Source of the DNA: Escherichia phage REP5
Length of the DNA: 64,000 nucleotides
Sequence record: OQ174504.1
Strand: one strand, 5' to 3'
The notes under the pieces were generated by a model, which was not told the origin of the DNA, made no database searches, and saw nothing but the letters and a program-made list of their open reading frames with translations. Shown here in pieces: positions 1 through 64,000 of this stretch (position 1 is the first letter of the stretch; the number at the start of each line of letters is the position of its first letter). The translations under genes were made by a program, and so were the position numbers.

Positions 1-1424
1 GCAAGCATATACCTTGAGTCAGCGGTAGATTGTGTATAATATCTAGCATCTAAGTTAGAGAAGTCAGAAGGTTGAACTTGACCAGTGATAGCAAAACTCT
101 TGTTAGCCACAATTACTGATGGTTCAAGGGCAATTTGAGTGCCAGAGTAGCTGTTGTTCCAAGTAACCACGTTGGAATTGTTTCCTCCTACACCAATCCA
201 CCATCTAGAGGTGTTTGCGGTGTCAACACCACGGATATACAAAGGCTGATTTTGTGTTAAATTCTTTACAATCAAACCTTCATTGTTAGCAACAATAGTT
301 TGTGTATTCGTGAAAGTATTAGACACATTAAGTTTAGGGAGATTACTCAAAGTTCCTGCTGGGATATATCTAGAATCGATATTAGTCCAATCAGACGGTT
401 GAACTTGACCAGTGATTTTTACAGGCTTGTTGAATGCAGCACCAGACGAGTTTAAGACAATAGAAGTGTCACCTTTGTAATCGTAAAATGTGATATTGTC
501 ATTTGCGTCACCTTTACCAATATACCACAGGTTATTATCTTCGATGTCTTTTGCTAGGATGAACAAAGATTCATTAACAGCTTTATTTTTTAGCACGATA
601 GCAGCAGCATTAGATTTCACACTGATATAGTTACTAAATGTGTTTGCACCACTAAAAGTGTTATTACCAGTTAACTGTGCAAATCTCTGATTAGCTACTG
701 TCTGAGTAAAGTATCTAGCATCTAAGTTAGAGAAGTCAGAAGGTTGAACCTGACCCATGACTCTTAGTGTCTTGTTAAATGACGCTGTTGCGTCAAGGGT
801 TAACATTGAGCCAGTGGTATGATTGTACAGATAAACATTAGTGTTGTTTGCATTTCCCTGTCCAACAGACCACGTTTGCTGGTTATTAGCATCTCTACCC
901 TGAATATATGAAGCTCCTGTGTTAGTTGCTTTCTTAAGAGTTAACTGCTCACCATCAACGACAATTGCTTGCCTAATGTTGAAGTTATTTGTTACAGTCA
1001 ACCTTGCATATCTTGCATCATTCTCTTCATTAGTTCTCAGCCCAAGTTCATTAGGGCTTGGCTTATTCAGAGTATGATAAACAGTTGCCGACCTTGAAGC
1101 ATCTGCAATAGTTAGTCTAAGGCCGTTTGCGTTGATTTTAAAAGTCTTTAAAACATCCCCAATAGTAATCTCAGAAGAGCCTGTTGGGTCAAAGACTGCC
1201 TTACCACCATAAAGTAACTTAACAATCCCTAAGTCACCAGCCATAGTGCTACCAGCAATCTGAACAAATCTTTCAAGTTTAAAAGATGCTAAGAAGTCTT
1301 GATAGGTCATTCGACGGTCTTCATCGCCAAGCATTTCAGGTCTCTTTTTAACCCTGACATGAAGAAGGTCATCTGAACGGATTGTATCGATTGAGTTTAA
1401 TTCACTCAACTTGTAATCTGCCAT
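1..1424 (-). CDS. tail fiber/tailspike-like protein, N-terminal part (start near 1424; continues past window start)
   Basis: Minus-strand ATG at ~1424 with upstream AGGAAA RBS-like motif; open to window edge; internal ~45-bp DNA repeats (42-91 vs 711-760); position beside tail fiber gene. Confidence 0.45.
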   Translation of the reverse strand, partial: MADYKLSELNSIDTIRSDDLLHVRVKKRPEMLGDEDRRMTYQDFLASFKLERFVQIAGSTMAGDLGIVKLLYGGKAVFDPTGSSEITIGDVLKTFKINANGLRLTIADASRSATVYHTLNKPSPNELGLRTNEENDARYARLTVTNNFNIRQAIVVDGEQLTLKKATNTGASYIQGRDANNQQTWSVGQGNANNTNVYLYNHTTGSMLTLDATASFNKTLRVMGQVQPSDFSNLDARYFTQTVANQRFAQLTGNNTFSGANTFSNYISVKSNAAAIVLKNKAVNESLFILAKDIEDNNLWYIGKGDANDNITFYDYKGDTSIVLNSSGAAFNKPVKITGQVQPSDWTNIDSRYIPAGTLSNLPKLNVSNTFTNTQTIVANNEGLIVKNLTQNQPLYIRGVDTANTSRWWIGVGGNNSNVVTWNNSYSGTQIALEPSVIVANKSFAITGQVQPSDFSNLDARYYTQSTADSRYML

Positions 1425-1470
1425 TATAAATTTTCCTCTTAAAAGGGGCTATCAAGCCCCTGTAAAGAAA

Positions 1471-2643
1471 TTAAGCTGTTCTCTGCCATACATACAGGAC
1501 GAAGGATGGCTGTTCAATATTAACTGCCTGACCTCCACCAACACTATTCGTATTACCACTATGTGTATGCTCAGAAGAAGAGACTGTCACAGTACCACTG
1601 TGTGTATGTGAACCAATACCGACTGTGTGGCTGTGAGCACCAATACCGACTGTGTGGCTGTGGTCACCGGATGCACCAGATGTAACACTAAAGCTATGTG
1701 AGTGTGCACCGTCACTAGATGTTCTTGATGTCCTTCTTGCACCGCCACCATCAGAGTCAGCTACAGCATTACCAGTACCATCATTCTCTCTAGGATACAC
1801 ATCATGGTTGTGAGTACCATTTGTGCTTGTGTTACCTGATACATTGTGTGTATGGTTGCCAGTTGTGTTAGTAGCTTTTGTTCCATAGTCAAAAGAGTTG
1901 GTAGTCTTAGTTCCATAGTCAAAAGCTGAGATTGACACAGTTGCATTATGAGTGTGGCCACCACCACTAAGTGATACAGAGTGGGAGTGTTGAGGCATAT
2001 TATTAACTGACAGAGTGACAGTTGAAGCACCAAATACAGAACCTGCTGGTCTTGCATCAGAGGCATAACCAACCAATGCCCTACCTTTTGAAACCAACTC
2101 CCAAGTACCTCCACAAATTAAATATGTAGAAGGATTTGCAGAGTTCATAGAAAGATGGATAGTACCTACTGGATAAGAAGCCTGAACAGCCTTGTACAAG
2201 TTATTTACTGCTCTTGCTGTAGCATACTTATCTGCATCTTCGTTATACAGGTTAGATGTTGTCCAGTTCTGAACATTACTCAAACCAACCTGTGCCTTAG
2301 TTGTATTGTGCGGATTACTCTTATCATTAATATGCTGTTGAACAAGGCTATTAACCTCTTCGGAAGACATAATCTGTAGATTTGCTCTTGCCTCAGCTAC
2401 ATTAACAATATCTGATAAGTTATTTGCAGCAACTAACTGAAGAGCGTTAATAACATTATCTAAACCAATTTGTGTTTTAGTAACACCATGAGGGTTATTT
2501 CTCAGGCTTGAGTGTGGAGCAAGTAATTGCTCAAGAGTGCATCTCTTATCCTCAATACCCTGCTTAAGATGGAAGATATCACTAAGGTCAATTGGTAAGG
2601 CTGCTTGAGGCAAGGCACTAATTTGAATTTCACCTACCGCCAT
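1471..2643 (-). CDS. tail fiber protein with collar-like domain and His-rich HxH repeats
   Basis: 390-aa ORF; duplicated NPHGxTKxQxGLxNV motif; collar-like segment IHLSMNSANPSTYLICGGTWELVSKGRALVG; C-terminal HSHS/HTHN/HSHT repeats. Confidence 0.65.
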   Translation of the reverse strand: MAVGEIQISALPQAALPIDLSDIFHLKQGIEDKRCTLEQLLAPHSSLRNNPHGVTKTQIGLDNVINALQLVAANNLSDIVNVAEARANLQIMSSEEVNSLVQQHINDKSNPHNTTKAQVGLSNVQNWTTSNLYNEDADKYATARAVNNLYKAVQASYPVGTIHLSMNSANPSTYLICGGTWELVSKGRALVGYASDARPAGSVFGASTVTLSVNNMPQHSHSVSLSGGGHTHNATVSISAFDYGTKTTNSFDYGTKATNTTGNHTHNVSGNTSTNGTHNHDVYPRENDGTGNAVADSDGGGARRTSRTSSDGAHSHSFSVTSGASGDHSHTVGIGAHSHTVGIGSHTHSGTVTVSSSEHTHSGNTNSVGGGQAVNIEQPSFVLYVWQRTA

Positions 2644-2645
2644 TA

Positions 2646-10688
<8,043 letters not shown>

Positions 10689-10689
<1 letters not shown>

Positions 10690-10928
10690 TACATTTTTCC
10701 TGCTCTTCTAAGTTCGTTGTAAGCAATTTCCTCTTTATACGACCTCTGAATTTCAAGAAATTGTCTCAATGATAATAAATCAGAGAATGTCATAGCAAAG
10801 AGTTGGTCAAGTGTTTCTTTACACCCTTCCATACCATAAATAGCAAGCACAAATTTCATCTCGTCTGCTTCTTCATAGGTTGCCTCTACAGCAGCATCAG
10901 TCAGTGGTGTCTGTAGAGTGTTACCCAT
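10689..10928 (-). CDS. tail assembly chaperone, frameshift extension (GT-like)
   Basis: 79-aa ORF in -1 frame relative to upstream chaperone ORF; reachable by slip at TTTTTTC. Confidence 0.45.
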
Positions 10929-10930
10929 AT

Positions 10931-11329
10931 TTACTGAGAAGTTAGGCTTTTGAAAATGCTTGCTTCGAAAAAACTTCCGAAGTTTGCCTCCAGCGCAAAT
11001 GCTAAGTAATCAATAAATTCACCATAGTTTGCTTGGAAGTATGTATCAATATTAAGTGGGAAGTCATCAACAGTTGCCCCTTGAAATAACAGGGTAGCCA
11101 TTTCTTCAAGGTTAATTTCTTCAATTCTGTCAAAACAAGCTTCAACAAGTTCTTTAAATGGAACCATTGGAACTTCTTTCTTACCCTTGTCAGTCAGACT
11201 TGACAGCATCTGTGCAAAAGTTGGAACAACAATTTTACCCAACTTCATAGACATCTTAATACCATCTCTTGCCCCAAGCAGAACGATATTTACTTTCTTA
11301 CCATTAATTACTCTAGATTCTGTTTTCAT
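10931..11329 (-). CDS. tail assembly chaperone (G-like)
   Basis: 132-aa ORF between tube and tape measure; in-frame slippery heptamer near 3' end. Confidence 0.5.
   Translation of the reverse strand: MKTESRVINGKKVNIVLLGARDGIKMSMKLGKIVVPTFAQMLSSLTDKGKKEVPMVPFKELVEACFDRIEEINLEEMATLLFQGATVDDFPLNIDTYFQANYGEFIDYLAFALEANFGSFFEASIFKSLTSQ
10967..10973 (-). other. -1 programmed ribosomal frameshift slippery site (T_TTT_TTC)
   Basis: Minus-strand heptamer TTTTTTC in 0-frame codons agt-ttt-ttc; the -1 frame is open through to the downstream MGNTLQ ORF. Confidence 0.45.
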
Positions 11330-11340
11330 TGTGATTCCTT

Positions 11341-11380
11341 AATACTTTTAAAAGAAACAAAAAAGGGGAAGACCTTTTAA
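11341..11380 (-). terminator. rho-independent terminator after tail tube gene
   Basis: Minus-strand hairpin GGGGAGAC/GTCTTCCCC followed by TTTTTGTTTCTTTT. Confidence 0.55.
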
Positions 11381-11402
11381 AGTCTCCCCCTTATAGGATT
11401 TA

Positions 11403-11849
11403 TTAAACACTTGACGCTGGAATTGTAGAAGTATAGTCTAGCTTCTCACAACCAAAAATCCAAGTTTTAGAGTTCTGGTCACGACCAAGTTCAATCTGTG
11501 GTAACTCCTGCAACCAAGCATTAATACCAGTTGCCAGAACAGAGCCTGATGGGTCGTAGATTACGAAGTTAGAAGAGATATCTTCTTCAAGTTCCATATT
11601 GTCTTGTTTAGCTTGAATTGCAGAAAGCATCTGGTTAGAGAGAGAAGTCTGCATTAGCTCAATCTCAATAGTACCTGTCTTGTCTGCATTTCTTGTCAGA
11701 GCAACTTGACCACCTGCACCAACAACTGGTGTGATAAGTGGTGATGTTCTCTGTAGACGTAAGAATGAGTCTGGAGCAAAGCCTTCAATAGCAATGCCAT
11801 TCCAGCTACATACAACGTCTTTAGGGGAATATTGCTGATACATAGCCAT
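11403..11849 (-). CDS. tail tube protein
   Basis: 148-aa ORF directly downstream of sheath gene. Confidence 0.55.
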   Translation of the reverse strand: MAMYQQYSPKDVVCSWNGIAIEGFAPDSFLRLQRTSPLITPVVGAGGQVALTRNADKTGTIEIELMQTSLSNQMLSAIQAKQDNMELEEDISSNFVIYDPSGSVLATGINAWLQELPQIELGRDQNSKTWIFGCEKLDYTSTIPASSV

Positions 11850-11864
11850 TCCAATTTACCTCTA

Positions 11865-13217
11865 TTATTCGTAAGCCACTGTACCTTTCAAGTCAACATC
11901 CAAGATAGCCCCTGCTAAGATACCTGCGAAGGTAACGTCTTTCAGGATACGTGCTTTCTTGTCTGCTAAAGCAACTTGAGAGGCTTTAGGAACATTAACT
12001 GTGTAAGATGACAGGAAGTTTCTGTTGACTGCTCTTTGCAGAGAGGTTTCAATGACTTGACGAATACGAGTAATACCAGTATCATCATAAGTAATCTTAC
12101 CACCCTTCTGGTTAATTAGCAAGTCTCTCAGAGAAGTTTTCAGGTCTGATTCTAACCAGTCAACGCCACGGACGATATCAATCCATTCCCCACCAGAAGT
12201 AATCCCTCTACGAACCACTGGAACACCACCATCAAGGTCAATAAAGTTACAGTGACGTACATCTAAAGCAGACTTCTGAATACTTGTCAGAGGTCTCTGA
12301 TTAGATGGTTGTAGAGAAGCTGCTACACCAGTTAGCTGAGCATTACCCCAAGCAATTGAACCTGCATCATATGGAGCGCCATAAGCAATGTATGCCATCT
12401 CTGGATAGTCTTCTGCTGCTGCGTGATGCCACAAGCAAACTGTGCGAGTATACATACCCTTAGCAAGCTGTGCTGGAACATCATTTGCACCGGCTAATTC
12501 TGTGCCTTGTAGTGCTGTTACATCAGAGTTAGCAGTGAAGAAGATTTTCTTACGAGCCTGAATCTCAGAAGCCATTGCTAAGACAAACTGTTGAGTTCTG
12601 TCTTCTGCTGCAATGAAATACCAGTCAGTAGAATAAGCTTCAATGGCTGCCAGAGCAGTTGCTGCTGTATCGGCAGTTGTACTTGCAATATACACAGTCT
12701 GTGCTGTAGTTGTTACTTTCACAAAGTCATTATCACCAGCTTTGGTAATAATCATTGTGGCAGAAGCACCACTACCAGTTACGTTCACAGAAACCTTATC
12801 TTTGATTGTTGGGTCAGCTTCAATCTGTGTTTTAAACTGTTGCAACACTGTCTCAGCAGTGTCTGAGCTTTTTGCTGTGTACTGGTATGGTTGAGAGATT
12901 CCACCGCCAGCAGCTACAGTAATCGAGTAGTCTGTACTTTCGGTAACGGCATCAGGAATTGATACAGTGTACTGCATAGCACGTCTACCAATATAAAGCT
13001 GAGTTACTTTAGGAGTCTGACTCCAAAGTTGTTTAGCAGCCTTATATGCAGCAGTATTCTCATCGAAATCTTCAGCAACTTCAGTTAAGGAAGTGTAGCC
13101 ACGTACTCTTTCTTCAAAGTTATCTGTTGAAGCTAAGAATAGTGGTAAACCAAAACCTTCTCTTGTAGTTCCTGCGGTGTTCAATGTAATATCTACATTA
13201 ACAATTGGATTCCACAT
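11865..13217 (-). CDS. tail sheath protein
   Basis: 450-aa ORF upstream of tube; size and order typical of contractile tails. Confidence 0.6.
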   Translation of the reverse strand: MWNPIVNVDITLNTAGTTREGFGLPLFLASTDNFEERVRGYTSLTEVAEDFDENTAAYKAAKQLWSQTPKVTQLYIGRRAMQYTVSIPDAVTESTDYSITVAAGGGISQPYQYTAKSSDTAETVLQQFKTQIEADPTIKDKVSVNVTGSGASATMIITKAGDNDFVKVTTTAQTVYIASTTADTAATALAAIEAYSTDWYFIAAEDRTQQFVLAMASEIQARKKIFFTANSDVTALQGTELAGANDVPAQLAKGMYTRTVCLWHHAAAEDYPEMAYIAYGAPYDAGSIAWGNAQLTGVAASLQPSNQRPLTSIQKSALDVRHCNFIDLDGGVPVVRRGITSGGEWIDIVRGVDWLESDLKTSLRDLLINQKGGKITYDDTGITRIRQVIETSLQRAVNRNFLSSYTVNVPKASQVALADKKARILKDVTFAGILAGAILDVDLKGTVAYE

Positions 13218-13817
13218 TTATTTTACCCCTTTGGAGTCTACATCTAGATGGATAATATATTCTGGTGGCTCTTGTCCTTCTTCATAAACTAACTCACCAT
13301 CAACAATGACACGCTCGATAATACTTCCACGTTCATCTTTCAGGACTGAGTTTTTTACAAGAGTTACAACAAGAGGTGCAGAATTTTCGAAATCTGTATT
13401 GAGATAAGTGTAATCATTAGGGATTGCTCCAGTGTCTAATACTGTAGCTCCTGTTTCTTCAAGGATTAAATCTCTGACTGAACTCATCTCTAATCGTTGT
13501 TTAAGCTCAAGCATAATACTGTGAGCACCTTTACCATTCACCGTAATTAATACTGGAATCTGAAAAGCAATTCTGTAGCAAACTACATCATCCTCAACAA
13601 ACTTATCAAGAACCCAACCATAAGGTGTTGCGGCATCTTGACAATATACGGTAATAAATGGCTGGTCAGGTTTTAAACCTTTGTCATTTGAGTTATCAGA
13701 AGGGTAAGCTCTAATTACGTTTGGTCTATTATTCTTATCACGAGCTAGTCTGTGACCAATAACATCCACTAAGGTTCTAACTAGACCTTTTTCAAGTTCT
13801 GCTGTTTCTAACTGCAT
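13218..13817 (-). CDS. neck/tail completion protein
   Basis: 199-aa ORF between head and tail modules. Confidence 0.35.
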   Translation of the reverse strand: MQLETAELEKGLVRTLVDVIGHRLARDKNNRPNVIRAYPSDNSNDKGLKPDQPFITVYCQDAATPYGWVLDKFVEDDVVCYRIAFQIPVLITVNGKGAHSIMLELKQRLEMSSVRDLILEETGATVLDTGAIPNDYTYLNTDFENSAPLVVTLVKNSVLKDERGSIIERVIVDGELVYEEGQEPPEYIIHLDVDSKGVK

Positions 13818-14193
13818 TCATTTTATCCCTTCTAATAATGATATATTCATAATGGGACGTATGGGCTAATTGCTGTGACCAATCCATAGTCATAAATACT
13901 TCATACTCATGACCATCAATCATAACAATATCAGACTCATTCCACTCTACATCATCTGAAGTTCTAAGTTTATATGTAGTATACAGGATTCTTGTATCGG
14001 TTAGCCTAATACCTTCCGGTAAAGCAATCTGTGTACCATTCTTTACAGAACCTTTGATATATGGCTGGATATTACCTTTACAGTTAACCTCCACAATATC
14101 TTGTGAAGCTACCCAATCACCATCATCGTTATAATAACCGTCTTCAGAGACTTTACGCTTTACTACAAAGCTGTGTCTGTTTAAGAGTCTCAT
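13792..14193 (-). CDS. neck/head-tail joining protein
   Basis: 133-aa ORF. Confidence 0.35.
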   Translation of the reverse strand: MRLLNRHSFVVKRKVSEDGYYNDDGDWVASQDIVEVNCKGNIQPYIKGSVKNGTQIALPEGIRLTDTRILYTTYKLRTSDDVEWNESDIVMIDGHEYEVFMTMDWSQQLAHTSHYEYIIIRRDKMNAVRNSRT

Positions 14194-14672
14194 TTCTTAA
14201 TACCCTTCTTAGTAGAAATTTTATAAGCAAGGTTATCTCTTAAGTCACCTGTCTCAACAAGAGGTGCGTTAAAGCCTTTTTTCTTGACTGTGGAAGGTGC
14301 GTTAGGAGGGAGGATAGCAGAATTACCAAAACCTCTTTTAATTGCCTTTTGAGCATTCTTTGCAAATGCTTCTAAGGTATTTGAAGGGTCTGTGTTGAGA
14401 CTGCTAAGTTGCTTATATAGATTCTTCTTAGTCTGCTCTAACAAGGTCTGTTTGTTTAGCATCATAGTGATTTCAAACAACCTACGATATACTTTACCAG
14501 AAGCTGAAGGGACTCCAATAACTTCTTGTAAATACATTAAAGCAGGATAAGAAAAACCAGAGCTATGTTGACCTTGTTCTTGAAAATACCCAACTTGAGC
14601 ATTAGCCGTTTGCAAGTTCTTCATAGCCCCGACTAATTTTGCTCTCGCGGGGTGAATAACCCTTTCAACCAT
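14190..14672 (-). CDS. head completion/neck protein
   Basis: 160-aa ORF. Confidence 0.35.
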   Translation of the reverse strand: MVERVIHPARAKLVGAMKNLQTANAQVGYFQEQGQHSSGFSYPALMYLQEVIGVPSASGKVYRRLFEITMMLNKQTLLEQTKKNLYKQLSSLNTDPSNTLEAFAKNAQKAIKRGFGNSAILPPNAPSTVKKKGFNAPLVETGDLRDNLAYKISTKKGIKK

Positions 14673-15121
14673 TATTCATCTCGCTCGATAATAAATACGC
14701 CATTAACACGGTTGCAGTAATCTCTGCCTTCGTATCTGGCAGCATCACCATATTCTGTGTATTTCTTGACAGAGCAAGGATTATGACGACGCATGTCAAT
14801 ATCACACTGATTAATACCACCTGCATAGGGTAGTCCTGAAACAGAGCTTTTAACAAGGTCGTCATAAACAGCTTTCAGAGACTTGAATCTGGAAGAGTTA
14901 CGTAAATAAACACCACCAACCTTCTCATCTCCCATCTTGGCTACTTGAAAGAGTAAATATTTAAGAGCTTTGATGGCTGCTTTCTTTTCATCCTTTCCAG
15001 ATTCTAGATAGAACCACTCTAGCACAGACTGTTCAATAAGAATTTCATCATTATTGGTGTCTGTGCAGAGGATTCTTACTCTATCAAGAGGGTTATTGGC
15101 TGGGTCGCCTGTATAACACAT
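14672..15121 (-). CDS. head-tail connector/adaptor protein
   Basis: 149-aa ORF directly downstream of capsid gene. Confidence 0.35.
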   Translation of the reverse strand: MCYTGDPANNPLDRVRILCTDTNNDEILIEQSVLEWFYLESGKDEKKAAIKALKYLLFQVAKMGDEKVGGVYLRNSSRFKSLKAVYDDLVKSSVSGLPYAGGINQCDIDMRRHNPCSVKKYTEYGDAARYEGRDYCNRVNGVFIIERDE

Positions 15122-15142
15122 TCATAACCCTCCTTAAGAATA

Positions 15143-16255
15143 TTATTCGCCTTTAGCGTCAGAACGAACGTCTACCAGCAACTGAGGACGAGTACAGTAT
15201 GGCAGCATGTAAGAGTGAGCTTCAAAGTCGATACCTTCGTCACGGTCTTTTTCGTATTCGAATACGTATAGCTCCTGACCAAGTGTATTTGCATAACCCA
15301 TCTTAGGACATGGGCCATATGCTACTTCGAAGATGTTGTTTGCTTCACCCAGCATAGAAACGTTAGGGAAAGCATGACCTACACCTACAGTTCCATCCTG
15401 AGTAACACCATCAATGCTCACCAGAGTGTGAACCTTACCACGCTTGTCTTTGAATTTACCGTTGTACTGGACAAACTTAACACCACCGTAGTAGAAGGTG
15501 TTCATATGAGCCTGAACGCCGTCAGTACCACCAGTTCTCAGAGAACCAGTAATCTGCTGCCAAGCCAGTGGAGTCTGCTGTGCAAGATAAGCGTCACGAA
15601 TCTTAGGATGCTTAACCAGTTTGCTGAAGAATACACGGTCAACAACTACGTGAATTTCTTCACCGTTGATTACAGTGCCAGTCTTAGCTTCGTCTTCCAT
15701 GTGCATACGCAGTTCTTCAATAGAAGCGTCAATGTCAGCATTAGGGTTGTCAAGGTCGAAGTGAATAGTCTTCTTCTCAACGTCGAACTGCTTGTACAGG
15801 TCAGCGTACAGAGTACCACGAGCATCAACAACTTTACCCTTCAGAGCTTGCATAAACAGGAACTCACGAGTAATATCGAACTTGGTACGAATCTTCATCA
15901 GCTTCTTAGCACGTACTACAGCTTCAGTAGTCAGTTCATTTGCAGTGCCTGGCTGACGTACACCCTGAATCTCATCAGGAGTAATGCTTTCAACTTCTTT
16001 GAAGTACATCATTGGGAAGCTGATTTGACGAACACGCTCAGGTGCGCTAGTCTCTGCTTTACGGCTATCGCGGTCTACCGCATCAAGCAAGCTAACATCC
16101 CAATCCGTCAAGTCCATAAGGAAAGTAGTTTGGGTGATTGGTGCTGAACGGAACAGACCTAAGTTGGAAATATACCCATAAGTATTTGGGATAGACTGGA
16201 CTTCACCAGTCAGGTCAGCAAGGAAAAATCTGCTTTTTTCAGAATTAGTCAACAT
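15143..16255 (-). CDS. major capsid protein
   Basis: 370-aa ORF after protease; strong RBS; non-AT-rich codon usage suggesting high expression. Confidence 0.8.
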   Translation of the reverse strand: MLTNSEKSRFFLADLTGEVQSIPNTYGYISNLGLFRSAPITQTTFLMDLTDWDVSLLDAVDRDSRKAETSAPERVRQISFPMMYFKEVESITPDEIQGVRQPGTANELTTEAVVRAKKLMKIRTKFDITREFLFMQALKGKVVDARGTLYADLYKQFDVEKKTIHFDLDNPNADIDASIEELRMHMEDEAKTGTVINGEEIHVVVDRVFFSKLVKHPKIRDAYLAQQTPLAWQQITGSLRTGGTDGVQAHMNTFYYGGVKFVQYNGKFKDKRGKVHTLVSIDGVTQDGTVGVGHAFPNVSMLGEANNIFEVAYGPCPKMGYANTLGQELYVFEYEKDRDEGIDFEAHSYMLPYCTRPQLLVDVRSDAKGE

Positions 16256-16288
16256 TGTAAAATTCTCCAGAATGTCTTATTATTGTTA

Positions 16289-16666
16289 TTACAGGCCAGT
16301 TGGTACGAAATCAATACCTTTAGCAGCCAGAGCTGCCTTGACGCTCTCGGCATTAACACCAGACTCAAGAGTAAGCATGTCTTTCAGTTCTGCGTCGCGG
16401 TAAATACCAACAACTTTCAACTGACCATGATAAGATAGTTGTGAGTCTGCGTAGAAGTTAACGATACATACAGAATCAGCCTGAGCTTCTTGCCCTGCTG
16501 TAACCTTAGTACCATCTGCTTTCAGAACTTCACCTACACGGTATTCTGTTGAAGCAACTGGAGTGTACTCTTTACGAGAGTGGCCTGTTGGGGTAACCTG
16601 TTCCCAAAGAATGATATCATTCAGAGGTTCTCTTTTACCTAACTTAGTAAAACCTTGATATGCCAT
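16289..16666 (-). CDS. head decoration/scaffold-associated protein
   Basis: 125-aa ORF between protease and capsid genes. Confidence 0.4.
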   Translation of the reverse strand: MAYQGFTKLGKREPLNDIILWEQVTPTGHSRKEYTPVASTEYRVGEVLKADGTKVTAGQEAQADSVCIVNFYADSQLSYHGQLKVVGIYRDAELKDMLTLESGVNAESVKAALAAKGIDFVPTGL

Positions 16667-16677
16667 TATTGTGTTCC

Positions 16678-18024
16678 TTATTTGATAAGAGATTTTAGAG
16701 CATTCTGGAGAGCCAGTTTGCGTTGTTCAGCGGTGTCTTCGGAAGCATTCTTAGCTGGTTCTTTTTCTTCTTCAACCAAATCAGCTTCGCCGTCATTACC
16801 CACTTCTTCCATAGCGTTGGAATGTTCAAGAACAGCACCAGCAGTTTCTTTCAGCTTGGTAATTTCTGATTCTTTTTCTTCCATTGCAGAAGCATGGGAT
16901 GCGATAGTTTCATTAAGTTTCTGGTTAGCACCTTCCATAGCATTCATAAACAGAACACTCAGAGGGTTATCAAGACCAGCACCTAAAATAGTCGTTGCAG
17001 CTTCTTTTGCATCAAATCCAAAAGCTTCAGCAGAAGCAGAAATCTTATTAGTCAAATCTGACAAAGCAGCTTCCTGTTCTTTAGCTTTCATTTGAGCAAC
17101 CTGAAGACGCAAAGCTTCTAGTTCTTGCTTTTCTTGTTCAGTCATTTCTTCACCTGAATTGTTAACGTTTAAACTTACAGGAGCCTCTTCAGAACCTTGT
17201 AAGTAATTTAAGAAATCATCTTGAGACATGATTGAGTTAATTAAACCAAGTTCAAGAGCTTCCTGAGCAGAATAAACATTCGCCTCAGTATTCTTTACAG
17301 CTTCTTCAGAGAGATTACGAGATTCAGCCACAAAACCTGTAAAGGTTGCATAGGTATCATTAATTCTCTTTTGAAGTCTTTCTTTGCTTTCTTCTGAGAG
17401 TGCTTGGAATGGTGAACCCATACCTTTAAACTCACCAGCTTTAATGACGTTAATTGTTACGCCATTCTTTTCAAATGCCTTAGTTAATTCCTGATGAACC
17501 ATAATTACACCAATAGAACCAACATCTGCATCTGGTGATGTAATAATTTCTTCAGCAGAAGATGCAAGAGCGTATGCAGCGGAACAAGCGAACTCATCTA
17601 CATAAGCAATAATTTTCTTTTGGCCTCTTGAAGCCATAATGTGACGTGCTAATTCAAAGCAACCTGAAGCTTCACCACCACCAGAATCGATGTGCAGAAC
17701 AATAGTCTTGATTGACTCATCTGCTAAAGCTTCGTCAAAGCCTCTACGCAAACCTTCATAAGAGCTTAATCCACCTGTACACATTGCATCAATGAACGTC
17801 ATACGATGAGTTAAACCACCCATAATAGGGATAATAGCAATGTCATCTTTTACTTTTAAAAGACTTCTTGCGTCACCTTTGGGTTTATCAAAGTTTACTG
17901 CTGCTTGGACATCACCCAGCAATCTGTTATTCACATAAGTTGCTGCTGAGTGAGCTAATGATTCAGTGGCTAGTAAAGGTTGGTTGAATAATCTATCAGC
18001 AAGTCTGAAGATATTCGAACTCAT
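16678..18024 (-). CDS. prohead protease (S49/SppA-like) with scaffold-like C-terminus
   Basis: 448-aa ORF; S49-like segments IVLHIDSGGGEASG and DEFACSAAYALAS; acidic coiled-coil C-terminal half. Confidence 0.7.
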   Translation of the reverse strand: MSSNIFRLADRLFNQPLLATESLAHSAATYVNNRLLGDVQAAVNFDKPKGDARSLLKVKDDIAIIPIMGGLTHRMTFIDAMCTGGLSSYEGLRRGFDEALADESIKTIVLHIDSGGGEASGCFELARHIMASRGQKKIIAYVDEFACSAAYALASSAEEIITSPDADVGSIGVIMVHQELTKAFEKNGVTINVIKAGEFKGMGSPFQALSEESKERLQKRINDTYATFTGFVAESRNLSEEAVKNTEANVYSAQEALELGLINSIMSQDDFLNYLQGSEEAPVSLNVNNSGEEMTEQEKQELEALRLQVAQMKAKEQEAALSDLTNKISASAEAFGFDAKEAATTILGAGLDNPLSVLFMNAMEGANQKLNETIASHASAMEEKESEITKLKETAGAVLEHSNAMEEVGNDGEADLVEEEKEPAKNASEDTAEQRKLALQNALKSLIK

Positions 18025-18035
18025 TTTTACTCACC

Positions 18036-18368
18036 CTATTTGTTTAAATCTACAGAGACTGAAGAGATAACATAGATACCTTCTTCAGCAAAGAATTGAG
18101 GTTTGCTAAGAGCACCAGTTGCCACGCATTTATCGTTAGCATCCCACAAGCTATAGTGTGAGACCGTTGCAGAAGCTGGGACAGTAATGTTAACTGTATC
18201 TTCTGAGGCGATTAAGCCATTATCCGGTTCAGAAAAATAAATAGCCACTGGCTGAGTAACCTTATTTGCTGTAGGGTCTGCCGTTGGGTCTACATTGTGT
18301 AAAATAATAGTCGTTGGGGTTAGCGTGGCGAGGATTTTATTCTTACCATCAATAGTTAATGTTCCCAT
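18036..18368 (-). CDS. head-associated protein
   Basis: 110-aa ORF. Confidence 0.35.
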   Translation of the reverse strand: MGTLTIDGKNKILATLTPTTIILHNVDPTADPTANKVTQPVAIYFSEPDNGLIASEDTVNITVPASATVSHYSLWDANDKCVATGALSKPQFFAEEGIYVISSVSVDLNK

Positions 18369-18868
18369 TAATTAAACCTTACTTTTTGTTTAAGGACTGT
18401 TGAATGGTTACCAGATTCATCTACCACATTTACAATCATATCATATACTTTACCTTTGACAAGTACTTTGTAATCATTTTGTGAAAAAATGTACTCAAGT
18501 CTGTTTGTTTCTTTATTAACTGTCATTGGAGATTGAAATGCAGTATCGAGGGTAATGAAAGCGGCTTCAATGCTATTAACATTGATACGTTTATTCTCGC
18601 AGTTATATAACTTTACACCCAAAAGGCATGAACTGTCAAATGGAATTTTAACAATTTCACTACAATTTCCTGAAATAAACGGTTTTCCACTCATTGGAGC
18701 ATCAAGTAACCTGCAAATAGTGAAAACGTCAGAGGTTCCACCATCACTTACGTAACCTGAAAGGCTGACCCTTGAGCCAGCCTCTACAGATAACTTGTCA
18801 GTAATGATAAGAACACCTCTATATGAATGCACTCGTGTAGCATTTGAAATAGAGATAACTTCAGCCAT
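18368..18868 (-). CDS. head morphogenesis-associated protein
   Basis: 166-aa ORF immediately downstream of portal. Confidence 0.35.
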   Translation of the reverse strand: MAEVISISNATRVHSYRGVLIITDKLSVEAGSRVSLSGYVSDGGTSDVFTICRLLDAPMSGKPFISGNCSEIVKIPFDSSCLLGVKLYNCENKRINVNSIEAAFITLDTAFQSPMTVNKETNRLEYIFSQNDYKVLVKGKVYDMIVNVVDESGNHSTVLKQKVRFN

Positions 18869-20343
18869 TATTTATTTGCCTTATTTGCTGTGCTTGGGTC
18901 TTTCGCTGAAGGTGTCTTTGCAGTACCTTCTCCAGCGGTCTTATAACCATCTCCTGAGCGGCTTTGGCTATTTGGAGAAAGCTTTTCAGATACTGGTTGA
19001 GACTCATCAGCAGGAGGAAGACCAATATGCTCTCTAAGCTTGTTAGATAGCTCTTTGTCAACTTCCAAAGCACCTACTGCAACAGTCTTCTGGATATAAG
19101 AACCAATTGCTTCAAGGTCTGGAGTTTCGATATCATCATAAGTGATTTGTACATGTTCTTCATCGTCCCACATATTAAGAGCATAAGTCTGTGCAACTAA
19201 ATCACGGTTAATTACGTTCTTAATTTGCTTCAGCAGAATATCTACTGACATTGCTAGTAAGCTTGTCTTAGAATCTGCAAGAGAGAATGAACCATATTTT
19301 GACTGACCCATAGCAAGAACATCTGACATAAATGCCATCATAATCTGCTTGGAATATCTGTCAATAATAGAACCTGTATCGTATGCTTTAGCACCCTGTC
19401 TAGAAACTAATGAGAACTCGAAAATATCCTCTTTAGTATCTGGGTCGATATATCTAGGCCAGATTAAACCTGCTCTGTCATTAGCAATCATATCATTAAC
19501 AACAGTTTTGCAGTATTGTACAAAAGCTTTCTTTTCAGGTTCTGCATTTTCATCCAGATAATCTGGTGGTAAACCAATCTTTGGCATACCTACTAAGTCT
19601 CTTGAAACACCAACAGCTTCATACTCTTCAATCTGTACTTTATACTTCCACGGTACATAAGCATTAAGCAATGGTGAACGACCTTCTGGGTTACCATACT
19701 CATCATCATACTTAAACAGCATGAATTTAGCTCGTGGGAGTTTTCTTGTTAGTGGTCTTTCTCCAAGATTAATTGCTCCAGCAATATGTGAAACATTTCT
19801 CAGATTCTGTCTAACACCGGTAACTTTTCTAAAGTCTTCGTCAAAATACCACTTATCGAGTGTTGATTGGTTTCTGATTGGTAACTTAGCCCATCCAATT
19901 AGACCATCATCAAATTTTGACTGGTACTTTCCTTTTTTACCCTGTCGCTTCTTATAAACTTTCTCGTTAACACAAAACCCATAAGTGCAGAATGACATTA
20001 CAGAGTTAATAAAATCTGCCCAATCATGCTCCATGTCATCCATTAAAGAATTAAAGAAGTCTGCCCTTTCAAGCATTTTAGGGTCTTGCTCTTTTCCCTT
20101 TGGAGGTACAAATCTCCAGTTGACTTTTCTGACAAACATCTTAATAATATTTACAGATGCTGCTACAGCAGGGTCACGCATCATTAATTGGAAAGTTTTA
20201 ATACTTTCAGGGAACCTTAGTGCCTGACGAGGTTCTTCATAGATTCTTCCATTCTTAACCTTCAGACCCAAAGAACCTACTTCACCCATTCTAAATGGTG
20301 GTAAGCTTTCTTGTGTTTCTGTAATATCTGCCATTCTTCTCAC
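18868..20343 (-). CDS. portal protein
   Basis: 491-aa ORF directly downstream of large terminase. Confidence 0.7.
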   Translation of the reverse strand: MRRMADITETQESLPPFRMGEVGSLGLKVKNGRIYEEPRQALRFPESIKTFQLMMRDPAVAASVNIIKMFVRKVNWRFVPPKGKEQDPKMLERADFFNSLMDDMEHDWADFINSVMSFCTYGFCVNEKVYKKRQGKKGKYQSKFDDGLIGWAKLPIRNQSTLDKWYFDEDFRKVTGVRQNLRNVSHIAGAINLGERPLTRKLPRAKFMLFKYDDEYGNPEGRSPLLNAYVPWKYKVQIEEYEAVGVSRDLVGMPKIGLPPDYLDENAEPEKKAFVQYCKTVVNDMIANDRAGLIWPRYIDPDTKEDIFEFSLVSRQGAKAYDTGSIIDRYSKQIMMAFMSDVLAMGQSKYGSFSLADSKTSLLAMSVDILLKQIKNVINRDLVAQTYALNMWDDEEHVQITYDDIETPDLEAIGSYIQKTVAVGALEVDKELSNKLREHIGLPPADESQPVSEKLSPNSQSRSGDGYKTAGEGTAKTPSAKDPSTANKANK

Positions 20344-20350
20344 CTAGCTA

Positions 20351-21967
20351 TCAACGTCTAAGCCCCTCATATGGGTTTCCTCTCACTAAGTCTGTGTGAG
20401 CACCCATTGATGGTGGCTTGAATAATTTAACTTCGTTCAGACTGTTGAAAGCATCACTGGTAGCATCCACTTGGTCATCTTTAGTTTTACCATCGCCACA
20501 AAAGCCTTCAAGCTCTTGAAAGTAAGCTTCATTCCAACTACCCCTTAAGACTTTTACAAGTCCAGCTTCAGAAGCAGCAGAAAATCCCGCAAAGCGGGTA
20601 ACTTTATCTTTATTTGTTGGTTTGGCTCTTGCTCGATAACCTTTCTCGGCAAGTTTCCTGATGAGGGATGTTGCGTAGGATTTACCAGCAGCGCCTGGGT
20701 CTTGAGGGATAAAAATACCAGTTCGCTTACCGTCACTTTCAGCAGTCAAATTAATTTGTGTTTCGACTCCGGAGGGTCTATCTCTAAATCTTACTACATC
20801 AATGATATAATAGCAACCGTCTTTTTTAGATTTACCCATCTTAACACCTGCTGTCCAGTCTGGATTAGGGTTAACCTCAGATGGTAAAGTTGCTGCTAAG
20901 TCCCATGCTCTAACATCAAATACATCCTCTGGGAGTGAATCAACAATCTCACACCATTGTCTTTGCCAATAGTTTGAACCTTCTGCACGAGCCTTCCAGT
21001 TACCGAAACGAAGTCTTGCAACGTTTACAGGAGTGTTGTTTTCAAGCTTACCGCGATACTTTGGTTCTAAGAAGTCAAGAATTGGGTTATCATCAATCGT
21101 ACCAGAGATGAAGGTGTATGTTTGAGGAATCTCAAGAGGGAACATTTCAAGAATCTTGTCTCTCTCCCAATCAGAAACCATCACACCATCATTCATTACA
21201 TACCAACGAATACGACCACACTTTTCAGGGTCTGGATAACCTTCTTCATCTAAGAATGGTTCTACCCAATCATAAATAAAATGGTCTCTGTCTGGGTTCA
21301 TGGAAATCTTCATGTATGAATCGCCTTCAGCACCAGAACGTAGACGGGTTTGTAGGTATGAAATCTGTGAAGCAGAGAAGTGTGTACCTTCGTCAAAGTA
21401 AATAGCTGAGTATTCAATACCCTGATGACCTTCAGCGTGCTTTTCAAGTTCTAGGTAGGTGAACTTAATAGTTGCCCCAGAAGGGAATGTGATAGTCATC
21501 TTCTGCTCGTGAGGAACCCCACCAAACTTACCAAATAGTTTCTTTGCAGCAGGCCATAAACCACCTTGTAACTGTGTTGTATTTCGACGGAAATACACAG
21601 CATTATAGTTAGGGTCTTCAATAAATCTTAAAGAGTCCATTAACAATGCAGCAGTTTTACCAGCACCAGCAGCACCACCATAGAGAACCAAGTCAGCATT
21701 AGTATTTAAAAAGACCTCTTGAGAACCCGGTTGAGGGGCTACATAGTTCTTATCAGTCATCAATTTAAAGATGAGGCGAACTTGGTCTGGTGTGTATCTT
21801 AATAAAGTCAGAATTTGAGTTGGAAGGAATTTAGAGGGGTCTTTACCGAATGATTTGATAATTTCTTTTACTTCATCAGAAAGCCCCAACTCTCCAGCTA
21901 GGACTTTCCTAACATCTTCCACTCGCTTCTGCTTAACAGCATTTAAGTCCATTAAGCGCCTCCGCAA
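20351..21967 (-). CDS. terL: terminase large subunit
   Basis: 538-aa ORF with Walker A LYGGAAGAGKTAAL; size and position typical. Confidence 0.9.
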   Translation of the reverse strand: MRRRLMDLNAVKQKRVEDVRKVLAGELGLSDEVKEIIKSFGKDPSKFLPTQILTLLRYTPDQVRLIFKLMTDKNYVAPQPGSQEVFLNTNADLVLYGGAAGAGKTAALLMDSLRFIEDPNYNAVYFRRNTTQLQGGLWPAAKKLFGKFGGVPHEQKMTITFPSGATIKFTYLELEKHAEGHQGIEYSAIYFDEGTHFSASQISYLQTRLRSGAEGDSYMKISMNPDRDHFIYDWVEPFLDEEGYPDPEKCGRIRWYVMNDGVMVSDWERDKILEMFPLEIPQTYTFISGTIDDNPILDFLEPKYRGKLENNTPVNVARLRFGNWKARAEGSNYWQRQWCEIVDSLPEDVFDVRAWDLAATLPSEVNPNPDWTAGVKMGKSKKDGCYYIIDVVRFRDRPSGVETQINLTAESDGKRTGIFIPQDPGAAGKSYATSLIRKLAEKGYRARAKPTNKDKVTRFAGFSAASEAGLVKVLRGSWNEAYFQELEGFCGDGKTKDDQVDATSDAFNSLNEVKLFKPPSMGAHTDLVRGNPYEGLRR

Positions 21968-21973
21968 ATAGAA

Positions 21974-22174
21974 TTATTCAGAGTCTGTAGTAGTCTCTTC
22001 TTTCTTAACTTCGAACTTTGCATCAACAGCATCAAGAAGTGCATCCATAGATGCTTCTTTAATATCAATACCTGTTGCTACAGATAGTCTGTCTGCAATT
22101 GCCATGATAGTATTCTGCATAAACTCTAACTTCTTGTTAGCTTCATAAAGTTCTTTATAAACGTTCTCGCTCAT
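21974..22174 (-). CDS. small protein upstream of terminase
   Basis: 66-aa ORF with RBS. Confidence 0.3.
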   Translation of the reverse strand: MSENVYKELYEANKKLEFMQNTIMAIADRLSVATGIDIKEASMDALLDAVDAKFEVKKEETTTDSE

Positions 22175-22386
22175 TATGTTTTCTCCAAATAATTAATACT
22201 GTTTCCCCTTAAAAAAGACGGCACAGAGACCGTCAAGGAGAAACCACAATGTACGTCAGAGACATACTGTATAAGTCTTCCTATAAAGTATAACTCTGTA
22301 AAAAAGCCCTGTCTAAAAATACTCTTCGGTAGCGAAAGGAAGAATACTTATAGCAGGGCATTATTATTATTTTAATTGAGAGAGAG

Positions 22387-22462
22387 TAAAATAACTTGGA
22401 GAATCCGAAGGGACTCGAACCCTTATAAACCTGTTTTGCAGACAGGCACATATCCATTTCTG
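22387..22462 (-). tRNA. tRNA-Cys (GCA)
   Basis: Manual fold: acceptor GAATCCG/CGGATTC, anticodon stem CCTGT/ACAGG, loop CTGCAAA, T-loop TTCGAGT, encoded CCA. Confidence 0.6.
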
Positions 22463-22466
22463 TCAC

Positions 22467-22559
22467 GGATTCAAATTGGAGGAAGATACCAGACTTGAAC
22501 TGGTACACCGATTTCTCAGCTACTGGCAGTTTAGCAAACTGCTCCCTTACCTTTTAGGG
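22467..22559 (-). tRNA. tRNA-Ser (GCU), type II
   Basis: Acceptor GGAAGAT/ATCTTCC, anticodon stem GCAGT/ACTGC, loop TTGCTAA, long variable arm, CCA. Confidence 0.6.
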
Positions 22560-22570
22560 TTAATCTTCCA

Positions 22571-23305
22571 TTATTTCTGTAATGCGCTCTTCATTTCTGG
22601 TGTTGCAATAGTGTCAATTACACCAGTTTTACAAGCATCATCAAACCAGTCTGGTAAGATACCTGCTAAGAACCCATTGATATTCGTTTTAAGGTACTCT
22701 GCAATAAGGGCAGCTTCTTCTTCAATCATCTGCACAACTTCATCTGCATAAGCTGTAATCTTTGAGATACCTTCATTAATCTTGCTAACAGCTTGGTTAG
22801 CTAAATCAGAAACAGTATCAAGACCTTTATCAATAGCATCTTGTAAGTCACTTAATACATCATTAACACCGTCTAGTGCACTGTTCATCATGTCAATAGC
22901 TTTTTGACCATGTTCTGTAGCAACACCCATAATACCACTGAATGGTGTACAACCAACTTGTTCTCCTGCTGCACCCATAACATTGGAATACCCCTTTGCT
23001 ACCTGCATACGTGATGAAAACTCATCAATAGACTTTTGACCGTAGTCTGTTAGGGTCTTAGTAGTTGCTGTAGTGCTTGTAAGGCTTGTTGTAAAGCTGT
23101 TTAGAAGGACTGTTGTAAGTCCAGCAGCAACAAGTTTCTCCTTCATTGTAGGGTCTGTTACAGAACTAATAGAGCTTACAAGTGATGTAGAAGCAGCTAC
23201 GGTTCCACCGAGGACTGCTGCACCAGTAATAAGTGGGTTAGAAAACCCTTTACCGGTTTTTAAGAGATTAAAAATCTCCTTACCTTGTTCTGTCATCTCT
23301 TTCAT
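22571..23305 (-). CDS. hypothetical protein embedded in tRNA cluster
   Basis: ORF 22571..23368 trimmed to an internal Met to avoid overlap with tRNA-Phe. Confidence 0.35.
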   Translation of the reverse strand: MKEMTEQGKEIFNLLKTGKGFSNPLITGAAVLGGTVAASTSLVSSISSVTDPTMKEKLVAAGLTTVLLNSFTTSLTSTTATTKTLTDYGQKSIDEFSSRMQVAKGYSNVMGAAGEQVGCTPFSGIMGVATEHGQKAIDMMNSALDGVNDVLSDLQDAIDKGLDTVSDLANQAVSKINEGISKITAYADEVVQMIEEEAALIAEYLKTNINGFLAGILPDWFDDACKTGVIDTIATPEMKSALQK

Positions 23306-23323
23306 TAAGCACCTTTGAAATTG

Positions 23324-23398
23324 GTAGTCCAGTGGGATTTGAACCCTCTTCTCATGTTTTTCAGACACGCGCTTTAACCATATAAGCTACTTGGACTA
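23324..23398 (-). tRNA. tRNA-Phe (GAA)
   Basis: Acceptor TAGTCCA/TGGACTA, anticodon stem CGTGT/ACATG, loop CTGAAAA, T-loop TTCAAAT. Confidence 0.55.
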
Positions 23399-23403
23399 TA
23401 AAT

Positions 23404-23479
23404 TGGGGTGACCTACGGGATTTGAACCCGTATAGACCATGTTCACAGCATGGGTCATTACCATTTATGATAAGGCCAC
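23404..23479 (-). tRNA. tRNA-His (GUG)
   Basis: D-stem TCAT/ATGA, anticodon stem CCATG/CATGG, loop CTGTGAA, CCA. Confidence 0.6.
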
Positions 23480-23510
23480 ATTTAAGGATTCTCGTAAGAA
23501 CCCTTAGAAG

Positions 23511-23586
23511 TGGCAGCGGCATAAGGATTTGAACCTTAATAGGACAGCTTCAGAGACTGTTGCATTGCCAGTTATGCTATACCGCT
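23511..23586 (-). tRNA. tRNA-Gln (CUG)
   Basis: D-stem GCAT/ATGC, anticodon stem ACAGT/GCTGT, loop CTCTGAA, T-arm TAAGG-TTCAAAT-CCTTA. Confidence 0.55.
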
Positions 23587-23591
23587 AAATT

Positions 23592-23670
23592 TGGTACTCC
23601 ATATCGGATTCGAACCGATACATAACACAGATTTTAAGTCTGGCCTCTCTGCCAATTGGAGTAATGGAGC
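23592..23670 (-). tRNA. tRNA with anticodon UAA (Leu-type) but short variable arm
   Basis: Anticodon helix CAGA/TCTG with loop CTTAAAA; Leu-like D-arm CCAATTGGCAGAG; A73; T-arm ATCGG-TTCGAAT-CCGAT; no long extra arm. Confidence 0.45.
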
Positions 23671-23672
23671 AT

Positions 23673-23748
23673 TGGCGGGGGATGTTGGAATTGAACCAAC
23701 TTCTTCGATTTCAAAGACCGAGGTTTTAACCTTGTAAACTAATCCCCT
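23673..23748 (-). tRNA. tRNA-Gln (UUG)
   Basis: Anticodon stem TCGGT/ATCGA, loop CTTTGAA, T-arm GTTGG-TTCAATT-CCAAC. Confidence 0.5.
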
Positions 23749-23756
23749 TTAAATCT

Positions 23757-24314
23757 TTACTTTCTCAGTGGATGAATAAAGAATGCCAACATAACTCTTT
23801 CCCTTGAGAATGCTCTTTCTTCTGGGACAACGCTTTTTAGTTTCCATCCAATATAAATTCTCCAGTAAAACTGTTTACCAAAGACTTTAATTGATGGGAT
23901 AAAAGCGAATAATCCCCAAGCATTACTGTTCCACATTAGGAGATAACCAGTCTGATTATCTTCAGGGTCAGAACTTACGTTGATATTACCTTTCCACTTA
24001 GTAACATCTTTTACATCTCTTCCTAATACATGGTAAGAGAAGTTATAAGCTTTGTTTCTCCAGAGCCACCCAACTCTCTGCATATAGACACCAAGCTTAC
24101 CAATCTTTCTAATTTTAGCCCATCGTTTAACGTGACCTTCATCACCATCAATTGGGTTGTCATATGTCTCCATCCATCTGAAGCCGAAAGGTAAGTGTCC
24201 TTTCTTCTCACTGTAAAATGGAACTACGAAAGGTGCTAAGATAACTGCTAAGATTGCTGCAAATGGCTCTAACAAAGCTAATAAAATCCATGAAGCATAC
24301 TTCAAATATCTCAT
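23757..24314 (-). CDS. membrane protein embedded in tRNA cluster
   Basis: 185-aa ORF with hydrophobic N-terminus ILLALLEPFAAILAVILAPFVVPF. Confidence 0.4.
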   Translation of the reverse strand: MRYLKYASWILLALLEPFAAILAVILAPFVVPFYSEKKGHLPFGFRWMETYDNPIDGDEGHVKRWAKIRKIGKLGVYMQRVGWLWRNKAYNFSYHVLGRDVKDVTKWKGNINVSSDPEDNQTGYLLMWNSNAWGLFAFIPSIKVFGKQFYWRIYIGWKLKSVVPEERAFSRERVMLAFFIHPLRK

Positions 24315-24333
24315 CTAAATAGCCTCTTTAAAT

Positions 24334-24409
24334 TGGCGCAGGATAAGGGATTCGAACCCCTATTAACAGCTTCGTAGACTGTTGCTCTATCCATTTGAAC
24401 TAATCCTGC
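24334..24409 (-). tRNA. tRNA-Arg (ACG)
   Basis: Acceptor GCAGGAT/ATCCTGC, anticodon stem ACAGT/GCTGT, loop CTACGAA. Confidence 0.6.
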
Positions 24410-24414
24410 AAAAT

Positions 24415-24492
24415 TGGTGTTCCAAGACGGATTCGAACCGTCACTAGTACAAGGTTTGAGCTTGCATCCTCTGCCAATTGGGATACTGGAAC
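24415..24492 (-). tRNA. tRNA with anticodon CAA (Leu-type) but short variable arm
   Basis: Anticodon stem GCAAG/CTTGT, loop CTCAAAC; D-arm CCAATTGGCAGAGG; A73. Confidence 0.45.
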
Positions 24493-24493
24493 A

Positions 24494-24568
24494 TGGTACT
24501 CACTAAAGGACTTGAACCTTTTTCTTCATCTTGTAAGGGTGGTGTTTTACCATATAAACTAAGCGAGT
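24494..24568 (-). tRNA. tRNA-Val (UAC)-like, weak anticodon stem
   Basis: Loop CTTACAA; anticodon stem CCACC/GATGA has two C-A mismatches; acceptor and T-arm intact. Confidence 0.4.
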
Positions 24569-24571
24569 ATG

Positions 24572-24658
24572 AAAGAGGTCTGAAGTTGTGCCGCTAACTC
24601 AACTCCGTGGAATTTGTTACGGTCTTCAGTTGACACCAGCGGTCTTTCACTTGACCTC
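24572..24658 (-). ncRNA. tRNA-like structured element / possible pseudo-tRNA
   Basis: 7-bp terminal helix AGAGGTC/GACCTCT enclosing ~73 nt with internal hairpins but no canonical T-loop. Confidence 0.2.
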
Positions 24659-24663
24659 TGAAT

Positions 24664-24740
24664 TGGTGCTGCTCACAGGACTCGAACCCGCATTTCCATC
24701 CTTACAAGGGATGTGTAATAGCCAATTATACGAAAGCAGC
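24664..24740 (-). tRNA. tRNA-Thr (UGU)
   Basis: Anticodon stem CATCC/GGATG, loop CTTGTAA. Confidence 0.6.
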
Positions 24741-24747
24741 ATTAATT

Positions 24748-24822
24748 TGGAGCATCCAGAGGGAATCGAACCCTCAACCTCAGTTTGGAAGACTGTAATT
24801 TTCCCGTTTAAACTATGGATGC
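24748..24822 (-). tRNA. tRNA-Gly (UCC)
   Basis: Acceptor GCATCCA/TGGATGC, loop CTTCCAA. Confidence 0.6.
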
Positions 24823-24828
24823 ACTAAT

Positions 24829-24904
24829 TGGTGGAGAAGCAGGGAATTGAACCCTGTACTTAAGTTTGCAAAACTTATGTTTTAACCATGTAAACTACAT
24901 CCCC
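24829..24904 (-). tRNA. tRNA-Ala (UGC)
   Basis: Anticodon stem TAAGT/ACTTA, loop TTTGCAA; G3-U70 wobble pair present. Confidence 0.6.
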
Positions 24905-24910
24905 AATGTC

Positions 24911-24986
24911 TGGTACAGGTGGAGGGAATTGAACCCATCGTCTTACTGATTAAGAGTCAGCCGCATAACCATTTTGCTACACCTGC
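24911..24986 (-). tRNA. tRNA-Lys (CUU)
   Basis: Anticodon stem GCTGA/TCAGT, loop CTCTTAA. Confidence 0.5.
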
Positions 24987-24993
24987 ATTAATT

Positions 24994-25071
24994 TGGTAGG
25001 AGACAAGGGATTCGAACCCTCAAACATCTCGTTCTAAGCGAGATAGGTTTACCAATTACCGTCAATCTCCC
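24994..25071 (-). tRNA. tRNA with anticodon UAG (Leu-type) but short variable arm
   Basis: Anticodon stem TCTCG/CGAGA, loop CTTAGAA; D-arm GTAATTGGTAAAC; A73; 5-nt variable region. Confidence 0.45.
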
Positions 25072-25316
25072 ATTAAGTCTTTTTAGAGAACTTCTAAGAA
25101 CCTAAGCAACAAGGTTCCACAACAAGCTGTAATAACCTTAGAAGCCCTCTAAAAAGACCTAAAAAGGTCTTTGCATAGTCTTGTTTAATCCGGTGACTAG
25201 AACCTTTGGAGAGCTTGATATTATCTCTTCTCCGTGACACCTACTAGGTGTTTTATCAATGTGTACAACAATACACGCGGTATACCAAAGCAACATCCGA
25301 ATGAAGCTTGGCTTTA

Positions 25317-25406
25317 AATCTTATTAGGCGGTAAGTAAAGGAGTCGAACCCTCACCGTATCTCTACAGTGGCAACTGTTTTCAAGACAGTTTGGCTACCA
25401 TTAGCC
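25317..25406 (-). tRNA. tRNA-Ser (UGA), type II
   Basis: Anticodon stem ACTGT/ACAGT, loop CTTGAAA, ~20-nt variable arm, T-loop TTCGACT. Confidence 0.55.
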
Positions 25407-25429
25407 GCTACCTACCCCTAATAAGACTT

Positions 25430-25512
25430 TGGCATGGGACGGAGGAGTTGAACCCCTTTGAAACGGTGTTGGAAGCCGTTGCTCATGCCTTAGAGTCTTA
25501 ACATCGTCCCAT
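25430..25512 (-). tRNA. atypical tRNA-like gene (Gly-UCC-like loop with 2-nt expansion)
   Basis: Acceptor ATGGGAC/GTCCCAT with CCA; T-arm AGGGG-TTCAACT-CCTCC; anticodon helix ACGG/CCGT enclosing 9-nt loop CTTCCAACA. Confidence 0.3.
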
Positions 25513-25644
25513 ACTATAATTCGAAGCTTACCGTATTATCTCAACACTGTAAAGCCCCTTCTCAGATTATTTACATGTTCTGGAAAACATGAGATACAGA
25601 CCACCTCCCTACAGGAAGACCCGCTTAGGTCGTCTAAGTAATCT

Positions 25645-25721
25645 GCTAACTATTTGGCACACCCTACAGGATTCGAACCTGTAACTCAATGATTAGAAGT
25701 CATTTGCTCTGTCCAGTTGAA
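25645..25721 (-). tRNA. tRNA-Arg (UCU)
   Basis: Anticodon stem AATGA/TCATT, loop CTTCTAA. Confidence 0.6.
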
Positions 25722-25934
25722 CTAAGGGTGCATTAATCTTTAAAGACTCTCTTAGAAAGCCCTTAAAGATGCCCACCTTATTAATCATACCGTGGGCTAG
25801 TACGCCAAATTCTTTGATGAGGGATTGGAAGACCTCACTGGTGTTTAGCCTATCAAGCTACTGCCAGAAAAACATTGTCGTTTGCATTTATTTTAAATTT
25901 GCAAAATAGACGCTACGCAACGAAAACTAAGGTT

Positions 25935-25963
25935 ACTATAAAGTGGTCACATCTCAGTGTCAA
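25935..25963 (-). promoter_or_regulatory. sigma70-like promoter inside tRNA cluster
   Basis: Minus-strand TTGACA, 17-nt spacer, TATAGT; points leftward into a ~200-nt leader then tRNA-Arg(UCU). Confidence 0.4.
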
Positions 25964-25978
25964 CAACTTTATTGAAAT

Positions 25979-26054
25979 TGGTACTGTGAGAAGGATTCGA
26001 ACCTTCTGCCTTTCGGTTATCAGCCGAATGCACATCCATATGTGCTTTCACAGC
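25979..26054 (-). tRNA. tRNA-Ile (GAU)
   Basis: D-stem GCAC/GTGC, anticodon stem TTCGG/CCGAA, loop CTGATAA. Confidence 0.6.
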
Positions 26055-26056
26055 TT

Positions 26057-26133
26057 TGGAGGTTCAGATGGGAATCGAACCCACATTCATAGGGCTTATG
26101 AGACCCTTGCATTACCTTATCTGCGACTGAACC
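26057..26133 (-). tRNA. tRNA-Met (CAU)
   Basis: Acceptor GGTTCAG/CTGAACC, anticodon stem AGGGT/GCCCT, loop CTCATAA. Confidence 0.55.
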
Positions 26134-26137
26134 ATTT

Positions 26138-26213
26138 TGGTAGAAGTGGAGGGATTCGAACCCATCGCCTGTCAGATTAAAAGTCTGCCGCATCACCATT
26201 CTGCTACACTTCC
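26138..26213 (-). tRNA. tRNA-Lys (UUU)
   Basis: Anticodon helix GCAG/CTGA-type with loop CTTTTAA; T-loop TTCGAAT; CCA. Confidence 0.55.
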
Positions 26214-26217
26214 ATTA

Positions 26218-26361
26218 AATTATCTTTGTAGATAAGCTACCCAGACTTGCTTAAGGTCTGTAGCGATGTGCCTTGTTGGGTTTAAATCTAGAATTTACCC
26301 TTTCACCCTTTGTGGTCGCATACTCACAGGTAAGCTTAATAACTTATCTACAAAGATAATT
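26218..26361. repeat. 19-bp perfect inverted repeat (AATTATCTTTGTAGATAAG) flanking ~106 bp
   Basis: Left arm 26218-26236 is the exact reverse complement of right arm 26343-26361. Confidence 0.6.
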
Positions 26362-26400
26362 ACCAGACCGTTGTTTATCATCTTAAGTGCTACCATTACA

Positions 26401-26440
26401 CCAACTCGACATCTGCCGAGTGAAGGAATCGAACCTTCAC
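26401..26440 (-). pseudogene. tRNA remnant (3' half only)
   Basis: Intact T-arm GAAGG-TTCGATT-CCTTC and acceptor-like 3' strand, but no complementary 5' acceptor found upstream. Confidence 0.25.
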
Positions 26441-26474
26441 CTTTTCTTTACCGGAGAAATAGATTGTTTAAGTT

Positions 26475-26497
26475 TTGCTGTAAACGGTCTTCTGTAA
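26475..26497. repeat. tRNA-cluster repeat element, copy 1
   Basis: TTGCTGTAAACGGTCTTCTGTAAA. Confidence 0.55.
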
Positions 26498-26563
26498 ATT
26501 TGTTGAGCCAGACCAAGTTTTAAATTTTTCAAAATTAAATTGGCTTGAAATTTTCATACGTTC

Positions 26564-26586
26564 TTGCTGTATTTGGTCTTCTGCTC
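26564..26586. repeat. tRNA-cluster repeat element, copy 2 (diverged)
   Basis: TTGCTGTATTTGGTCTTCTGCTC. Confidence 0.45.
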
Positions 26587-26643
26587 CTTTAAAGAATACT
26601 CGTAAGAACTCTTTAAGGGAGGGGCTAAATAGCCCTCTCAAAA

Positions 26644-26729
26644 TTGGCGGCTACGATGAGACTTGAACTCACATCATCTCCCAATATCCTTTTACGTGGG
26701 AGTATTTTAACCAAATTAAACTACATAAC
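26644..26729 (-). tRNA. type II tRNA, anticodon unresolved (possibly degenerate)
   Basis: 86 nt; acceptor GGTTATG/CGTAGCC with CCA; T-arm GTGAG-TTCAAGT-CTCAT; Leu-like D-arm; anticodon region CACGTAAAA with only a 3-bp stem. Confidence 0.35.
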
Positions 26730-26734
26730 CTTTA

Positions 26735-26822
26735 TTGGTGTGCCGTGTAGGAGTCGAACCTACCGAGTCTCAATGACAAGGGATTTACAGTCCCCACCGC
26801 TACCATCTACGGGATAACGACA
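26735..26822 (-). tRNA. tRNA-Tyr (GUA), type II
   Basis: Anticodon stem GGGGA/TCCCT, loop CTGTAAA, long variable arm, T-arm GTAGG-TTCGACT-CCTAC, CCA. Confidence 0.55.
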
Positions 26823-26830
26823 CATTTAAA

Positions 26831-26906
26831 TTTGCGGTTAGTCAGGGATTCGAACCCTGTGCCATTCGCTTAACAGGCGACCGCACATACCTTATGTGCT
26901 TCCTAA
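26831..26906 (-). tRNA. tRNA-Asn (GUU)
   Basis: D-stem GCAC/GTGC, anticodon stem GTCGC/GCGAA (one mismatch), loop CTGTTAA. Confidence 0.55.
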
Positions 26907-26966
26907 CCATATTTAGTATTACCAGACCGTATCTTTCAATTTTTTCCGCTAAAAATTTGATAAGTG

Positions 26967-26990
26967 TTGCTGTAAACGGTCTTCTGTAAA
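26967..26990. repeat. tRNA-cluster repeat element, copy 3
   Basis: TTGCTGTAAACGGTCTTCTGTAAA, directly abutting the 3' end of the tRNA at 26992. Confidence 0.55.
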
Positions 26991-26991
26991 A

Positions 26992-27068
26992 TTGGAGGCG
27001 GGTGCAGGAGTCGAACCTGCCGATACCATGCTAATGAGACATGTGAGACGCCCTTTCTCTATACCCGC
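26992..27068 (-). tRNA. second CAU-anticodon tRNA (Met, fMet or Ile2)
   Basis: D-stem GAGA/TCTC, anticodon stem CATGT/GCATG, loop CTCATTA; 1-72 mismatch. Confidence 0.5.
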
Positions 27069-27133
27069 AATTCTTAATGACCAGACCAAATCTCTTCTTT
27101 GTCCGATTTACCTTCAGATGAATAAGATTAAGT

Positions 27134-27157
27134 TTGCTGTAATTGGTCTTCTGTCAA
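27134..27157. repeat. tRNA-cluster repeat element, copy 4
   Basis: TTGCTGTAATTGGTCTTCTGTCAA, abutting the 3' end of tRNA-Glu. Confidence 0.5.
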
Positions 27158-27160
27158 AAC

Positions 27161-27238
27161 TGGCGTTCCAGAAGGGATTTGAACCCTCAGATATCCACTT
27201 TGAAAGAGTGGTGACTATACCATTTTGTCTACTGGAAC
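27161..27238 (-). tRNA. tRNA-Glu (UUC)
   Basis: Acceptor GTTCCAG/CTGGAAC, anticodon stem CCACT/AGTGG, loop CTTTCAA. Confidence 0.6.
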
Positions 27239-27245
27239 ATTAATT

Positions 27246-27325
27246 TGGTCTCCGTTGAAGGATTTGAACCCTCGACCCCTTGCTCCCAAAGCAAGTGCTG
27301 CTAAACCAAACTGAGCTAAACGGAG
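27246..27325 (-). tRNA. tRNA-Pro (UGG)
   Basis: Anticodon stem CTTGC/GCAAG, loop TTTGGGA, T-arm GAGGG-TTCAAAT-CCTTC, CCA. Confidence 0.55.
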
Positions 27326-27449
27326 ATAAACTTTTCAAACTCTATGTAACCACTTTAACATTATTTTTTAGTGGTTGTCAAGAACTTTTTTAAAATATTT
27401 TTCAGTATCTTAGAAAAGCTCTCATTTCGTTTCTATGTAGAACATATTA

Positions 27450-27490
27450 AAGGGTATTAAACACATTGTCAATACCCTTTTTAAAACTTT
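27450..27490. terminator. terminator-like hairpin downstream of vWA-like gene
   Basis: Hairpin AGGGTATT...AATACCCT; T-run is clear on plus orientation, weaker on minus. Confidence 0.4.
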
Positions 27491-28906
27491 TTACCAGATG
27501 TAACGGTCAATCGTTACTGCTTTGAGCATTACGCTGATTGGGTCAAACTTCTCACCACCAAGCAGAGCTTTTAAAGTGGCTGGAGAGAACCCTGATACCA
27601 TTGCTACACCGTTATCCTTAACAGATACTTCGCAAGTACCATTACGGTTTGCTAAGTACCAGAATACCAGTTGTGGCATCTCATATCCAGCTTTTTTGTA
27701 CTTACTCTGAATTGCTTCAAAGTTTGTACGACCGTTAGCTCCATCAACCTGATTGAACTCCATATCGGAGAAGATGATAAGCTTACTTGGCATATCTTTC
27801 TGAGTCAAGTTGTTTCTCTTACCTGTCTCAAGGATGCGGTCAAAAGCTGCTTGTAAGTTAGTTGAACCATATTCAACATGTCGCATCACCTGACGGTGAC
27901 GGTTCTTTAAATCGCCACTCAGTTCGATGAAATGAGGGTTTGTTGAATAAACCATTAACTCGTTCTTAAAGCAACCTGTATTGCGTTCTGCTACATACAA
28001 GGCAAGTGATACACCAATATCAAGGGCAGTAATTGAGCCAAAATTCACCCAAGACATTGAACTTGAAACATCAGACATACATAGAATGTTTTCACCCTCT
28101 GCCATCCAGTTTGGTAGTGCTTTCCACTGCTCATTAGCAACATCTGCATTACCATACTTAACAGATTTAATCACATCGTATGGATAAACAGCACCAGCGT
28201 TAATCTTAGTCTCACCCTTTGATAAGGACTCGATGTAAGCTTTGTAACGCTCTCCATCTTTACGGTTAAACAGTTTTTGGTAACGTGCAGCAGCAAGTGA
28301 AGGAATCTTACTGTAGTCAATATTACCAAACTCATTAGCAGAGATTTTTTGCTCAACTGTATCAGATAGTGCAGACAATAGTGTGCGGTACTCTTTCTCA
28401 CTCAAGTTGGCAAACTTGCAGAAACGTTTTACAAACTGCTTATGACGTGGTTTGACTCGTGGTAACCACTTAGCTGCTAAACCTGCTGTTGCAGGGTCTA
28501 GTAAAGCTGCTTCTAAATGTTTGAAGGCATCTGTCTCGAAACGAGTACCTACAAAGATTTTGAAGTCATCAAAACGACCAAGTTCTGCAATCTTATCCAT
28601 AATGCGAAGAACCTGCGTAGGCTCTAAAACTTTATCTTCAATCGCTTGAAGTAAAACAGTTCGGAAAGCTTTACGCTCACCCATACCCTCTCGTACATCT
28701 CGCATATGCAGTAAAATACGAACTGCAACATCAACATCCTCATGCAAAGCTTTGTAGAACAAGTCTGGTAAGATTTCTACATTGCTACGGCTAGAACCAG
28801 CAGCTTTGTAAAAGTCCACAAGAGCAGACATTGATGAAGTATGGTTTACAGCACCATTTTCAGTTCGACCTGCATGAAGGTGCGCATGTTTAAATAACTC
28901 GCTCAT
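27491..28906 (-). CDS. vWA-like (DUF2828-type) protein
   Basis: 471-aa ORF; MIDAS-like DxSxS motif in CMSDVSSSM. Confidence 0.5.
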   Translation of the reverse strand: MSELFKHAHLHAGRTENGAVNHTSSMSALVDFYKAAGSSRSNVEILPDLFYKALHEDVDVAVRILLHMRDVREGMGERKAFRTVLLQAIEDKVLEPTQVLRIMDKIAELGRFDDFKIFVGTRFETDAFKHLEAALLDPATAGLAAKWLPRVKPRHKQFVKRFCKFANLSEKEYRTLLSALSDTVEQKISANEFGNIDYSKIPSLAAARYQKLFNRKDGERYKAYIESLSKGETKINAGAVYPYDVIKSVKYGNADVANEQWKALPNWMAEGENILCMSDVSSSMSWVNFGSITALDIGVSLALYVAERNTGCFKNELMVYSTNPHFIELSGDLKNRHRQVMRHVEYGSTNLQAAFDRILETGKRNNLTQKDMPSKLIIFSDMEFNQVDGANGRTNFEAIQSKYKKAGYEMPQLVFWYLANRNGTCEVSVKDNGVAMVSGFSPATLKALLGGEKFDPISVMLKAVTIDRYIW

Positions 28907-28986
28907 ATTTTACTCTCTTCTCTCATTGTTGTTTGATGTGACAGACTTTAGAGCAACTTTGTAGAGTCTGTCAACACCTTTTAAAA

Positions 28987-29358
28987 TTATTTTTTGAGAG
29001 TCGCTACAGCAGAGAACGTTGGCTTGTTATCTGTCTGAGACTGACCACCATTATCAGGGGTCTTCTTAGTGTCTGCTGCAATCGCTTTCATCTCACCTGC
29101 TGAGTGAGTCATGATAGTTTTACCAGCCTCCATCATCGACTTCAGGTTTACATCGTCAGTCGTTAAACCGAACTCTGCAAGCTTATCAGCGTCCCTTGTA
29201 ACAATCGCCTCAAACAACTTTGCAGCAAACTCAGCAGAATTATCAATGGTCAGTTGAGCTTTTACGAGTGAGCTTTTGTTACGAGAGCCTTTTGGTCTTC
29301 CAGATGGGTTTCCAGACTGGCCTTTTTTAAACTGGCCTTTGTTTGTTCTGTTTTTCAT
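28987..29358 (-). CDS. basic putative DNA-binding protein
   Basis: 123-aa ORF with N-terminal KGQSGNPSGRPKG motif. Confidence 0.45.
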   Translation of the reverse strand: MKNRTNKGQFKKGQSGNPSGRPKGSRNKSSLVKAQLTIDNSAEFAAKLFEAIVTRDADKLAEFGLTTDDVNLKSMMEAGKTIMTHSAGEMKAIAADTKKTPDNGGQSQTDNKPTFSAVATLKK

Positions 29359-29533
29359 TGGTATGCCTCTTATAAGACCTCTTAAAAGGCTTTTAAGATA
29401 AAAGATAGATATCCAGAAAGATATCTGTTTAAATAGCCTTTTTAGAGGAACCTTTTAAGTAATCTTCTAAGTATTTATAAGCCTACACCTTGTCAAGTAC
29501 CTTGTCAACAACTTTTTTAACTTGCAATAGTTC

Positions 29534-29562
29534 TTGACTTGTTGTATGGATTACTGTACCAT
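29534..29562 (+). promoter_or_regulatory. sigma70-like promoter for plus-strand block
   Basis: TTGACT, 17-nt spacer, TACCAT; preceded by direct repeat CCTTGTCAA x2. Confidence 0.3.
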
Positions 29563-29607
29563 CTTACTTAAAGCTGTAGGTCTGCCTTGTTCTACAAAGG
29601 AGACTTA

Positions 29608-29769
29608 ATGAGAAAATCAAATAAACCGAAGAAAGGTAAGAATACCAATCACTGTAAGGAATCAAAAAGGGTAGAATTAATCTACTATTCGTCCTCTGAA
29701 ATTGGTCTGTACCTGTTCTTTCAAAATTACAGAAGACAAGAGGATTATCTATGTGTAGTTCCCAATTAG
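29608..29769 (+). CDS. small basic protein
   Basis: ORF 29587..29769 re-started at the Met preceded by AAGGAG. Confidence 0.3.
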   Translation: MRKSNKPKKGKNTNHCKESKRVELIYYSSSEIGLYLFFQNYRRQEDYLCVVPN

Positions 29770-29977
29770 AAATCGCAGATATTATAGATTTATATCAAAC
29801 TGCAAAGAGTCATGGCTATATAACCTCAATTGGAAAGAATAGTCACTATGATGCTTTGACTGGAATGTATTTCAGGGCAATGGCTCAATCTAGTGAACAA
29901 CACTTAATGGTTTCTTCCAGTGAGTTTACTTCGTTTCTCTATTGCAGCAAAATTATAAACCGCAGGAGAACTGAAAA

Positions 29978-30568
29978 ATGTTAACAGTAAGTTTTAATTA
30001 CAATAGTGATGGCTCTGTATCAATTAATTCACCATATGCAAATGACCTACTTAAAGAGTTAGTAAACCAGTGTGAAAGAGGTCTTCACTATGTTCAAAAT
30101 TCTTTTAAACAGAAAACTATTGCTAATAACTTGATGCGTGTAACAGTGACGACATCGAATCCAAATTATGATATTGATAGTGGAAGCCCTTACTCTTTAG
30201 TGGCTCTTGGAGAGCTAAATCAACTTAAACTTGTATGCCACGACTCAGAAACATTTCTTAAGGTATTTTCCAACCTTATCCATAATAATAAGTACAGCTA
30301 CGTTGATGGTAGTGTAAACTTCTATCCAGCAAACTATACATGCTTGTTGATTGATAATATGGGAAGTGGCAGGATTGAACCTACAGAAATTTCATTTGAT
30401 GTGAACTCTAGTCCAGATGCAGAAACAGGTAAGAACTTTGATATGAGTTACGCATTGTCACTCAGTAAGAAATCCGAGTTCATTGATTATGTCAATGGAT
30501 TTGGTTTTAAGTTTGATGAGAGTATGAATCTTAAAAAACTTAAGAACCTACTTAAGACTAAAGCTTAA
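29978..30568 (+). CDS. hypothetical protein
   Basis: 196-aa ORF; terminator hairpin downstream. Confidence 0.45.
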   Translation: MLTVSFNYNSDGSVSINSPYANDLLKELVNQCERGLHYVQNSFKQKTIANNLMRVTVTTSNPNYDIDSGSPYSLVALGELNQLKLVCHDSETFLKVFSNLIHNNKYSYVDGSVNFYPANYTCLLIDNMGSGRIEPTEISFDVNSSPDAETGKNFDMSYALSLSKKSEFIDYVNGFGFKFDESMNLKKLKNLLKTKA

Positions 30569-30575
30569 GTGTGAA

Positions 30576-30604
30576 TAGGGGCTGATGCCCCTTTAATTAT
30601 TTAT
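30576..30604 (+). terminator. rho-independent terminator
   Basis: AGGGGCTGATGCCCCT followed by T-rich tract. Confidence 0.45.
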
Positions 30605-30760
30605 AAGCACACCCTATAAAGGTAAAAGTGTAAAAGACTTTATTGCTCCCACAACTACACATCAATTCCGTGAAATAGTGAAGTGCGTCATTGTTGGTGA
30701 TGTGTCCCACTATATAAAGTTTATTTTGAGATTAAACGCACATTTAGAGGATAAAAAGAA

Positions 30761-31642
30761 ATGATTAAAGCAAAGACTTACCCAGACTTCAAAGAGTTTG
30801 TAAAAGGTTTTGTTGCAAATGTAAAGGCTGGTAAGAGATATGATTTTAGAACATATCAAGAGGCTATTTTACCGCTTACCTATAGCTCGTATTGGCCTGA
30901 AGCTGATATTGCAGAAGTTAAGAAGTTTGACTATAAACCAGACTATAAAGTTCCATTTAGTGATGAGTTGCTTTACAGCATTGGTGCTCAAATGAGAACT
31001 TCTGACTTCTTCATGGACTTACAATATGCAATTATCAATGGTAAAGACGTTGATACAGTTTATTGTGAATGGCTGGCAAGAGTTAAACCATTCTCAATGT
31101 TGAATGCTAAGTTGAAGGATGCTGTCAAGACACCAGAAATCACTCAGCAACCAACCAATCAAACAGTAAATGAAGGTGGTACACTTACCCTAAGCATTAT
31201 TGCAACCAATGCAACTGGGTATCAATGGAAGAAAGATGGTTCTGACATTCCTTCGGCTACAGAAGCTACCTATAGCAAGTCTGGCGCACTGCCAGCAGAT
31301 GCAGGTTCATACACTTGCGTTGTAACAGGTGCAGGTGGTTCTGTCACTTCCAACCCTGCAACAGTTACTGTGAACGCACTTCCAGTAATCACTCAACAGC
31401 CAACCAATCAAGAAATCAATGAAGGTGAGACCTTAACGCTGAATGTTGTGGCAACAGGTGCAACAGGTTACCAGTGGAAGAAAGGTGAGGAAGACATCCT
31501 CAATGCAACCTCTGCAACTTACACCAAAGAAGGTGCAACTGCTGCTGATTCAGGAAGCTACACCTGTGTAGTTACTGGTGCAGGTGGTTCTGTAACATCT
31601 AACGCAGCAACAGTTACAGTTAATCCAGTAGGAGGGGCATAA
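30761..31642 (+). CDS. protein with two tandem Ig-like repeats
   Basis: 293-aa ORF; two ~80-aa repeats ITQQPTNQ..GATGYQWKK..SYTCVVTGAGGSVTSN..TVTVN; stop overlaps endolysin start. Confidence 0.5.
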   Translation: MIKAKTYPDFKEFVKGFVANVKAGKRYDFRTYQEAILPLTYSSYWPEADIAEVKKFDYKPDYKVPFSDELLYSIGAQMRTSDFFMDLQYAIINGKDVDTVYCEWLARVKPFSMLNAKLKDAVKTPEITQQPTNQTVNEGGTLTLSIIATNATGYQWKKDGSDIPSATEATYSKSGALPADAGSYTCVVTGAGGSVTSNPATVTVNALPVITQQPTNQEINEGETLTLNVVATGATGYQWKKGEEDILNATSATYTKEGATAADSGSYTCVVTGAGGSVTSNAATVTVNPVGGA

Positions 31643-32106
31643 TGCAACTCTCAAGAAAAGGTTTAGAAGCTATTAAGTTCTTTGAAGGCATTAAGCTAGA
31701 GGCTTACGAAGACTCTGCCGGAATCCCAACAATCGGGTATGGTACAATCCGTATTGACGGAAAACCTGTTAAGATGGGTATGAAGATTACCGCTGAACAA
31801 GCTGAACAGTATCTTCTTGCAGATGTTGAAAAGTTCGTTGCAGCAGTGAACAAAGCCATCAAGGTTCCAACTTCTCAGAATGAGTTTGATGCACTTGTAA
31901 GTGAAACATACAACATTGGTATCACAGCTATGCAGGACTCTACATTTATCAAGCGCCACAATGCTGGTAATAAGGTCGGTTGTGCAGAAGCTATGCAGTG
32001 GTGGAACAAGGTTACAGTAAAAGGTAAGAAGGTCACTTCAAACGGCCTGAAAAACAGACGTAGAATGGAAGCTGACATTTATCTTGACAGTGTATATCCA
32101 AAGTAA
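31642..32106 (+). CDS. endolysin (T4-lysozyme-like muramidase, GH24-type)
   Basis: 154-aa ORF; LEAIKFFEG..EAYEDSAGIPTIGYGT..SETYNIG pattern typical of phage lysozymes. Confidence 0.8.
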   Translation: MQLSRKGLEAIKFFEGIKLEAYEDSAGIPTIGYGTIRIDGKPVKMGMKITAEQAEQYLLADVEKFVAAVNKAIKVPTSQNEFDALVSETYNIGITAMQDSTFIKRHNAGNKVGCAEAMQWWNKVTVKGKKVTSNGLKNRRRMEADIYLDSVYPK

Positions 32107-32115
32107 TATCTTCAT

Positions 32116-32143
32116 AGGCTCCTTCGGGAGCCTTTTTTATTTT
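32116..32143 (+). terminator. rho-independent terminator after endolysin
   Basis: GGCTCCTTCGGGAGCC followed by TTTTTTATTTT. Confidence 0.7.
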
Positions 32144-32157
32144 CTAAGGAGAAAACT

Positions 32158-32556
32158 ATGAAACTTTGGGCTAGTGACTTTGGAACTTTTAAGTACACTC
32201 GTAATGGCTCGCTTGTACGCATTGTCGGAAACAATGTGGTTTCAAGAGGTGACAAGGTATATACACGGTTTACTGTAGAGCTTGTTGAGCTGTCGCCTAT
32301 TGAGTCTGTGAACAATGGACTCTTCAAGTTTGAGACTTACAATGTCAATGAACATGGACAATTCAACCCTCTTGGTGAAAGTGGACTTGATATTATTTCA
32401 GAACACCCATTGACAAAAGAGCAACTTGCAAGTTATTATAAAACTGTTCTTGAAAGGCAGTTAGCAACACATGAACAAGAAGCTAACTATCATTTACAAC
32501 ATTGTGAAGCTTTAAGAGCAAAAATCGAACAAGCAGAGAGAGGTTTTTATGAATAA
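32158..32556 (+). CDS. hypothetical protein
   Basis: 132-aa ORF with RBS AAGGAG. Confidence 0.45.
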   Translation: MKLWASDFGTFKYTRNGSLVRIVGNNVVSRGDKVYTRFTVELVELSPIESVNNGLFKFETYNVNEHGQFNPLGESGLDIISEHPLTKEQLASYYKTVLERQLATHEQEANYHLQHCEALRAKIEQAERGFYE

Positions 32557-32944
32557 TAGCAGTCATATCCACGTTAAAGTTGATGTCAGTCGTTACAGTG
32601 AAAATGAAGAATTAGACCTGCAAGATGCTCTTCTCTTTGAGAAGAATGGCAATCTGCATTTGCATTTTGAAGGTACAAACACATATCTCCACAGATGCCG
32701 AGATGATGCCGATGGTTGTCCTGTTTTTGCTTGGTACAATTTAGAGTTTCCTCTTTATGCAATCCATTATCCAGATGGTGGAGAAGACTGGACAACTCAA
32801 TCAATCTTTGATGAGCTTAATGGTGTTCCAGTTGAGCAAGAAGAGCGAGAGCCTGTTGAACTTACCTTCACCTTTATCAAAGAAGAGAAAGTAGGTGACT
32901 TGTCAGTAACTGAAGCAATTCAAGTCTCACAGGTGATTCGTTAA
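32549..32944 (+). CDS. hypothetical protein
   Basis: 131-aa ORF, overlapping start. Confidence 0.4.
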   Translation: MNNSSHIHVKVDVSRYSENEELDLQDALLFEKNGNLHLHFEGTNTYLHRCRDDADGCPVFAWYNLEFPLYAIHYPDGGEDWTTQSIFDELNGVPVEQEEREPVELTFTFIKEEKVGDLSVTEAIQVSQVIR

Positions 32945-33237
32945 TGAGTAAAGTACAGGTTATTTTCCCTATTTGTGACTTCTCACTAGAGCGTGAACTT
33001 GACCTGTACGAAGAAATTACTGACGAAATCATCTGGTCTGTTGTAGAAGAGGCTATCAAGAAACTGTATGGTGGCCTCTTAAATCCATCAAGTAAAAAGC
33101 TCACTACTAAGCAAGTAGCTGATACGTACACTTCATATGATGCCTACAACAAGCCTTTTGAGAACACCTGCTTTGACCTTATGGTAGGTAATAATAAAGT
33201 CAACTATTTCTTCGTCAGAGAGTTTAACGATGAGTAA
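32944..33237 (+). CDS. hypothetical protein
   Basis: 97-aa ORF. Confidence 0.4.
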   Translation: MSKVQVIFPICDFSLERELDLYEEITDEIIWSVVEEAIKKLYGGLLNPSSKKLTTKQVADTYTSYDAYNKPFENTCFDLMVGNNKVNYFFVREFNDE

Positions 33238-33574
33238 GCTCCATGTCACAGTTTACAAAAACTTCTCAGATATTAAAGAGTCTTTAACAAATAAGCTTGA
33301 CATGCAACGGAAAAGACTCTTTTTAATGTACGATATCGACAACTACGACCATCCTAAAGAGTTTAACTACAAAGATGGTACAAAGGTTGTTGAATTTGAA
33401 GATTCTGTAACGGTGTATGTCAAGTATGACTTACCAGCGAAGTATATAGGGATGTTAGAGTATTACATATTCAAACATACAGGTATGCGTGGTGAATCTG
33501 TCAAGATATCTTCTATAGAAGTTTTTGAGAAACCTAACACCCAACTTAAAAAGTATTTAATGAGGAAACTGTAA
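33230..33574 (+). CDS. hypothetical protein
   Basis: 114-aa ORF. Confidence 0.4.
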   Translation: MSKLHVTVYKNFSDIKESLTNKLDMQRKRLFLMYDIDNYDHPKEFNYKDGTKVVEFEDSVTVYVKYDLPAKYIGMLEYYIFKHTGMRGESVKISSIEVFEKPNTQLKKYLMRKL

Positions 33575-34155
33575 TGTCCGAAGAGCAACAGAATATCACT
33601 CCACAAGTAACACTGGTACAGCATTTTGGAAACATTGAAGGGTGTATTGCACTTTTTCAGCCAAGTATTAACTCTCCCGCAAAAGTTTGTAAGTTGACTA
33701 TGAATGTCAACAATATCAGTGTTTGTCTTGTTGATGAAGTTCAGTACTTCAAGTTCAATGACAGAGAAGTTGATGCAGCTTTGTTGAAGTATCGTGCAAA
33801 TCTCGAAAAAGACATTGACCACAAAGAGCTTGTAACACTGTTTGGTGACCTTCACAAGCTTCTTGAAAAGGTTATGAAGCGTACATACTACATGAACAAC
33901 GGTTCAATTATCACCACTTTGATTTCACCATGTATTTCAGAGCCAATTTTAACTGATGATGGTGGCTACTACGTGGTAGCATCAGCAGACTCTGATTGGT
34001 GGATGAAGAACACAGCACTTAAAACTGTGATTGAGGCTATCCGTGAACACATACCTTCATTCAGCCCGTGGAAAGGCAAAAGTGATGATTTCATTGCACT
34101 ATTGAGTGAAGAGAGTAACAAGCGCAGTGCATTGCTGCCTAAAAAATACTCTTGA
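33574..34155 (+). CDS. hypothetical protein
   Basis: 193-aa ORF. Confidence 0.4.
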   Translation: MSEEQQNITPQVTLVQHFGNIEGCIALFQPSINSPAKVCKLTMNVNNISVCLVDEVQYFKFNDREVDAALLKYRANLEKDIDHKELVTLFGDLHKLLEKVMKRTYYMNNGSIITTLISPCISEPILTDDGGYYVVASADSDWWMKNTALKTVIEAIREHIPSFSPWKGKSDDFIALLSEESNKRSALLPKKYS

Positions 34156-34238
34156 CCGAGTATACAACACTGGTTATGATGGGAGCTATCGAGAGGTAGT
34201 TCCCTTTTTAGTTTCTAGATAAGAGACATGGTAAAAGA

Positions 34239-34457
34239 ATGAAAAAACTAACTACAGTTGAAGATTACTACAAACTGTCCCTGTTAGAACAGTATCGTAG
34301 GAGCCAGAATATCAGAAAATGCTATGGTAAACACGCTGAAGGTGACTTTTACCGTTGCTACGATGCAGATTTAAAAGGTGTAACACCTAGAGGGAAAGTC
34401 CTGCAAAGACTTGTTGACCTTGAGTGGAACAAACGATTGAGAGGGGTTGGGAAATGA
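34239..34457 (+). CDS. hypothetical protein
   Basis: 72-aa ORF. Confidence 0.35.
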   Translation: MKKLTTVEDYYKLSLLEQYRRSQNIRKCYGKHAEGDFYRCYDADLKGVTPRGKVLQRLVDLEWNKRLRGVGK

Positions 34458-34957
34458 TTTACGAAGAAAGATACAAGATAGATTATCAGAAGACTGGTCA
34501 TCACACTTCACTAAGAGTAACCAAACCAAATGGGGATACTGGTATCATAGCACATTTTGGTGGTGATTATTGGTACGGCACAGGTTGCTTTGAAGGCTAC
34601 ACTCAAGAATACTTAAAAGCTTTCTACAGAGACTTTACAAATGACTACAACAGGGTTGTTGAAGAGAAGAATAAGTGCATTAAGCATGAATACCATGCCA
34701 GAGGTTGTCTGAATATTGTTATGATACTGGTTTTCTTCTTAGCAACATTACTAGCCGTATCAGCAATCAGCTACATAGCTCAAGACTTGACCATTACACA
34801 GATTACTGCAAAGGTACATGATGTTTGGTACTTGTATGCTGTTCCTTTAGCTGGTATCATCATCTCACTAATGAGGTTCAGAGTTCATAAGAAACGACTT
34901 AAGGACTCTGAGGTTAAACTTGAAGAGGTAAGTAAAGAATGCAACCTACAATTATAG
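34424..34957 (+). CDS. membrane protein
   Basis: 177-aa ORF with TM segment IVMILVFFLATLLAVSAISYIA. Confidence 0.4.
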   Translation: MEQTIERGWEMIYEERYKIDYQKTGHHTSLRVTKPNGDTGIIAHFGGDYWYGTGCFEGYTQEYLKAFYRDFTNDYNRVVEEKNKCIKHEYHARGCLNIVMILVFFLATLLAVSAISYIAQDLTITQITAKVHDVWYLYAVPLAGIIISLMRFRVHKKRLKDSEVKLEEVSKECNLQL

Positions 34958-35033
34958 CTGTATGTGTTCGTTTTGCAATCGCTGAAATGATTAACAAGGC
35001 AATCTTAAAAGATGCCTATGGAGAGACTAAGTA

Positions 35034-35258
35034 ATGATTAAGACACCTGTACCAATTTTTGGATTTCCTTCTATAGAAGAGTTTAAAGTTTATCTTGACA
35101 AAAACTTCTACAATGAGCAGCCTGTTACTCTGCTGAAGAGTGACTTATCAGAGCTTCTTGATATGGTTATCAAGGCAACTCCTGAGAAGGAGCCTGAACA
35201 GAAAGCTGAGAAGAAGACCAGTAAGAAATCTGATAAGAAGACTGAAAAGTCTGAGTAA
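35034..35258 (+). CDS. hypothetical protein with Lys/Glu-rich tail
   Basis: 74-aa ORF. Confidence 0.35.
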   Translation: MIKTPVPIFGFPSIEEFKVYLDKNFYNEQPVTLLKSDLSELLDMVIKATPEKEPEQKAEKKTSKKSDKKTEKSE

Positions 35259-35311
35259 GAACTTGAGGGGTTACTTGATAGCCCCTTTGTAGAAACTTAG
35301 AAGGTAGCGAA

Positions 35312-35740
35312 ATGAAAGAGCATGTAGGTAAAGAGCTTGACATTGTAGATGCAAAGACACAGAGATATATAACTACTGTTAAGTTTCTTGGAATTAGTGA
35401 TATGAGTGATTTTTATCCTCTCCACTGCATAGTGCTAGACAAATTTGAGGTTTGTGGTATTAATTTTAATGAGGATAACTTTATAAGCTTTGATAAGGAC
35501 GGTTTCTGGCGTGGTAAGAACCACCCTCAAGCAAATGATTTTGATATGCGTCTAGTGATACCACAAAAAGGTAACCAACAAAACGTAAAAGATATCCTTG
35601 TAGAAGCCTATGCAGAAGGTATAATAGATGTTGTGAATGATGTTGAAAAAGCTTTAAAACTCATCATGCCACATTTAGAATCTGGAAAGCTGACTTTAGA
35701 GATGCTTAATAGGGTTATTCGGAGAGCTTATGAAAATTAA
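35312..35740 (+). CDS. hypothetical protein
   Basis: 142-aa ORF. Confidence 0.4.
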   Translation: MKEHVGKELDIVDAKTQRYITTVKFLGISDMSDFYPLHCIVLDKFEVCGINFNEDNFISFDKDGFWRGKNHPQANDFDMRLVIPQKGNQQNVKDILVEAYAEGIIDVVNDVEKALKLIMPHLESGKLTLEMLNRVIRRAYEN

Positions 35741-36269
35741 AGAAGTTGAAGGTAACTATCTAGTCCTTGATTGGAGTGATGTTCAAGAAGCACTCTCCAA
35801 AGAGAGTCTTAGCATACTAGAGCAACTTATCTTCTCAGTACGGCATATCAGAGAAGTTAAAAATGGTAAAGAGCCACTTGAAGGAATCTTTGTAGAGAAG
35901 TCTTATCCGTTCTATGAAGACACCTTGCAGAAAGTTAAAATGTACTTTAAACAGAAGAACCGTAAAGTGGTCACTATGGTATCTCTTGGTGGACAGAGTA
36001 TGTCTGTGATGGAAGATATCAACCCTAAGAGACCGAGTAAAGGCGTTTGTATAAAAATCACAGGACATGAAGAGTATATCTCAGTGGATGACTTTAGTGC
36101 ATTCTGTAATGGGTCTTGTGTCTTTAATGGTTTTCACTATGATATCCGAGTATACCCAATCAAGGGAGATGATATCATGATGCAGGTATTCGATAACAAC
36201 AATGGATTCACTCATTTTTATCAGACAACCAAGTCATCACTGAAGACAGTTCTGGAAACACTGATTTAA
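35730..36269 (+). CDS. hypothetical protein
   Basis: 179-aa ORF; terminator downstream. Confidence 0.4.
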   Translation: MKIKEVEGNYLVLDWSDVQEALSKESLSILEQLIFSVRHIREVKNGKEPLEGIFVEKSYPFYEDTLQKVKMYFKQKNRKVVTMVSLGGQSMSVMEDINPKRPSKGVCIKITGHEEYISVDDFSAFCNGSCVFNGFHYDIRVYPIKGDDIMMQVFDNNNGFTHFYQTTKSSLKTVLETLI

Positions 36270-36280
36270 AATATCTTAAG

Positions 36281-36308
36281 AGCCTCCTTAATTGGGGGCT
36301 TTTTATTG
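36281..36308 (+). terminator. rho-independent terminator ending plus-strand block
   Basis: AGCCTCCTTAATTGGGGGCT followed by TTTTATT. Confidence 0.6.
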
Positions 36309-37920
36309 AGTAAAATTTACGAAATTTATATTTTTTATAAAATTTTATCGGTTGTCCCAACCTCTGGGTCACCATCATATGTGAATAAAAATATCTATCC
36401 TTCTTAACAACCTTCTTAATCTTACTCTCTATATATAGTTATATAGTACTATATAGTATCTTAGTATCTATCTAGTGGTCTTAATAGCCCTCTGTATAAG
36501 CCTTCTAACAAGCCCTCTAACAATCCTTCTAAACACTCTTCTAACAAGCCTTCTTAACAACCTATACAATCACCTTAACCATCTCTCTATACCCTCTTAG
36601 AAGCTCCTATACACCTCTTAATCTCTAGGTTACCTGTGTTACTTAACAGTAACCCATTATGTCAGCTATGTTACCCTCTATAGGTGTTCACTAGGTATTA
36701 CTAAGCCTCTATATAGACTGTTTTAACAAACTTAACAGGAATATCTTTACAGACCTTATCTCACAAGGTCTAACACGGTACTAACAAGGTATCTTATAAG
36801 CCTGTTTATGCCTGTATTTTTAAAAGACTGTCTAGGTAATTATTCAGAATTTTAAAATTTTTATAAAATAGGACTATCAAGTCATTTTTTAGGGTCTTTG
36901 AAGGAACTCAAAAATATCTGTAGAAGATGTATATCTGCTTGGTAGCCCTTAACAGCTCCCTTACAAGTACTTTGCAAAATTTTAAAATATCCTTAACAAT
37001 CTCTTAACAACTCTCTCAAGCTTTTAACATCTCTTTAGAGGTCTTAACAGATTCTTAACAGAACTAACAAGGCTGTAACAAGTTCTTAACAGTCAATACA
37101 TGGTCTTTACAGAGTCTTAACAGATGACTAACAAGAGCTAACAAGTTAATTTTTAAGAGTTATTTTGTTAAGATAATTAACAAGTTCCTAACAAGTGTTT
37201 AATCTTTTTAACAAGCTATTAACATGGTCACTATCTCTGGTCTTATCGTTCCCTTTCTTTCTTAGTGATTCTCTAAACATACCTCTTAAAAGCCCTCTAT
37301 AGCTCTTTGTAAGCTCTTTTAAGCCTCTTCCTAGTAATTACACCCCAACTATACAGACACCTATTTATAAGGCTTTACAGGAGCTTTAAAGGCTATGTCA
37401 AAGACTCTTACAAGGCTTTTACATGATTTTAACAGAGATTTAACAAGGGGCTAACAAGTCTCTAACAAGTGCCTTAAAAGCATAACTATGTAGGGATTGT
37501 TAAGAAATTGTTAAGAAAATGTTAAGGGGGCTAGCATTTACGTAACTTTTAAGCTACTTCAAAGTAACTTTATAGCCCCTATAACATACTTTTAAGACAC
37601 TATCAAGCCCTTTTTAATAGTTCACAAGATAGCTAACGAGATGATAAAGCTTACACCCTTATAAGGTTCTTTTAAGGCTCTAGAAAGCTCTATAAAGGGC
37701 TTTTTAAAGGGAGTTAATGCAATCCCTTAAGTTGGGTTGATAAGGCTGTTATAGGGCTTTATAGAGCGTTTAAATGGTTGCCCTTCCCTTTCGGGTTATG
37801 GGCTTATATTTAAGTTGATTTGATAAAAGGCTATAGGGTAGACTATAGAGTTATTGCTTTTTAAGGTCTGATAAGATTCTGGAAAGGAAAGGGAAAGGGT
37901 TGTATAAGGGATTTGATAAG
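36300..37920. repeat. 1.6-kb ORF-free repeat-dense region (TTAACAR / CTAACAAG family plus AT-rich TATA runs)
   Basis: No ORF of 60 aa or more on either strand; roughly 18 TTAACA and 9 CTAACAAG copies counted by eye between 36400 and 37460; CTATAGGG/TTTTAAGG/GGAAAGGG-type repeats 37500-37900. Confidence 0.7.
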
Positions 37921-37921
37921 A

Positions 37922-37946
37922 CGTAAAAAAGCCCCTATGAGGGGCT
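37922..37946 (-). terminator. rho-independent terminator ending the small-gene cluster
   Basis: Minus-strand hairpin AGCCCCTCATAGGGGCT followed by TTTTTT. Confidence 0.6.
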
Positions 37947-37964
37947 GTATAAAGGTATCTGGGG

Positions 37965-38234
37965 CTATTTAGCCCCGTTGCGTCGATTAGTTAGTGCCTT
38001 CTTTGTCGTAGTACAGGGAGACAATTTTTCTCCCCAATAGTGATAAGTATAACCATCCTTGAGAACTTCTTGTTTTGTTTCCTCCCAGAACTTTTCTGAA
38101 GGATTATAGCCTTTGATAGTCTGACTGATAAGACCTTTCACCATTTCAAAGGCGTTATCAGTTCCTACAATGTCAAATTTAACATCCAGAGAGGAAAAAC
38201 CGAACTCGTTAGCAGTAGCGCGGATAGTTGCCAT
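37965..38234 (-). CDS. hypothetical small protein
   Basis: 89-aa ORF with cassette-type RBS. Confidence 0.45.
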   Translation of the reverse strand: MATIRATANEFGFSSLDVKFDIVGTDNAFEMVKGLISQTIKGYNPSEKFWEETKQEVLKDGYTYHYWGEKLSPCTTTKKALTNRRNGAK

Positions 38235-38300
38235 TTTTGAATCTCCTAGTTTAAGGGTTTTACTTAGTGGGGAAGGTCATTCCCTCCCCGTTGATTGACA
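38235..38300 (-). promoter_or_regulatory. repeated upstream cassette, copy 1 (class A hairpin)
   Basis: CTTAAACTAGGAGATTCAAAA-ATG core; hairpin GGGGAGGGAATGACCTTCCCC; upstream TTGACG-17-TAAATT. Confidence 0.5.
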
Positions 38301-38302
38301 AT

Positions 38303-38833
38303 TTACAGATTTTTGATTGTCTCGTCAATATCTTTTTCAATATCTTTTAAAGTTTTTTCTAAGTTCTTGATATTGAAAGATAAGCCTTCTCCCAGTGTCT
38401 TAGAGTAACCACTAGGACGTGAGTTATATAATTCGATTTCTTCCACTTCGAAGAGACTAACCAACTCACCGCTTACACTGTAAGCCATAGAAACAGTATT
38501 TACAGGGGCTTTATAGAACTTGTTTAAGGTCTTGATAGAACGCTCATAAGCCATTTTATAACCATTTAAAAGGTTTTTAACATGATTACGAACGTTTTTA
38601 CACTCATCTAAGTAAAGCCCTAAAAACATCGGGAGAAGTTCCGCGACAGCTTGCATAAAGTGAGAGACTACAACAGTAGAAACATTACGACGATGAACGT
38701 AATAAGCCCCGTTTTCTGATTTGGTGATGGTTGCAAAGTGTACACCATTGCAGAGAAATTCGTATGTGTCTTTTACAGGTTTAGACATTACAGCATTTGA
38801 ACGAATGAAGTTGATAGCTTTGAACTTGTTCAT
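38303..38833 (-). CDS. hypothetical protein
   Basis: 176-aa ORF with cassette-type RBS. Confidence 0.45.
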   Translation of the reverse strand: MNKFKAINFIRSNAVMSKPVKDTYEFLCNGVHFATITKSENGAYYVHRRNVSTVVVSHFMQAVAELLPMFLGLYLDECKNVRNHVKNLLNGYKMAYERSIKTLNKFYKAPVNTVSMAYSVSGELVSLFEVEEIELYNSRPSGYSKTLGEGLSFNIKNLEKTLKDIEKDIDETIKNL

Positions 38834-38930
38834 TTTTGAATCTCCTAGTTTAAGGATTTTATTCAGTGGGGAAGGTCATTCCCTCCCCGTTGATTAGTAA
38901 TTTACTTGTTTTGATATCTGATTGCAAGCA
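38834..38930 (-). promoter_or_regulatory. repeated upstream cassette, copy 2 (class A)
   Basis: Same RBS core and hairpin; TTGCAA-17-TAAATT upstream. Confidence 0.5.
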
Positions 38931-39057
38931 ATTTTTTAAGTTTATCTTTAAAGAAATCTTTTAAGTGAATCCCTTTAAGATAAACCCCCTCGAACAAAGT
39001 TACCAATGTCAAGAGGGATTGTCAACACTTTTTTAGAAGTTTTTTGTAAGTTCTTGA

Positions 39058-39399
39058 TTAGCTTATAAATATTTTTTCAGGTTTTACGTAGCTGATACGT
39101 TGATTTTTTAGCAGGTCATCCCAGATTAGCGCGGCAATATGAGAATAGCCGGATTCACGTAGAAGCTTCATTGCTTTACATCTCGTTTCAAAGCGGGTTG
39201 CATAGTGCTCACTATTTAAAACCGTTTTAATCCCTTCGTTGTCTGTATGGATAATCTGCATCACTTGGAAGGGGCTTGCTTCCTCGCCTTTATTCCATTG
39301 CTCAAAGTATTTTAGGCACTGCATAGGTGTCATCTTGTCGCTTACTTGGGTTGACCAAGATGAATCCGGTTTATTGGTAATTACAGTTACGTGAGCCAT
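39058..39399 (-). CDS. hypothetical protein
   Basis: ORF 39058..39444 re-started at the Met following the cassette RBS (MAHVTVI...). Confidence 0.4.
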   Translation of the reverse strand: MAHVTVITNKPDSSWSTQVSDKMTPMQCLKYFEQWNKGEEASPFQVMQIIHTDNEGIKTVLNSEHYATRFETRCKAMKLLRESGYSHIAALIWDDLLKNQRISYVKPEKIFIS

Positions 39400-39485
39400 T
39401 TTAGAATCTCCTAGTTTAAGGGTTTTATGTAGTGGGGGGGTCATTACCTCCAGTTGATTAGTAATTTACAGATTTTTATCCGGCT
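39400..39485 (-). promoter_or_regulatory. repeated upstream cassette, copy 3 (class A variant)
   Basis: CTTAAACTAGGAGATTCTAAA-ATG; hairpin GGAGGTAATGACCCCCCC. Confidence 0.45.
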
Positions 39486-39488
39486 TGT

Positions 39489-39722
39489 CTAGTCTTTTTC
39501 TATGATAATTTCATCTTGTCCGTCAACACTGTCAAAATAAACGCCGTCGCTGTCTTCTGTCTTAAAGTAACACTGAATGTCATCACTGGCGGGGTAGTCT
39601 TGTCTTGCTATCTGGCAAACCTGAATGGCATTTTCTTTACTCCCTGTAAACTCCCCAAGCTCTTCGAAATCACATGAATGGCCATTACAAATAGAAAGGA
39701 TGAGGTAAACGGTTGTAAGCAT
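39489..39722 (-). CDS. hypothetical small Cys-containing protein
   Basis: 77-aa ORF; different upstream hairpin (GCCCCTTGTAGGGGC). Confidence 0.4.
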   Translation of the reverse strand: MLTTVYLILSICNGHSCDFEELGEFTGSKENAIQVCQIARQDYPASDDIQCYFKTEDSDGVYFDSVDGQDEIIIEKD

Positions 39723-39788
39723 GATTAAAGCCCCCTAAAAGCCCCTACAAGGGGCTGAATAGTGTTTATAAGGTGATTGCATAGGTTT

Positions 39789-40331
39789 TTATAAAAAGCT
39801 CTTTAAATCCTCTTCTGCGATGTTTCCCGTTAGTGTGTCCATGATGTCACAAAAAACCTGAATGCTGTCCGACTGCTGAACACTTTTAGCAAGTAGTTCT
39901 AATGTCTCATCAAGATAATTCATATTTGGGTTATCCAATGAAGGGAGACAAAAAGGCGAAAACATCGCATTAAACTCAGTTACGTAAACCTTTTTAATCC
40001 AATTTAAATCGAAGTATTCCGTAAAACTTGCCACGTTCGCCATATTATCACAAGAATAATCATCATTTAACTCATCTTCTGGAATATCAAGTTCCAAGAT
40101 AACAATATTTTGGGTTTTCATCTGGAAAGCTGCGGTGATGGCGGCATTGCCCAGAGCTTGCTGGATACCTTCAGAGATTATCTCTTCCTCATCGTCGCCA
40201 TAGATTTTATTTTCTGGATAAACGTAAAAATTCCCATCCATATCCGAACAATTCCATGCACCTGATGGCTTATCACCGTTATTAATCAGGTTGCAGAAGT
40301 TTTCTTGAGTAGTACCGTGAAAGCATTTCAT
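39789..40331 (-). CDS. hypothetical acidic protein
   Basis: 180-aa ORF with cassette-type RBS. Confidence 0.45.
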   Translation of the reverse strand: MKCFHGTTQENFCNLINNGDKPSGAWNCSDMDGNFYVYPENKIYGDDEEEIISEGIQQALGNAAITAAFQMKTQNIVILELDIPEDELNDDYSCDNMANVASFTEYFDLNWIKKVYVTEFNAMFSPFCLPSLDNPNMNYLDETLELLAKSVQQSDSIQVFCDIMDTLTGNIAEEDLKSFL

Positions 40332-40418
40332 TTTTGAATCTCCTAGTTTAAGGATTTAGTGGTAAAGCTCTTTATCTGGGGTTTACTTTATCGAACTATA
40401 AACCCCTTGTAAAGTACT
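40332..40418 (-). promoter_or_regulatory. repeated upstream cassette, copy 4 (class B hairpin)
   Basis: RBS core plus hairpin GGGGTTTATAGTTCGATAAAGTAAACCCC and AAAGTACTTT palindrome. Confidence 0.5.
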
Positions 40419-40622
40419 TTATTTGTTATTTTTGACAACTTTTAAAACTGCACGGTAACCTAAGCAATACGAATCACCGAAGAGAGACCGACCCATGAAG
40501 GAGTCCTCTGTAATATCTTTCGCCGTGACGGTTTTTTCTACGCCGTGAAAGAGAACTACATCACCAACTTTAATATCTTTGATGTGCGTTGTTTCAATGG
40601 TTAAACCGTTAATAATAGCCAT
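40419..40622 (-). CDS. hypothetical small protein
   Basis: 67-aa ORF, starts MAII. Confidence 0.4.
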   Translation of the reverse strand: MAIINGLTIETTHIKDIKVGDVVLFHGVEKTVTAKDITEDSFMGRSLFGDSYCLGYRAVLKVVKNNK

Positions 40623-40715
40623 TTTTGAATCTCCTAGTTTAAGGGTTTTTATTTAGTGGGGAAGTCATTTCCTCCCCGTTGATGTGTAATTTAATCTATC
40701 TAAAAACCAGTGTCA
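40623..40715 (-). promoter_or_regulatory. repeated upstream cassette, copy 5 (class A)
   Basis: RBS core plus hairpin GGGGAGGAAATGACTTCCCC. Confidence 0.5.
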
Positions 40716-40724
40716 AGAAAATTT

Positions 40725-41129
40725 TTAAAGTTCTGCATAAATTGCATCGCAGATATTACGGAAATCGTGATTTGGCAAATTACGCTGCAACCAAGTGGCG
40801 AAAAAGTCAGCGATTGCATAATTAGCATCATACTCAACGGATAGCCATACTTTCACGGCGAATCTAAACATTTTTAAATCAAGCTCTTTATTCATTACCT
40901 TAGATTTGCCCAACATGTCGGCCATTTCGTATTGTGCACCGTCTAGCGTGATACCTGCTGCAACGTCAGCCAGTGAGTTTTTTACGCTTTCAACGTCTAA
41001 GATAACACTTTGAATCTTCCCAATAATGTTGTGCAATGTTTCATCTGGTGCTGATGACGTAATAACATTAATCCGGTTAACGGTCAAACGTGCTTTTAAG
41101 ATTGATAATTCACGGTTATTAATAGCCAT
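40725..41129 (-). CDS. hypothetical protein
   Basis: 134-aa ORF, starts MAIN. Confidence 0.45.
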   Translation of the reverse strand: MAINNRELSILKARLTVNRINVITSSAPDETLHNIIGKIQSVILDVESVKNSLADVAAGITLDGAQYEMADMLGKSKVMNKELDLKMFRFAVKVWLSVEYDANYAIADFFATWLQRNLPNHDFRNICDAIYAEL

Positions 41130-41214
41130 TTTTGAATCTCCAATTTAGGATTTAGTGGTAAAGCTCTTTATCTGTGGATTAAGGTAACAACTTTTAAACC
41201 CCTTGTAAAGTACT
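41130..41214 (-). promoter_or_regulatory. repeated upstream cassette, copy 6 (class B variant)
   Basis: CCTAAATTGGAGATTCAAAA-ATG plus AAAGAGCTTTACCACTAAATCC block. Confidence 0.45.
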
Positions 41215-41487
41215 TTACACTAAATGCAGCTTTTTACCTTTTACCATGATGTAACTTGATGCGCTATTGCTGTAAACATCCTGATAAATTCTGCGCAAAC
41301 GTCCTTCGTAGTATACTTTCCAACTAGTTGGAATCTTTTTACCGTATCCGGTAGCAGTTTTTTGGAATCCTGCAAGTTGCCAATCCAAAATATGCTGTTC
41401 AGCTTGTAAATCCTCGAAGTGCATTACACCGTTCACGTAGTGGCGTAGGGTTACGTTTAAGGTGCGACCGTTGTTAGTAGTATGCAT
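41215..41487 (-). CDS. hypothetical small protein
   Basis: 90-aa ORF. Confidence 0.4.
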   Translation of the reverse strand: MHTTNNGRTLNVTLRHYVNGVMHFEDLQAEQHILDWQLAGFQKTATGYGKKIPTSWKVYYEGRLRRIYQDVYSNSASSYIMVKGKKLHLV

Positions 41488-41573
41488 TTTGAATCTCCTA
41501 GTTTAAGAGCTTTATGTAGTGGGAGGTGATGACCTCCCGTTGATTAGTAATTTACTTGTTTTTAAAATCAAAA
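41488..41573 (-). promoter_or_regulatory. repeated upstream cassette, copy 7 (class A variant)
   Basis: RBS core plus perfect hairpin GGGAGGTCATCACCTCCC. Confidence 0.45.
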
Positions 41574-41906
41574 TCAAGAAAAATTTTTTCGTTTGTTCAG
41601 TTCTTGAACAATTACAGCGTAGTAGTCTTTTAAGTCACTGATATTTAAAGCATTTATCAGGGAATTATAATCATCGACTAACTGAAAATCCTCTTTGAAG
41701 ATGTCACTAATCTGGTAGGTTTTCGCTTTAAATCTGAAGCTCATTTCTAGCCGCTTTATTTGCTCATCACTGAGGCGCCCTAGAAAGCTTTCTACAAGGT
41801 TATTGCTAACCTGCTGTGTGATTGCCTTACTTGCCAGATTATAGGCTTTATATGCCTTATATAGTGCCAGAATGGCTATGATTGCGGTGATGCCAGTCAT
41901 TAGCAT
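41574..41906 (-). CDS. hypothetical membrane-anchored protein
   Basis: 110-aa ORF with hydrophobic N-terminus; overlaps upstream gene (no own cassette). Confidence 0.4.
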   Translation of the reverse strand: MLMTGITAIIAILALYKAYKAYNLASKAITQQVSNNLVESFLGRLSDEQIKRLEMSFRFKAKTYQISDIFKEDFQLVDDYNSLINALNISDLKDYYAVIVQELNKRKNFS

Positions 41907-42196
41907 GGTGTTACCTCTTTTTGTGAGATTTTGCCATTTACAGTTATCTCATAGGATTCTAATAAGTCACTTTTAGACTTTACTGGACTTTTAAAAGTAT
42001 TATCGTAAATATTGACTTGCAATACAGGTTTTTTATACTCCCTGCAACTATTCCATAAACAAATCACTACACGACGGCCTTTTATTTTGCCGTGTAACCA
42101 TTCCATAACATCATGATTATTTCTTGATGTTTCAATGAAATCAATTTTGTTGAGTAACTTGCTTAGATTTTCACGGACTTTATTTGATAATTTCAT
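41900..42196 (-). CDS. hypothetical small protein
   Basis: 98-aa ORF with cassette-type RBS. Confidence 0.4.
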   Translation of the reverse strand: MKLSNKVRENLSKLLNKIDFIETSRNNHDVMEWLHGKIKGRRVVICLWNSCREYKKPVLQVNIYDNTFKSPVKSKSDLLESYEITVNGKISQKEVTPC

Positions 42197-42284
42197 TTTA
42201 GAATCTCCAGTTTAGGATTTAGTGGTAAAGCTCTTTATCTGGGGCTTAAGATATCAGCTTTTAAGCCCCCTGTAAAGTACTTTA
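42197..42284 (-). promoter_or_regulatory. repeated upstream cassette, copy 8 (class B)
   Basis: RBS core plus hairpin GGGGCTTAAAAGCTGATATCTTAAGCCCC. Confidence 0.5.
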
Positions 42285-42542
42285 TCAGATTAAATTGCCA
42301 GTTAATGATAAGTGCATTTTATAGCCTTGCTTAGTGAATACGTTCACTTTACCGAGTGTTTCCACACCTTTAAAAAGGTTGTTTGAACTATGTTTTAAGA
42401 TTAAACGTTTATCAACCTTTACGCCCCATCTTACAGCAGATTTTTTCCCGTTGTCAATCACTTTCCCGCATAACTTTTTAGCCATAACGCGAGCGTCATC
42501 ACGAGTTTTTGCAGAAATTACAACGTTTTTGATAATAGCCAT
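42285..42542 (-). CDS. hypothetical small basic protein
   Basis: 85-aa ORF, starts MAII. Confidence 0.4.
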   Translation of the reverse strand: MAIIKNVVISAKTRDDARVMAKKLCGKVIDNGKKSAVRWGVKVDKRLILKHSSNNLFKGVETLGKVNVFTKQGYKMHLSLTGNLI

Positions 42543-42630
42543 TTTTGAATCTCCAATTTAGGATTTAGTGGTAAAGCTCTTTATCTGGGGCTTACTTTAT
42601 CGAACTATAAGCCCCTTGTAAAGTACTTTA
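42543..42630 (-). promoter_or_regulatory. repeated upstream cassette, copy 9 (class B)
   Basis: Near-identical to copy 4 (hairpin GGGGCTTATAGTTCGATAAAGTAAGCCCC). Confidence 0.5.
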
Positions 42631-43011
42631 TTAGTTAATTTTGAAAATTGTCACATAACCATCACTGCCGATTATTTGAGACACTCCAGCTTTTTCCACT
42701 TGATAGCCCATATTTTCAAGATGATAAACAGCATCATCGTAACCATATGCGCCGCCCTGATAACGTCTCTTATTGCATTTTATCAGGTTTTTACCACGTC
42801 CAGCAAGCGCATTCAGTACGGCTTTTTCACTTGAAAGAGTACCGTCTAACATGGTTGCCGTGTAATGGTTAATCCTGTTACCATTTACGTCATATTTAAA
42901 ATTGAATGCGTGAACAACAATCAATTTGCCGTTAAATTTTTCATCAAGTGACTTCTCCAGTGCGTTGCGGAAGTTGTCTTTGTTGATGAATTTCGGTGCA
43001 CGATAAGCCAT
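42631..43011 (-). CDS. hypothetical protein
   Basis: 126-aa ORF. Confidence 0.45.
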   Translation of the reverse strand: MAYRAPKFINKDNFRNALEKSLDEKFNGKLIVVHAFNFKYDVNGNRINHYTATMLDGTLSSEKAVLNALAGRGKNLIKCNKRRYQGGAYGYDDAVYHLENMGYQVEKAGVSQIIGSDGYVTIFKIN

Positions 43012-43100
43012 TTTTGAATCTCCTAGTTTAAGGTTAGTTAATAAAGCTCTTTATCTGGGGCTTAAGATACCAACTTTTAAGCCCCCTGTAAAGTACTTTA
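43012..43100 (-). promoter_or_regulatory. repeated upstream cassette, copy 10 (class B)
   Basis: RBS core plus hairpin GGGGCTTAAAAGTTGGTATCTTAAGCCCC. Confidence 0.5.
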
Positions 43101-43307
43101 TTAGATTTCGTAGTAGTAAACTGCTGTCTGTCTTATGTGCTTTCTTGTGATTCTCGTAAGGTAGCAATTAGAATTTATAGCCGTTTCTACATGGTTGCAA
43201 TAGTCAGTTTCTGATATCCTAGTCCATACGTCACAAATTTTCATGTAGAAACGTTTTACATCTGTATCAACGTTGGTTGTAACCATCAATTCACGGCAGT
43301 AAGTCAT
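43101..43307 (-). CDS. hypothetical small Cys-rich protein
   Basis: 68-aa ORF, first gene of the cluster. Confidence 0.4.
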   Translation of the reverse strand: MTYCRELMVTTNVDTDVKRFYMKICDVWTRISETDYCNHVETAINSNCYLTRITRKHIRQTAVYYYEI

Positions 43308-43348
43308 TTTTCAGTTCTCCAGTTTAGGAAGTGGGCTTGTCGCCCCGT

Positions 43349-43377
43349 CTGATGCAGATACTATAAAAACCCGTTCA
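43349..43377 (-). promoter_or_regulatory. sigma70-like promoter for the small-gene cluster
   Basis: Minus-strand TTGACT, 17-nt spacer, TAGTAT, with AT-rich upstream tract; ~40 nt upstream of first gene. Confidence 0.35.
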
Positions 43378-43565
43378 AGGAGTCAATAAAAATTTTAAAA
43401 ATATTTTTGGCAAAAATGTAATGAAACGGGCGCACGCGACTACCACAAAACAGAACTACAATCAAGAATTATTTTTCAATCCGCTACAAATTTTTATGTT
43501 GACTTTTCTTTTCAGATGTGGTAGCCTCGTGAGAAATGGCGACATCCCCACCTACACCCACCTAC

Positions 43566-43742
43566 CTGCACAATTCTAAAATGATTTTTCTTGCCCGACC
43601 TGATTTTTATCTGCACGTTTTGAAAATGAAAAAGCTCTTTGGAGATTACCTGCACAGTTTGAAAATGAATTTTCTCTTTGGAGTTCAAAATTCTCTCTAC
43701 AGATTTCTCTATAGAAATCTACCTGCACAATCCTGAAATGAA
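43566..43742. repeat. four ~20-bp direct repeats CTGCAC(A/G)NTTNTGAAAATGA(A/T)
   Basis: Copies at 43566, 43611, 43650, 43723; CTCTTTGGAG also recurs twice between them. Confidence 0.6.
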
Positions 43743-43814
43743 AAAGCCCTCCTTACCTGAAAAATTTACCAGATAAGAAAGGCTTAACCTATTGTGAATA
43801 TCCTACAGAGTTTC

Positions 43815-44600
43815 TTAGTTATTTGCGTCTAAGAAGGTAACTTCTGGTGAAGAGAAGATTGCCCCAATATCCTCATCAGTTCTTGCATAGATGTAGGCAT
43901 CTGCATCACTGCCAAATGTTACTGCAATCCTGTGATTGCTCTTCGACAGGTGGGTAACTAGAGCGTTACTTAGAGACATCTTTTCAACCGGAGGGTTACT
44001 TTGATGTACCTTACCTTTTCTTCGTCTGAAGAGGGTAACTGCATTATCTGAGAACACTGCTACGCCTGCAAAGTATTCTGGTTCACAGTAGTTCTTCCAA
44101 CCTGAGTGTAACTCATTATACATTTTTGCTTCATAGACATACAGATAAACATCTACACTCTTCATTGCCTGATTAATGATAACTGTGACAGCTTGAGGGT
44201 CAAGTCCACCGATACCTGCGCCAATCATAGGTAACCCAACTTTCTTCAACTGATTAACTTCACAGTATCTGTTAAGTTGCTTCAAAGATGACTCTAAAGC
44301 ACTGTAACGGGCATCTTTACCAGTCTTAAGCTGAGTGTAAAGATTAGCTATACGACCTTGTTTTAAACGCGCTACAGAGAAATTACCTAGTAAATTTTCA
44401 CAGGGTTTGTGGCCTATACCACCTGCATACAGATAAACTTCTGTATCGGTCTCATATGCTTTTGGGTAAAGTTTAGAAATCTTAGCAGCGATACCTGCAC
44501 CCATTAAGTTCATACAGTTGCAACCGTGACCAATGATATCAAACTTACCCTTATCAAATGCGGAGAAGATATCCCCATTGATGATTTTTACAATACCCAT
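43815..44600 (-). CDS. macro-domain (ADP-ribose-binding/processing) protein
   Basis: 261-aa ORF; N-terminal IVKIINGDIFSAF..DIIGHGCNCMNLMGAGIAAKI resembles macro-domain P-loop region. Confidence 0.5.
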   Translation of the reverse strand: MGIVKIINGDIFSAFDKGKFDIIGHGCNCMNLMGAGIAAKISKLYPKAYETDTEVYLYAGGIGHKPCENLLGNFSVARLKQGRIANLYTQLKTGKDARYSALESSLKQLNRYCEVNQLKKVGLPMIGAGIGGLDPQAVTVIINQAMKSVDVYLYVYEAKMYNELHSGWKNYCEPEYFAGVAVFSDNAVTLFRRRKGKVHQSNPPVEKMSLSNALVTHLSKSNHRIAVTFGSDADAYIYARTDEDIGAIFSSPEVTFLDANN

Positions 44601-44801
44601 TTAGCATCTCTCCCAAGATTCTTTATCTTCTGAAGGTTTTACACGTTGCCCTTCGTGGTCTACCCAGATACATCCACAACCTTCACAAATTACTGGCATT
44701 GCATAGCCAGCTTTAAAGTCATCTTCAGTGATAAGACCTTTTAAGTCACCTGTATCACGTCCGAACATTTCAATAGAACAGTCTTTGCAGAAGTCAGCCA
44801 T
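44601..44801 (-). CDS. zinc-ribbon-like small protein
   Basis: 66-aa ORF with CKDC ... CEGCGC cysteine pairs. Confidence 0.4.
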   Translation of the reverse strand: MADFCKDCSIEMFGRDTGDLKGLITEDDFKAGYAMPVICEGCGCIWVDHEGQRVKPSEDKESWERC

Positions 44802-44813
44802 ATAATATATACC

Positions 44814-45041
44814 TTATAGTTCAGTTTCTCGTAATTCTTTACCTTCATCATAGAAGCATTTATAGAATGTGTCTATAGAGATTCTGGCAAAGGTAAGGTC
44901 TTCAAAGTATTCTTCTGGAGTTATCCCTGTAAAGCTAAAACTACCGAGACTGTAAAATGGTATCACTGTGTCGTGACTCACGAAAACACATGCTGACGTG
45001 ACTTCTCCAGTATCTTTGTCAATTACCTCTAGAGCTTTCAT
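44814..45041 (-). CDS. hypothetical small protein
   Basis: 75-aa ORF. Confidence 0.35.
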   Translation of the reverse strand: MKALEVIDKDTGEVTSACVFVSHDTVIPFYSLGSFSFTGITPEEYFEDLTFARISIDTFYKCFYDEGKELRETEL

Positions 45042-45342
45042 AGCTTACCTTTTCGGTTAGTTCATATAAATCAACATGCTCAATACTGTCAATGTTGATA
45101 TCAATCTTTTTGAAACGCTCCATCACTTCGTTGTCAGTCATCCATATCAGACACCAATGATTCTGGATGGATTCTTCAAGAAGGTCAACACAATCTTTAA
45201 AGGTTTTTGTATCACTTCTTGTCCCTACTACTGCGATTGTTCCATATAGCCACTTACCATTGCCATAGGTTACCTGTGCTACACCAACTTCTTTATCGTT
45301 CTCATAGTAAACGGCTACAAAGTCTCTTCCATTAATCTGCAT
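45019..45342 (-). CDS. hypothetical protein
   Basis: 107-aa ORF. Confidence 0.4.
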   Translation of the reverse strand: MQINGRDFVAVYYENDKEVGVAQVTYGNGKWLYGTIAVVGTRSDTKTFKDCVDLLEESIQNHWCLIWMTDNEVMERFKKIDINIDSIEHVDLYELTEKVSYESSRGN

Positions 45343-45344
45343 AG

Positions 45345-45614
45345 TTACTTCCTCGTTTTTAGAACTGCTAAGATTTCTTTAGAGTCTGGTAAGAACCATG
45401 TGTAGTGATTCTCTTTGATTTCTGGATGAGTGTCAACCTTTATTTTGCACTCTTTACCAACATGCTTAAGCTGTGCTGTGACACCTTGCATAAAGATATG
45501 ACACATCACATTATCCATAACGGTTGGTGAAAAATCAAACCGCATATAAGTTTCTTTTGGTCGTGGTAGCAGTAAGTACCCTTCTACATAGAAAGTGTCT
45601 TCATTCTCTGTCAT
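45345..45614 (-). CDS. hypothetical protein
   Basis: 89-aa ORF. Confidence 0.4.
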   Translation of the reverse strand: MTENEDTFYVEGYLLLPRPKETYMRFDFSPTVMDNVMCHIFMQGVTAQLKHVGKECKIKVDTHPEIKENHYTWFLPDSKEILAVLKTRK

Positions 45615-45880
45615 TGCTGTTTGTTTCCTAATAAAATCATATCAATAAGGTTATTAGCTTTGATTGTGCACTGGTAAAAACCATCACGATAAAACTCAAG
45701 GGCTGCTGCTACATCACTGCCTGTGCTCCCTTTGATAGTATACCGTGATTCTTCTTGAGTGTACTTATCACTCTCACTTACTTGGGAGTTTTTGAATGTA
45801 CTGTTCACTTTGTTCGTTGAACACCCTGACATAATTATCAGTAACACAAACATTATAAAATTCTGGCTTAGTTTTTTCAT
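45611..45880 (-). CDS. lipoprotein, o-spanin-like
   Basis: 89-aa ORF; signal peptide with lipobox-like IIMSGC; start overlaps 3' end of upstream membrane-protein gene in another frame. Confidence 0.35.
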   Translation of the reverse strand: MKKLSQNFIMFVLLIIMSGCSTNKVNSTFKNSQVSESDKYTQEESRYTIKGSTGSDVAAALEFYRDGFYQCTIKANNLIDMILLGNKQQ

Positions 45881-46121
45881 ATGTTAGTACCTCTTTTGTA
45901 TGCTTATTCTTAGCAAGCACATCTTTCAAATCATTTTTGTAATTGGTGCTCAGTGTGACTAAACCTTCCTGATAAGCATCTTTAGCAACACTTATTAGCT
46001 TCTCATTATTTAGCTCAGCTTCAGCAACTTGATAGTCTCTGTAAGAGTATCCTCCCCAGACACCTGCTCCAACTAAGAAAACAATTATGAAAGTAGCTTG
46101 ACAAAACTCTTTAAATGTCAT
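45774..46121 (-). CDS. membrane-anchored protein, i-spanin-like
   Basis: 115-aa ORF; N-terminal TM FIIVFLVGAGVWGGYSY then charged helical region; RBS AGGAG. Confidence 0.4.
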   Translation of the reverse strand: MTFKEFCQATFIIVFLVGAGVWGGYSYRDYQVAEAELNNEKLISVAKDAYQEGLVTLSTNYKNDLKDVLAKNKHTKEVLTYEKTKPEFYNVCVTDNYVRVFNEQSEQYIQKLPSK

Positions 46122-46140
46122 TTAACAATCTCCTGAAATG

Positions 46141-46164
46141 AAAAAAGGCTCCCGAAGGAGCCTG
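46141..46164 (-). terminator. rho-independent terminator
   Basis: Minus-strand hairpin GGCTCCTTCGGGAGCC followed by TTTTTT. Confidence 0.6.
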
Positions 46165-46168
46165 TGTA

Positions 46169-46981
46169 TTATTCTTGACTGTAATAGTTGACAAGTGAAA
46201 TCGCTTGATTCATCAACAACTTATCAGCCTGTGCTCCGCGACCAGCTTGTAATGCCAGTTGGTATACCTCTGTAACATATTTGTTAGACATACCTTCACA
46301 GTAGTCATTATAGTCTTCCCAAAAGGAAAATGCAGCATCACCATATAGGCGTAGTGTAATTAACATTGCTGCACGAATCCCAGAAGAATATTTCCGTTTT
46401 GCGTTTACTACACCTTTAAGCTGTACTTCAAGAGAATCAATTTGTTCCAGCTCATTTTTAAAGTCGTTAAGATATTTAACTGTTTCAGTGTTAGATACTT
46501 GTTGTACACCGTAGTATGCAGCAACATACTTAATAGCAGTTGCCCAAGATGCTTTCATCAGTTCTGACTCTGGGTTGAAAGAAATCATCTTCATATTTCC
46601 GTAATAAACTTCTGAAGGTTTTTCTCTTGCTAACTCAGAGTCAAAATGAGTGTACAAATCTGTGACATCCAATATGGAGTTCACATGGTATATAACTACA
46701 ATCAAGTTTTCTGGTCGTGTCAGGTTACCAACTTTCCATGCCTCTCGACGTGAGTGCCCATCAATGATGAACAGTGAACTGCCGAACTTAGCCACATGGA
46801 CTACTGTTTGGTCTGGTGATACGTCACCATTAAGGTGTTTACTTTTCAGACGCTTAAGTGTATTTCGTTGACGAGGGTTTTCTTTGTAACGTTTTTCATT
46901 AAGAAAATCCTCGACACTGATAATCTTAGTGTGAATTTTAACAACCTTGCCATTCAGTGCTACATTGATGCTGTTTGCCAT
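46169..46981 (-). CDS. ParB-like N-terminal domain protein
   Basis: 270-aa ORF; KENPRQR (box-I-like) and IIDGHSRREAW (GxxRxxA-like) motifs. Confidence 0.5.
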   Translation of the reverse strand: MANSINVALNGKVVKIHTKIISVEDFLNEKRYKENPRQRNTLKRLKSKHLNGDVSPDQTVVHVAKFGSSLFIIDGHSRREAWKVGNLTRPENLIVVIYHVNSILDVTDLYTHFDSELAREKPSEVYYGNMKMISFNPESELMKASWATAIKYVAAYYGVQQVSNTETVKYLNDFKNELEQIDSLEVQLKGVVNAKRKYSSGIRAAMLITLRLYGDAAFSFWEDYNDYCEGMSNKYVTEVYQLALQAGRGAQADKLLMNQAISLVNYYSQE

Positions 46982-46992
46982 AACTTGATACC

Positions 46993-47877
46993 TTAGTTGT
47001 GGATAATTACTTCGTTAATATCTTTGCTTCTCTGTGCATGTATTGTGTATGAATGGCTAACCTCTGTCAAGTTAAAATTTTCAGGAATTAGTTTTGCCCA
47101 TCCATCCCACTGAGAGTTTGACATCAAAACTTTAGAGCCTAACTCCCCCCAAGAAATCATATCTTCGCATAATTTTACAGACATCTCAATGTCAAACTTT
47201 GCACCATATTTCTGGTTGGTGTTGATATACGGGGGGTCACAGTAAATAACTGTGCCTTCTCCATGTTTTATGTCAACCCTGTCATAAGGTTCACTGCTAA
47301 GTATTACCCTCTCATCAGTGATAAAACTGTAGAACGCGGATAGTGATTCTTTAGTTTTTGTGAAGAAAATCTCTTCTTCCAGTAAATACCCACAAGGTGT
47401 TGCATAGTGACCTTTCATCTCTTTAGTAGTCTGCCATACACCACCAAAACTTAGTTTTTGAAGGAAAAACTGTCTGGCGTAGTACCTGTAGTCATATGCT
47501 CCCTCTTCACCAAGCAAAAGAAGTTCCTCTCTTACACTGTAATACATTTTATAGCGTAGACGGTTATGACGCTGGCCTTTCACGGCATACTCTTCCTGCA
47601 TAGGTAAGGCTAAGTACCTCTTTGACAAGTACTCAAATTCTTCCATGAAGTTCTCATAGTCATCTCTGAAAGTTGTGTAAAGACCTATAATATGTTTATT
47701 TATCTCATTAATAAACACTTTTGCCTCTGGATATCTGTTATAAGCCCATATAGCTACTGAACCACCACCTGAAAACAGGTCATAGAAGTTTGTACAGTTG
47801 TCTGGAAAGACACCTAAACGCTCATACTCTTTTAATATTCTTGTTTTACCACCAAGATATTTGAACATCGGCTTCAT
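46993..47877 (-). CDS. dam: DNA N6-adenine methyltransferase (Dam-like)
   Basis: 294-aa ORF; motif I FSGGGSV and motif IV DPPY. Confidence 0.75.
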   Translation of the reverse strand: MKPMFKYLGGKTRILKEYERLGVFPDNCTNFYDLFSGGGSVAIWAYNRYPEAKVFINEINKHIIGLYTTFRDDYENFMEEFEYLSKRYLALPMQEEYAVKGQRHNRLRYKMYYSVREELLLLGEEGAYDYRYYARQFFLQKLSFGGVWQTTKEMKGHYATPCGYLLEEEIFFTKTKESLSAFYSFITDERVILSSEPYDRVDIKHGEGTVIYCDPPYINTNQKYGAKFDIEMSVKLCEDMISWGELGSKVLMSNSQWDGWAKLIPENFNLTEVSHSYTIHAQRSKDINEVIIHN

Positions 47878-47894
47878 TAATACTCCTTGAAATT

Positions 47895-47918
47895 TAAAAA
47901 GGCTCCCGAAGGAGCCTG
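47895..47918 (-). terminator. rho-independent terminator
   Basis: Minus-strand hairpin GGCTCCTTCGGGAGCC followed by TTTTT. Confidence 0.6.
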
Positions 47919-47928
47919 TATCTTAACC

Positions 47929-48393
47929 TTAACCGAGGACTTTAGCAAGGATATTCGCAGCCATCGAAGAAGCTTTTGCAGCAGCAACTACGCCAGCTTT
48001 GACAGTGCTATCCTTAATAGCAGATACCGTTGCAGCATCAGTAAAGAGATAAGTGATTGTTTTAGAACCACTTGTAAAGGAAAGCATAAGAGTAGTTTCC
48101 AGATTGAAAGAGCGATACGGAGCACCTTCTTTAACGATACCTTCAGCACCTAACTCTGAAGCCTTACCCATATCATAGATAGTCATCAGGTTTTCTTTGT
48201 GTGCAGTCGTTGAACCAGCACCTTTTACGTGTTTTTTAACATTCAACAATGCACGATATTCACGAATGCTGCCATCAGCTTTTACATTAACAGCACGGAA
48301 GATTTTACCCTCAAAGTTGCTCTTGATAATGTTACGAACTACTTCAGATTTGTTTTCCGTAACGTCCAGTGCTACCGTAATGATATTGTTCAT
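47929..48393 (-). CDS. hypothetical protein
   Basis: 154-aa ORF with RBS. Confidence 0.4.
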   Translation of the reverse strand: MNNIITVALDVTENKSEVVRNIIKSNFEGKIFRAVNVKADGSIREYRALLNVKKHVKGAGSTTAHKENLMTIYDMGKASELGAEGIVKEGAPYRSFNLETTLMLSFTSGSKTITYLFTDAATVSAIKDSTVKAGVVAAAKASSMAANILAKVLG

Positions 48394-48402
48394 AAGTTTC
48401 TC

Positions 48403-49098
48403 TCAATGTTTAACTAACATGGTTTTGATGTGTGGAAGGATTCTGTTAACCTTCTGAACATTCTTCTCTGTATCTTCTATAAAACATACTATATTAAAGT
48501 AAGGAAGAATGCAAGACTGAATCATCCTAACCTTTAAACTTTCTGCACTTAGGGAATTTGTTCCAAAGCCACGCATAAAAAGCAAGTAATCATGCTCTAT
48601 ATTGTGTCTTAAAAACATCTCAGTAGGTATTCTCTGAGTCTCACCTCTTGCTGTCAAGAACCCAACGGCTGCATGATTTGCAATTGCATCAATGATGTGG
48701 AAAACATATGTTGGTTTTGCTCTTACAGCATCAAGTAAGTTGGTGTACTGTGAAAATGACCCATCAGTCAACTCTGCTGAGTAAGCTTCGTGATTAAAAT
48801 ATGTTAGAACACCATCAATATCTGCTAGGATAAGATTTCCTTTCTCTACAAGGTCTTTATTGACTATGACTAGGCTATCACGTCTTACACCTATGGCTTT
48901 CCCAGTCTCTTTATCGACAACATTCACAATTGGCTCCGGTGTGTGGAACTCTTCGAGTGAACATACAACTTCTCTTGCAGTGTCTTCAAAATCCCTACAC
49001 TGTTCTGGAGTCCATACACAGGAATCAAGACCTAACTCATGAGGATGTAAGTCGTAAGCATGACACAGTACTTCATCAGACTTTTTTAATTTTTTCAT
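48403..49098 (-). CDS. HAD-superfamily phosphatase-like protein
   Basis: 231-aa ORF; motif ILADIDGVLT. Confidence 0.5.
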   Translation of the reverse strand: MKKLKKSDEVLCHAYDLHPHELGLDSCVWTPEQCRDFEDTAREVVCSLEEFHTPEPIVNVVDKETGKAIGVRRDSLVIVNKDLVEKGNLILADIDGVLTYFNHEAYSAELTDGSFSQYTNLLDAVRAKPTYVFHIIDAIANHAAVGFLTARGETQRIPTEMFLRHNIEHDYLLFMRGFGTNSLSAESLKVRMIQSCILPYFNIVCFIEDTEKNVQKVNRILPHIKTMLVKH

Positions 49099-49624
49099 GG
49101 TTTACCTTAGAAATGTTTGTTGCAAATTCACATTGAGCAATGACTTTCATGTTGTTATAGACATCTTGAGAATATTTCTTAGCTTTAGGGATTTTGTACG
49201 AATACCCAGCATTATATGATGCTAAAACTTTTTGTAAAGTCTTCTTTGACTTTGGCTGACCATGCACCTTTGTCCAAAACTCAAGCTCTTTGTGAGTTTC
49301 CTTCGCAGCATAATCAAAGTCTCTTAAGAGTTTCTTTTTAGCCACATTAGGGCTAATTTTGTTACGCTTTACAACAGTCTTCAAGTGATTCTGGAAAATA
49401 CCATAATCATGTGTCTTTTTATTCTCTACCTTCAGACCTAACTCTGACTCTTGTAAGGCTATAGCAGCTAGAGTGATACCCCAACCTTTACCCATGTTGT
49501 TCTCACCATACTGGTAAGCTTTTAACATGTTTACTTTTTGGCTAATTGATAGCTCTGGGCAGTCAACTGCATAAGATAAGTGTGCTGTAAACATTAAGCA
49601 CAAACCTAGAATCAATTTCTTCAT
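49076..49624 (-). CDS. secreted protein, possible lytic transglycosylase-like
   Basis: 182-aa ORF; N-terminal signal peptide; AIALQESELG resembles SLT catalytic region (weak). Confidence 0.4.
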   Translation of the reverse strand: MKKLILGLCLMFTAHLSYAVDCPELSISQKVNMLKAYQYGENNMGKGWGITLAAIALQESELGLKVENKKTHDYGIFQNHLKTVVKRNKISPNVAKKKLLRDFDYAAKETHKELEFWTKVHGQPKSKKTLQKVLASYNAGYSYKIPKAKKYSQDVYNNMKVIAQCEFATNISKVNHEKIKKV

Positions 49625-49683
49625 TGGTTCTCCTGTTTAGTTTATCGTGACAACAATTATACAGCACTCTGCACAAAATACAA

Positions 49684-49710
49684 ATAAAAAAGGCCGCCGA
49701 AGCAGCCTTT
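49684..49710 (-). terminator. rho-independent terminator after rIIB-like gene
   Basis: Minus-strand hairpin AGGCTGCTTCGGCGGCCT followed by TTTTTTATTT. Confidence 0.55.
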
Positions 49711-49724
49711 TAAGAAATTACTTA

Positions 49725-50834
49725 TTAGATTTCACGTTTACGCTGAGAGATAAGTTCACCAGCAGTGCCAACGATGACATGCAAAGCTTCAGTCTTGCCA
49801 TCCCATGCTTTCAGTACTTTACGTTGATTATCAACGATTGCTGCAACTTCATAACGAGACGAGCGCATCTTCATATCGTTGTAATCAGTTGGTACGGATA
49901 CAACGTCTCGTGGATGGACACGAACCTTCAGAATTGTATCACCTGAGAAGTAACGAACATAATCCCAAGCACCAACGTGAAGACCTTGAGAGCAAGTCAC
50001 GTTACGGTTATTATCAACCATCCAACGTGGCATTTCTACAATGTTACCCAAATCATTAGGTACTTTGCAGGTGCGGGAGTCAACCAGCTTGCCTTCACGA
50101 GTAGAGACTTTCTTCCAACCAATGATGTAGCCTTCTTCATCAATTTCAACATCAAGGTGAGATATGAATCCCCAAAGTTGTTCTACAGAATCTTTAGATG
50201 GGTTTTCCATCAGTTTTTCGAAGAACATTACAAGTCGTTCAAAACCTTTATCACCAGTCTTCATCATGTGAAGTATACGGTCAACCAGAGTAGAACGCAT
50301 CTCAACAGCACCGTAGAATAGCTTATCACCTTTGATTGTGATAGCTCCCTGCGTGAAGTTTTCGATAGACTTACGAATGTTCATCAGTTCAAAGGCTTTC
50401 TTGAACTCACCTTTCACAACATGAACTACAATCTCTTGATAGTTCGGATGAGTAGACTCAACAATTTCAGATTCTGAACCGTAAGTCATAATTACAGAGT
50501 CACCAGTAATCATGTACTCAATCTTGTCATCTTTCTGCATAGCTTCGTGCAGTTTATTTACTGGAGCTTTCTGTACAGAATCTTTAACAACCTTTTCAAC
50601 TGGTTTGTCAGCTTTCTTTTTAAAGGTCTTAGCAACTTGCTTCAAAGTCTTCGTAGCTGGTGTAGAAGTTACCTTCTTATTCCCTTTTAATGTTGCTTCA
50701 TGACGCTCTACAGCACGACCGACTGAACGGGTTGAAGTATTAAATTTCTGTGCAATAGCTGTTTTAGTCAGCTTACCTTCTTTAACCAGTTTGTAAATTT
50801 CTGCGTCAATCTGTGCTTTAGTTTTAGTAGTCAT
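49725..50834 (-). CDS. rIIB: rIIB-like protein
   Basis: 369-aa ORF directly downstream of rIIA-like gene; size and order. Confidence 0.55.
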   Translation of the reverse strand: MTTKTKAQIDAEIYKLVKEGKLTKTAIAQKFNTSTRSVGRAVERHEATLKGNKKVTSTPATKTLKQVAKTFKKKADKPVEKVVKDSVQKAPVNKLHEAMQKDDKIEYMITGDSVIMTYGSESEIVESTHPNYQEIVVHVVKGEFKKAFELMNIRKSIENFTQGAITIKGDKLFYGAVEMRSTLVDRILHMMKTGDKGFERLVMFFEKLMENPSKDSVEQLWGFISHLDVEIDEEGYIIGWKKVSTREGKLVDSRTCKVPNDLGNIVEMPRWMVDNNRNVTCSQGLHVGAWDYVRYFSGDTILKVRVHPRDVVSVPTDYNDMKMRSSRYEVAAIVDNQRKVLKAWDGKTEALHVIVGTAGELISQRKREI

Positions 50835-50913
50835 CTTATTACTCTCTCTTGTTAGTTAATAAATCATTTTGTGAGGATATTCTAAGGGGCTTTGAAGCCC
50901 CTTGTCAAACACT

Positions 50914-53280
50914 TTAATCGTAAATTGTAGTCCCTTCTGGAACACACTTCACATCAAAGCCCAAGAACTTGCTCACTTCGATGGGTGACACTTTATTCCA
51001 ATCTAAATGAGAAAGCAAGAAGTTTTCTTGTTTTCTTTTTGAAAGATAGTTTGTCACCTTAATAACCATACGGTCACCAGCTTTTTTGATTTTCTTGTAC
51101 AGCTTTGTATCGTTGTCAAGGCATTCTTTCAAAGTTTGCAACCTGCTAACAGTGTAAGTGTATGCAAACGGTGCAGCAACGTATTGGATTTTACCAAACA
51201 TTGCCTCAACAGCATCTTCATTACCTTCTAAGAAGATAGTTTTATTTGTGTCTCGTGAATAGCAATAACCACGAGAAATCTTCCTGTTATTGAACGTAAA
51301 GTTTCTGGCAATAATCCAATTGCTTGTAAGGTCAAGGACACCATTCATATAGATACGTGTCATATACCTGTTATGGTTAATCCAGTGAACATCAGTTAAG
51401 CTGTCGTTCAAGAGCTTCTCATCTACTTCAATCCAGTCTTCTGGTATCTTTTTCCAATTTGCTTTTCGGAAAACATATACTGTCTTTCCAATGACATTGG
51501 CAACTGACTTAGCTACATCTTCTGGAGATGAGCAAAAACATTCGCCATCAACTGTGTCGCCTACTGCCTTAATATAAAGCTGAGGCTCTTCAATCGTATC
51601 TAAGTCTTCTGACACCTCTTTGTATGAAGCTACACCTTCTGCTGGAACAGCTTTCCAAAGTTTTACAACACCTCTTACAGCTTCTTTACGCTGATAATGA
51701 TGTTCATTATCAGACATCTTAACAATCTTTAACAAGCTTTTATCAAGTTTGTGCAGATTGATTAAGTCGTCTAACTCTTTCTCTGTAGAGAATACAAAGA
51801 CAATACCATTATATCTGTGAAACATACTCGACTCACTGGCATAGTCTCGACATGCACCACGCAAGATTTGATTGCGTCCTACAGTCTTCTCAGTACCGTT
51901 TTTATTGCGACGGTCATTGATAACAAACAAAAACTGTTCAATTTGGCTTTTGCGCATTGCACCAAAGATATTGAACATACTTGCCTCTTGAGTGTAGGAA
52001 AGTGATGTTGCACGAATCTTACTCTCTAAAGAGTTGAACTTGACATAAGCAACTGGGTCATAAAGATAATCTACTTTAGGGATGTTGTTTCCGTTCCTAT
52101 CAACCTTAATATTACCTTTACCGTCACGTTCATAAATGACTGAGCCGTCTTCTGCGTAGATAATTCCACGACGAATGTTTAGTAATTCTTCTTCCAGAGA
52201 ATCAAGCTTAACACCTCCCCACTCTAACTTTGGACACACAGCATTAAACATCTCTCGTGAGTTCAAACGTAACTCAGCATAAGCCTGTGCAGCATCCATG
52301 AGTGTAGGTTGACTGTTAACTTTCTTGATAACATCCTTTGTAATTGCTTCAGTTATCTTTTTAGTAGCCTCGATGATAACATTTTTTGTCGTGTCATTCA
52401 TCTGCAATGCTTCACGAGAAGCTGCAATAGCAACTGAACCAATAGGCATGTAGATGTTTACAAGGTCTACGCTCCTACGGAAAAACTCTGGCAAGACTTT
52501 GAAGAAATCATCACCAAGTAACGCTTCCATGTTAACTGGATAGGCAATATTACCCATCACCACATTGAATTCTGTCCTGTTACTACTAGAGCGCCAGCTT
52601 TGCTTATGAATCATGGCATCATAAACACCTTCTTCACGGGCAATGACATTCATATCTGCTAATACATCATCGTATACAATGTTGCTTTCTGGTTTTACAG
52701 TGAAGTATGAGTATACGTTACCAGCTTCTTCAAAGAACTTTGAAATACGGTGGTCAGCAACTGCTACACGTACAGCTAAACCATTAGGCTCTTTTGTTGG
52801 GTTAGTGGTCAGCTTAGTTACTTGAGGGATACCATTCTCAAGATAAACAGAGTACTTGTTAACAACACCATCAACATAGCTAGACACTGTGAATGACTGA
52901 GCAATTGCAAATGGAGATTTTGAACCAATACCCATTGCACCAATGTAGTCATTAGAGTCATTCTTCGTAGAAGCCCCGTAATTTAGATACAAACTCATAA
53001 CTTTATCATGAGTCAATCCAGTTCCAAAATCACGAACTTCGAAGTAAGGCTCAAAACGAGTAGGTAAATGCACATGGAATGGGATGTTCTCTTTTCCAGC
53101 TTCTTTCTGAGCATCTACTGCGTTACATGACAGTTCACGAATAACTGCCCTTTCTTTAAAGGTATACACACCAGAACTCAAAAGGCTGAACATTTCAGGT
53201 GTCATTGTAATCTGTGCTTGAGACGTCTCTAAAGAAGTTGAACTCTTAATCACTTCTGCGTGGTTGTTTACCATGCGCAT
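50914..53280 (-). CDS. rIIA: rIIA-like protein (GHKL ATPase fold)
   Basis: 788-aa ORF; N-box-like ELSCNAVDA and G1-like DFGTGL motifs. Confidence 0.65.
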   Translation of the reverse strand: MRMVNNHAEVIKSSTSLETSQAQITMTPEMFSLLSSGVYTFKERAVIRELSCNAVDAQKEAGKENIPFHVHLPTRFEPYFEVRDFGTGLTHDKVMSLYLNYGASTKNDSNDYIGAMGIGSKSPFAIAQSFTVSSYVDGVVNKYSVYLENGIPQVTKLTTNPTKEPNGLAVRVAVADHRISKFFEEAGNVYSYFTVKPESNIVYDDVLADMNVIAREEGVYDAMIHKQSWRSSSNRTEFNVVMGNIAYPVNMEALLGDDFFKVLPEFFRRSVDLVNIYMPIGSVAIAASREALQMNDTTKNVIIEATKKITEAITKDVIKKVNSQPTLMDAAQAYAELRLNSREMFNAVCPKLEWGGVKLDSLEEELLNIRRGIIYAEDGSVIYERDGKGNIKVDRNGNNIPKVDYLYDPVAYVKFNSLESKIRATSLSYTQEASMFNIFGAMRKSQIEQFLFVINDRRNKNGTEKTVGRNQILRGACRDYASESSMFHRYNGIVFVFSTEKELDDLINLHKLDKSLLKIVKMSDNEHHYQRKEAVRGVVKLWKAVPAEGVASYKEVSEDLDTIEEPQLYIKAVGDTVDGECFCSSPEDVAKSVANVIGKTVYVFRKANWKKIPEDWIEVDEKLLNDSLTDVHWINHNRYMTRIYMNGVLDLTSNWIIARNFTFNNRKISRGYCYSRDTNKTIFLEGNEDAVEAMFGKIQYVAAPFAYTYTVSRLQTLKECLDNDTKLYKKIKKAGDRMVIKVTNYLSKRKQENFLLSHLDWNKVSPIEVSKFLGFDVKCVPEGTTIYD

Positions 53281-53308
53281 AATACTTTCCTCTTAGTTTA
53301 CTGTTAAA

Positions 53309-53485
53309 TTACTTATTAAACATTTTACCAGAACCACCACAAATAGGGCAACAACCTGCTCTTGTATACCCTTCTCCGTTACAGTAGTCACACTTTTTGT
53401 GTTCTGCAAAGTACTTACAAAGAAGGCAAACAAATATTGCTACACTACCAAGTGACAGTAAAATTTCTATCCAATATGCTTGCAT
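53309..53485 (-). CDS. small membrane/zinc-ribbon protein (below ORF-track cutoff)
   Basis: 58-codon ORF with RBS GAGGTGA; predicted MQAYWIEILLSLGSVAIFVCLL...CDYC...CPIC. Confidence 0.3.
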   Translation of the reverse strand: MQAYWIEILLSLGSVAIFVCLLCKYFAEHKKCDYCNGEGYTRAGCCPICGGSGKMFNK

Positions 53486-53802
53486 GACTCACCTCTCATG
53501 TTTTTGTAAAGGATAAAGCTTCTGTCATGAACGATACTTGTAGATACTGCAAAGTTACTTTCAAGCATCTGTTTATTTGGATTGTAGAAGCTTTCTTTGA
53601 ACTCGTCAAGTGCAAATTGGTGATTGTCTGGAAGACCTTTTACACAGACCTTTATTGTGATTGCTGCTGCAATCTTACCAGTCAGTTCTTCTTTAGCCGC
53701 TACTAAAATTTTGTTAAGGAACTTATGACCATCTTCAGGCTTCTTGATGTTCTCCCAACGTTCTTCTAAGACAATGTTGATGTTCATCTCTTTGATTTTC
53801 AT
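53467..53802 (-). CDS. hypothetical protein
   Basis: 111-aa ORF. Confidence 0.4.
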   Translation of the reverse strand: MKIKEMNINIVLEERWENIKKPEDGHKFLNKILVAAKEELTGKIAAAITIKVCVKGLPDNHQFALDEFKESFYNPNKQMLESNFAVSTSIVHDRSFILYKNMRGESCKHIG

Positions 53803-53817
53803 AGTTTTCTCCAGAAA

Positions 53818-53842
53818 TTAAAAAGGCTCCCGTAGGAGCCTC
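53818..53842 (-). terminator. rho-independent terminator
   Basis: Minus-strand hairpin GGCTCCTACGGGAGCC followed by TTTTT. Confidence 0.6.
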
Positions 53843-53855
53843 TTATCATATACTT

Positions 53856-55637
53856 TTAAAGCTGCTTGTCAATATTATTTCGAATATCACCAAGAGTTGT
53901 GTAGCCGAACTGCTCAGAGTCGCTAAAGACTAGACGTAAAGCACAAGCTGGATGTTCAAGTGCATCTGCAAAGCTCTGGAACCCATAGCCATCTACAGCT
54001 TTCAGATTTTCACCATCCCACATAGGTGCTACACCACCAAAAGCAGACTTCTTAACACCGCTATCTGTTTTAGGGTCTTTTGCAAGCATAATCTCTTTAC
54101 CACCAATGCTTGCAAGAGTTGCTTTGACAGCAAATGCAAAGGTATCACGAGTCATGTACTGGTAAGTGTAAGAACCCACACCAAACACTACGTTAGAGCT
54201 TGCAAAACCCATTTCATACAAACGCTTCAGGATTTCGTTTGCACGTTCCAACGTGATAGAGTCACCATAAATAAGGCCAATGTGTTCATCCAGTACCTTA
54301 AAACCTTTAGAGTTGATAGTCCCTCCAAAGATGTTATACAAGGTCTTAATAGCCCCATCAATCTCTGCTACAGGACGTGTTACAACGTTTGCAGAACCAA
54401 CCATATAAGCGTTTTTCAACATCACTGTATCAGCAACTTCAAAGTCTTCTCTGTCAACAACCATTTCGTAGCCTTCTGACAGTAGCCATCCAGCAATACC
54501 ATAATTGATGTTTTCAAGCTTCATGTTCAGGACGGTGCTCAGCATTGTATCACTAGCTTCCAGCTTGCTAAGATGTTCGTAATAAGCCTTTTTAGCACAC
54601 TCTAAATGGATTGCTTTGTATCCTGTGACAATATGTACAGGGTCTCCAGAGTCAGGACGAATTACCAGTTTACCATCACGTTCCATAATCTCTTTACGGA
54701 GTTCTGGTAATATAACTGATACAGTTCTCCAGAAGTTATAAGTATCTGAAACAACACTTGCAATACCAGTTGGGTAAGTTTCTGTTAAGAAACGACGGAA
54801 GGTTTGTAACTCACCTTTAAAACGTCTTTCTTCTTCAATCAACTCATTACCACCTTCCCAAGCAATGTTTGCACACATTACAGAGTGTTCAGTGGCTGGT
54901 ACAGAGCTACCAATATCAGAGATTGGGTAGGACTGTCCATAGATTCGTTTAGCCGTGTATACAGCAGGGAAGCTATCAGTCCCTTTAAAGCTGGTTAAGT
55001 GACCTACAGCATTAAATGCGTCATCAGTAAAGCCAGACATACCACGCATAGCAAAGTCATGGCACTGATAAGGCAAATGTAAGTCATTGTCACAAGTAAG
55101 GTCAGACCACTTCTTACAAATACGTTTGTAGTGCAATGCAATAGTTGCAATGGTACAAGCCTTCCAAATCTCAGCAGAGAAAGCATCTTCCAGATAACCT
55201 GCTACCCAATGGAAACCTGAAACAGTGTTCTGGAAGACAATCATTGGTACACGCATCGGAACAACTGTACCTTCTTCTACAGCGTATACTTCAACTGGTA
55301 GATAACCTAAGTCGTGAAGTGCTTCCCAATGCTCTCGACCGATAGCATCTTTACCTAGAACACCATTCATGACTTCTAAGATTTCGTCAACGGCTTCTTT
55401 TTTATCACGTTCAAAGAAAGTGGCGTTCCAGTGGTCTATCAAGTAATCTTTAACAAAACGTTGAATACCAAAAGCTACTACACCGTCAATTGCTAAAGGA
55501 CTGTTAAACCATTTATCACTACGTGGTGTCAGGTTCAACATAAGATATTGCGTAGCATCTGGATACTGATATATATGTGATGCCTTGTAAGCATCTGCAT
55601 TAAGACCTGCTGGTACTGCATAAAGTGATTTAGTCAT
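53856..55637 (-). CDS. nadV: nicotinamide phosphoribosyltransferase family protein (NadV/NAMPT-like; possibly a NARP1 Namat)
   Basis: 593-aa ORF; size and sequence character of NAMPT family (by recall); directly downstream of Prs-like gene. Confidence 0.7.
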   Translation of the reverse strand: MTKSLYAVPAGLNADAYKASHIYQYPDATQYLMLNLTPRSDKWFNSPLAIDGVVAFGIQRFVKDYLIDHWNATFFERDKKEAVDEILEVMNGVLGKDAIGREHWEALHDLGYLPVEVYAVEEGTVVPMRVPMIVFQNTVSGFHWVAGYLEDAFSAEIWKACTIATIALHYKRICKKWSDLTCDNDLHLPYQCHDFAMRGMSGFTDDAFNAVGHLTSFKGTDSFPAVYTAKRIYGQSYPISDIGSSVPATEHSVMCANIAWEGGNELIEEERRFKGELQTFRRFLTETYPTGIASVVSDTYNFWRTVSVILPELRKEIMERDGKLVIRPDSGDPVHIVTGYKAIHLECAKKAYYEHLSKLEASDTMLSTVLNMKLENINYGIAGWLLSEGYEMVVDREDFEVADTVMLKNAYMVGSANVVTRPVAEIDGAIKTLYNIFGGTINSKGFKVLDEHIGLIYGDSITLERANEILKRLYEMGFASSNVVFGVGSYTYQYMTRDTFAFAVKATLASIGGKEIMLAKDPKTDSGVKKSAFGGVAPMWDGENLKAVDGYGFQSFADALEHPACALRLVFSDSEQFGYTTLGDIRNNIDKQL

Positions 55638-55649
55638 CTTTTAATCTCT

Positions 55650-55675
55650 CTCAAAATGGGGCTTTTAAGCCCCTA
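55650..55675 (-). terminator. intergenic hairpin between Prs-like and NAMPT-like genes
   Basis: GGGGCTTAAAAGCCCC followed by ATTTT; may be attenuator rather than full terminator. Confidence 0.35.
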
Positions 55676-55682
55676 TAAACTT

Positions 55683-56582
55683 TCAATCAAGGTTTGCTAC
55701 AGTAACTTGACTATAATGTGTTAAGCTACGGTCTTTAGCTTCTCCTAAAGAGTTTGTAGTGTAGATGTGGTCAATACCATTGTCAAGTAAGTTTTCAACA
55801 CCTTTAGAGAAAATACCATGAGTTACATAGAGTTCCACACGTTTTGCACCTGCTTCACGTAGGTGTTTAGCTGCCTCTACGAAGGTTCGACCACCATCAC
55901 AGATATCATCAAGAATCATAACAGTTTTATCTGTCAAATCAACATCATCAAGGATTCGCATACCAGTAATTTCACCAGTCTTAAGGTTACGTACTTTAGA
56001 CATTGTGATATATGGTTTATCCACCTCTTTAGCAGTCTCTGCAATCTTCTTAGAAGCACCTGCATCTGGGGCTACTAAGTAATCAACCAGTGGGTCATTT
56101 GCATAGTGGACTGCAATTTCCTTTTGAGAAATACTCTGGAAGCAGTTAAACAGGTTATCTGATACATAACTGTGAGGGTCAACGGCACAGACTGCATCAA
56201 AACCCATTGCATTAACCTGTTGTGCAAACACTTTCAAAGCTGCTGCATCACCTTTAAACATGTGACGGTCATAACGTGCATTTGGCAAATAGTAAAAGAT
56301 AGCAGTCTTCATAGCAAACTTATGAGGTACTAAATCATCAATTGCCTCTTTAGCAAGTGCCACAGCAAATAATGTGTCCTTGTCATAACCTTTCACAATC
56401 ATAATCACATTGTTGATAGACGATGCTGCATAAGCAGTAAAATCAACAAGCTCTTGTGAAAAATGTCCACCAATCTCACCAGAAGGGAATTGGATGATGT
56501 TAAACTCTTCTTCATGAGTTCCTTTAGTCGGTGAATGAACTGTAACACGGATAGATGTTTTCATAGTTTCTCTCTTAGTCAA
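55683..56582 (-). CDS. prs: ribose-phosphate pyrophosphokinase family protein (Prs-like; possibly a NARP1 Adps)
   Basis: 299-aa ORF; PRPP-binding loop ILDDICDGGRT. Confidence 0.75.
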   Translation of the reverse strand: MTKRETMKTSIRVTVHSPTKGTHEEEFNIIQFPSGEIGGHFSQELVDFTAYAASSINNVIMIVKGYDKDTLFAVALAKEAIDDLVPHKFAMKTAIFYYLPNARYDRHMFKGDAAALKVFAQQVNAMGFDAVCAVDPHSYVSDNLFNCFQSISQKEIAVHYANDPLVDYLVAPDAGASKKIAETAKEVDKPYITMSKVRNLKTGEITGMRILDDVDLTDKTVMILDDICDGGRTFVEAAKHLREAGAKRVELYVTHGIFSKGVENLLDNGIDHIYTTNSLGEAKDRSLTHYSQVTVANLD

Positions 56583-56853
56583 AAGTTACGTTTGTTACTG
56601 CCATTGCAGATTTGCATTTTGCAGGGTCTACAACGTGATAAAGTACACTACAGTTACCTGTGCTGTCTGGTACAGGCTTTACCCATTGATGCTTTATAGT
56701 TGGCTCTCCTAAGTCTTTGTAAGAACCATCTGTAAAGTTGTTTACCATCTCAAGTGCAATTGGTTCTGGAACATGACCACGTATCATGTACATTTCACAA
56801 CCATTACCGCCTTCACTGACTAATGGTAAAATCTCCCACTTCTCTTTAGCCAT
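56575..56853 (-). CDS. hypothetical protein
   Basis: 92-aa ORF. Confidence 0.4.
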   Translation of the reverse strand: MAKEKWEILPLVSEGGNGCEMYMIRGHVPEPIALEMVNNFTDGSYKDLGEPTIKHQWVKPVPDSTGNCSVLYHVVDPAKCKSAMAVTNVTFD

Positions 56854-57361
56854 TGTAAGTTGCCCTATAAACTGTCTCGAACTTCAACAGGAGAGATATT
56901 GCCAAATCTGTATAGTTGTTGTCAAGCACATCTGGCATATTATTTTTGATATATTTCTCTTGTTCTTCATAGGTCATCTTAGGGATACTTAGGAGGCTAT
57001 CCCCTTGCTTCTGGTTATCAAGTTTAGTCTGAATAAACCAGTTTGCACAGTGATGCTCACCACCCTTTGTAACAGGTTTGTAGTGGCCTAATGTGAAGGA
57101 TTGACTACCTGTGTATCTGCAAAGTTTATTGAGTACCGTAATGGTGTTCTTCACAACAAAACATTCATACAGGTTGTCTATGGTGTAGTGTGGGTAATAT
57201 CGGAATAGTGCTCTTTCACGAGTACTCTCACGATTCCAGAGAACCATATGATTAGAGTTAGAAGGGTCGTATTGGTGGGAGTCAATGAACTCTTGACGTT
57301 CCTCAAAGCTAAGTCTTAACACTGACATTGCAGCAGAACGTTTTAGGTTTGACAGATACAT
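56846..57361 (-). CDS. hypothetical protein with HNH-like motif
   Basis: 171-aa ORF; HYKPVTKGGEHHCANW resembles HNH core (weak). Confidence 0.35.
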   Translation of the reverse strand: MYLSNLKRSAAMSVLRLSFEERQEFIDSHQYDPSNSNHMVLWNRESTRERALFRYYPHYTIDNLYECFVVKNTITVLNKLCRYTGSQSFTLGHYKPVTKGGEHHCANWFIQTKLDNQKQGDSLLSIPKMTYEEQEKYIKNNMPDVLDNNYTDLAISLLLKFETVYRATYNG

Positions 57362-57371
57362 TTTATCTCCA

Positions 57372-57400
57372 AAATAAAAAGGGAACCTTTACAGTTCCCC
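57372..57400 (-). terminator. rho-independent terminator
   Basis: Minus-strand hairpin GGGAACTGTAAAGGTTCCC followed by TTTTTATTTT. Confidence 0.6.
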
Positions 57401-57412
57401 TATAGTATCTGT

Positions 57413-57733
57413 TTACTGAGCTACTTTCAAGATACTTGTGAATGAAATCTCACTCTCATCCATAAACTCTTTTGCTTCTCCAGTAACTTTTACAAAGTTA
57501 TCTAGGCAGATAATCTTCTTATCTTTCTTGCTGTAGGTTAGCTTAACCTTTTCAATATCTTTCTTAGAGCTTTCCTCTCCATTGAAGAGTTTTACAGCCT
57601 CTTTGAATGGTAGATATGAGCCGTCATTATCACTAATGAACCCTGTGCCACAATAGTAGTAGTTATACTCTTTAGCCATAAACTTGCACAGTACGAAAAT
57701 CTGTAATTTACGAGTGTTATAAACTTTGCTCAT
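57413..57733 (-). CDS. hypothetical protein
   Basis: 106-aa ORF. Confidence 0.4.
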   Translation of the reverse strand: MSKVYNTRKLQIFVLCKFMAKEYNYYYCGTGFISDNDGSYLPFKEAVKLFNGEESSKKDIEKVKLTYSKKDKKIICLDNFVKVTGEAKEFMDESEISFTSILKVAQ

Positions 57734-57735
57734 GA

Positions 57736-57993
57736 TTATTTAGCCTTCTTGTTACGTTTACGGTTACGAGCTTTCTTAGCTGCTCGTTTAATAGCTGCTG
57801 CACCAGACGGACGGTGGGCTTGTTTCTTACCACCTTTGCCACGGCCTACATAGATACTTTTCATAATCTCATTAGCCAGCTTCTCATCCATCTTAAAGTT
57901 CTGCATAAGATGAGTCACATCAACACCAGTGAGCATACCTAGTGATGCCAGTGCTGCTTTTACTTTTGATTTAAAACTGTTCCAGAGTCCCAT
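57736..57993 (-). CDS. small basic protein
   Basis: 85-aa ORF with Lys/Arg-rich C-terminus. Confidence 0.4.
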   Translation of the reverse strand: MGLWNSFKSKVKAALASLGMLTGVDVTHLMQNFKMDEKLANEIMKSIYVGRGKGGKKQAHRPSGAAAIKRAAKKARNRKRNKKAK

Positions 57994-58265
57994 TTCGTAT
58001 CTCTCTCAATCTTTTCACAAAATGTTTTAAGTTCTTCTTCAGTGACACCAACAATACTATCACCGACGTTTAAATTTGTTTTGTAGAATATTGTGTAATG
58101 GCCTTTGCCAACAACTTCGAATGTTCCAGCTTTCTCAATCTCTGCTAAAGCTTCCATTCCAACATTACCGAAGAGTGAGTTTGTATACTTTTTCCACTCA
58201 TCGAGGAGTTCGGTCTTAACCTTATAAGTGCCTAACAAAGCACTGTTAAAAGAGATAATCATCAT
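57960..58265 (-). CDS. hypothetical protein (start uncertain)
   Basis: ORF 57960..58418 trimmed to an internal Met so it does not overlap nrdG. Confidence 0.3.
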   Translation of the reverse strand: MMIISFNSALLGTYKVKTELLDEWKKYTNSLFGNVGMEALAEIEKAGTFEVVGKGHYTIFYKTNLNVGDSIVGVTEEELKTFCEKIERDTKWDSGTVLNQK

Positions 58266-58299
58266 CTCACCCTTTCCGTAGCCAATTTTACGACGAGAT

Positions 58300-58785
58300 T
58301 TACTCTGCTCGCCACTGACAATCACCTTGCCACCCATACTCTTTTCTCCAGAGGTTTTGGTTATCAGAACCACGATATGGTTTAACTGTTGGTTTAGATG
58401 AATCATACTTACCATCAATCACCACGTCAACATATTTCATTACATCTAGGTGAATTTTTTCGTGTAACTGAAAACCTGTCCAGAGCCATATAGTCTTCTC
58501 TGGGTAAACAGTTTTAACACGTTTGCATATGTCTGTAACCTCTTGAATATTTCTATCATCCAGAGGTTCTCCACCAAGTATTGACAAACCACTGACAGCA
58601 TTATCACCCATTAGCTGGATGATTCCGTAGAGGTTTGCATAAGTGAACACTTTACCAGCATTAAACTTCCAAGACTCCCTGTTAAAGCAACCTTCACAGT
58701 GATGTTTACAGCCAGCTACGAAGAGGCTTACACGAACCCCTTCACCATTAGCTGTGTCAAATGGTCTAATCTCCATGTAATTCAT
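58300..58785 (-). CDS. nrdG: anaerobic ribonucleotide reductase activating protein
   Basis: 161-aa ORF; radical-SAM cluster motif CKHHCEGC. Confidence 0.8.
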   Translation of the reverse strand: MNYMEIRPFDTANGEGVRVSLFVAGCKHHCEGCFNRESWKFNAGKVFTYANLYGIIQLMGDNAVSGLSILGGEPLDDRNIQEVTDICKRVKTVYPEKTIWLWTGFQLHEKIHLDVMKYVDVVIDGKYDSSKPTVKPYRGSDNQNLWRKEYGWQGDCQWRAE

Positions 58786-58794
58786 CTAGTTACC

Positions 58795-59094
58795 TCACCA
58801 ATACATATAAGTGTTCTTAGCGGCTTTCTTTGGAGACTTGCTATCAATGTCAAAGTCTTCATCTAAGAAGGATGTCTTAGAAAGCTGCCTGATTTGTGTT
58901 CTTGTAAGACGTTTAGTAGCCTTCTTAATCTCTCTACAAGGCTGACTTGTGAAGTCGTAAGAGCCACCTTTTCTGGACATCATATCAGAGTGGTAGTAGA
59001 CCTCTGAAGCATTTTCTCTGTTACGTACCTCATTTCTCCACTCATAGAGTCCATGAACGTTCTTTAAACCTTTTCTTCGAATTGTTTTACTCAT
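58795..59094 (-). CDS. hypothetical protein
   Basis: 99-aa ORF. Confidence 0.4.
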   Translation of the reverse strand: MSKTIRRKGLKNVHGLYEWRNEVRNRENASEVYYHSDMMSRKGGSYDFTSQPCREIKKATKRLTRTQIRQLSKTSFLDEDFDIDSKSPKKAAKNTYMYW

Positions 59095-59486
59095 TCAAAC
59101 ACCACCTGACAAGGAACCTGTTTAGTAATAAATTCTTCACAGTGTTCTTTAATGAAGTTTTGTAATGGTACACAGTCTTGTGCACAAGTCATTAGCATAA
59201 TGTACTCTGGATTCATAATATTTTCAAGACTGTAGAAGACAACATCGTTAGATAGTTCATGACCGTCTTCTTCAGACCAAGTTCCAGTGACTACAGCTAA
59301 TTTGTCAAGCAATTCATTAGGTAATGCTACACCATCTTCTACAGAATCACTTAGAACATTGTCACTGATGTACAATGTGAAGACCGTGTGGAATGTTGAG
59401 TACCTTACGTGATTCTTTTCGCAAGAGCCACACTCTGAGGCGTAATCTTTAAGCCACTCTAACTGTTTTTGGTTTAACTTCATCAT
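59091..59486 (-). CDS. hypothetical protein
   Basis: 131-aa ORF. Confidence 0.4.
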   Translation of the reverse strand: MMKLNQKQLEWLKDYASECGSCEKNHVRYSTFHTVFTLYISDNVLSDSVEDGVALPNELLDKLAVVTGTWSEEDGHELSNDVVFYSLENIMNPEYIMLMTCAQDCVPLQNFIKEHCEEFITKQVPCQVVFE

Positions 59487-59698
59487 AATTTCACCTTAGT
59501 TGGTAATGCACTGAATGCTATAGCTAACCCTAAAAATGGTTTGAAACATGACCATAAATCCATCTGACCATGATATGAGAAACTCCATTGTGGGTCTGAA
59601 AAACCCCATACCATAATGCTAACCCCAAAGAAGAAGACTGTTATATGTAGTATGGGTATCAATACTTTTAAGAGTGTTGTCATTGTTAATTCCACCAT
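59483..59698 (-). CDS. small membrane protein
   Basis: 71-aa ORF with two hydrophobic segments. Confidence 0.35.
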   Translation of the reverse strand: MVELTMTTLLKVLIPILHITVFFFGVSIMVWGFSDPQWSFSYHGQMDLWSCFKPFLGLAIAFSALPTKVKL

Positions 59699-60072
59699 AT
59701 AGTTTTACCATTATCACATGTGTAAAGATACTCTACAGAAGTTTGTGGGACAAGTATAGTGGTGCTACCACTAAGTACACTCACAAAATGAGTAACCTCA
59801 CGATGCTGATGAGTTTTTACACAATTGTTTGCCTCCATCCATATCACAGTTTTGTATGAATAGAATACCGCCAAGACACAAAGTGTAATAACTCCAACTA
59901 TCATGGCAAACTCAGGCAAAAAATCTGACTGTATGATGTCTCTAAATCGCATTATTCCAAGAATAAATAAGATTATCAGACATACAATCCCACAAACTGC
60001 TACATAAAGCCACAAGTCCATAATGTAACTCCAAATAAAAAGGTGATGTAAGCCTATCAAGACCCACATCAC
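59686..60072 (-). CDS. multi-pass membrane protein
   Basis: 128-aa ORF with 3-4 hydrophobic segments. Confidence 0.4.
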   Translation of the reverse strand: MMWVLIGLHHLFIWSYIMDLWLYVAVCGIVCLIILFILGIMRFRDIIQSDFLPEFAMIVGVITLCVLAVFYSYKTVIWMEANNCVKTHQHREVTHFVSVLSGSTTILVPQTSVEYLYTCDNGKTIWWN

Positions 60073-60083
60073 CTTGTCAAGTT

Positions 60084-61031
60084 TTACATAGAAACCCTAT
60101 CCTTAATTTCTGCCATCTTAGCGTCATTCATTCGAGACTGACCTTTAATTTTTGTGAATGACAAGTACCCACACACCCTGTTAATCACAGAGATATCATG
60201 TGAATGGCAAACCTCACATTCTTCAACATCAGCCTTTGGTCTGTGACCACAATGTTCACAGATTGCTAAGTCAAAGTTAAGTCCTTGATAAAAACCTTTC
60301 AACATCCCTCTTGTAATACAACTTTTAAGTGCTGATAAGTTTTCTGGATTAGCTACCCTTACATACTGGATTCTTCCGCCTCTACAGATATGGAAGAAGG
60401 GTTCTTCTAAGTCCTGCTTCTCAAATGGTGTAATATCTGCTGCAACATTCATATGGAAACTGTTTGTAAAGTATTCCTTATCAGAAACACCTTTGATAAC
60501 ACCAAACATATCTCTGAACTGTTTTAGCTGAGTCCCACAAAGTGATTCTGCTGGAGTGCCATAGACTGCATATAAGAAACCGTCTTCATTTTTAAACTCT
60601 TCAGTTTTCATGTTGATGTATTCCAGAACATCGTATGCAAAACTACAGCTTCCAACTTCATGAAGTCGTTTACCTTCAGCAAGAACAGATAGCTCATCAA
60701 GCGCAGTAACCCCAAAAGAAGCTGTGAAGGACTTCACAATATCCCAACCAACCCTGTCAGTAGGCTTCTTAGTTCCTTTATACAGACCACCTTGTGTAAA
60801 TGCAAGAGGGTTAGAACTTGCTGGCATATTAGCAATCATTTCGTAACGTTTCTTGTGGAAGTTGCGAATCATCTCTAGGTACTTATCAAGCTCTTTCCAG
60901 AAATCTAAACCATTCTCTTTAGAGTACTGGTAAATCATTGGCAAGTTCAAAGATACAGCACCAATGTTGGCACGACCTACATAAAACTCTTCACCATATT
61001 CGTTATGGTATGGTGATAAAAATGCTCTACA
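60084..61031 (-). CDS. nrdD: anaerobic ribonucleoside-triphosphate reductase, exon 2
   Basis: Begins CRAFL...GRANIGAVSLNLP; C-terminal zinc ribbon CEHC..CEVC and glycyl-radical motif RVCGYLS. Confidence 0.75.
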   Translation of the reverse strand, partial: CRAFLSPYHNEYGEEFYVGRANIGAVSLNLPMIYQYSKENGLDFWKELDKYLEMIRNFHKKRYEMIANMPASSNPLAFTQGGLYKGTKKPTDRVGWDIVKSFTASFGVTALDELSVLAEGKRLHEVGSCSFAYDVLEYINMKTEEFKNEDGFLYAVYGTPAESLCGTQLKQFRDMFGVIKGVSDKEYFTNSFHMNVAADITPFEKQDLEEPFFHICRGGRIQYVRVANPENLSALKSCITRGMLKGFYQGLNFDLAICEHCGHRPKADVEECEVCHSHDISVINRVCGYLSFTKIKGQSRMNDAKMAEIKDRVSM

Positions 61032-61347
61032 CTTGTTGTTCAGGTAAGTTCGCTAAGCTTACCCCGCTTTATTCAAGCTGCTTACTGTCGCCAGTAAGTC
61101 CAGACTATATCTTCTACTTATTTCTAAGTAGCGTACCATTTCGAGTCGCTTGACCCTACACCGCTACATTCATCACGGTTAGTCGTTCGGCATTTAGATG
61201 TATTCAAACTCATATTCGAAGTTATTTGGCATGTAAGACCCCTATGTTGTATAGTTTCTTACATCGTACATCATTTAGCACAGGATTGTCTACATCTGTA
61301 GAGTTTCCCTGTTTAGGCACGTTTTAGATGAGCTATAGAGCTTGTTA
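61032..61347 (-). other. group I intron (ORF-less) in nrdD
   Basis: 316 nt between exons; P/Q/R/S-like elements TGCCTAAACAGGGAAA, AATCCTGTGC, GAACGACTAACC, AAGATATAGTC; P9-like hairpin CTTACTG-GCGA-CAGTAAG; 5' exon ends in U, intron ends in G. Confidence 0.65.
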
Positions 61348-62544
61348 ACCCATCGGCGAAATAACCTTGCCAGAACGCTCAAAAGCTTCTGCTACAGCAC
61401 CATGACCAGATACACTTAAGAAGTCTGGATACATTGCTTTAGAACAACACTCAATAGCTTTACTGTACAGGTGGCCTTGACAGATATTCTCATTGTGTCT
61501 CTTCTGGTCATAAATATAAACCAGTTTAGGGAATACAACAGGCTTCTTGCTCTTACCTTGTCCATTCATACGAACATCTAGGAGAGTACTTGCAATCATG
61601 TATTGCAGTCGGTTGTCTTCATTAGACATGTCTGAGTCAAGTAACCCAAATGTCAAAGTTGTGAATGCAAAATCCCCACGACTACAAGGTACAGTATTTA
61701 GTTTCATTTCAAGTGACTGGAAACCTTGAGTTAGCTCAATCTGTAGCTGCTCCATGACATAATTGTGGTGATGTTCTTTAGGAATACCATAAGATGCTGC
61801 TTTCTCAGCATGATAGCGTAGAGACTTCTTAGCATACGGTACAAGTACCTTATCAATCTCTGCTAAAGTAAAGCCACCAAATTGCTGTGCAGTTGCTGAA
61901 AGTACTACGTCACCAATAACCTGTAAGGCTGATAGTACAGATTTAGGTTCACAGTATTCAATGCCAGACATTTCAAAGCCACCTTTCAGTACTTTACCAA
62001 TGTCAAACAGGCAACAGTTGATACCACCAAAAATTAGGTCTCTTAAATCATGGATATAGATAAACCCTTTTTCAATGGCTTCCAATTCCTCTGGTGTTAA
62101 ATGGTACTGTTTAAAGATTTCTTTAGTCAGGTAACCACGGATAATTGAACCTTTCGTAGAAATTAAACTGCTGTCAAAGTTAGCATTTTCACGGTCACCT
62201 AAGAAGAGTGTATCTTTAGTCTTCTGGTAGAGTTCATCCCAGTTTTGAGCAACCTCTTTACGGTAATTTCTATATGTTGAGTAAGACTCATAAATCTCGT
62301 GATTGACTTCTGCCAAAGCACCCTCAACAATACTGTGAATATCATTTACTGAAACGAGTAAATTATTCTGCTTAGTAGATTTTACCAGAATCCTCATAAA
62401 TGCTGACTCAAGAGCTTGAGTAACATCTGGTGGAAGCTCTTTATAACCAACTCTGTTAGCTGACTTTGTGACTGCTGCTAAAACTTTTTTGATATCAGGT
62501 TCTTCAAGTGAGCCATTCTTTTTAATAATCTGTACTTTGTTCAT
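61348..62544 (-). CDS. nrdD: anaerobic ribonucleoside-triphosphate reductase, exon 1 (ATP-cone N-terminus)
   Basis: N-terminal ATP-cone-like VQIIKKNGSLEEPDIKKV; exon ends ...VISPMG before intron. Confidence 0.75.
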
Positions 62545-62561
62545 TATTGCCCCTTTACATG

Positions 62562-62586
62562 CTAAAAAGGTCTCCGAAGAGACCCT
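62562..62586 (-). terminator. rho-independent terminator
   Basis: Minus-strand hairpin GGTCTCTTCGGAGACC followed by TTTTT. Confidence 0.6.
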
Positions 62587-62592
62587 TTCATT

Positions 62593-62799
62593 TTAAATCT
62601 TTTTAGAAAACTTCGCAAAGAGTTCTCTTAGTTTTTCAGTGATGCCAAGATGTATCTCTAGGATTTCAAATATAACCCATAGTAACATGACTCCAAACAA
62701 CAAACCTTGTTTAAAGTCAGTAAATAGGTTAGCAATAAGCATACCAATTACAATAACTGGTGCATCAATAACCAAACCTTCCCAAAGGCGTTTAAGCAT
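62593..62799 (-). CDS. small two-TM membrane protein
   Basis: 68-aa ORF. Confidence 0.35.
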   Translation of the reverse strand: MLKRLWEGLVIDAPVIVIGMLIANLFTDFKQGLLFGVMLLWVIFEILEIHLGITEKLRELFAKFSKKI

Positions 62800-63034
62800 T
62801 ATTCACCTCTGCCATAAAATTCTGTAGCGTCCCAACAGGTTTTAGGTTTTGTCCATCAGTTTTCATGATGAATGGCATCTGACGAACTGGCATCTGTGCA
62901 ATGTCCATTAGTTCCGATAGCTCATAGTCCTGCCCTAACATTCTCACAACATGGTCAATACCACGAGCTTTTGCAAAATTCTTTGCAGTCTCACACTGAG
63001 GGCATCCAGTTTTGGAGTAAATTACATAAGTCAT
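62792..63034 (-). CDS. nrdH: glutaredoxin/NrdH-like redoxin
   Basis: 80-aa ORF with N-terminal CPQC; sits between nrdB and nrdD. Confidence 0.55.
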   Translation of the reverse strand: MTYVIYSKTGCPQCETAKNFAKARGIDHVVRMLGQDYELSELMDIAQMPVRQMPFIMKTDGQNLKPVGTLQNFMAEVNNA

Positions 63035-64000
63035 TAAGGAACCTCTAAAAATCCACTATTCAAATCATCTACAACAGTATTCAATAGGTACGCACCGTTC
63101 TGTTGCTCCTGATTAGCATTCTGCTCTTTATCAATTTCCATCTTCTTAATCATGTACTTCAAAGGTGGTTCTTTAGGAGCTACAAAATCTCTGGGAATGC
63201 CAAACATATCATACAGTGGGGCAGCATTATAGTAAACCCACTCATGAAGAAGCTTTGTATTTAAGCCAACTACAGCACGTCCTTCGGAGAAGATATAATA
63301 CGACCATTTCTCTTCACTTTCAACTACTTCATCCAAGATTACTTTAATCTCTGGAAGAATTTGTTGAAAAGCTTTCTGCCACTCATCATCTCTCAAAGTT
63401 TCTTTTAAAACTTCAATATCAATTTTAGTGTGGAGGATTTCATCAAGCATAATCTTCTGCACAGCTTGAGCAATACCCTGAAATTTATCTTGAGCATCAA
63501 GTGCAAAAGTACATGCAAAGGATGCCATAAAAGATATACCTTCCAGTGCAGTCACTGCAAATAGACCTTTCAGAATCACTTTATGGAAGTGTAAAGGGTC
63601 TTTGTCCAGAAGTGAATCACGGACATAACTCAGACGGTAGTTTATACCTTCATCCAGTAATTCTTCAAGAACACGATTCACAGTTTTTAATCGGTCTTGC
63701 ACAGCAACATTCTGGTTAATCTCATCTAAGATTGTTTCAGGGTTTTTAATACATTGCCTTACAATCTCTGAGTAAGTAAGAGCATGTAGGTTTTCAATCT
63801 CAGACTGCTTCATGATTGCAGTTGCATAAATGTCATCAGAGATAAAGGGTGCAAAGGCAAATGCCAAGCTCTTAGCAACTTGAGTATCTGCTTCCCACTG
63901 CCACTTAAGAATCTCAAGCATTACACCTGACATTGATGCTGGGACACTCTCAAAATCAAGACGTGATTGTTCAAAAGGGAACTCATCTTCTGACCAGTCT
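63034..64000 (-). CDS. nrdB: ribonucleotide reductase small subunit (beta), 5'-truncated at window end
   Basis: Open to window edge; E..H...Y pattern (SEIENLHALTY) and second ExxH (MLDEILH) consistent with di-iron/tyrosyl site. Confidence 0.65.
   Translation of the reverse strand, partial: DWSEDEFPFEQSRLDFESVPASMSGVMLEILKWQWEADTQVAKSLAFAFAPFISDDIYATAIMKQSEIENLHALTYSEIVRQCIKNPETILDEINQNVAVQDRLKTVNRVLEELLDEGINYRLSYVRDSLLDKDPLHFHKVILKGLFAVTALEGISFMASFACTFALDAQDKFQGIAQAVQKIMLDEILHTKIDIEVLKETLRDDEWQKAFQQILPEIKVILDEVVESEEKWSYYIFSEGRAVVGLNTKLLHEWVYYNAAPLYDMFGIPRDFVAPKEPPLKYMIKKMEIDKEQNANQEQQNGAYLLNTVVDDLNSGFLEVP

Follow-up and report, generated by a model that had tools for sequence, protein, structure and literature searches.

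What does a gene for a ParB-like protein do beside a DNA methyltransferase gene in a lytic phage, and do the two products work together? The locus lies in a 64-kb window (the whole stretch of DNA analysed here, 64,000 nucleotides) of a virulent, Felix O1-like coliphage of the genus Felixounavirus, and the first-pass annotation, made from the letters alone, had suggested a DNA-modification or anti-restriction module rather than a partition system. Methyltransferases are a main route by which phages escape restriction, and in therapy and biocontrol they set limits to the host range of a phage. How methyltransferases keep pace with the rapid replication of phage genomes is, to our knowledge, poorly understood.

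Both open reading frames that had been placed at 46169-47877 were recovered, with the exact boundaries given in Table 1. Because both genes lie on the minus strand, the methyltransferase gene is the upstream and the ParB-like gene the downstream member of the pair, the reverse of the order described at first. The two genes had also been credited with a terminator each, whereas the terminator scan located hairpins only outside the pair. One of these (AGGCTCCTTCGGGAGCCT, positions 47917-47900, followed by a T-run) lies 5′ of the methyltransferase gene and terminates the upstream gene of a 154-aa protein (47929-48393); an identical hairpin at 46163-46146 lies 3′ of the gene for the 270-aa ParB-like protein. 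Each hairpin falls within its own copy of a 46-nt direct repeat; the repeat search found the two copies to be 85% identical and spaced 1754 nt apart. An Rz-like spanin gene (45774-46121) lies directly beyond the downstream copy. Elsewhere in the window, the 18-nt hairpin recurs at 32116, and a version with one mismatch lies at 53824.

Table 1 Features of the methyltransferase cassette (positions in the 64-kb window).
Feature	Coordinates	Strand	Description
D12-class methyltransferase gene	46993..47877	(-)	ORF, 294 aa
Gene for ParB/sulfiredoxin-fold protein	46169..46981	(-)	ORF, 270 aa; N-terminal alpha/beta and C-terminal all-helical domain (predicted)
Upstream cassette boundary	47888..47933	(-)	Copy of 46-nt direct repeat with terminator hairpin and T-run
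Downstream cassette boundary	46134..46179	(-)	Second copy of 46-nt direct repeat with terminator hairpin and T-run
Intergenic spacer, 11 nt	46982..46992	(-)	TAA-GGTATCAAGTT-ATG; SD-like TAAGGT overlaps the methyltransferase stop
Sigma-70-like promoter match, TTGACA-17-CACAAT	47042..47070	(-)	Within the 3′ end of the methyltransferase gene; consensus match only

Between the two genes the scan detected neither a hairpin nor any terminator-like site, and we therefore read them as one transcription unit; the two genes are probably also translationally coupled. The methyltransferase ATG lies 22 nt past the upstream terminator stem and is preceded, 5 nt upstream, by a Shine-Dalgarno element, AAGGAG. 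The promoter match inside the methyltransferase gene could provide some independent expression of the downstream gene. This match is weak, since such matches were no more frequent in the region (24) than in shuffled sequence (20.4 ± 4.0). No tRNA gene was found within 43000-49000. A recent foreign origin of the cassette was considered and discarded, as the cassette does not differ from its flanks in GC content (0.37-0.39) and avoids GATC just as the rest of the genome does.

By profile and motif order, the 294-aa protein is assigned to the D12-class (alpha-type) N6-adenine DNA methyltransferases. It matched Pfam PF02086 over the whole 253-position profile (83.7 bits, GA 22, 2.2e-23), and the motif K-Y-L-G-G-K (residues 6-11), the AdoMet motif FSGGG (35-39) and the previously noticed catalytic motif DPPY (214-217) follow each other in the alpha order. 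Matches to PHROG 56 "DNA methyltransferase" (8.8e-53), to PADLOC MTase_II (1.4e-30) and to orphan-MTase models agree with this assignment, and among solved structures DpnM (2dpm, E 6e-8) comes closest. The label "Dam-type" given at first is appropriate at the level of the D12 class and fails at the level of the subfamily: in NCBIfam, the score for the Dam subfamily TIGR00571 was 99.4, under the cut-off of 114.85, and that for the E. coli Dam equivalog NF008152 was 23.9, far under the cut-off of 441. Furthermore, the 64-kb window contains no GATC site, compared with about 181 expected, which makes it unlikely that the enzyme acts as a GATC-specific Dam on phage DNA, and this reading was dropped. 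Provided that the methyltransferase acts on phage DNA at all, its target must differ. The enzyme resembles the orphan Dam-family methyltransferases of phages (T4 Dam, DpnM-like) in its D12 class, alpha order and DPPY motif and in its occurrence in a virulent phage that has no recognised cognate nuclease. It differs from them in falling below the Dam cut-off, in the GATC-free genome and in the ParB-fold gene alongside.

The 270-aa protein corresponds to PHROG 2615 and is called "hypothetical" in every record. The motifs KENPRQR (residues 33-39) and IIDGHSRREAW (72-82), for which a ParB N-terminal domain had been proposed, are indeed present, and the proposal found support in the predicted fold and none in sequence comparison. 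The protein had no match in Pfam or NCBIfam at E ≤ 1, which includes the ParB domain PF02195, and none in PADLOC, while phmmer against PDB sequences returned, down to E 0.002, only de novo designed TIM barrels, which we judged spurious. A profile built from 82 family members did not match any PDB entry; none of the 82 aligned members matched PF02195 at E ≤ 0.01 or any ParB model, and hhalign of the family profile with a small canonical ParB alignment (Bs/Mx/Tt sequences, checked against or taken from PDB matches) yielded a probability of 0.9%. In none of these searches (Pfam, NCBIfam, PADLOC, hhalign) did we find sequence-level homology to characterised ParB, DndB or DUF262 families. In structure prediction, the protein gave a ParB-like fold: the AlphaFold model (pLDDT 96) matches ParB, PadC, KorB, sulfiredoxin and DUF262 proteins, and structural matches in BFVD include DndB-like "DNA-sulfur modification-associated" proteins. 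The model thus places the 270-aa protein in the ParB/sulfiredoxin superfamily at the level of the fold only.

In this model, an N-terminal alpha/beta domain (about residues 1-115) carries ENPRQR (34-39) and D74-G75-H76-S77-R78-R-E-A81, which corresponds to GxxRxxA (box II or P-motif), and is followed by an all-helical C-terminal domain (about residues 120-270). Neither G75 nor R78 varies in any of the 82 sequences, and GxxRxxA sits at the junction of strand 69-74 and helix 76-84 (beta3-alpha2), a topology by which R78 would be the equivalent of the phosphate-binding ParB R80. The Q38/R39 pair of NPxQR is conserved across the family, as is the motif DGH(S/T)R (DGHSR in this protein). We take the protein to be a probable NTP binder. 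Where box II of ParB (GERR) has its catalytic Glu, the 270-aa protein has His76, which is conserved in at least 90% of the 82 sequences, and this makes its NTPase chemistry uncertain. Pfam identified no HTH in the 270-aa protein, and a single one of the 82 members has a weak C-terminal match to HTH_23. The longest family members showed no informative domain fusions when searched for them.

Does the ParB-like fold point to partition? The first-pass annotation had doubted this because neither ParA nor a centromere was evident nearby, and the wider search bears it out. We found no ORF with a ParA-type Walker A motif, KGGxGK(S/T), in the 64-kb window, and the regional annotation lists no ParA either; parS-like repeats are absent, the duplicated terminator being the sole repeat around the genes, and the ParA-activating motif LG(K/R)GL is missing from the N-terminus MANSINVALNGK. 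Canonical ParABS ParB proteins (Spo0J, P1 ParB) share the N-terminal fold with the 270-aa protein and have NPxQ(P)R-like and GxxRxxA-like motifs at matching topological positions, but they come with ParA, parS, an HTH and LG(K/R)GL, and the 270-aa protein is without all four. As the protein does not resemble canonical ParB profiles either, and the phage is virulent, a partition system was rejected.

Among 254 related phage genome records, 13 contain the complete cassette, and in Felixounavirus the two genes come and go as a single 1754-bp unit between the duplicated terminators. Phage JH2 represents the empty site, with one terminator hairpin at the same junction and no cassette. Even in genomes whose DNA has diverged here to about 90% identity, the 270-aa protein keeps an identity of 97-100%, and this, together with the conservation of the pair in 13 records, indicates that both genes are real. 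Two natural variants lack an intact partner gene: in ESCO56 the methyltransferase gene is intact and the gene for the 270-aa protein is deleted to about 85 nt, and in Shigella phage Tf the latter is split by a +1 frameshift. For this cassette, variants with the partner alone were never seen. Since ESCO56 and Tf keep the methyltransferase without an intact partner, the latter is not strictly required; the methyltransferase is probably functional alone and its partner at most an enhancer. A second cassette of the genus, at a different intergenic site, combines a 26%-identical paralogue of the 270-aa protein with an unrelated NPPF methyltransferase, and two different cassettes have thus evidently had terminator hairpins as their insertion hot spots.

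The wider family was exposed by an exhaustive HMMER search, whereas a word-indexed homologue search had returned only two near-identical proteins. It is large, with at least 500 clusters at 50% identity, and almost confined to phages. A scan of 185,579 bacterial species genomes, which used a narrower alignment and required exact motifs, yielded 2 loci, as would fit a phage-restricted family. In a census of 41 representatives at 60% identity or less, a DNA methyltransferase was the immediate same-strand neighbour in 12 (9 PF01555, 1 MT-A70, 1 D12 and 1 N6_Mtase-like, with DPPY, NPPF, SPPY, SPPF or DPPW motifs). Methyltransferases made up 12 of 80 immediate neighbours versus 2 of 76 second neighbours (Fisher p = 0.0097), and the adjacent ones were always encoded on the strand of the family member, across short or overlapping junctions. 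A SNF2 helicase, a family member and an N6_N4 methyltransferase form a conserved trio in 13 IMG/VR loci; as several of the methyltransferase-adjacent loci belong to this group, the independent adjacency events number fewer than 12. Raoultella phage Ro1 encodes a family member two genes away from a D12 methyltransferase that is 28% identical to the one in the window, and in Syn19 methyltransferase and family member are joined by a genuine R.RsaI-type endonuclease. No methyltransferase was located within two genes in 27 of the 41 representatives, and some of these loci sit amid genes for polA, clamp loader, primase, Rad52 and metallophosphoesterase. The occurrence of relatives beside unrelated methyltransferases in many phages strengthens the early suggestion of a link to DNA modification and makes the 270-aa protein probably a methylation helper, not a partition protein.

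Proteins that fuse a ParB fold to a methyltransferase have been documented, as have ParB-fold proteins that partner other DNA-modifying enzymes (PMC12704722, PMC13229309, PMC10164549). Phages and prophages encode fusions of ParB_N (PF02195) with N6_N4_Mtase (PF01555) or Methyltransf_23, which are suspected of anti-defence (PMC12704722, PMC5512222); the "ParB-methylase" Bce_0392 is an example (PMC5512222). Like the cassette, these fusions unite a ParB/sulfiredoxin module with a methyltransferase in a phage and lack ParA, and their PF01555 domain is the commonest methyltransferase neighbour among relatives of the 270-aa protein. In the cassette, by contrast, the modules are separate genes, PF02195 is unmatched, the methyltransferase is of the D12 class and box II has His instead of Glu. 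The function of the fusions themselves is not established. A stand-alone example is ParB176, which is encoded beside the phage thymine dioxygenase 5mYOX176 and activates it, in cognate pairings (PMC13229309). Here too, a separate ParB-fold gene without a canonical DNA-binding domain lies next to a post-replicative DNA-modifying enzyme, but this partner is an Fe/2OG dioxygenase and the ParBs are detectable with PF02195 and have a ParB-type C-terminal dimerisation domain. Moreover, the ParB-dependent dioxygenases are nearly inactive alone, whereas the cassette methyltransferase is kept without its partner in natural variants. The structural neighbours of the DpdB/DndB/SspE/DUF262 branch (PadC, pNOB8 ParB, sulfiredoxin, Atu1540) overlap those of the 270-aa protein (PMC10164549), and DpdB is an ATPase required for the DNA-modifying enzyme DpdA. 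This branch carries DGQQR or DGQHR where the family has DGH(S/T)R; the architecture is similar, yet the 270-aa protein had no HMM match to PF14072, PF03235 or TIGR03187, and DpdB/DndB systems serve bacterial defence or modification, whereas the cassette belongs to a lytic phage.

We tentatively favour, at a little under an even chance, the interpretation that the 270-aa protein is an NTP-binding, DNA-acting partner of the methyltransferase with an anti-restriction role. The 1754-bp operon is an accessory unit in which a D12 methyltransferase is co-transcribed with a ParB/sulfiredoxin-superfamily protein of a large, unannotated, phage-specific branch. The latter would use the conserved NPxQR and GxxRxxA elements to bind NTP and would contact DNA, probably in dimeric form via the helical C-terminal domain. 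It would thereby recruit or activate the methyltransferase or increase its processivity, by a coupling that may be physical or functional. Newly made phage DNA might in this way be methylated fast and completely at a non-GATC motif and so escape host restriction. The cassette would be a two-gene counterpart of the ParB-fold/methyltransferase fusions common in phages, and the 270-aa protein may do for the methyltransferase what DpdB does for DpdA or what ParB activators do for the thymine dioxygenases of phages. This interpretation is favoured by the 11-nt gap, the position of the terminators only outside the pair, the co-inheritance as one unit, the adjacency statistics, the second Felixounavirus cassette, the Ro1 locus and the SNF2 trio. 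It is weakened by the ESCO56 and Tf variants, the 27 of 41 representatives without a methyltransferase, the lack of sequence homology and the His in box II.

The same evidence has to be weighed against a function of the 270-aa protein that is independent of the methyltransferase, namely in replication or recombination or as an anti-defence NTP-binding protein, with adjacency arising because accessory early genes gather at recombination-prone terminators. We regard this as unlikely, although it would account for the majority of relatives that are not beside a methyltransferase, several of them amid replication and recombination genes, for the persistence of the methyltransferase in natural variants that lack the 270-aa protein and for the insertion of two different cassettes at terminator hairpins. 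The concentration of methyltransferases at the adjacent rather than the second position, the constant strand and short or overlapping junctions, the diversity of the neighbours, which belong to unrelated methyltransferase families and occur in phage groups that are themselves unrelated, and the existing fusions (PMC12704722) all argue against it. If the association were non-functional, the locus would hold an ordinary accessory orphan methyltransferase beside an early gene of unknown role. Fold comparison brings up another candidate, a DndB-like, DNA-binding and NTP-modulated transcription factor for cassette, host or phage genes, as DndB is on the dnd operon or as are KorB and, from the F plasmid, HerB (YfjB). 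An N-terminal ParB fold joined to a helical C-terminal part would suit such a regulator, and so would the DndB-like proteins matched in BFVD; DndB is encoded with the DNA-modification operon that it regulates (PMC12704722, PMC10164549), and HerB reprograms host transcription (PMC13370423). We nevertheless rate this as quite improbable: Pfam detects no HTH in the protein and a weak HTH_23 in only one of 82 members, operator-like repeats other than the terminators are absent around the cassette, and the stretch from the upstream terminator to the start of the methyltransferase gene is too short to hold a promoter.

Two further explanations assume a nuclease. The ParB-fold protein might be an NTP-regulated nuclease or nickase directed at unmethylated DNA of the host or of competing phages, with the methyltransferase protecting the phage's own genome. 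The order of methyltransferase before putative nuclease, the tight linkage and the presence/absence polymorphism are typical of selfish restriction-modification units; loss of the partner alone, as in ESCO56 and Tf, is the sole safe order of loss for such a pair; and nicking or DNase activity has been reported for ParB/sulfiredoxin domains, among them those of the Bce_0392 ParB-methylase and Osa (PMC5512222). Against this, one family pairs with at least 4 unrelated methyltransferase families (N6A and probably N4C) of certainly different specificities, which sits badly with a nuclease matched to one sequence. The 27 of 41 relatives without a nearby methyltransferase, the endonuclease that Syn19 already possesses, the missing PADLOC restriction-enzyme match and the lack of a known nuclease motif (SspE EHxxP and HNH were not covered in detail) point the same way, and we consider this version very unlikely. 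Alternatively, a ParB-fold nuclease could spread the cassette into cassette-free relatives during co-infection by homing, with the methyltransferase as cargo or self-protection. The patchy, free-standing insertion between conserved genes, the homologous ParB-like genes in two cassettes at two intergenic sites of one genus and the reported richness of this genus in homing endonucleases (PMC5477317) are compatible with homing, to which we assign only a slight probability: described ParB/sulfiredoxin nucleases are sequence-nonspecific (PMC5512222), many phages have family members inside conserved operons of several genes, unlike a mobile solo gene, and recombination between the duplicated terminators accounts for the cassette boundaries.

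A role of the 270-aa protein as a methyltransferase partner could extend to the whole family. PHROG 2615 and its relatives might be an unrecognised, phage-specific ParB/sulfiredoxin branch that acts as a generic trans-acting loader or activator of methyltransferases from at least 4 unrelated families and that forms, with a SNF2 helicase in many phages, a three-part machine for rapid and protective methylation of phage DNA; we consider this broader proposal rather doubtful. PF02195 recognises none of the 82 aligned family members, and the family would be invisible to surveys based on that model. If the proposal is true, the principle of a ParB-fold activator of a DNA-modifying enzyme (DpdB-DpdA, ParB-5mYOX) extends to ordinary methyltransferases, which would tie ordinary methylation to the emerging ParB-fold NTP switches in DNA modification, add a new layer of control on methyltransferases and give a function to a large "hypothetical" phage protein family. 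Felixounavirus offers natural controls for this question, with phages that have no cassette, the complete cassette, the methyltransferase only or a frameshifted partner, and these variants make the relation of methyltransferase and partner directly testable.

The studied region matches Escherichia phage REP7 (OQ174506.1) at 100% identity; this virulent myovirus is Felix O1-like and belongs to the genus Felixounavirus. Two genes, for a 294-aa methyltransferase and a 270-aa protein, exactly fill the span that the first-pass annotation had assigned to a ParB-like gene and a methyltransferase gene. Their order is the reverse of the one proposed there: both genes are on the minus strand, and the methyltransferase is transcribed first, followed after an 11 nt gap (TAA-GGTATCAAGTT-ATG) by the 270-aa gene. 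The two hairpins that had been read as one terminator per gene are real, but both lie outside the pair, and a terminator scan found no hairpin between the genes; the pair therefore forms one terminator-bracketed unit. The methyltransferase ATG is only 22 nt from the upstream terminator stem, so expression would have to rely on read-through or on a promoter within the upstream gene. A promoter-like element within the 3′ end of the methyltransferase gene is a consensus match only, and such matches are no more frequent in the region than in shuffled sequence. We also noticed that the 270-aa gene and the upstream 154-aa gene begin alike at their 5′ ends (32 nt, 72% identity; N-termini MANSINVAL and MNNIITVAL, respectively), a likeness that could be fortuitous or a remnant of the recombination by which the cassette arose.

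Positions of the genes, hairpins and related loci. Window coordinates, or local coordinates where a locus number (L) of a relative is given
Feature	Position	Strand	Remark
Methyltransferase gene (294 aa)	46993-47877	-	ORF call
270-aa gene	46169-46981	-	ORF call
Terminator hairpin AGGCTCCTTCGGGAGCCT + T-run	47917-47900	-	upstream of methyltransferase; ends preceding 154-aa gene
Identical hairpin AGGCTCCTTCGGGAGCCT	46163-46146	-	3′ of 270-aa gene
18-nt hairpin copy AGGCTCCTTCGGGAGCCT	32116-32133	+	one of four in window
18-nt hairpin copy AGGCTCCTTCGGGAGCCT	53824-53841	-	1 mismatch; one of four in window
Direct repeat	46134-46179; 47888-47933		
Promoter-like match	47070-47042		
Similar 5′ ends	46955-46986; 48367-48398		270-aa gene; 154-aa gene
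ORF-poor stretch	43308-43814		
Long hairpin terminator	43785-43744		
261-aa gene	43815-44600	-	
Second cassette	L006 2926-4955; L003 6098-7483; = window ~49625-49724		GEP101; ESCO56; REP7 without it
ESCO56 variant	L003 3222-3377		
Tf variant	L112 1201-2014		Shigella phage
Syn19 locus	L008 1565-4032		cyanophage
S-RIM2 locus	L111 1449-4658		Synechococcus phage
SNF2 trio loci	L023, L036, L042-L045, L047-L051, L054		IMG/VR

By its sequence, the 294-aa protein is clearly assigned to the D12-class N6-adenine DNA methyltransferases: it matches Pfam PF02086 over the whole profile (83.7 bits, cut-off 22), carries the motifs FSGGG (residues 35-39) and DPPY (214-217), and has DpnM as its closest solved relative. 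The earlier label of a Dam-type enzyme thus stands for the class, but at curated thresholds the protein falls outside the Dam orthologues. No GATC site occurs in the 64-kb window, against ~181 expected from dinucleotide shuffles or 205 by a Markov estimate. Depletion extends to GGCC, CCGG, CATG and CTAG (observed/expected 0.46-0.67), and GATC avoidance is a known trait of the genus (VpaE1, Alf5; PMC4690856, PMC5477317). A GATC-specific enzyme would have nothing to act on in this genome; another motif is therefore the probable target, and a GATC-Dam activity is unlikely.

The 270-aa protein contains the motifs from which a ParB N-terminal domain had been proposed, a domain that is supported by the predicted fold but by no sequence method. 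Searches of Pfam and NCBIfam (E ≤ 1), PADLOC and the PDB (phmmer) returned nothing meaningful, PHROGs assigns the protein to family 2615 of "unknown function", and it is labelled hypothetical in all GenBank records among the annotations listed. An exhaustive HMMER search yielded 501 cluster representatives (E ≤ 1e-3), mostly of 250-350 aa, and among 82 aligned members there was no ParB-related Pfam match; in sequence comparison the family profile hit none of the solved structures. Members share the consensus (D/E)NPxQR(D/N)…HL…(L/I)DGH(S/T)Rxx(A/L)W…LYxxFD(S/N)xxAxET, with G75 and R78 invariant and R39, H49, D74, H76 and W82 conserved in at least 90%. An AlphaFold2 model built with the family alignment (pLDDT 96.0, pTM 0.85, very confident) predicts two domains, an alpha/beta one of ~115 residues at the N-terminus and then an all-helical one, and the first ten Foldseek matches in the PDB were ParB-CDP (6sdk), Caulobacter and Myxococcus ParB, and PadC (probability 0.94-1.00). 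Apart from family members, the matches in a viral structure library were annotated as DndB-like, Noc, ParB-like nuclease and GmrSD N-terminal domain. In the model, G75-H-S-R78-R-E-A81 fits the GxxRxxA phosphate-binding motif at a strand-to-helix junction, the position of ParB box II, and ENPRQR follows the first long strand like box I (NPxQPR), both equivalences being suggested by topology. Profile-profile comparison with canonical ParB gave nothing, and we therefore place the protein, by predicted fold and motif geometry, in the ParB/Srx superfamily and not in PF02195.

A partition system was rejected for this virulent phage genome, in agreement with the first-pass annotation, which had seen neither ParA nor a centromere: the window holds no ParA-type Walker A ORF, the terminator is the only repeat around the genes and nothing parS-like was found, and the 270-aa protein has no HTH match in Pfam and lacks a ParA-interaction motif.

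Relatives of the 270-aa protein were gathered from annotated phage genomes and IMG/VR and cut to 41 representatives at ≤60% mutual identity, their neighbourhoods being defined by uniform, simple ORF calls. A Pfam scan of the 80 immediate neighbours found DNA methyltransferases most often (nine PF01555 (N6_N4), one MT-A70 and one D12); adding the N6_Mtase-like gene of the GEP101 cassette gives 12 loci, all on the same strand as the family member, with junctions ranging from small overlaps to 106 nt and the catalytic motifs DPPY, NPPF, SPPY, SPPF and DPPW. Among second neighbours the count was 2 of 76 (Fisher p = 0.0097). Some of these loci are mutually related, so the 12 are not all independent events. 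In S-CAM4 the methyltransferase ORF starts 6 nt past the family member; cyanophage Syn19 encodes, one after another, an R.RsaI-like endonuclease, a methyltransferase and a family member of 364 aa; and Raoultella phage Ro1 has a family member (hmmsearch 1.4e-13) two genes away from a D12 methyltransferase that shares 28% identity with the REP7 enzyme. The gene order SNF2-family helicase (~455-497 aa), family member (~280-295 aa) and N6_N4 methylase (~315-343 aa) recurs in thirteen IMG/VR loci, often with overlapping junctions, and the SPPF motif of the methylase suggests an N4-cytosine enzyme. S-RIM2 cyanophages encode a homologue of the REP7 methyltransferase (D12, 27% identity), preceded by a different, DUF6551-like protein (DGQHT) and flanked on its other side by a ResIII/SNF2 helicase.

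The cassette is optional. Only 13 of the 254 related phage records matching the region cover it fully, the rest matching the flanks alone, and in JH2 the spanin gene adjoins the 154-aa gene with a single terminator copy between them. In REP7 the terminator is part of a 46-nt direct repeat (85% identity, spacing 1754 nt), and the cassette has the same GC content as its flanks. The 270-aa protein occurs at ≥95% identity in 13 records and the methyltransferase at ≥80% in 14; no record has the 270-aa gene of the REP7-type cassette without the methyltransferase. Conversely, the methyltransferase is intact in ESCO56, where an internal deletion has reduced the 270-aa gene to ~85 nt at its 3′ end, and in Tf, where an additional A within an A-run close to codon 33, which may be a sequencing error, splits the gene into ORFs of 42 and 243 aa. 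A second cassette, present in a few Felixounaviruses (GEP101, ESCO56 and others) between rIIB and a 182-aa gene, comprises an NPPF methyltransferase-like gene, a 279-aa paralogue of the ParB-fold protein (26% identity, E 2e-13, motif IDSHAR) and a 77-aa ORF; its methyltransferase is unrelated to that of REP7, matches N6_Mtase weakly and is labelled 'rRNA large subunit methyltransferase' in ESCO56. Two of the four AGGCTCCTTCGGGAGCCT copies in the window bracket the REP7 cassette and variants of a related hairpin (AGGCTACTTCGGTAGCCT, AGGCTGCTTCGGCGGCCT) bracket the second one, so these terminators look like recombination hot spots for the gain and loss of accessory genes. The cassette was also found at 97.8% identity in two unannotated records named 'Campylobacter phage A132/A126' (MG065664.1 and MG065668.1), whose host label or assembly is therefore doubtful.

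The best-supported reading of the cassette is a DNA-modification module, and the adjacency of methyltransferases makes the locus probably modification-linked, a possibility raised by the first-pass annotation, though hardly through GATC; the anti-restriction role also raised there is a putative one. Some functional link between the 270-aa protein and the methyltransferase seems fairly likely to us. From this association we infer, more tentatively and somewhat short of probable, a nucleotide-binding, DNA-acting partner that would recruit the methyltransferase, activate it or raise its processivity. The methyltransferase-only variants argue that such a partner enhances methylation without being essential; alternatively, the paralogue in the second cassette may substitute for the deleted partner in ESCO56. 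A survey of the ParB-CTPase fold, published in 2025 and starting from PF02195 hits, found it often fused to N6_N4 or other methyltransferase domains in phages, with binding of CTP, ATP or GTP and a suggested anti-defence role (PMC12704722); the REP7 family would have escaped that survey, and the pair would represent a split, sequence-divergent version of this association. Work from 2026 showed that in a subclass of phage thymine dioxygenases activity on double-stranded DNA depends on a stand-alone ParB-like protein encoded next to them (PMC13229309), and DpdB, a ParB-fold ATPase whose published architecture and structural neighbours resemble those of the 270-aa protein, is needed by DpdA for preQ0 insertion into DNA (PMC10164549). 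ParB domains, N6A methylases and SNF2 ATPases are repeatedly combined in the polyvalent proteins that phages and conjugative elements encode (PMC5512222).

That the protein has an unrelated function in replication or anti-defence and is linked by coincidence is unlikely: 27 of the 41 representatives lack a methyltransferase among the two nearest genes on either side, and some of these lie among replication/recombination genes, but methyltransferases are sharply concentrated at the immediately adjacent position. A DndB-like regulator, a label met among the viral structural matches, is decidedly unlikely. So, to a slightly greater degree, is a nuclease/methyltransferase pair resembling restriction-modification; some ParB domains nick DNA (PMC5512222), but one conserved family pairs with diverse methyltransferase families, which argues mainly against a nuclease. 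Homing-type mobility of the optional cassette appears very improbable.

Elsewhere in the window, a stretch of ~500 nt lacks any long ORF and holds just short overlapping ones on both strands; no tRNA was found in it. At its end stands a long hairpin terminator, upstream of the macro-domain gene region. The 261-aa gene there is annotated as 'phosphatase' in REP7 and JH2 and as 'O-acetyl-ADP-ribose deacetylase' (macro domain) in ESCO56 and GEP101, and may be relevant to ADP-ribosylation-based defence.

Follow-up and report, generated by a model that had tools for sequence, protein, structure and literature searches.

Assignment by orthology of a Prs-like and NAMPT-like gene pair of Escherichia phage REP5 to the NARP1 counter-defence pathway

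Does the gene pair of Escherichia phage REP5 in which a Prs-like gene precedes a nicotinamide phosphoribosyltransferase (NAMPT)-like gene rebuild NAD+ from ADP-ribose and nicotinamide, as in the NARP1 pathway, or does it serve classical Prs/NadV salvage? We addressed this question in a window of 64,000 nucleotides of the REP5 sequence (OQ174504.1), in which a first-pass annotation had placed a Prs-like gene directly upstream of a 593-aa NAMPT-like gene at 53856-56582; our ORF scan agreed with it exactly. The locus is 100% identical to that of Escherichia phage REP6 (Ounavirinae, Felixounavirus) across the Adps/Namat region. The upstream gene, adps (ADP-ribose pyrophosphate synthetase, Prs family, 293 aa; 55683-56564, minus strand), was called from the ORF scan, Bas63 orthology, Pfam, and HMM searches, and the downstream gene, namat (nicotinamide ADP-ribose transferase, NAMPT family, 593 aa; 53856-55637, minus strand), from the ORF scan, Bas63 orthology, and PDB matches. 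The longest ORF in the adps frame is 299 aa (55683-56582, minus strand) and begins with a TTG at 56582 that shares nucleotides with the stop codon of the preceding gene. A likelier start is the ATG at 56564, since it is preceded by AGAGAGA and yields 293 aa, the length annotated in both Bas63 and REP6. The spacer from adps to namat on the same strand is 45 nt (55638-55682), which gives adps the Namat neighbour typical of the Adps clade (97% of which is encoded adjacent to a Namat gene). The Adps/Namat locus was found in 259 phage records, in 231 of which the match spans 80% or more of the 4-kb query, and this recurrence shows that both genes are real.

NARP1 was discovered in Bas63 (Escherichia phage JohannRWettstein), a member of the same genus, as bas63_0079 (Adps) and bas63_0080 (Namat) (Osterman et al., bioRxiv 10.1101/2024.02.11.579819). 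REP5 Adps is 79% identical to gp79 over 293 aa, full length and ungapped, rising to 96% in the C-terminal 113 aa, and REP5 Namat is 97% identical to gp80 over its 593 aa, again ungapped, with an identical clamp loop and clamp helix. Synteny extends to either side of the pair (NrdG ... gp76-gp77-gp78-gp79-gp80 ... rIIA-rIIB), and Bas63 shares the intergenic hairpin as well as the terminator-like hairpins on both flanks; in Bas63, however, namat is followed by a further gene of 114 aa (0081), which the REP5 window does not have. The NARP1 reading (Adps plus Namat), put forward in the first-pass annotation as a candidate, is therefore borne out more firmly than that word implied, the two genes being orthologues of Bas63 gp79-80 in conserved synteny. 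In Bas63, deletion of genes 79-80 leads to SIR2-HerA sensitivity and lower NAD+, ADPR-pyrophosphate (ADPR-PP) is seen only when cells that carry the defence are infected by wild-type phage, and rescue needs neither pncC nor nadR of the host (bioRxiv 10.1101/2024.02.11.579819). According to the PhageMaP preprint, single deletion of g79 or g80 cuts the plating of Bas63 on Sir2-HerA by 10^4-10^6 and complementation restores it, so that the anti-defence phenotype of Bas63 has been validated genetically in two independent studies.

The Prs-like protein carries the Pfam domains Pribosyltran (PF00156, 4e-11) and Pribosyl_synth (PF14572, 1.4e-9), that is, a Prs-family fold with a PRPP-type loop. The loop DDICDGGRT, already noticed in the first-pass annotation, was read from the alignment with Bas63 gp79 and lies at aa 219-227 of the 293-aa protein (55884-55910, minus strand), where it aligns with DDLSSFGGT in SPbetaL1 Adps, DDICDGGGT in DyoEdafos Adps, and DDMIDTGGT in E. 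coli Prs. Among the NCBIfam Prs models, REP5 Adps passes only the broad TIGR01251 (127 bits vs a cut-off of 113) and falls below every Prs equivalog cut-off (107.5 vs 296, 96.7 vs 297, 70 vs 438, others likewise). HMM placement, which had been proposed at the outset as a check, favoured Adps: on an Adps-only model built from four non-Ounavirinae Adps, whose genes each lie at or near a Namat gene, the REP5 protein scored 175.8 bits vs 104.5 for E. coli Prs. Pairwise scores differ by a modest margin, with 71-123 bits against distant validated Adps and 67 bits against E. coli Prs. These comparisons, with E. coli Prs as the cellular comparator, place the predicted protein with phage Adps and not with cellular Prs. 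ADP-ribose pyrophosphorylation has been established with SPbetaL1 Adps in vitro, and for Bas63 the detection of ADPR-PP establishes it in vivo. Because Bas63 Adps itself purified poorly, the in vitro data on Adps come only from distant homologues (SPbetaL1 and DyoEdafos, whose Adps are 34% and 28% identical to that of REP5).

The NAMPT-like protein matches NAPRTase (2e-34) and NAMPT_N (9e-6) in Pfam, and its best PDB match is the pair 9w5w/9w5x (E 1.6e-128), the crystal structures of SPbetaL1 Namat (PMC12774641), with true Nampt structures at 1e-41 to 1e-50. That paper gives a Namat signature, GSX-phi-X-phi-X-phi-TRD (X aromatic, phi small polar), as absent from Nampt. This selectivity-clamp helix motif is found in REP5 Namat as GSYTYQYMTRD at aa 488-498 (54144-54176, minus strand), aligned with GSFTYQYNTRD of SPbetaL1, and at the same position Xanthomonas Nampt has GGALLQKVDRD, without aromatic residues. 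In the clamp loop, adenine stacking is supplied by an Arg, or by a Lys or Tyr followed by a stacking residue, and the NAR paper describes Bas63-type Namats as having Lys and then the adenine-stacking residue. The REP5 loop, PRSDKWFNSPLA, is the same as that of Bas63, with K42-W43 (55509-55514, minus strand) as the clamp-loop residues. By alignment, the Nampt-type catalytic core (the binders of nicotinamide and of the NMN ribose-phosphate, and the histidine) is present. The NAM/NMN-site residues of SPbetaL1 Namat, as listed in PMC12774641, align with the REP5 protein (D15, Y17, F195, R198, D221, A248, R327, D329, G458-D459, G488-S489, R497-D498), with small changes at two listed positions (SPbetaL1 S190 to A196 and A362 to S460), and the NAD+-binding residues are all kept or conservatively changed. 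His251, in an ATEHSV stretch (54885-54887, minus strand), is conserved, aligns with SPbetaL1 His245, and is taken to be the catalytic histidine described for Namat in that source.

On these grounds, the gene pair is very probably the NARP1 counter-defence pathway of a Felixounavirus, its function here being assigned by orthology. Gene presence, orthology, motifs, and operon layout were observed in REP5, the chemistry and the anti-defence phenotype are those of published orthologues, and we infer that the REP5 allele behaves as they do. A host NADase effector (e.g., Sir2-HerA, type I Thoeris) would split NAD+ into ADP-ribose and nicotinamide; Adps (55683-56564) would then, with ATP, pyrophosphorylate the terminal ribose of ADP-ribose to give ADPR-PP, from which Namat (53856-55637) would displace pyrophosphate by nicotinamide in Nampt-type chemistry. 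The Namat clamp, formed by K42-W43, Y490, and Y494, would select the adenine-bearing substrate, and NAD+ would form directly, bypassing NMN and the host's PncC and NadR. The corresponding reactions were reported for the SPbetaL1 enzymes, which convert ADPR and ATP to ADPR-PP, and ADPR-PP and nicotinamide to NAD+ (bioRxiv 10.1101/2024.02.11.579819). SPbetaL1 Namat prefers ADPR-PP over PRPP and forms NAD+ directly (PMC12774641), and direct NAD+ synthesis from ADPR by Namat with Adps is also described for DyoEdafos.

The names carried by generic HMM libraries and by GenBank annotation would instead suggest classical salvage, in which PRPP is made from ribose-5-phosphate and NMN from PRPP and nicotinamide, leaving host enzymes to finish NAD+; Namat even passes the NCBIfam equivalog NF006629 (469 bits vs a cut-off of 405). 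We regard this as extremely unlikely, given that the Bas63 orthologues overcome defence in a host without pncC and nadR while ADPR-PP accumulates, that SPbetaL1 Adps gave no product in an assay meant to test Prs activity, and that in REP5 the adenine clamp is present in Namat, Adps lies below the Prs equivalog cut-offs, and no NMN adenylyltransferase was found among the 155 annotated features of REP6 (a check at the level of annotation). The REP6 'NAD synthetase' was considered as an NMNAT or NadE and rejected, for the protein is a SegE GIY-YIG endonuclease (PF19835, 9e-28). The first-pass view that sequence alone could not separate NARP1 from Prs/NadV does not hold, since orthology, the Namat clamp motif, the PDB scores, the failure at the Prs equivalog cut-offs, and the Adps-only HMM together separate them. 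Some classical Nampt activity is possible all the same, because Namat retains PRPP-to-NMN activity in vitro (PMC12774641). The pair also sits in a nucleotide-metabolism region near nrdA, nrdB, nrdD, and nrdG, which would suit a role mainly in raising the NAD+ supply for phage metabolism (e.g., ligase, redox) in ordinary infection. Such a role is highly improbable, as ADPR-PP appears with Bas63 only when a defence system is present and the large fitness effects are specific to defence-carrying hosts.

Comparison with other known systems places the NARP1 pair of REP5 further. SPbetaL1 NARP1 has the Adps-Namat pair, the catalytic residues, and the clamp-helix motif in common with REP5 at 34% (Adps) and 43% (Namat) identity, but its genes abut without the spacer and hairpin of REP5, its clamp loop has Arg40 in place of Lys-Trp, and its Namat is without the ~80-aa and ~15-aa insertions of REP5 Namat. 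The core Adps and Namat are likewise homologous to those of NARP1-AP (Adps-Adpp-Namat; Vibrio phage Gary and its relative River4; bioRxiv 10.64898/2026.01.28.702374), in which the macrodomain gene lies inside the operon, whereas the macrodomain gene of REP5 is 9.3 kb from namat. NARP2 (Nampt and Nmnat, Vibrio phage KVP40) and cellular Nampt/Prs share the two folds and the nicotinamide substrate. NARP2, however, needs PRPP and an NMN adenylyltransferase, the latter being the enzyme missing from the REP6 annotation, and unlike both of these systems, the Nampt-like protein of REP5 has an adenine clamp and its Prs-like protein falls with Adps.

The NARP1 reading is thus correct and already known, as the genes are direct orthologues of those of Bas63 in which the pathway was discovered, and it adds nothing new to the biology of NARP1. 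It does expose a misnaming, in which HMM libraries and GenBank present Adps and Namat as ribose-phosphate pyrophosphokinase and nicotinamide/nicotinate phosphoribosyltransferase, and the 259 related phage records could be relabelled via orthology and the clamp motif. By analogy, REP5 is predicted to resist NAD+ depletion by Sir2-HerA, DSR2, and type I Thoeris-like systems, and such a prediction could be useful in picking Felixounaviruses for therapy or biocontrol. The small testable extensions are the homing-endonuclease insertion in relatives, the mosaic Adps N-terminus, the Namat insertion, and an unlinked Adpp-like macrodomain.

The remark in the first-pass annotation that only a hairpin separates the two genes was confirmed: the spacer holds the intergenic hairpin GGGGCT-TAAA-AGCCCC (55658-55673, minus strand), after which come ATTTTG and the ribosome-binding site of namat. 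A 61-nt stretch including it has a folding z-score of -2.5 vs shuffles, and its stem is unchanged in Bas63 and Mordin, the differences being in the loop only; it was not scored as a terminator in our scan because the T-run is short. We rejected the hairpin as a required regulatory element, as Felix O1 and SUSP1 have an HNH_3 homing-endonuclease gene between adps and namat, where no such hairpin was seen, and the two genes overlap or abut in phiEa21-4 and SPbetaL1. A terminator-like hairpin just 3' of namat (53821-53844, minus strand) is identical in Bas63, with a post-Namat terminator annotated in Mordin and phiEa21-4, and another (57379-57401, minus strand), kept in Bas63 and annotated as a terminator in Mordin, lies upstream of a 171-aa ORF. 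Between these hairpins (57401-57379 and 53844-53821), the 171-aa ORF, a 92-aa ORF, adps, and namat form one unit. The 171-aa ORF (56846-57361, minus strand) is the orthologue of Bas63 gp77 (96% identical to bas63_0077), and the 92-aa ORF (56575-56853, minus strand) is 99% identical to bas63_0078, with its stop 10 nt before the adps start.

It is conceivable that these two ORFs are NARP1 accessories (Adpp/RyDEP-like) which would feed in NAD+-derived products or regulate the pathway, making a four-gene module. The four genes are joined by overlaps or by a 10-nt gap between the terminator-like hairpins, Felixounavirus, Mooglevirus, and Suspvirus all have them in this order, and accessory genes within NARP1 operons have precedent (Adpp, RyDEP). 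Nevertheless, we consider the four-gene module unlikely. The 171-aa and 92-aa proteins have no above-threshold Pfam match, Macro and RyR included; the search for an Adpp-type Macro domain gave no match in the three ORFs upstream of adps or the three downstream of namat, nor did the RyR domain (PF02026, RyDEP glycosidase) in the flanking ORFs. An unrelated gene occupies the slot of the 92-aa gene in phiEa21-4, and in phage alia the 7 kb to each side of the gene for the 171-aa homologue contain neither an Adps nor a Namat gene. In the profile search with the 92-aa family, 7 representatives matched among 1.84 billion proteins; one, P0035, was rejected as a repetitive artefact, and the only credible remote homologue, P0036, has no NARP1 nearby on its contig. 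Fold searches returned nothing usable; the structure model of the 92-aa protein was of low confidence (pLDDT 64) and had no meaningful fold match. In the PhageMaP preprint, Bas63 gp77 counters retron Ec67 (~10-fold), and only g79 and g80 are reported as Sir2-HerA counters. The first-pass suggestion that the flanking ORFs at 56575-57361 may be co-functional hence fares poorly, its support being positional, with homologues outside Ounavirinae unlinked to NARP1 and an Ec67 role for Bas63 gp77. The 171-aa protein belongs to phrog_3500, with a weak HNH match in PHROGs (1.8e-4); the GIY-YIG domain claimed for gp77 in the PhageMaP preprint was not reproduced, as Pfam at E<=10 gave only a sub-threshold DUF7167.

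The 5' ~360 nt of REP5 adps are a deeply diverged allele relative to Bas63, and the transition at the start codon is sharp. Over the first ~120 codons, the protein is 68% and the DNA 57-67% identical, with synonymous sites saturated, and the N-terminal parts of the Bas63-validated Adps and of REP5 Adps are consequently different alleles. We rejected diversifying selection on the N-terminus (pS ~0.8, i.e., saturated; dN/dS ~0.13; codons 1-180) and favour recombination with an old allele, which would explain the divergence as a mosaic 5' end. Homologue alignment also revealed an Ounavirinae-specific Namat insertion of ~76-80 aa (aa ~347-426; 54360-54599, minus strand), along with a second, smaller one at aa ~258-275. 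The larger is present in Bas63, Felix O1, Mordin, SUSP1, and phiEa21-4 and absent from SPbetaL1 and DyoEdafos, and River4 Namat has a shorter, unrelated insert at the same site. A Pfam search of the larger insertion gave no match, and the insertion is not discussed in the SPbetaL1 structure paper (PMC12774641).

Outside the NARP1 unit, a gene at 43815-44600 (minus strand) encodes a 261-aa macrodomain protein (Pfam Macro, 7e-8), a candidate Adpp-like ADPR-1''-phosphate phosphatase. Its identity to River4 gp177 is 29% (E 1e-15); gp177, encoded between Adps and Namat in River4, in turn has 79% identity to the Adpp validated in Gary. The PDB matches of the REP5 protein are OARD1 (2.7e-5) and Poa1p (0.007). 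By these matches, the predicted protein is a member of the Poa1p/TARG1-like family of the validated Adpp, although it is nearer to T4 Tk.4 (35%) than to Adpp and has an extra ~100-aa C-terminal part. We tentatively raise the possibility, doubtful as it stands, that Felixounaviruses run an extended NARP1 in trans, in which the conserved macrodomain protein would dephosphorylate ADPR-1''-phosphate produced by defences of the aRES type, or act on other ADPR derivatives, and thereby supply Adps-Namat with ADP-ribose over a distance of 9 kb, with the mosaic Adps N-terminus and the Namat insertion as further lineage adaptations. Such an in-trans link would escape the published operon-proximity screen, because that screen covered only genes within two genes.

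An ORF scan, Pfam matches, and the loop DDICDGGRT (aa 219-227 of Adps) confirmed a Prs-like gene beside a 593-aa NAMPT-like gene, both on the minus strand. The namat ORF spans 53856..55637 and its product matches NAPRTase and NAMPT_N, while the longest adps ORF (55683..56582, 299 aa, TTG start) encodes a member of the phosphoribosyltransferase and PRPP-synthetase-associated families. Since the TTG at 56582 shares bases with the stop codon that ends the gene upstream, and the ATG at 56564, with AGAGAGA just before it, gives a 293-aa Adps, as long as those annotated in related phages, the true adps is most likely 55683..56564. Around the locus, a 4-kb stretch matches Escherichia phage REP6 (OQ174505.1, Felixounavirus) with 100% identity and is carried at 90-95% identity by ∼200 more phages of Escherichia, Salmonella, Shigella, and Citrobacter. 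The GenBank labels for the pair are 'ribose-phosphate pyrophosphokinase' and 'nicotinamide (or nicotinate) phosphoribosyl transferase'.

NARP1 was discovered in the BASEL phage Bas63 (JohannRWettstein), also a Felixounavirus, as genes 79-80, the deletion of which results in SIR2-HerA sensitivity and less NAD+ (bioRxiv 10.1101/2024.02.11.579819). In the same study, ADPR-pyrophosphate was seen only with wild-type Bas63 in defence-carrying cells, rescue was independent of host pncC and nadR, and the SPbetaL1 homologues converted ADPR and ATP to ADPR-PP, and ADPR-PP and nicotinamide to NAD+. Independently, the PhageMaP preprint reports that single deletion of g79 or g80 cuts Sir2-HerA plating by 10^4-10^6, which complementation restores, with lesser effects on retron Ec86 and hhe. 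In our comparison with the Bas63 genome (MZ501086), Adps was 79% identical to gp79 (293/293 aa, ungapped) and Namat 97% identical to gp80 (593/593 aa); the neighbouring proteins were 96% (gp77) and 99% (gp78) identical, and synteny extended over either flank, with rII genes downstream in both phages. Judged by these identities, the shared gene order, and the near-identical neighbours, the adps and namat of the window are orthologues of Bas63 gp79 and gp80. The NARP1 reading favoured by the first-pass annotation is thereby upheld and the system is an already known one, a same-genus orthologue of the founding example; what is gained is a correction to the annotation, plus a few side leads, modest but testable.

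The rival reading, a classical Prs/NadV salvage pair, had been thought inseparable from NARP1 by sequence alone, which proved too cautious: the clamp motif, structure scores, HMMs, and Bas63 orthology do separate them. The best solved-structure matches of Namat (E 1.6e-128) were 9w5w/9w5x, confirmed as SPbetaL1 Namat by tblastn (100% match), compared with 1e-41 to 1e-50 for true Nampt of Xanthomonas and mammals. The Namat structure paper (PMC12774641) describes a Namat-only adenine 'selectivity clamp', consisting of a helix motif GSX-phi-X-phi-X-phi-TRD (X aromatic) and a variable loop giving a stacking residue. The Namat of the window has GSYTYQYMTRD at aa 488-498, whereas Xanthomonas Nampt has GGALLQKVDRD at this position; the clamp loop PRSDKWFNSPLA has no differences from that of Bas63, and the NAD+-contacting residues of SPbetaL1 Namat are kept or conservatively changed. 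Among the NCBIfam ribose-phosphate diphosphokinase models, Adps passes just the broad subfamily model (127 bits, cut-off 113) and falls far below the cut-off of every equivalog model. An Adps HMM built from four non-Ounavirinae sequences (SPbetaL1, DyoEdafos, ICP1, and River4) scored the window protein at 175.8 bits and E. coli Prs at 104.5. Pairwise, the gap is modest (71-123 bits against distant Adps, 67 bits against E. coli Prs), so the Bas63 orthology carries most weight for Adps. No NMN adenylyltransferase is annotated in REP6, and its 'NAD synthetase' (66581-67078, beyond the window; 21581-22078 of the REP6 sequence L018) is a SegE GIY-YIG endonuclease (PF19835, 9e-28), an annotation error that might misdirect attempts to reconstruct NAD pathways.

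Terminator-like hairpins at 57401-57379 and 53844-53821 (both minus) bracket a four-gene unit of a 171-aa ORF, a 92-aa ORF, adps, and namat; both are kept in Bas63 and annotated as terminators in Mordin. The first two ORFs have 8 nt in common, and just 10 nt separate the 92-aa stop from the adps ATG that follows it. As had been noticed, a hairpin (GGGGCT-TAAA-AGCCCC, 55658-55673) lies in the 45-nt spacer between adps and namat. Its stem is unchanged in Bas63 and Mordin, and it may influence RNA stability or relative expression. It is not required for NARP1: an HNH_3 homing-endonuclease gene sits at this position in Felix O1 (L016 5889-6380) and SUSP1 (L015 3891-4382), while the two genes overlap in phiEa21-4 and abut in SPbetaL1. 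Mordin (L014 2036-2964; L-numbers denote sequences with their own coordinates) has two added 149-aa genes between the 92-aa ORF and adps, and Bas63 an additional 114-aa gene 3' of namat.

The suggestion that the flanking ORFs are co-functional stands only insofar as they probably share one transcription unit with NARP1; outside the Ounavirinae their homologues are unlinked to NARP1, and we found no indication of a role in NAD+ reconstitution for either. The 92-aa protein is restricted to this phage group: it occurs in 230 phage records, almost all of them from Felix O1-like enterobacterial phages, and in 13 clusters of a 5.8-billion-protein set, and when 1.84 billion representatives were searched exhaustively by profile, seven matched the family. 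Its sole credible remote homologue, on a phage-like contig, has no NARP1 in its vicinity, an unrelated gene occupies its slot in phiEa21-4, and its structure model was poor, with no usable match in a fold search. The 171-aa ORF (56846-57361, minus; phrog_3500) is the orthologue of Bas63 gp77, reported in the PhageMaP preprint as a GIY-YIG protein and ∼10-fold counter of retron Ec67. Neither Pfam nor PHROGs reproduced the GIY-YIG signal, and only a weak HNH-like hint was seen (GH-x-KPVTKGGEHH-x2-NW ... DNQ). The family reaches phage alia of Justusliebigvirus, a genus with members that have Adps homologues; in alia no Adps or Namat gene lies within 7 kb, the neighbours being unrelated genes and nrd genes. 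With rIIA/B reported as QatABCD counters (PhageMaP preprint), the region resembles an anti-defence neighbourhood made up of gp77, NARP1, and rIIA/B.

At the very start codon of adps, DNA identity to Bas63 falls to 57-67% from 96-99% (diverged 5' third, 56200-56564), and it is regained over ∼600 nt; synonymous sites are saturated in codons 1-120 (pS ∼0.8, elsewhere 0.24-0.31). The sharp boundary and this saturation point to a recombinant, anciently diverged 5' allele, and diversifying selection was set aside as synonymous saturation favours the former. Among phage records, ∼155 Adps were at ≥90% identity and 93 at 60-80%, with that of Felix O1 different again; at least 2-3 N-terminal Adps alleles circulate among Felix O1-like phages. 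Ounavirinae Namats all bear a ∼76-80-aa insertion (aa ∼347-426, 54360-54599) and a smaller one of ∼15 aa (aa ∼258-275, ∼54813-54866), whereas the Namats of SPbetaL1 (crystallised) and DyoEdafos lack both and, in River4, a different insert occupies the site of the larger. Neither insertion had a Pfam match or detectable homology, and PMC12774641 is silent on them.

Encoded apart from the NARP1 genes, a 261-aa macrodomain protein annotated 'phosphatase' (43815-44600, minus; N-terminal PF01661, 7e-8) is conserved throughout the Felix O1-like phages and shares a family with T4 Tk.4 and the NARP1-associated Adpp; its additional ∼100-aa C-terminal part had no Pfam match. The protein shares 29% identity (E 1e-15) with River4 gp177, which is encoded between Adps and Namat, and gp177 in turn has 79% identity to Gary Adpp, a validated ADPR-1''-phosphate phosphatase (bioRxiv 10.64898/2026.01.28.702374). 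The family is not always tied to NARP1, because it occurs in 2860 phage records compared with 1560 with an Adps homologue, and T4 carries it while absent among the Adps matches listed; a link to NARP1 in the window is only hypothetical.

Relative to the GenBank REP6 record, the window has a 1.7-kb insertion at 46166-47878 that encodes a D12-class N6-adenine DNA methyltransferase (46993-47877, minus; PF02086, 2e-23) together with a 270-aa product lacking Pfam matches (46169-46981, minus). Identity to REP6 is 99.97% upstream of the insertion and 98.8% downstream, which makes the window a relative of REP6 and not the deposited REP6 sequence. Twenty-five tRNA genes are clustered at 22397-27325 (minus), and an Rfam tRNA match at 26648-26730, missed by ARAGORN, is 'tRNA-OTHER' in REP6. 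The anaerobic ribonucleotide reductase gene nrdD appears to be interrupted by a group I intron (61081-61462, minus; RF00028, 53.6 bits); the REP6 annotation gives nrdD in two fragments, and in Bas63 its counterpart is entered as a join of two segments that flank a homing-endonuclease ORF. At least seven small ORFs of unknown function within 38200-43120 follow copies of a 40-120-nt leader (minus-strand sense ...AAACCCTTAAACTAGGAGATTCAAAAATG); the copies look like a family of common promoter and ribosome-binding-site cassettes of an early-gene region.

Follow-up and report, generated by a model that had tools for sequence, protein, structure and literature searches.

A compact group I intron in nrdD of a Felixounavirus, very probably a non-autonomous derivative of an HNH-bearing mobile intron

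Does the anaerobic ribonucleotide reductase gene nrdD of Escherichia phage REP5 encode two polypeptides, as records of closely related phages have it, or a single enzyme whose message is spliced? We approached this question in a stretch of 64 kb (64 of ~87 kb; hereafter the window), whose region 60000–62600 matches the Felix O1-like Escherichia phage REP6 (genus Felixounavirus) at 100% identity and numerous Felixounaviruses of Salmonella and Escherichia at 95–97%. The REP6 record lists two CDS for the gene—'NrdD-like anaerobic ribonucleotide reductase large subunit' and 'anaerobic ribonucleoside reductase large subunit'—without an intron feature, and labels the gene at the coordinates matching nrdG 'anaerobic ribonucleotide reductase small subunit'. 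The initial annotation, made from the letters of the window, had proposed that nrdD is split by a small group I intron. We consider it very probable that a group I intron indeed interrupts nrdD and that this intron, whose splicing we infer, is non-autonomous and descends from a 742-nt mobile form bearing an HNH gene. The features of the locus, in which nrdD, the intron, and nrdG all lie on the minus strand of the window, are collected in Table 1.

Table 1 Features of the nrdD locus, with positions as numbered in the window
Feature	Position	Strand	Description
nrdD exon 1	61348..62544	minus	399 codons; ATP-cone and N-terminal part of NRDD; last codons ...ISPMG (GGT)
P1 and internal guide	61327..61354	minus	Exon 1 GAUGGGU (61354..61348) with intron GCUCAUC (61333..61327, intron positions 15–21)
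Group I intron	61032..61347	minus	316 nt; starts with an in-frame UAA; terminal G (omega-G) at 61032
P10 guide GCUCUAUA	61341..61334	minus	In the P1 loop, immediately 5′ of GCUCAUC
P3 5′ strand CGUGCC, P4 ACAGGG/UCCUGU, P5 hairpin UCUAC-AGAU-GUAGA	61280..61321	minus	5′ half of the core
P6 with peripheral P6a/P6b/P6c	61190..61279	minus	Site of the HNH gene in the 742-nt form; from the minimum free energy (MFE) fold
HNH gene stub MPNNFEYEFEYI-stop	61194..61232	minus	12 codons: start ATG CCA AA joined in frame to the final 10 codons
P7 5′ strand GACUA, P7.1 ACCGU/GCGGU, P7.2 GGGUC-AAGC-GACUC, P3 3′ strand GGUACG	61132..61184	minus	
P8 CUACUUA-GAAA-UAAGUAG, J8/7 AAGAUA, P7 3′ strand UAGUC	61103..61131	minus	
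P9 CUUACUG-GCGA-CAGUAAG (GNRA loop), P9.1 GCUU/AAGC, P9.2 GGUAAG/CUUACC	61043..61098	minus	3′ domain
nrdD exon 2	60084..61031	minus	315 codons and stop; starts at Cys codon TGT (CRAFLSPY...); Zn-ribbon cysteines and RVCGYLS
P10 3′ strand UGUAGAGC	61024..61031	minus	First 8 nt of exon 2
nrdG (activating enzyme)	58300..58785	minus	Intact, downstream of nrdD; from the ORF list

That the gene is broken in two, as had been described, is borne out by the ORF list and by Pfam: an upstream ORF (62544..61345, minus strand) with the ATP-cone runs to ...GKVISPMG and then TAA, and a downstream ORF (60950..60084, minus strand) holds the zinc-ribbon stretch CEHCGH...CEVCH and the motif RVCGYLS. From the GGT codon (T = 61348) to the TGT codon (T = 61031) the gap measures exactly the 316 nt that had been given for it (61347..61032). 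It carries stop codons in all three frames, the first intron codon among them, and the ORF list shows nothing of 60 aa or longer within it. When the exons are joined at the proposed sites, the result is a 2145-nt ORF of 714 aa, in frame across SPMG/CRAFL (the slash marking the junction), just as the initial annotation had predicted.

The product of this joined frame has the look of a full-length class III enzyme. Pfam places an ATP-cone at residues 5–97, NRDD in one piece at 119–712 (E = 6.6e-115), and Gly_radical, so that the NRDD domain, the finger-loop cysteine, the Zn-ribbon cysteines, and the glycyl-radical motif are complete once the exons are joined. Alignment to NrdD homologs, which had been named as a check, ran gap-free over the junction (...vsPMGCRSFLs... 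in the structures), both with 9d3x (E = 2e-77) and with T4 NrdD 1h78 (E = 8e-75). Cys400 of the spliced protein, the first residue past the junction, stands opposite T4 NrdD Cys290 (numbering of the 1h78 chain), the finger-loop cysteine that passes the radical to substrate in class III ribonucleotide reductases (RNRs). The insertion point thus separates the Gly codon from the Cys codon in the conserved ...SPMG/CRxFL... finger loop, equivalent to G289/C290 of T4 NrdD.

All the computational tests that we ran point to a group I intron with precisely the splice sites first proposed. The Rfam model RF00028 (Intron_gpI), with a gathering score of 50 bits, matched the minus strand at 53.6 bits (E = 8.5e-11 over 64 kb; 8e-13 on 601 nt), and was the sole non-tRNA match when the whole window was scanned at gathering thresholds; a permissive scan of 60900–61500 (E ≤ 1) returned no family besides Intron_gpI. 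The score lies just 3.6 bits over the threshold, the model being penalized by the long P6 periphery, and its coordinates (61462..61081) are not the intron boundaries, since the model misplaces P1/P2 in exon 1. Among relatives, the allele of RPN213 scored 60.4 bits and the T4 nrdD intron 105.3 bits. The ORF-bearing forms and the introns of phages phiS and F97 (see below) were not detected by RF00028 at the gathering score because their inserted ORFs break the model, which is therefore no evidence against homology.

The exact splice sites are fixed by two pairings. P1, with its invariant U·G at the 5′ splice site, is paired in six of six sequences of the comparative set described below, and in P10 the intron guide GCUCUAUA pairs with UGUAGAGC of exon 2 at all eight positions. 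In Vibrio phage F97, P10 is likewise paired at 8/8 positions with another exon sequence, UGCCGAUC, and another, matching guide, GAUUGGCA. The intron ends in ...ACAAG, and a terminal G is likewise found in its homologs from the other three lineages. Intron-less alleles tell the same: nrdD of the Felixounaviruses adrianh and KhF2, of Mooglevirus SFPB, and of Suspvirus EcSzw-2 is contiguous exactly at GGT/TGT, reading ...CCGATGGGT/TGTAGAGC... unbroken (...ATGGGT/TGTAGAGC...). Splicing after the U of GGT and after the G of ...AACAAG, as the initial annotation had it, is hence where P1, P10, and the intron-less alleles all point.

All the core helices—P3, P4, P5, P6, P7, and P8—are present and paired, together with the P3/P7 pseudoknot. 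The four short strings that had been likened to the P, Q, R, and S elements turned out to be real helix strands: P is the 5′ and Q the 3′ strand of P4 (ACAGGG at intron positions 36–41, UCCUGU at 63–68), and R and S are the 5′ and 3′ strands of P7 (GACUA at 164–168, UAGUC at 241–245, the latter pseudoknotted with 61184..61180). The GNRA-capped, P9-like hairpin is P9 itself (intron positions 250–267). An unconstrained MFE fold of −80.2 kcal/mol (z = −3.3; none of 100 shuffles folded as well) recovered P3, P4, P5, P6/P6a/P6b, P7.2, P8, P9, and P9.2.

The comparison for covariation drew six sequences from four lineages: Felixounavirus (three alleles), Krischvirus phiS, Vibrio phage F97 (its second nrdD intron), and T4 nrdD, with linkers standing in for ORFs and P6 peripheries. 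Plain MAFFT, whether on ORF-less versus ORF-bearing forms or on trimmed cores, left several helices out of register; the final alignment was segmented by hand on invariant joiners and N-padded. In this alignment, which leans towards the proposed structure and comprises just four independent lineages, 99.7% of cells were paired over 66 pairs in 11 helices (P1, P3, P4, P5, P6, the P7 pseudoknot, P7.1, P7.2, P8, P9, and P9.1), and 21 pairs were altered on both sides. Such double changes occurred in P3 (3), P4 (2), P5 (2), P7.1 (2), P8 (4), P9 (3), and P9.1 (3). None of 500 column shuffles matched this result, and sliding the 3′ partners by 1–3 columns lowered pairing to 33–40%, with 0–1 double-changed pairs. 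P7 (paired in 6/6) and P6 are invariant and so gain neither support nor contradiction from covariation. P9.2, re-gapped by MAFFT, was checked by script and is fully paired in six of six sequences with several compensations. With P7.1/P7.2 between P7 and P3′ and a P9.1/P9.2 extension at the 3′ end, features of subgroup IA are present; these and the close likeness to the T4 nrdD intron place the intron with the T4-type IA introns, and on the accepted classification it would be IA2-like.

Could the two ORFs nonetheless be what they appear to be? The GenBank records of REP6 and many relatives annotate two separate nrdD CDS, and phage RNR genes that are split yet functional are known, such as that for NrdA of Aeromonas phage Aeh1, split by mobE (PMC3653736). 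On that model, both nrdD ORFs would be translated separately and the fragments would assemble without RNA splicing. The frame of exon 2 speaks against it: two stops precede the 3′ splice site, at −10 and −8 codons, and from there no start codon occurs down to a TTG at +27 codons, itself without a Shine-Dalgarno sequence. As the start would come only at +27, exon 2 translated alone would miss the catalytic Cys and 26 conserved residues. Moreover, a complete group I ribozyme, with covarying helices and with P1 and P10 fitted to both exon ends, fills the spacer, and we hold a truly split gene to be very improbable. Because inteins and free-standing endonuclease genes are likewise found in RNR genes of phages (PMC3653736), we considered an element of another kind, whether intein, group II intron, or intergenic cassette inserted here. 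We found no support for one: the stops in 3/3 frames, including the first intron codon, exclude an intein, Intron_gpI is the only Rfam match in the region even at E ≤ 1, and the gap lacks an ORF of 60 aa or more, leaving such an element with next to no credence.

A different concern is that the sequence is a relic, an intron that ceased to splice after losing its endonuclease, and that nrdD is a pseudogene in this phage. In T4, nrdD is dispensable in aerobic culture. The record of phage D1-2 treats its nrdD as a non-coding 'similar to' misc_feature, and ST11, sequenced and presumably viable, has nrdD broken at the same site. Substitution rates argue otherwise: in the comparison of this phage with pSJ21, which also bears the intron, dN/dS is ~0.04–0.05 in both exons (0.046 in exon 1, 0.041 in exon 2) at a dS of 0.13–0.16. 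The pairing of 99.7% of cells, with every core helix intact, the confinement of the deletion described below to the P6 periphery, the mere 2/316 differences from the endonuclease-bearing pSJ21 copy, and the intact nrdG downstream likewise stand against decay, and we judge a dead intron quite unlikely.

Where, then, does so small an intron come from? The nrdD intron is contained in ~93 phage records, many of them with a 742-nt form whose P6 periphery carries a 154-aa 'HNH homing endonuclease' (Pfam HNH_3, E = 2.5e-10). Against the 742-nt intron of pSJ21, the 316-nt intron of the window matches end to end with a single in-frame gap of 426 nt (142 codons) and two mismatches. The breakpoint lies at intron positions 121–123 (window 61225–61227), with 2 nt of microhomology, and the ribozyme core, outside the deletion, is nearly unchanged. 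This alignment shows the ORF-less intron to be a deletion derivative of the 742-nt, HNH-bearing mobile intron. The initial annotation had stated that no homing-endonuclease ORF is present; this holds for an intact gene, as tblastn with the 154-aa HNH protein found just a 10-aa remnant in the 64-kb window, and needs amending for the 12-codon stub that was left behind. Nor did the window (64 of ~87 kb) contain a free-standing or paralogous HNH gene able to mobilize the intron in trans.

Both mismatches with pSJ21 (G108 and C111) fall in peripheral P6b, in the ribosome-binding region of the ORF. G108 destroys the Shine-Dalgarno sequence AGGAG (GGGG in REP6), and C111 completes the hairpin AUGUAAGA/UCUUACAU; in the ORF-less allele of phage D1-2, AGGAG is still present. 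A 44-nt probe spanning the junction, neither arm long enough to match the ORF-bearing form, found the same deletion in at least 22 records, including EC6 (deposited 2012) and SPJ41, so that the junction marks an established allele lineage. In RPN213 the intron measures 292 nt by a different deletion, which removed the start region and kept ...GVKEHNNFEHEFEYI-stop; the endonuclease gene has thus been lost at least twice.

How the intron would act follows the standard group I pathway, from which we infer splicing, its guanosine dependence, and its efficiency; computation supports the fold itself, both splice sites, the joining of the exons in frame, and the origin by deletion. The pre-mRNA would fold into P1–P10, and an external guanosine held at P7 would attack the phosphate that follows the U in the U·G pair of P1 (GGU/UAA). 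Exon 1, its 3′-OH now free, would stay bound through P1 and be lined up with exon 2 by the 8-bp P10; this hydroxyl would then attack after the terminal G (...ACAAG/UGU), yielding an mRNA for a single 714-aa NrdD. On unspliced RNA, ribosomes would be stopped by the UAA that forms the first intron codon.

Having lost the HNH gene of its 742-nt ancestor with the 426 nt removed in frame, save for the 12-codon stub, the ORF-less intron could presumably no longer home on its own. By occupying, and so destroying, the target site of the endonuclease, it may nevertheless protect nrdD from the cognate enzyme, and a co-infecting relative that bears the endonuclease could allow it to be copied into intron-less phages. 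Immunity and mobilization in trans are accordingly roles that the ORF-less intron might play.

Group I introns near the catalytic residues of phage RNR genes have been textbook knowledge since T4. Their placement beside catalytic residues in phage nrd genes is classic (PMC2988022; PMC3653736), and a 'split nrdD' with a homing endonuclease has already been noted for Felixounavirus (PMC4837284). Intron boundaries were annotated in the BASEL collection, whose Felixounavirus is Bas63: the record of this phage, which has the ORF-containing form, gives nrdD as a two-piece join, and 2887 − 742 = 2145 nt fits the splice sites found here. The paper on SPJ41, a phage with the REP6-type ORF-less allele, mentions 'two introns' among ncRNAs, their positions not stated. 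The original Felix O1 paper reports Felix O1 to be without introns, and many Felixounavirus nrdD alleles are intron-less. Our literature search found no description of the structure of the intron RNA, of how the ORF-less form arose by deletion, or of an insertion site common to phage families. New here are the derivation of the ORF-less intron from the 742-nt HNH form by a 426-nt deletion, the recurrence of that junction in other genomes, the different deletion in RPN213, and the codon position shared with a Krischvirus and a Vibrio phage but not with T4; the intron as such is essentially unpublished, visible in databases, and of a well-known kind, and it changes no concept.

Its use is practical. 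The nrdD of REP6 and of numerous further Felixounavirus records, annotated as two proteins (and pseudogene-like in D1-2), should be one spliced 714-aa enzyme. Moreover, a single site offers a natural series—empty, with intron and HNH gene, with two independent gene-less derivatives, and with one apparently botched excision—that could be used to study the life cycle of homing endonucleases and the exchange of introns between phage families.

Nearest among known elements are the 742-nt HNH introns of pSJ21, Bas63/JohannRWettstein, UAB_Phi87, and JH2, which share the site and the ribozyme (2–12 differences over the shared 316 nt). Relative to them, the window copy is without 426 nt (142 endonuclease codons), retaining the start and the last 10 codons. 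Within Felixounavirus, intron-less, ORF-less, and ORF-bearing alleles thus occur at one site. The intron is less diverged than the exons in each comparison with another intron-bearing phage: 0.6% versus 3.4% for pSJ21, 1.3% versus 5.9% for D1-2, and 3.8% versus ~6% for Bas63. Over the opening ~63 nt of exon 2, differences from intron-less alleles amount to 11–13 per 100 nt, as against 3–6 between intron-bearing alleles, a cluster suggestive of co-conversion of the flanks. Both patterns are as expected from homing with co-conversion, to which structural constraint and ordinary recombination could contribute. In ST11, the break of nrdD at the intron site may reflect imprecise loss of the intron or else an assembly error.

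Further afield, Krischvirus phiS (an RB49/JSE-like relative of T4) and the second intron of Vibrio phage F97 share the identical ...MG/CR... boundary, the P1 guide GCUCAUC/G, and a homologous HNH ORF at the same place in P6 (phiS ...NLEWGTNSENTKEGYENGCYKF... versus Felix ...NLEWGTHSENVKEGYENGCYKF...). Identity to the window intron is 79% for phiS over its 3′ half and 73% for F97 over positions 137–286. These phages belong to other families and have the full ORF, which runs through P6 3′ and J6/7 into P7 (...EMPND-stop), whereas the HNH ORF of the Felix form stops 5 codons earlier. The shared site and HNH ORF in phiS, a relative of JSE, fit the 53% identity reported between the UAB_Phi87 endonuclease and one in phage JSE (PMC4837284).

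The T4 nrdD (sunY) intron, labelled 'group 1A intron' in the T4 record, resembles ours in host gene and in its P7.1/P7.2 and P9.1/P9.2 architecture; P6, P7, the J8/7 stretch, and the P7.1 loop GAUGAAUGUA are identical, and differences in other helices are compensated. It sits, however, at another site, after ...FQAYE and ~110 codons upstream of G289/C290, and its ORF, a GIY-YIG gene (I-TevII), occupies the P9.1 loop; the ancestral Felix ORF is an HNH gene in the P6 periphery. With a site ~110 codons away and an ORF of another family in another loop, we rejected orthology with the T4 nrdD intron, which, by site and ORF, is a paralogous insertion and a distinct element despite its near-identical core.

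Taken across these groups, a tentative scenario, possible though short of probable, is that a unit of intron and HNH gene, set at the codon boundary before the radical-loop Cys of NrdD, has moved among three unrelated groups of phages, namely Ounavirinae, Krischvirus of the Straboviridae, and phages of Vibrio. In Felixounavirus it may cycle through invasion, endonuclease loss, and intron loss, with ORF-less copies persisting through immunity of nrdD and spread in trans. Two independent endonuclease deletions, the apparent imprecise loss in ST11, and an intron less diverged than the flanking exons (put at 3–5×) point this way. ORF-less or degenerate group I introns are known from other phages, namely the T4 nrdB intron with its truncated I-TevIII and the gene 43 intron of Aeromonas phage 25 (PMC2988022; PMC2993671). 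These lie in another gene, at another site, and with another endonuclease than here; like the nrdD intron of the window, they have kept the ribozyme after loss or truncation of the endonuclease, and they are possibly mobilized in trans (PMC2988022; PMC2993671).

The intron in the window still carries a stub of the HNH endonuclease gene, whose AUG is placed within the 3′ strand of hairpin P6b. The upstream AGGAG is changed to GGGG in REP6 and retained in D1-2, which is also ORF-less. A second shortened form, found in Salmonella phage RPN213, scores 60.4 bits against RF00028; because its deletion differs from that of the window, with the P6b hairpin and the ATG removed and 16 C-terminal endonuclease codons left, the endonuclease gene was lost independently in this allele. 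In Salmonella phage ST11, only the first three bases of the intron remain, forming a stop codon, and exon 2 is also devoid of its first 9 nt (Cys-Arg-Ala). This junction reflects either an imprecise intron excision that killed nrdD or an assembly artefact.

Features of the nrdD introns and flanks (positions with an L-number count within that comparison sequence)
Feature	Sequence	Position	Strand	Remark
HNH gene stub	window	61194-61232	minus	12-codon mini-ORF MPNNFEYEFEYI-stop; deleted gene's start fused to its end
Exon 2 flank, first ~63 nt	window	60969-61031		compared between intron-bearing and intron-less alleles
292-nt variant of the window's intron	RPN213 (L010)	about 440-743		
nrdD junction	ST11 (L011)	about 1690-1712		reads ...CCGATGGGT TAA TTTTTATCACC...
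Interrupted nrdD	Vibrio phage F97 (L008)	224-2700		at least three coding pieces, two intervening sequences
HNH ORF overlapping ribozyme core	F97 (L008)	2450-2560		
HNH ORF overlapping ribozyme core	Krischvirus phiS (L007+L004)			joined across record ends

A distinct exon 2 flank is common to the alleles with the intron (GCATTTTTA...TACCATAACGAA, encoding SPYHNE); those without the intron read GCCTTCTTA...TATCTTAACGAG (SPYLNE), and in RPN213 and D1-2 the flank is a mosaic of both types. The pattern looks like a co-conversion tract left by homing, or like divergence of the endonuclease target site.

Because of the intron, nrdD is annotated inconsistently across records: REP6 (OQ174505) and many others list two independent 'NrdD' CDS, D1-2 (MN481367) has the gene as a non-coding 'similar to' misc_feature, and Bas63 gives it, correctly, as a two-piece join. 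The junction of the ORF-less Felixounavirus intron also occurs, at 97.6% identity, in 'Campylobacter phage' records, namely A132, A126 (hits H169 and H170) and A13b, the last classified as Vequintavirus; these UNVERIFIED entries are probably mislabelled or contaminated. The T-even-type Mosigvirus TH58 (L009, 2501-2611; record without annotation) matches the 5′ half of the window's intron in two pieces (query positions 15-192, 87.5% identity). Elsewhere in the window, Rfam places 24 tRNA genes in a dense minus-strand array (22400-27325), which is typical for Felix O1-like phages.

Each of the two sequences interrupting F97 nrdD contains an HNH gene. The second occupies the same MG|C site as the intron in the window and has a clearly homologous core, and group I-like core sequences (P4, P7) are present in the first, too. 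In the introns of both phiS and F97, the HNH ORF reads on across the P6 3′ strand, then J6/7, and terminates within the P7 5′ strand (...EMPND, the stop being part of GACUAA/GACUAG), so that protein-coding sequence and the ribozyme's catalytic core overlap. The Felixounavirus HNH ORF stops five codons earlier.
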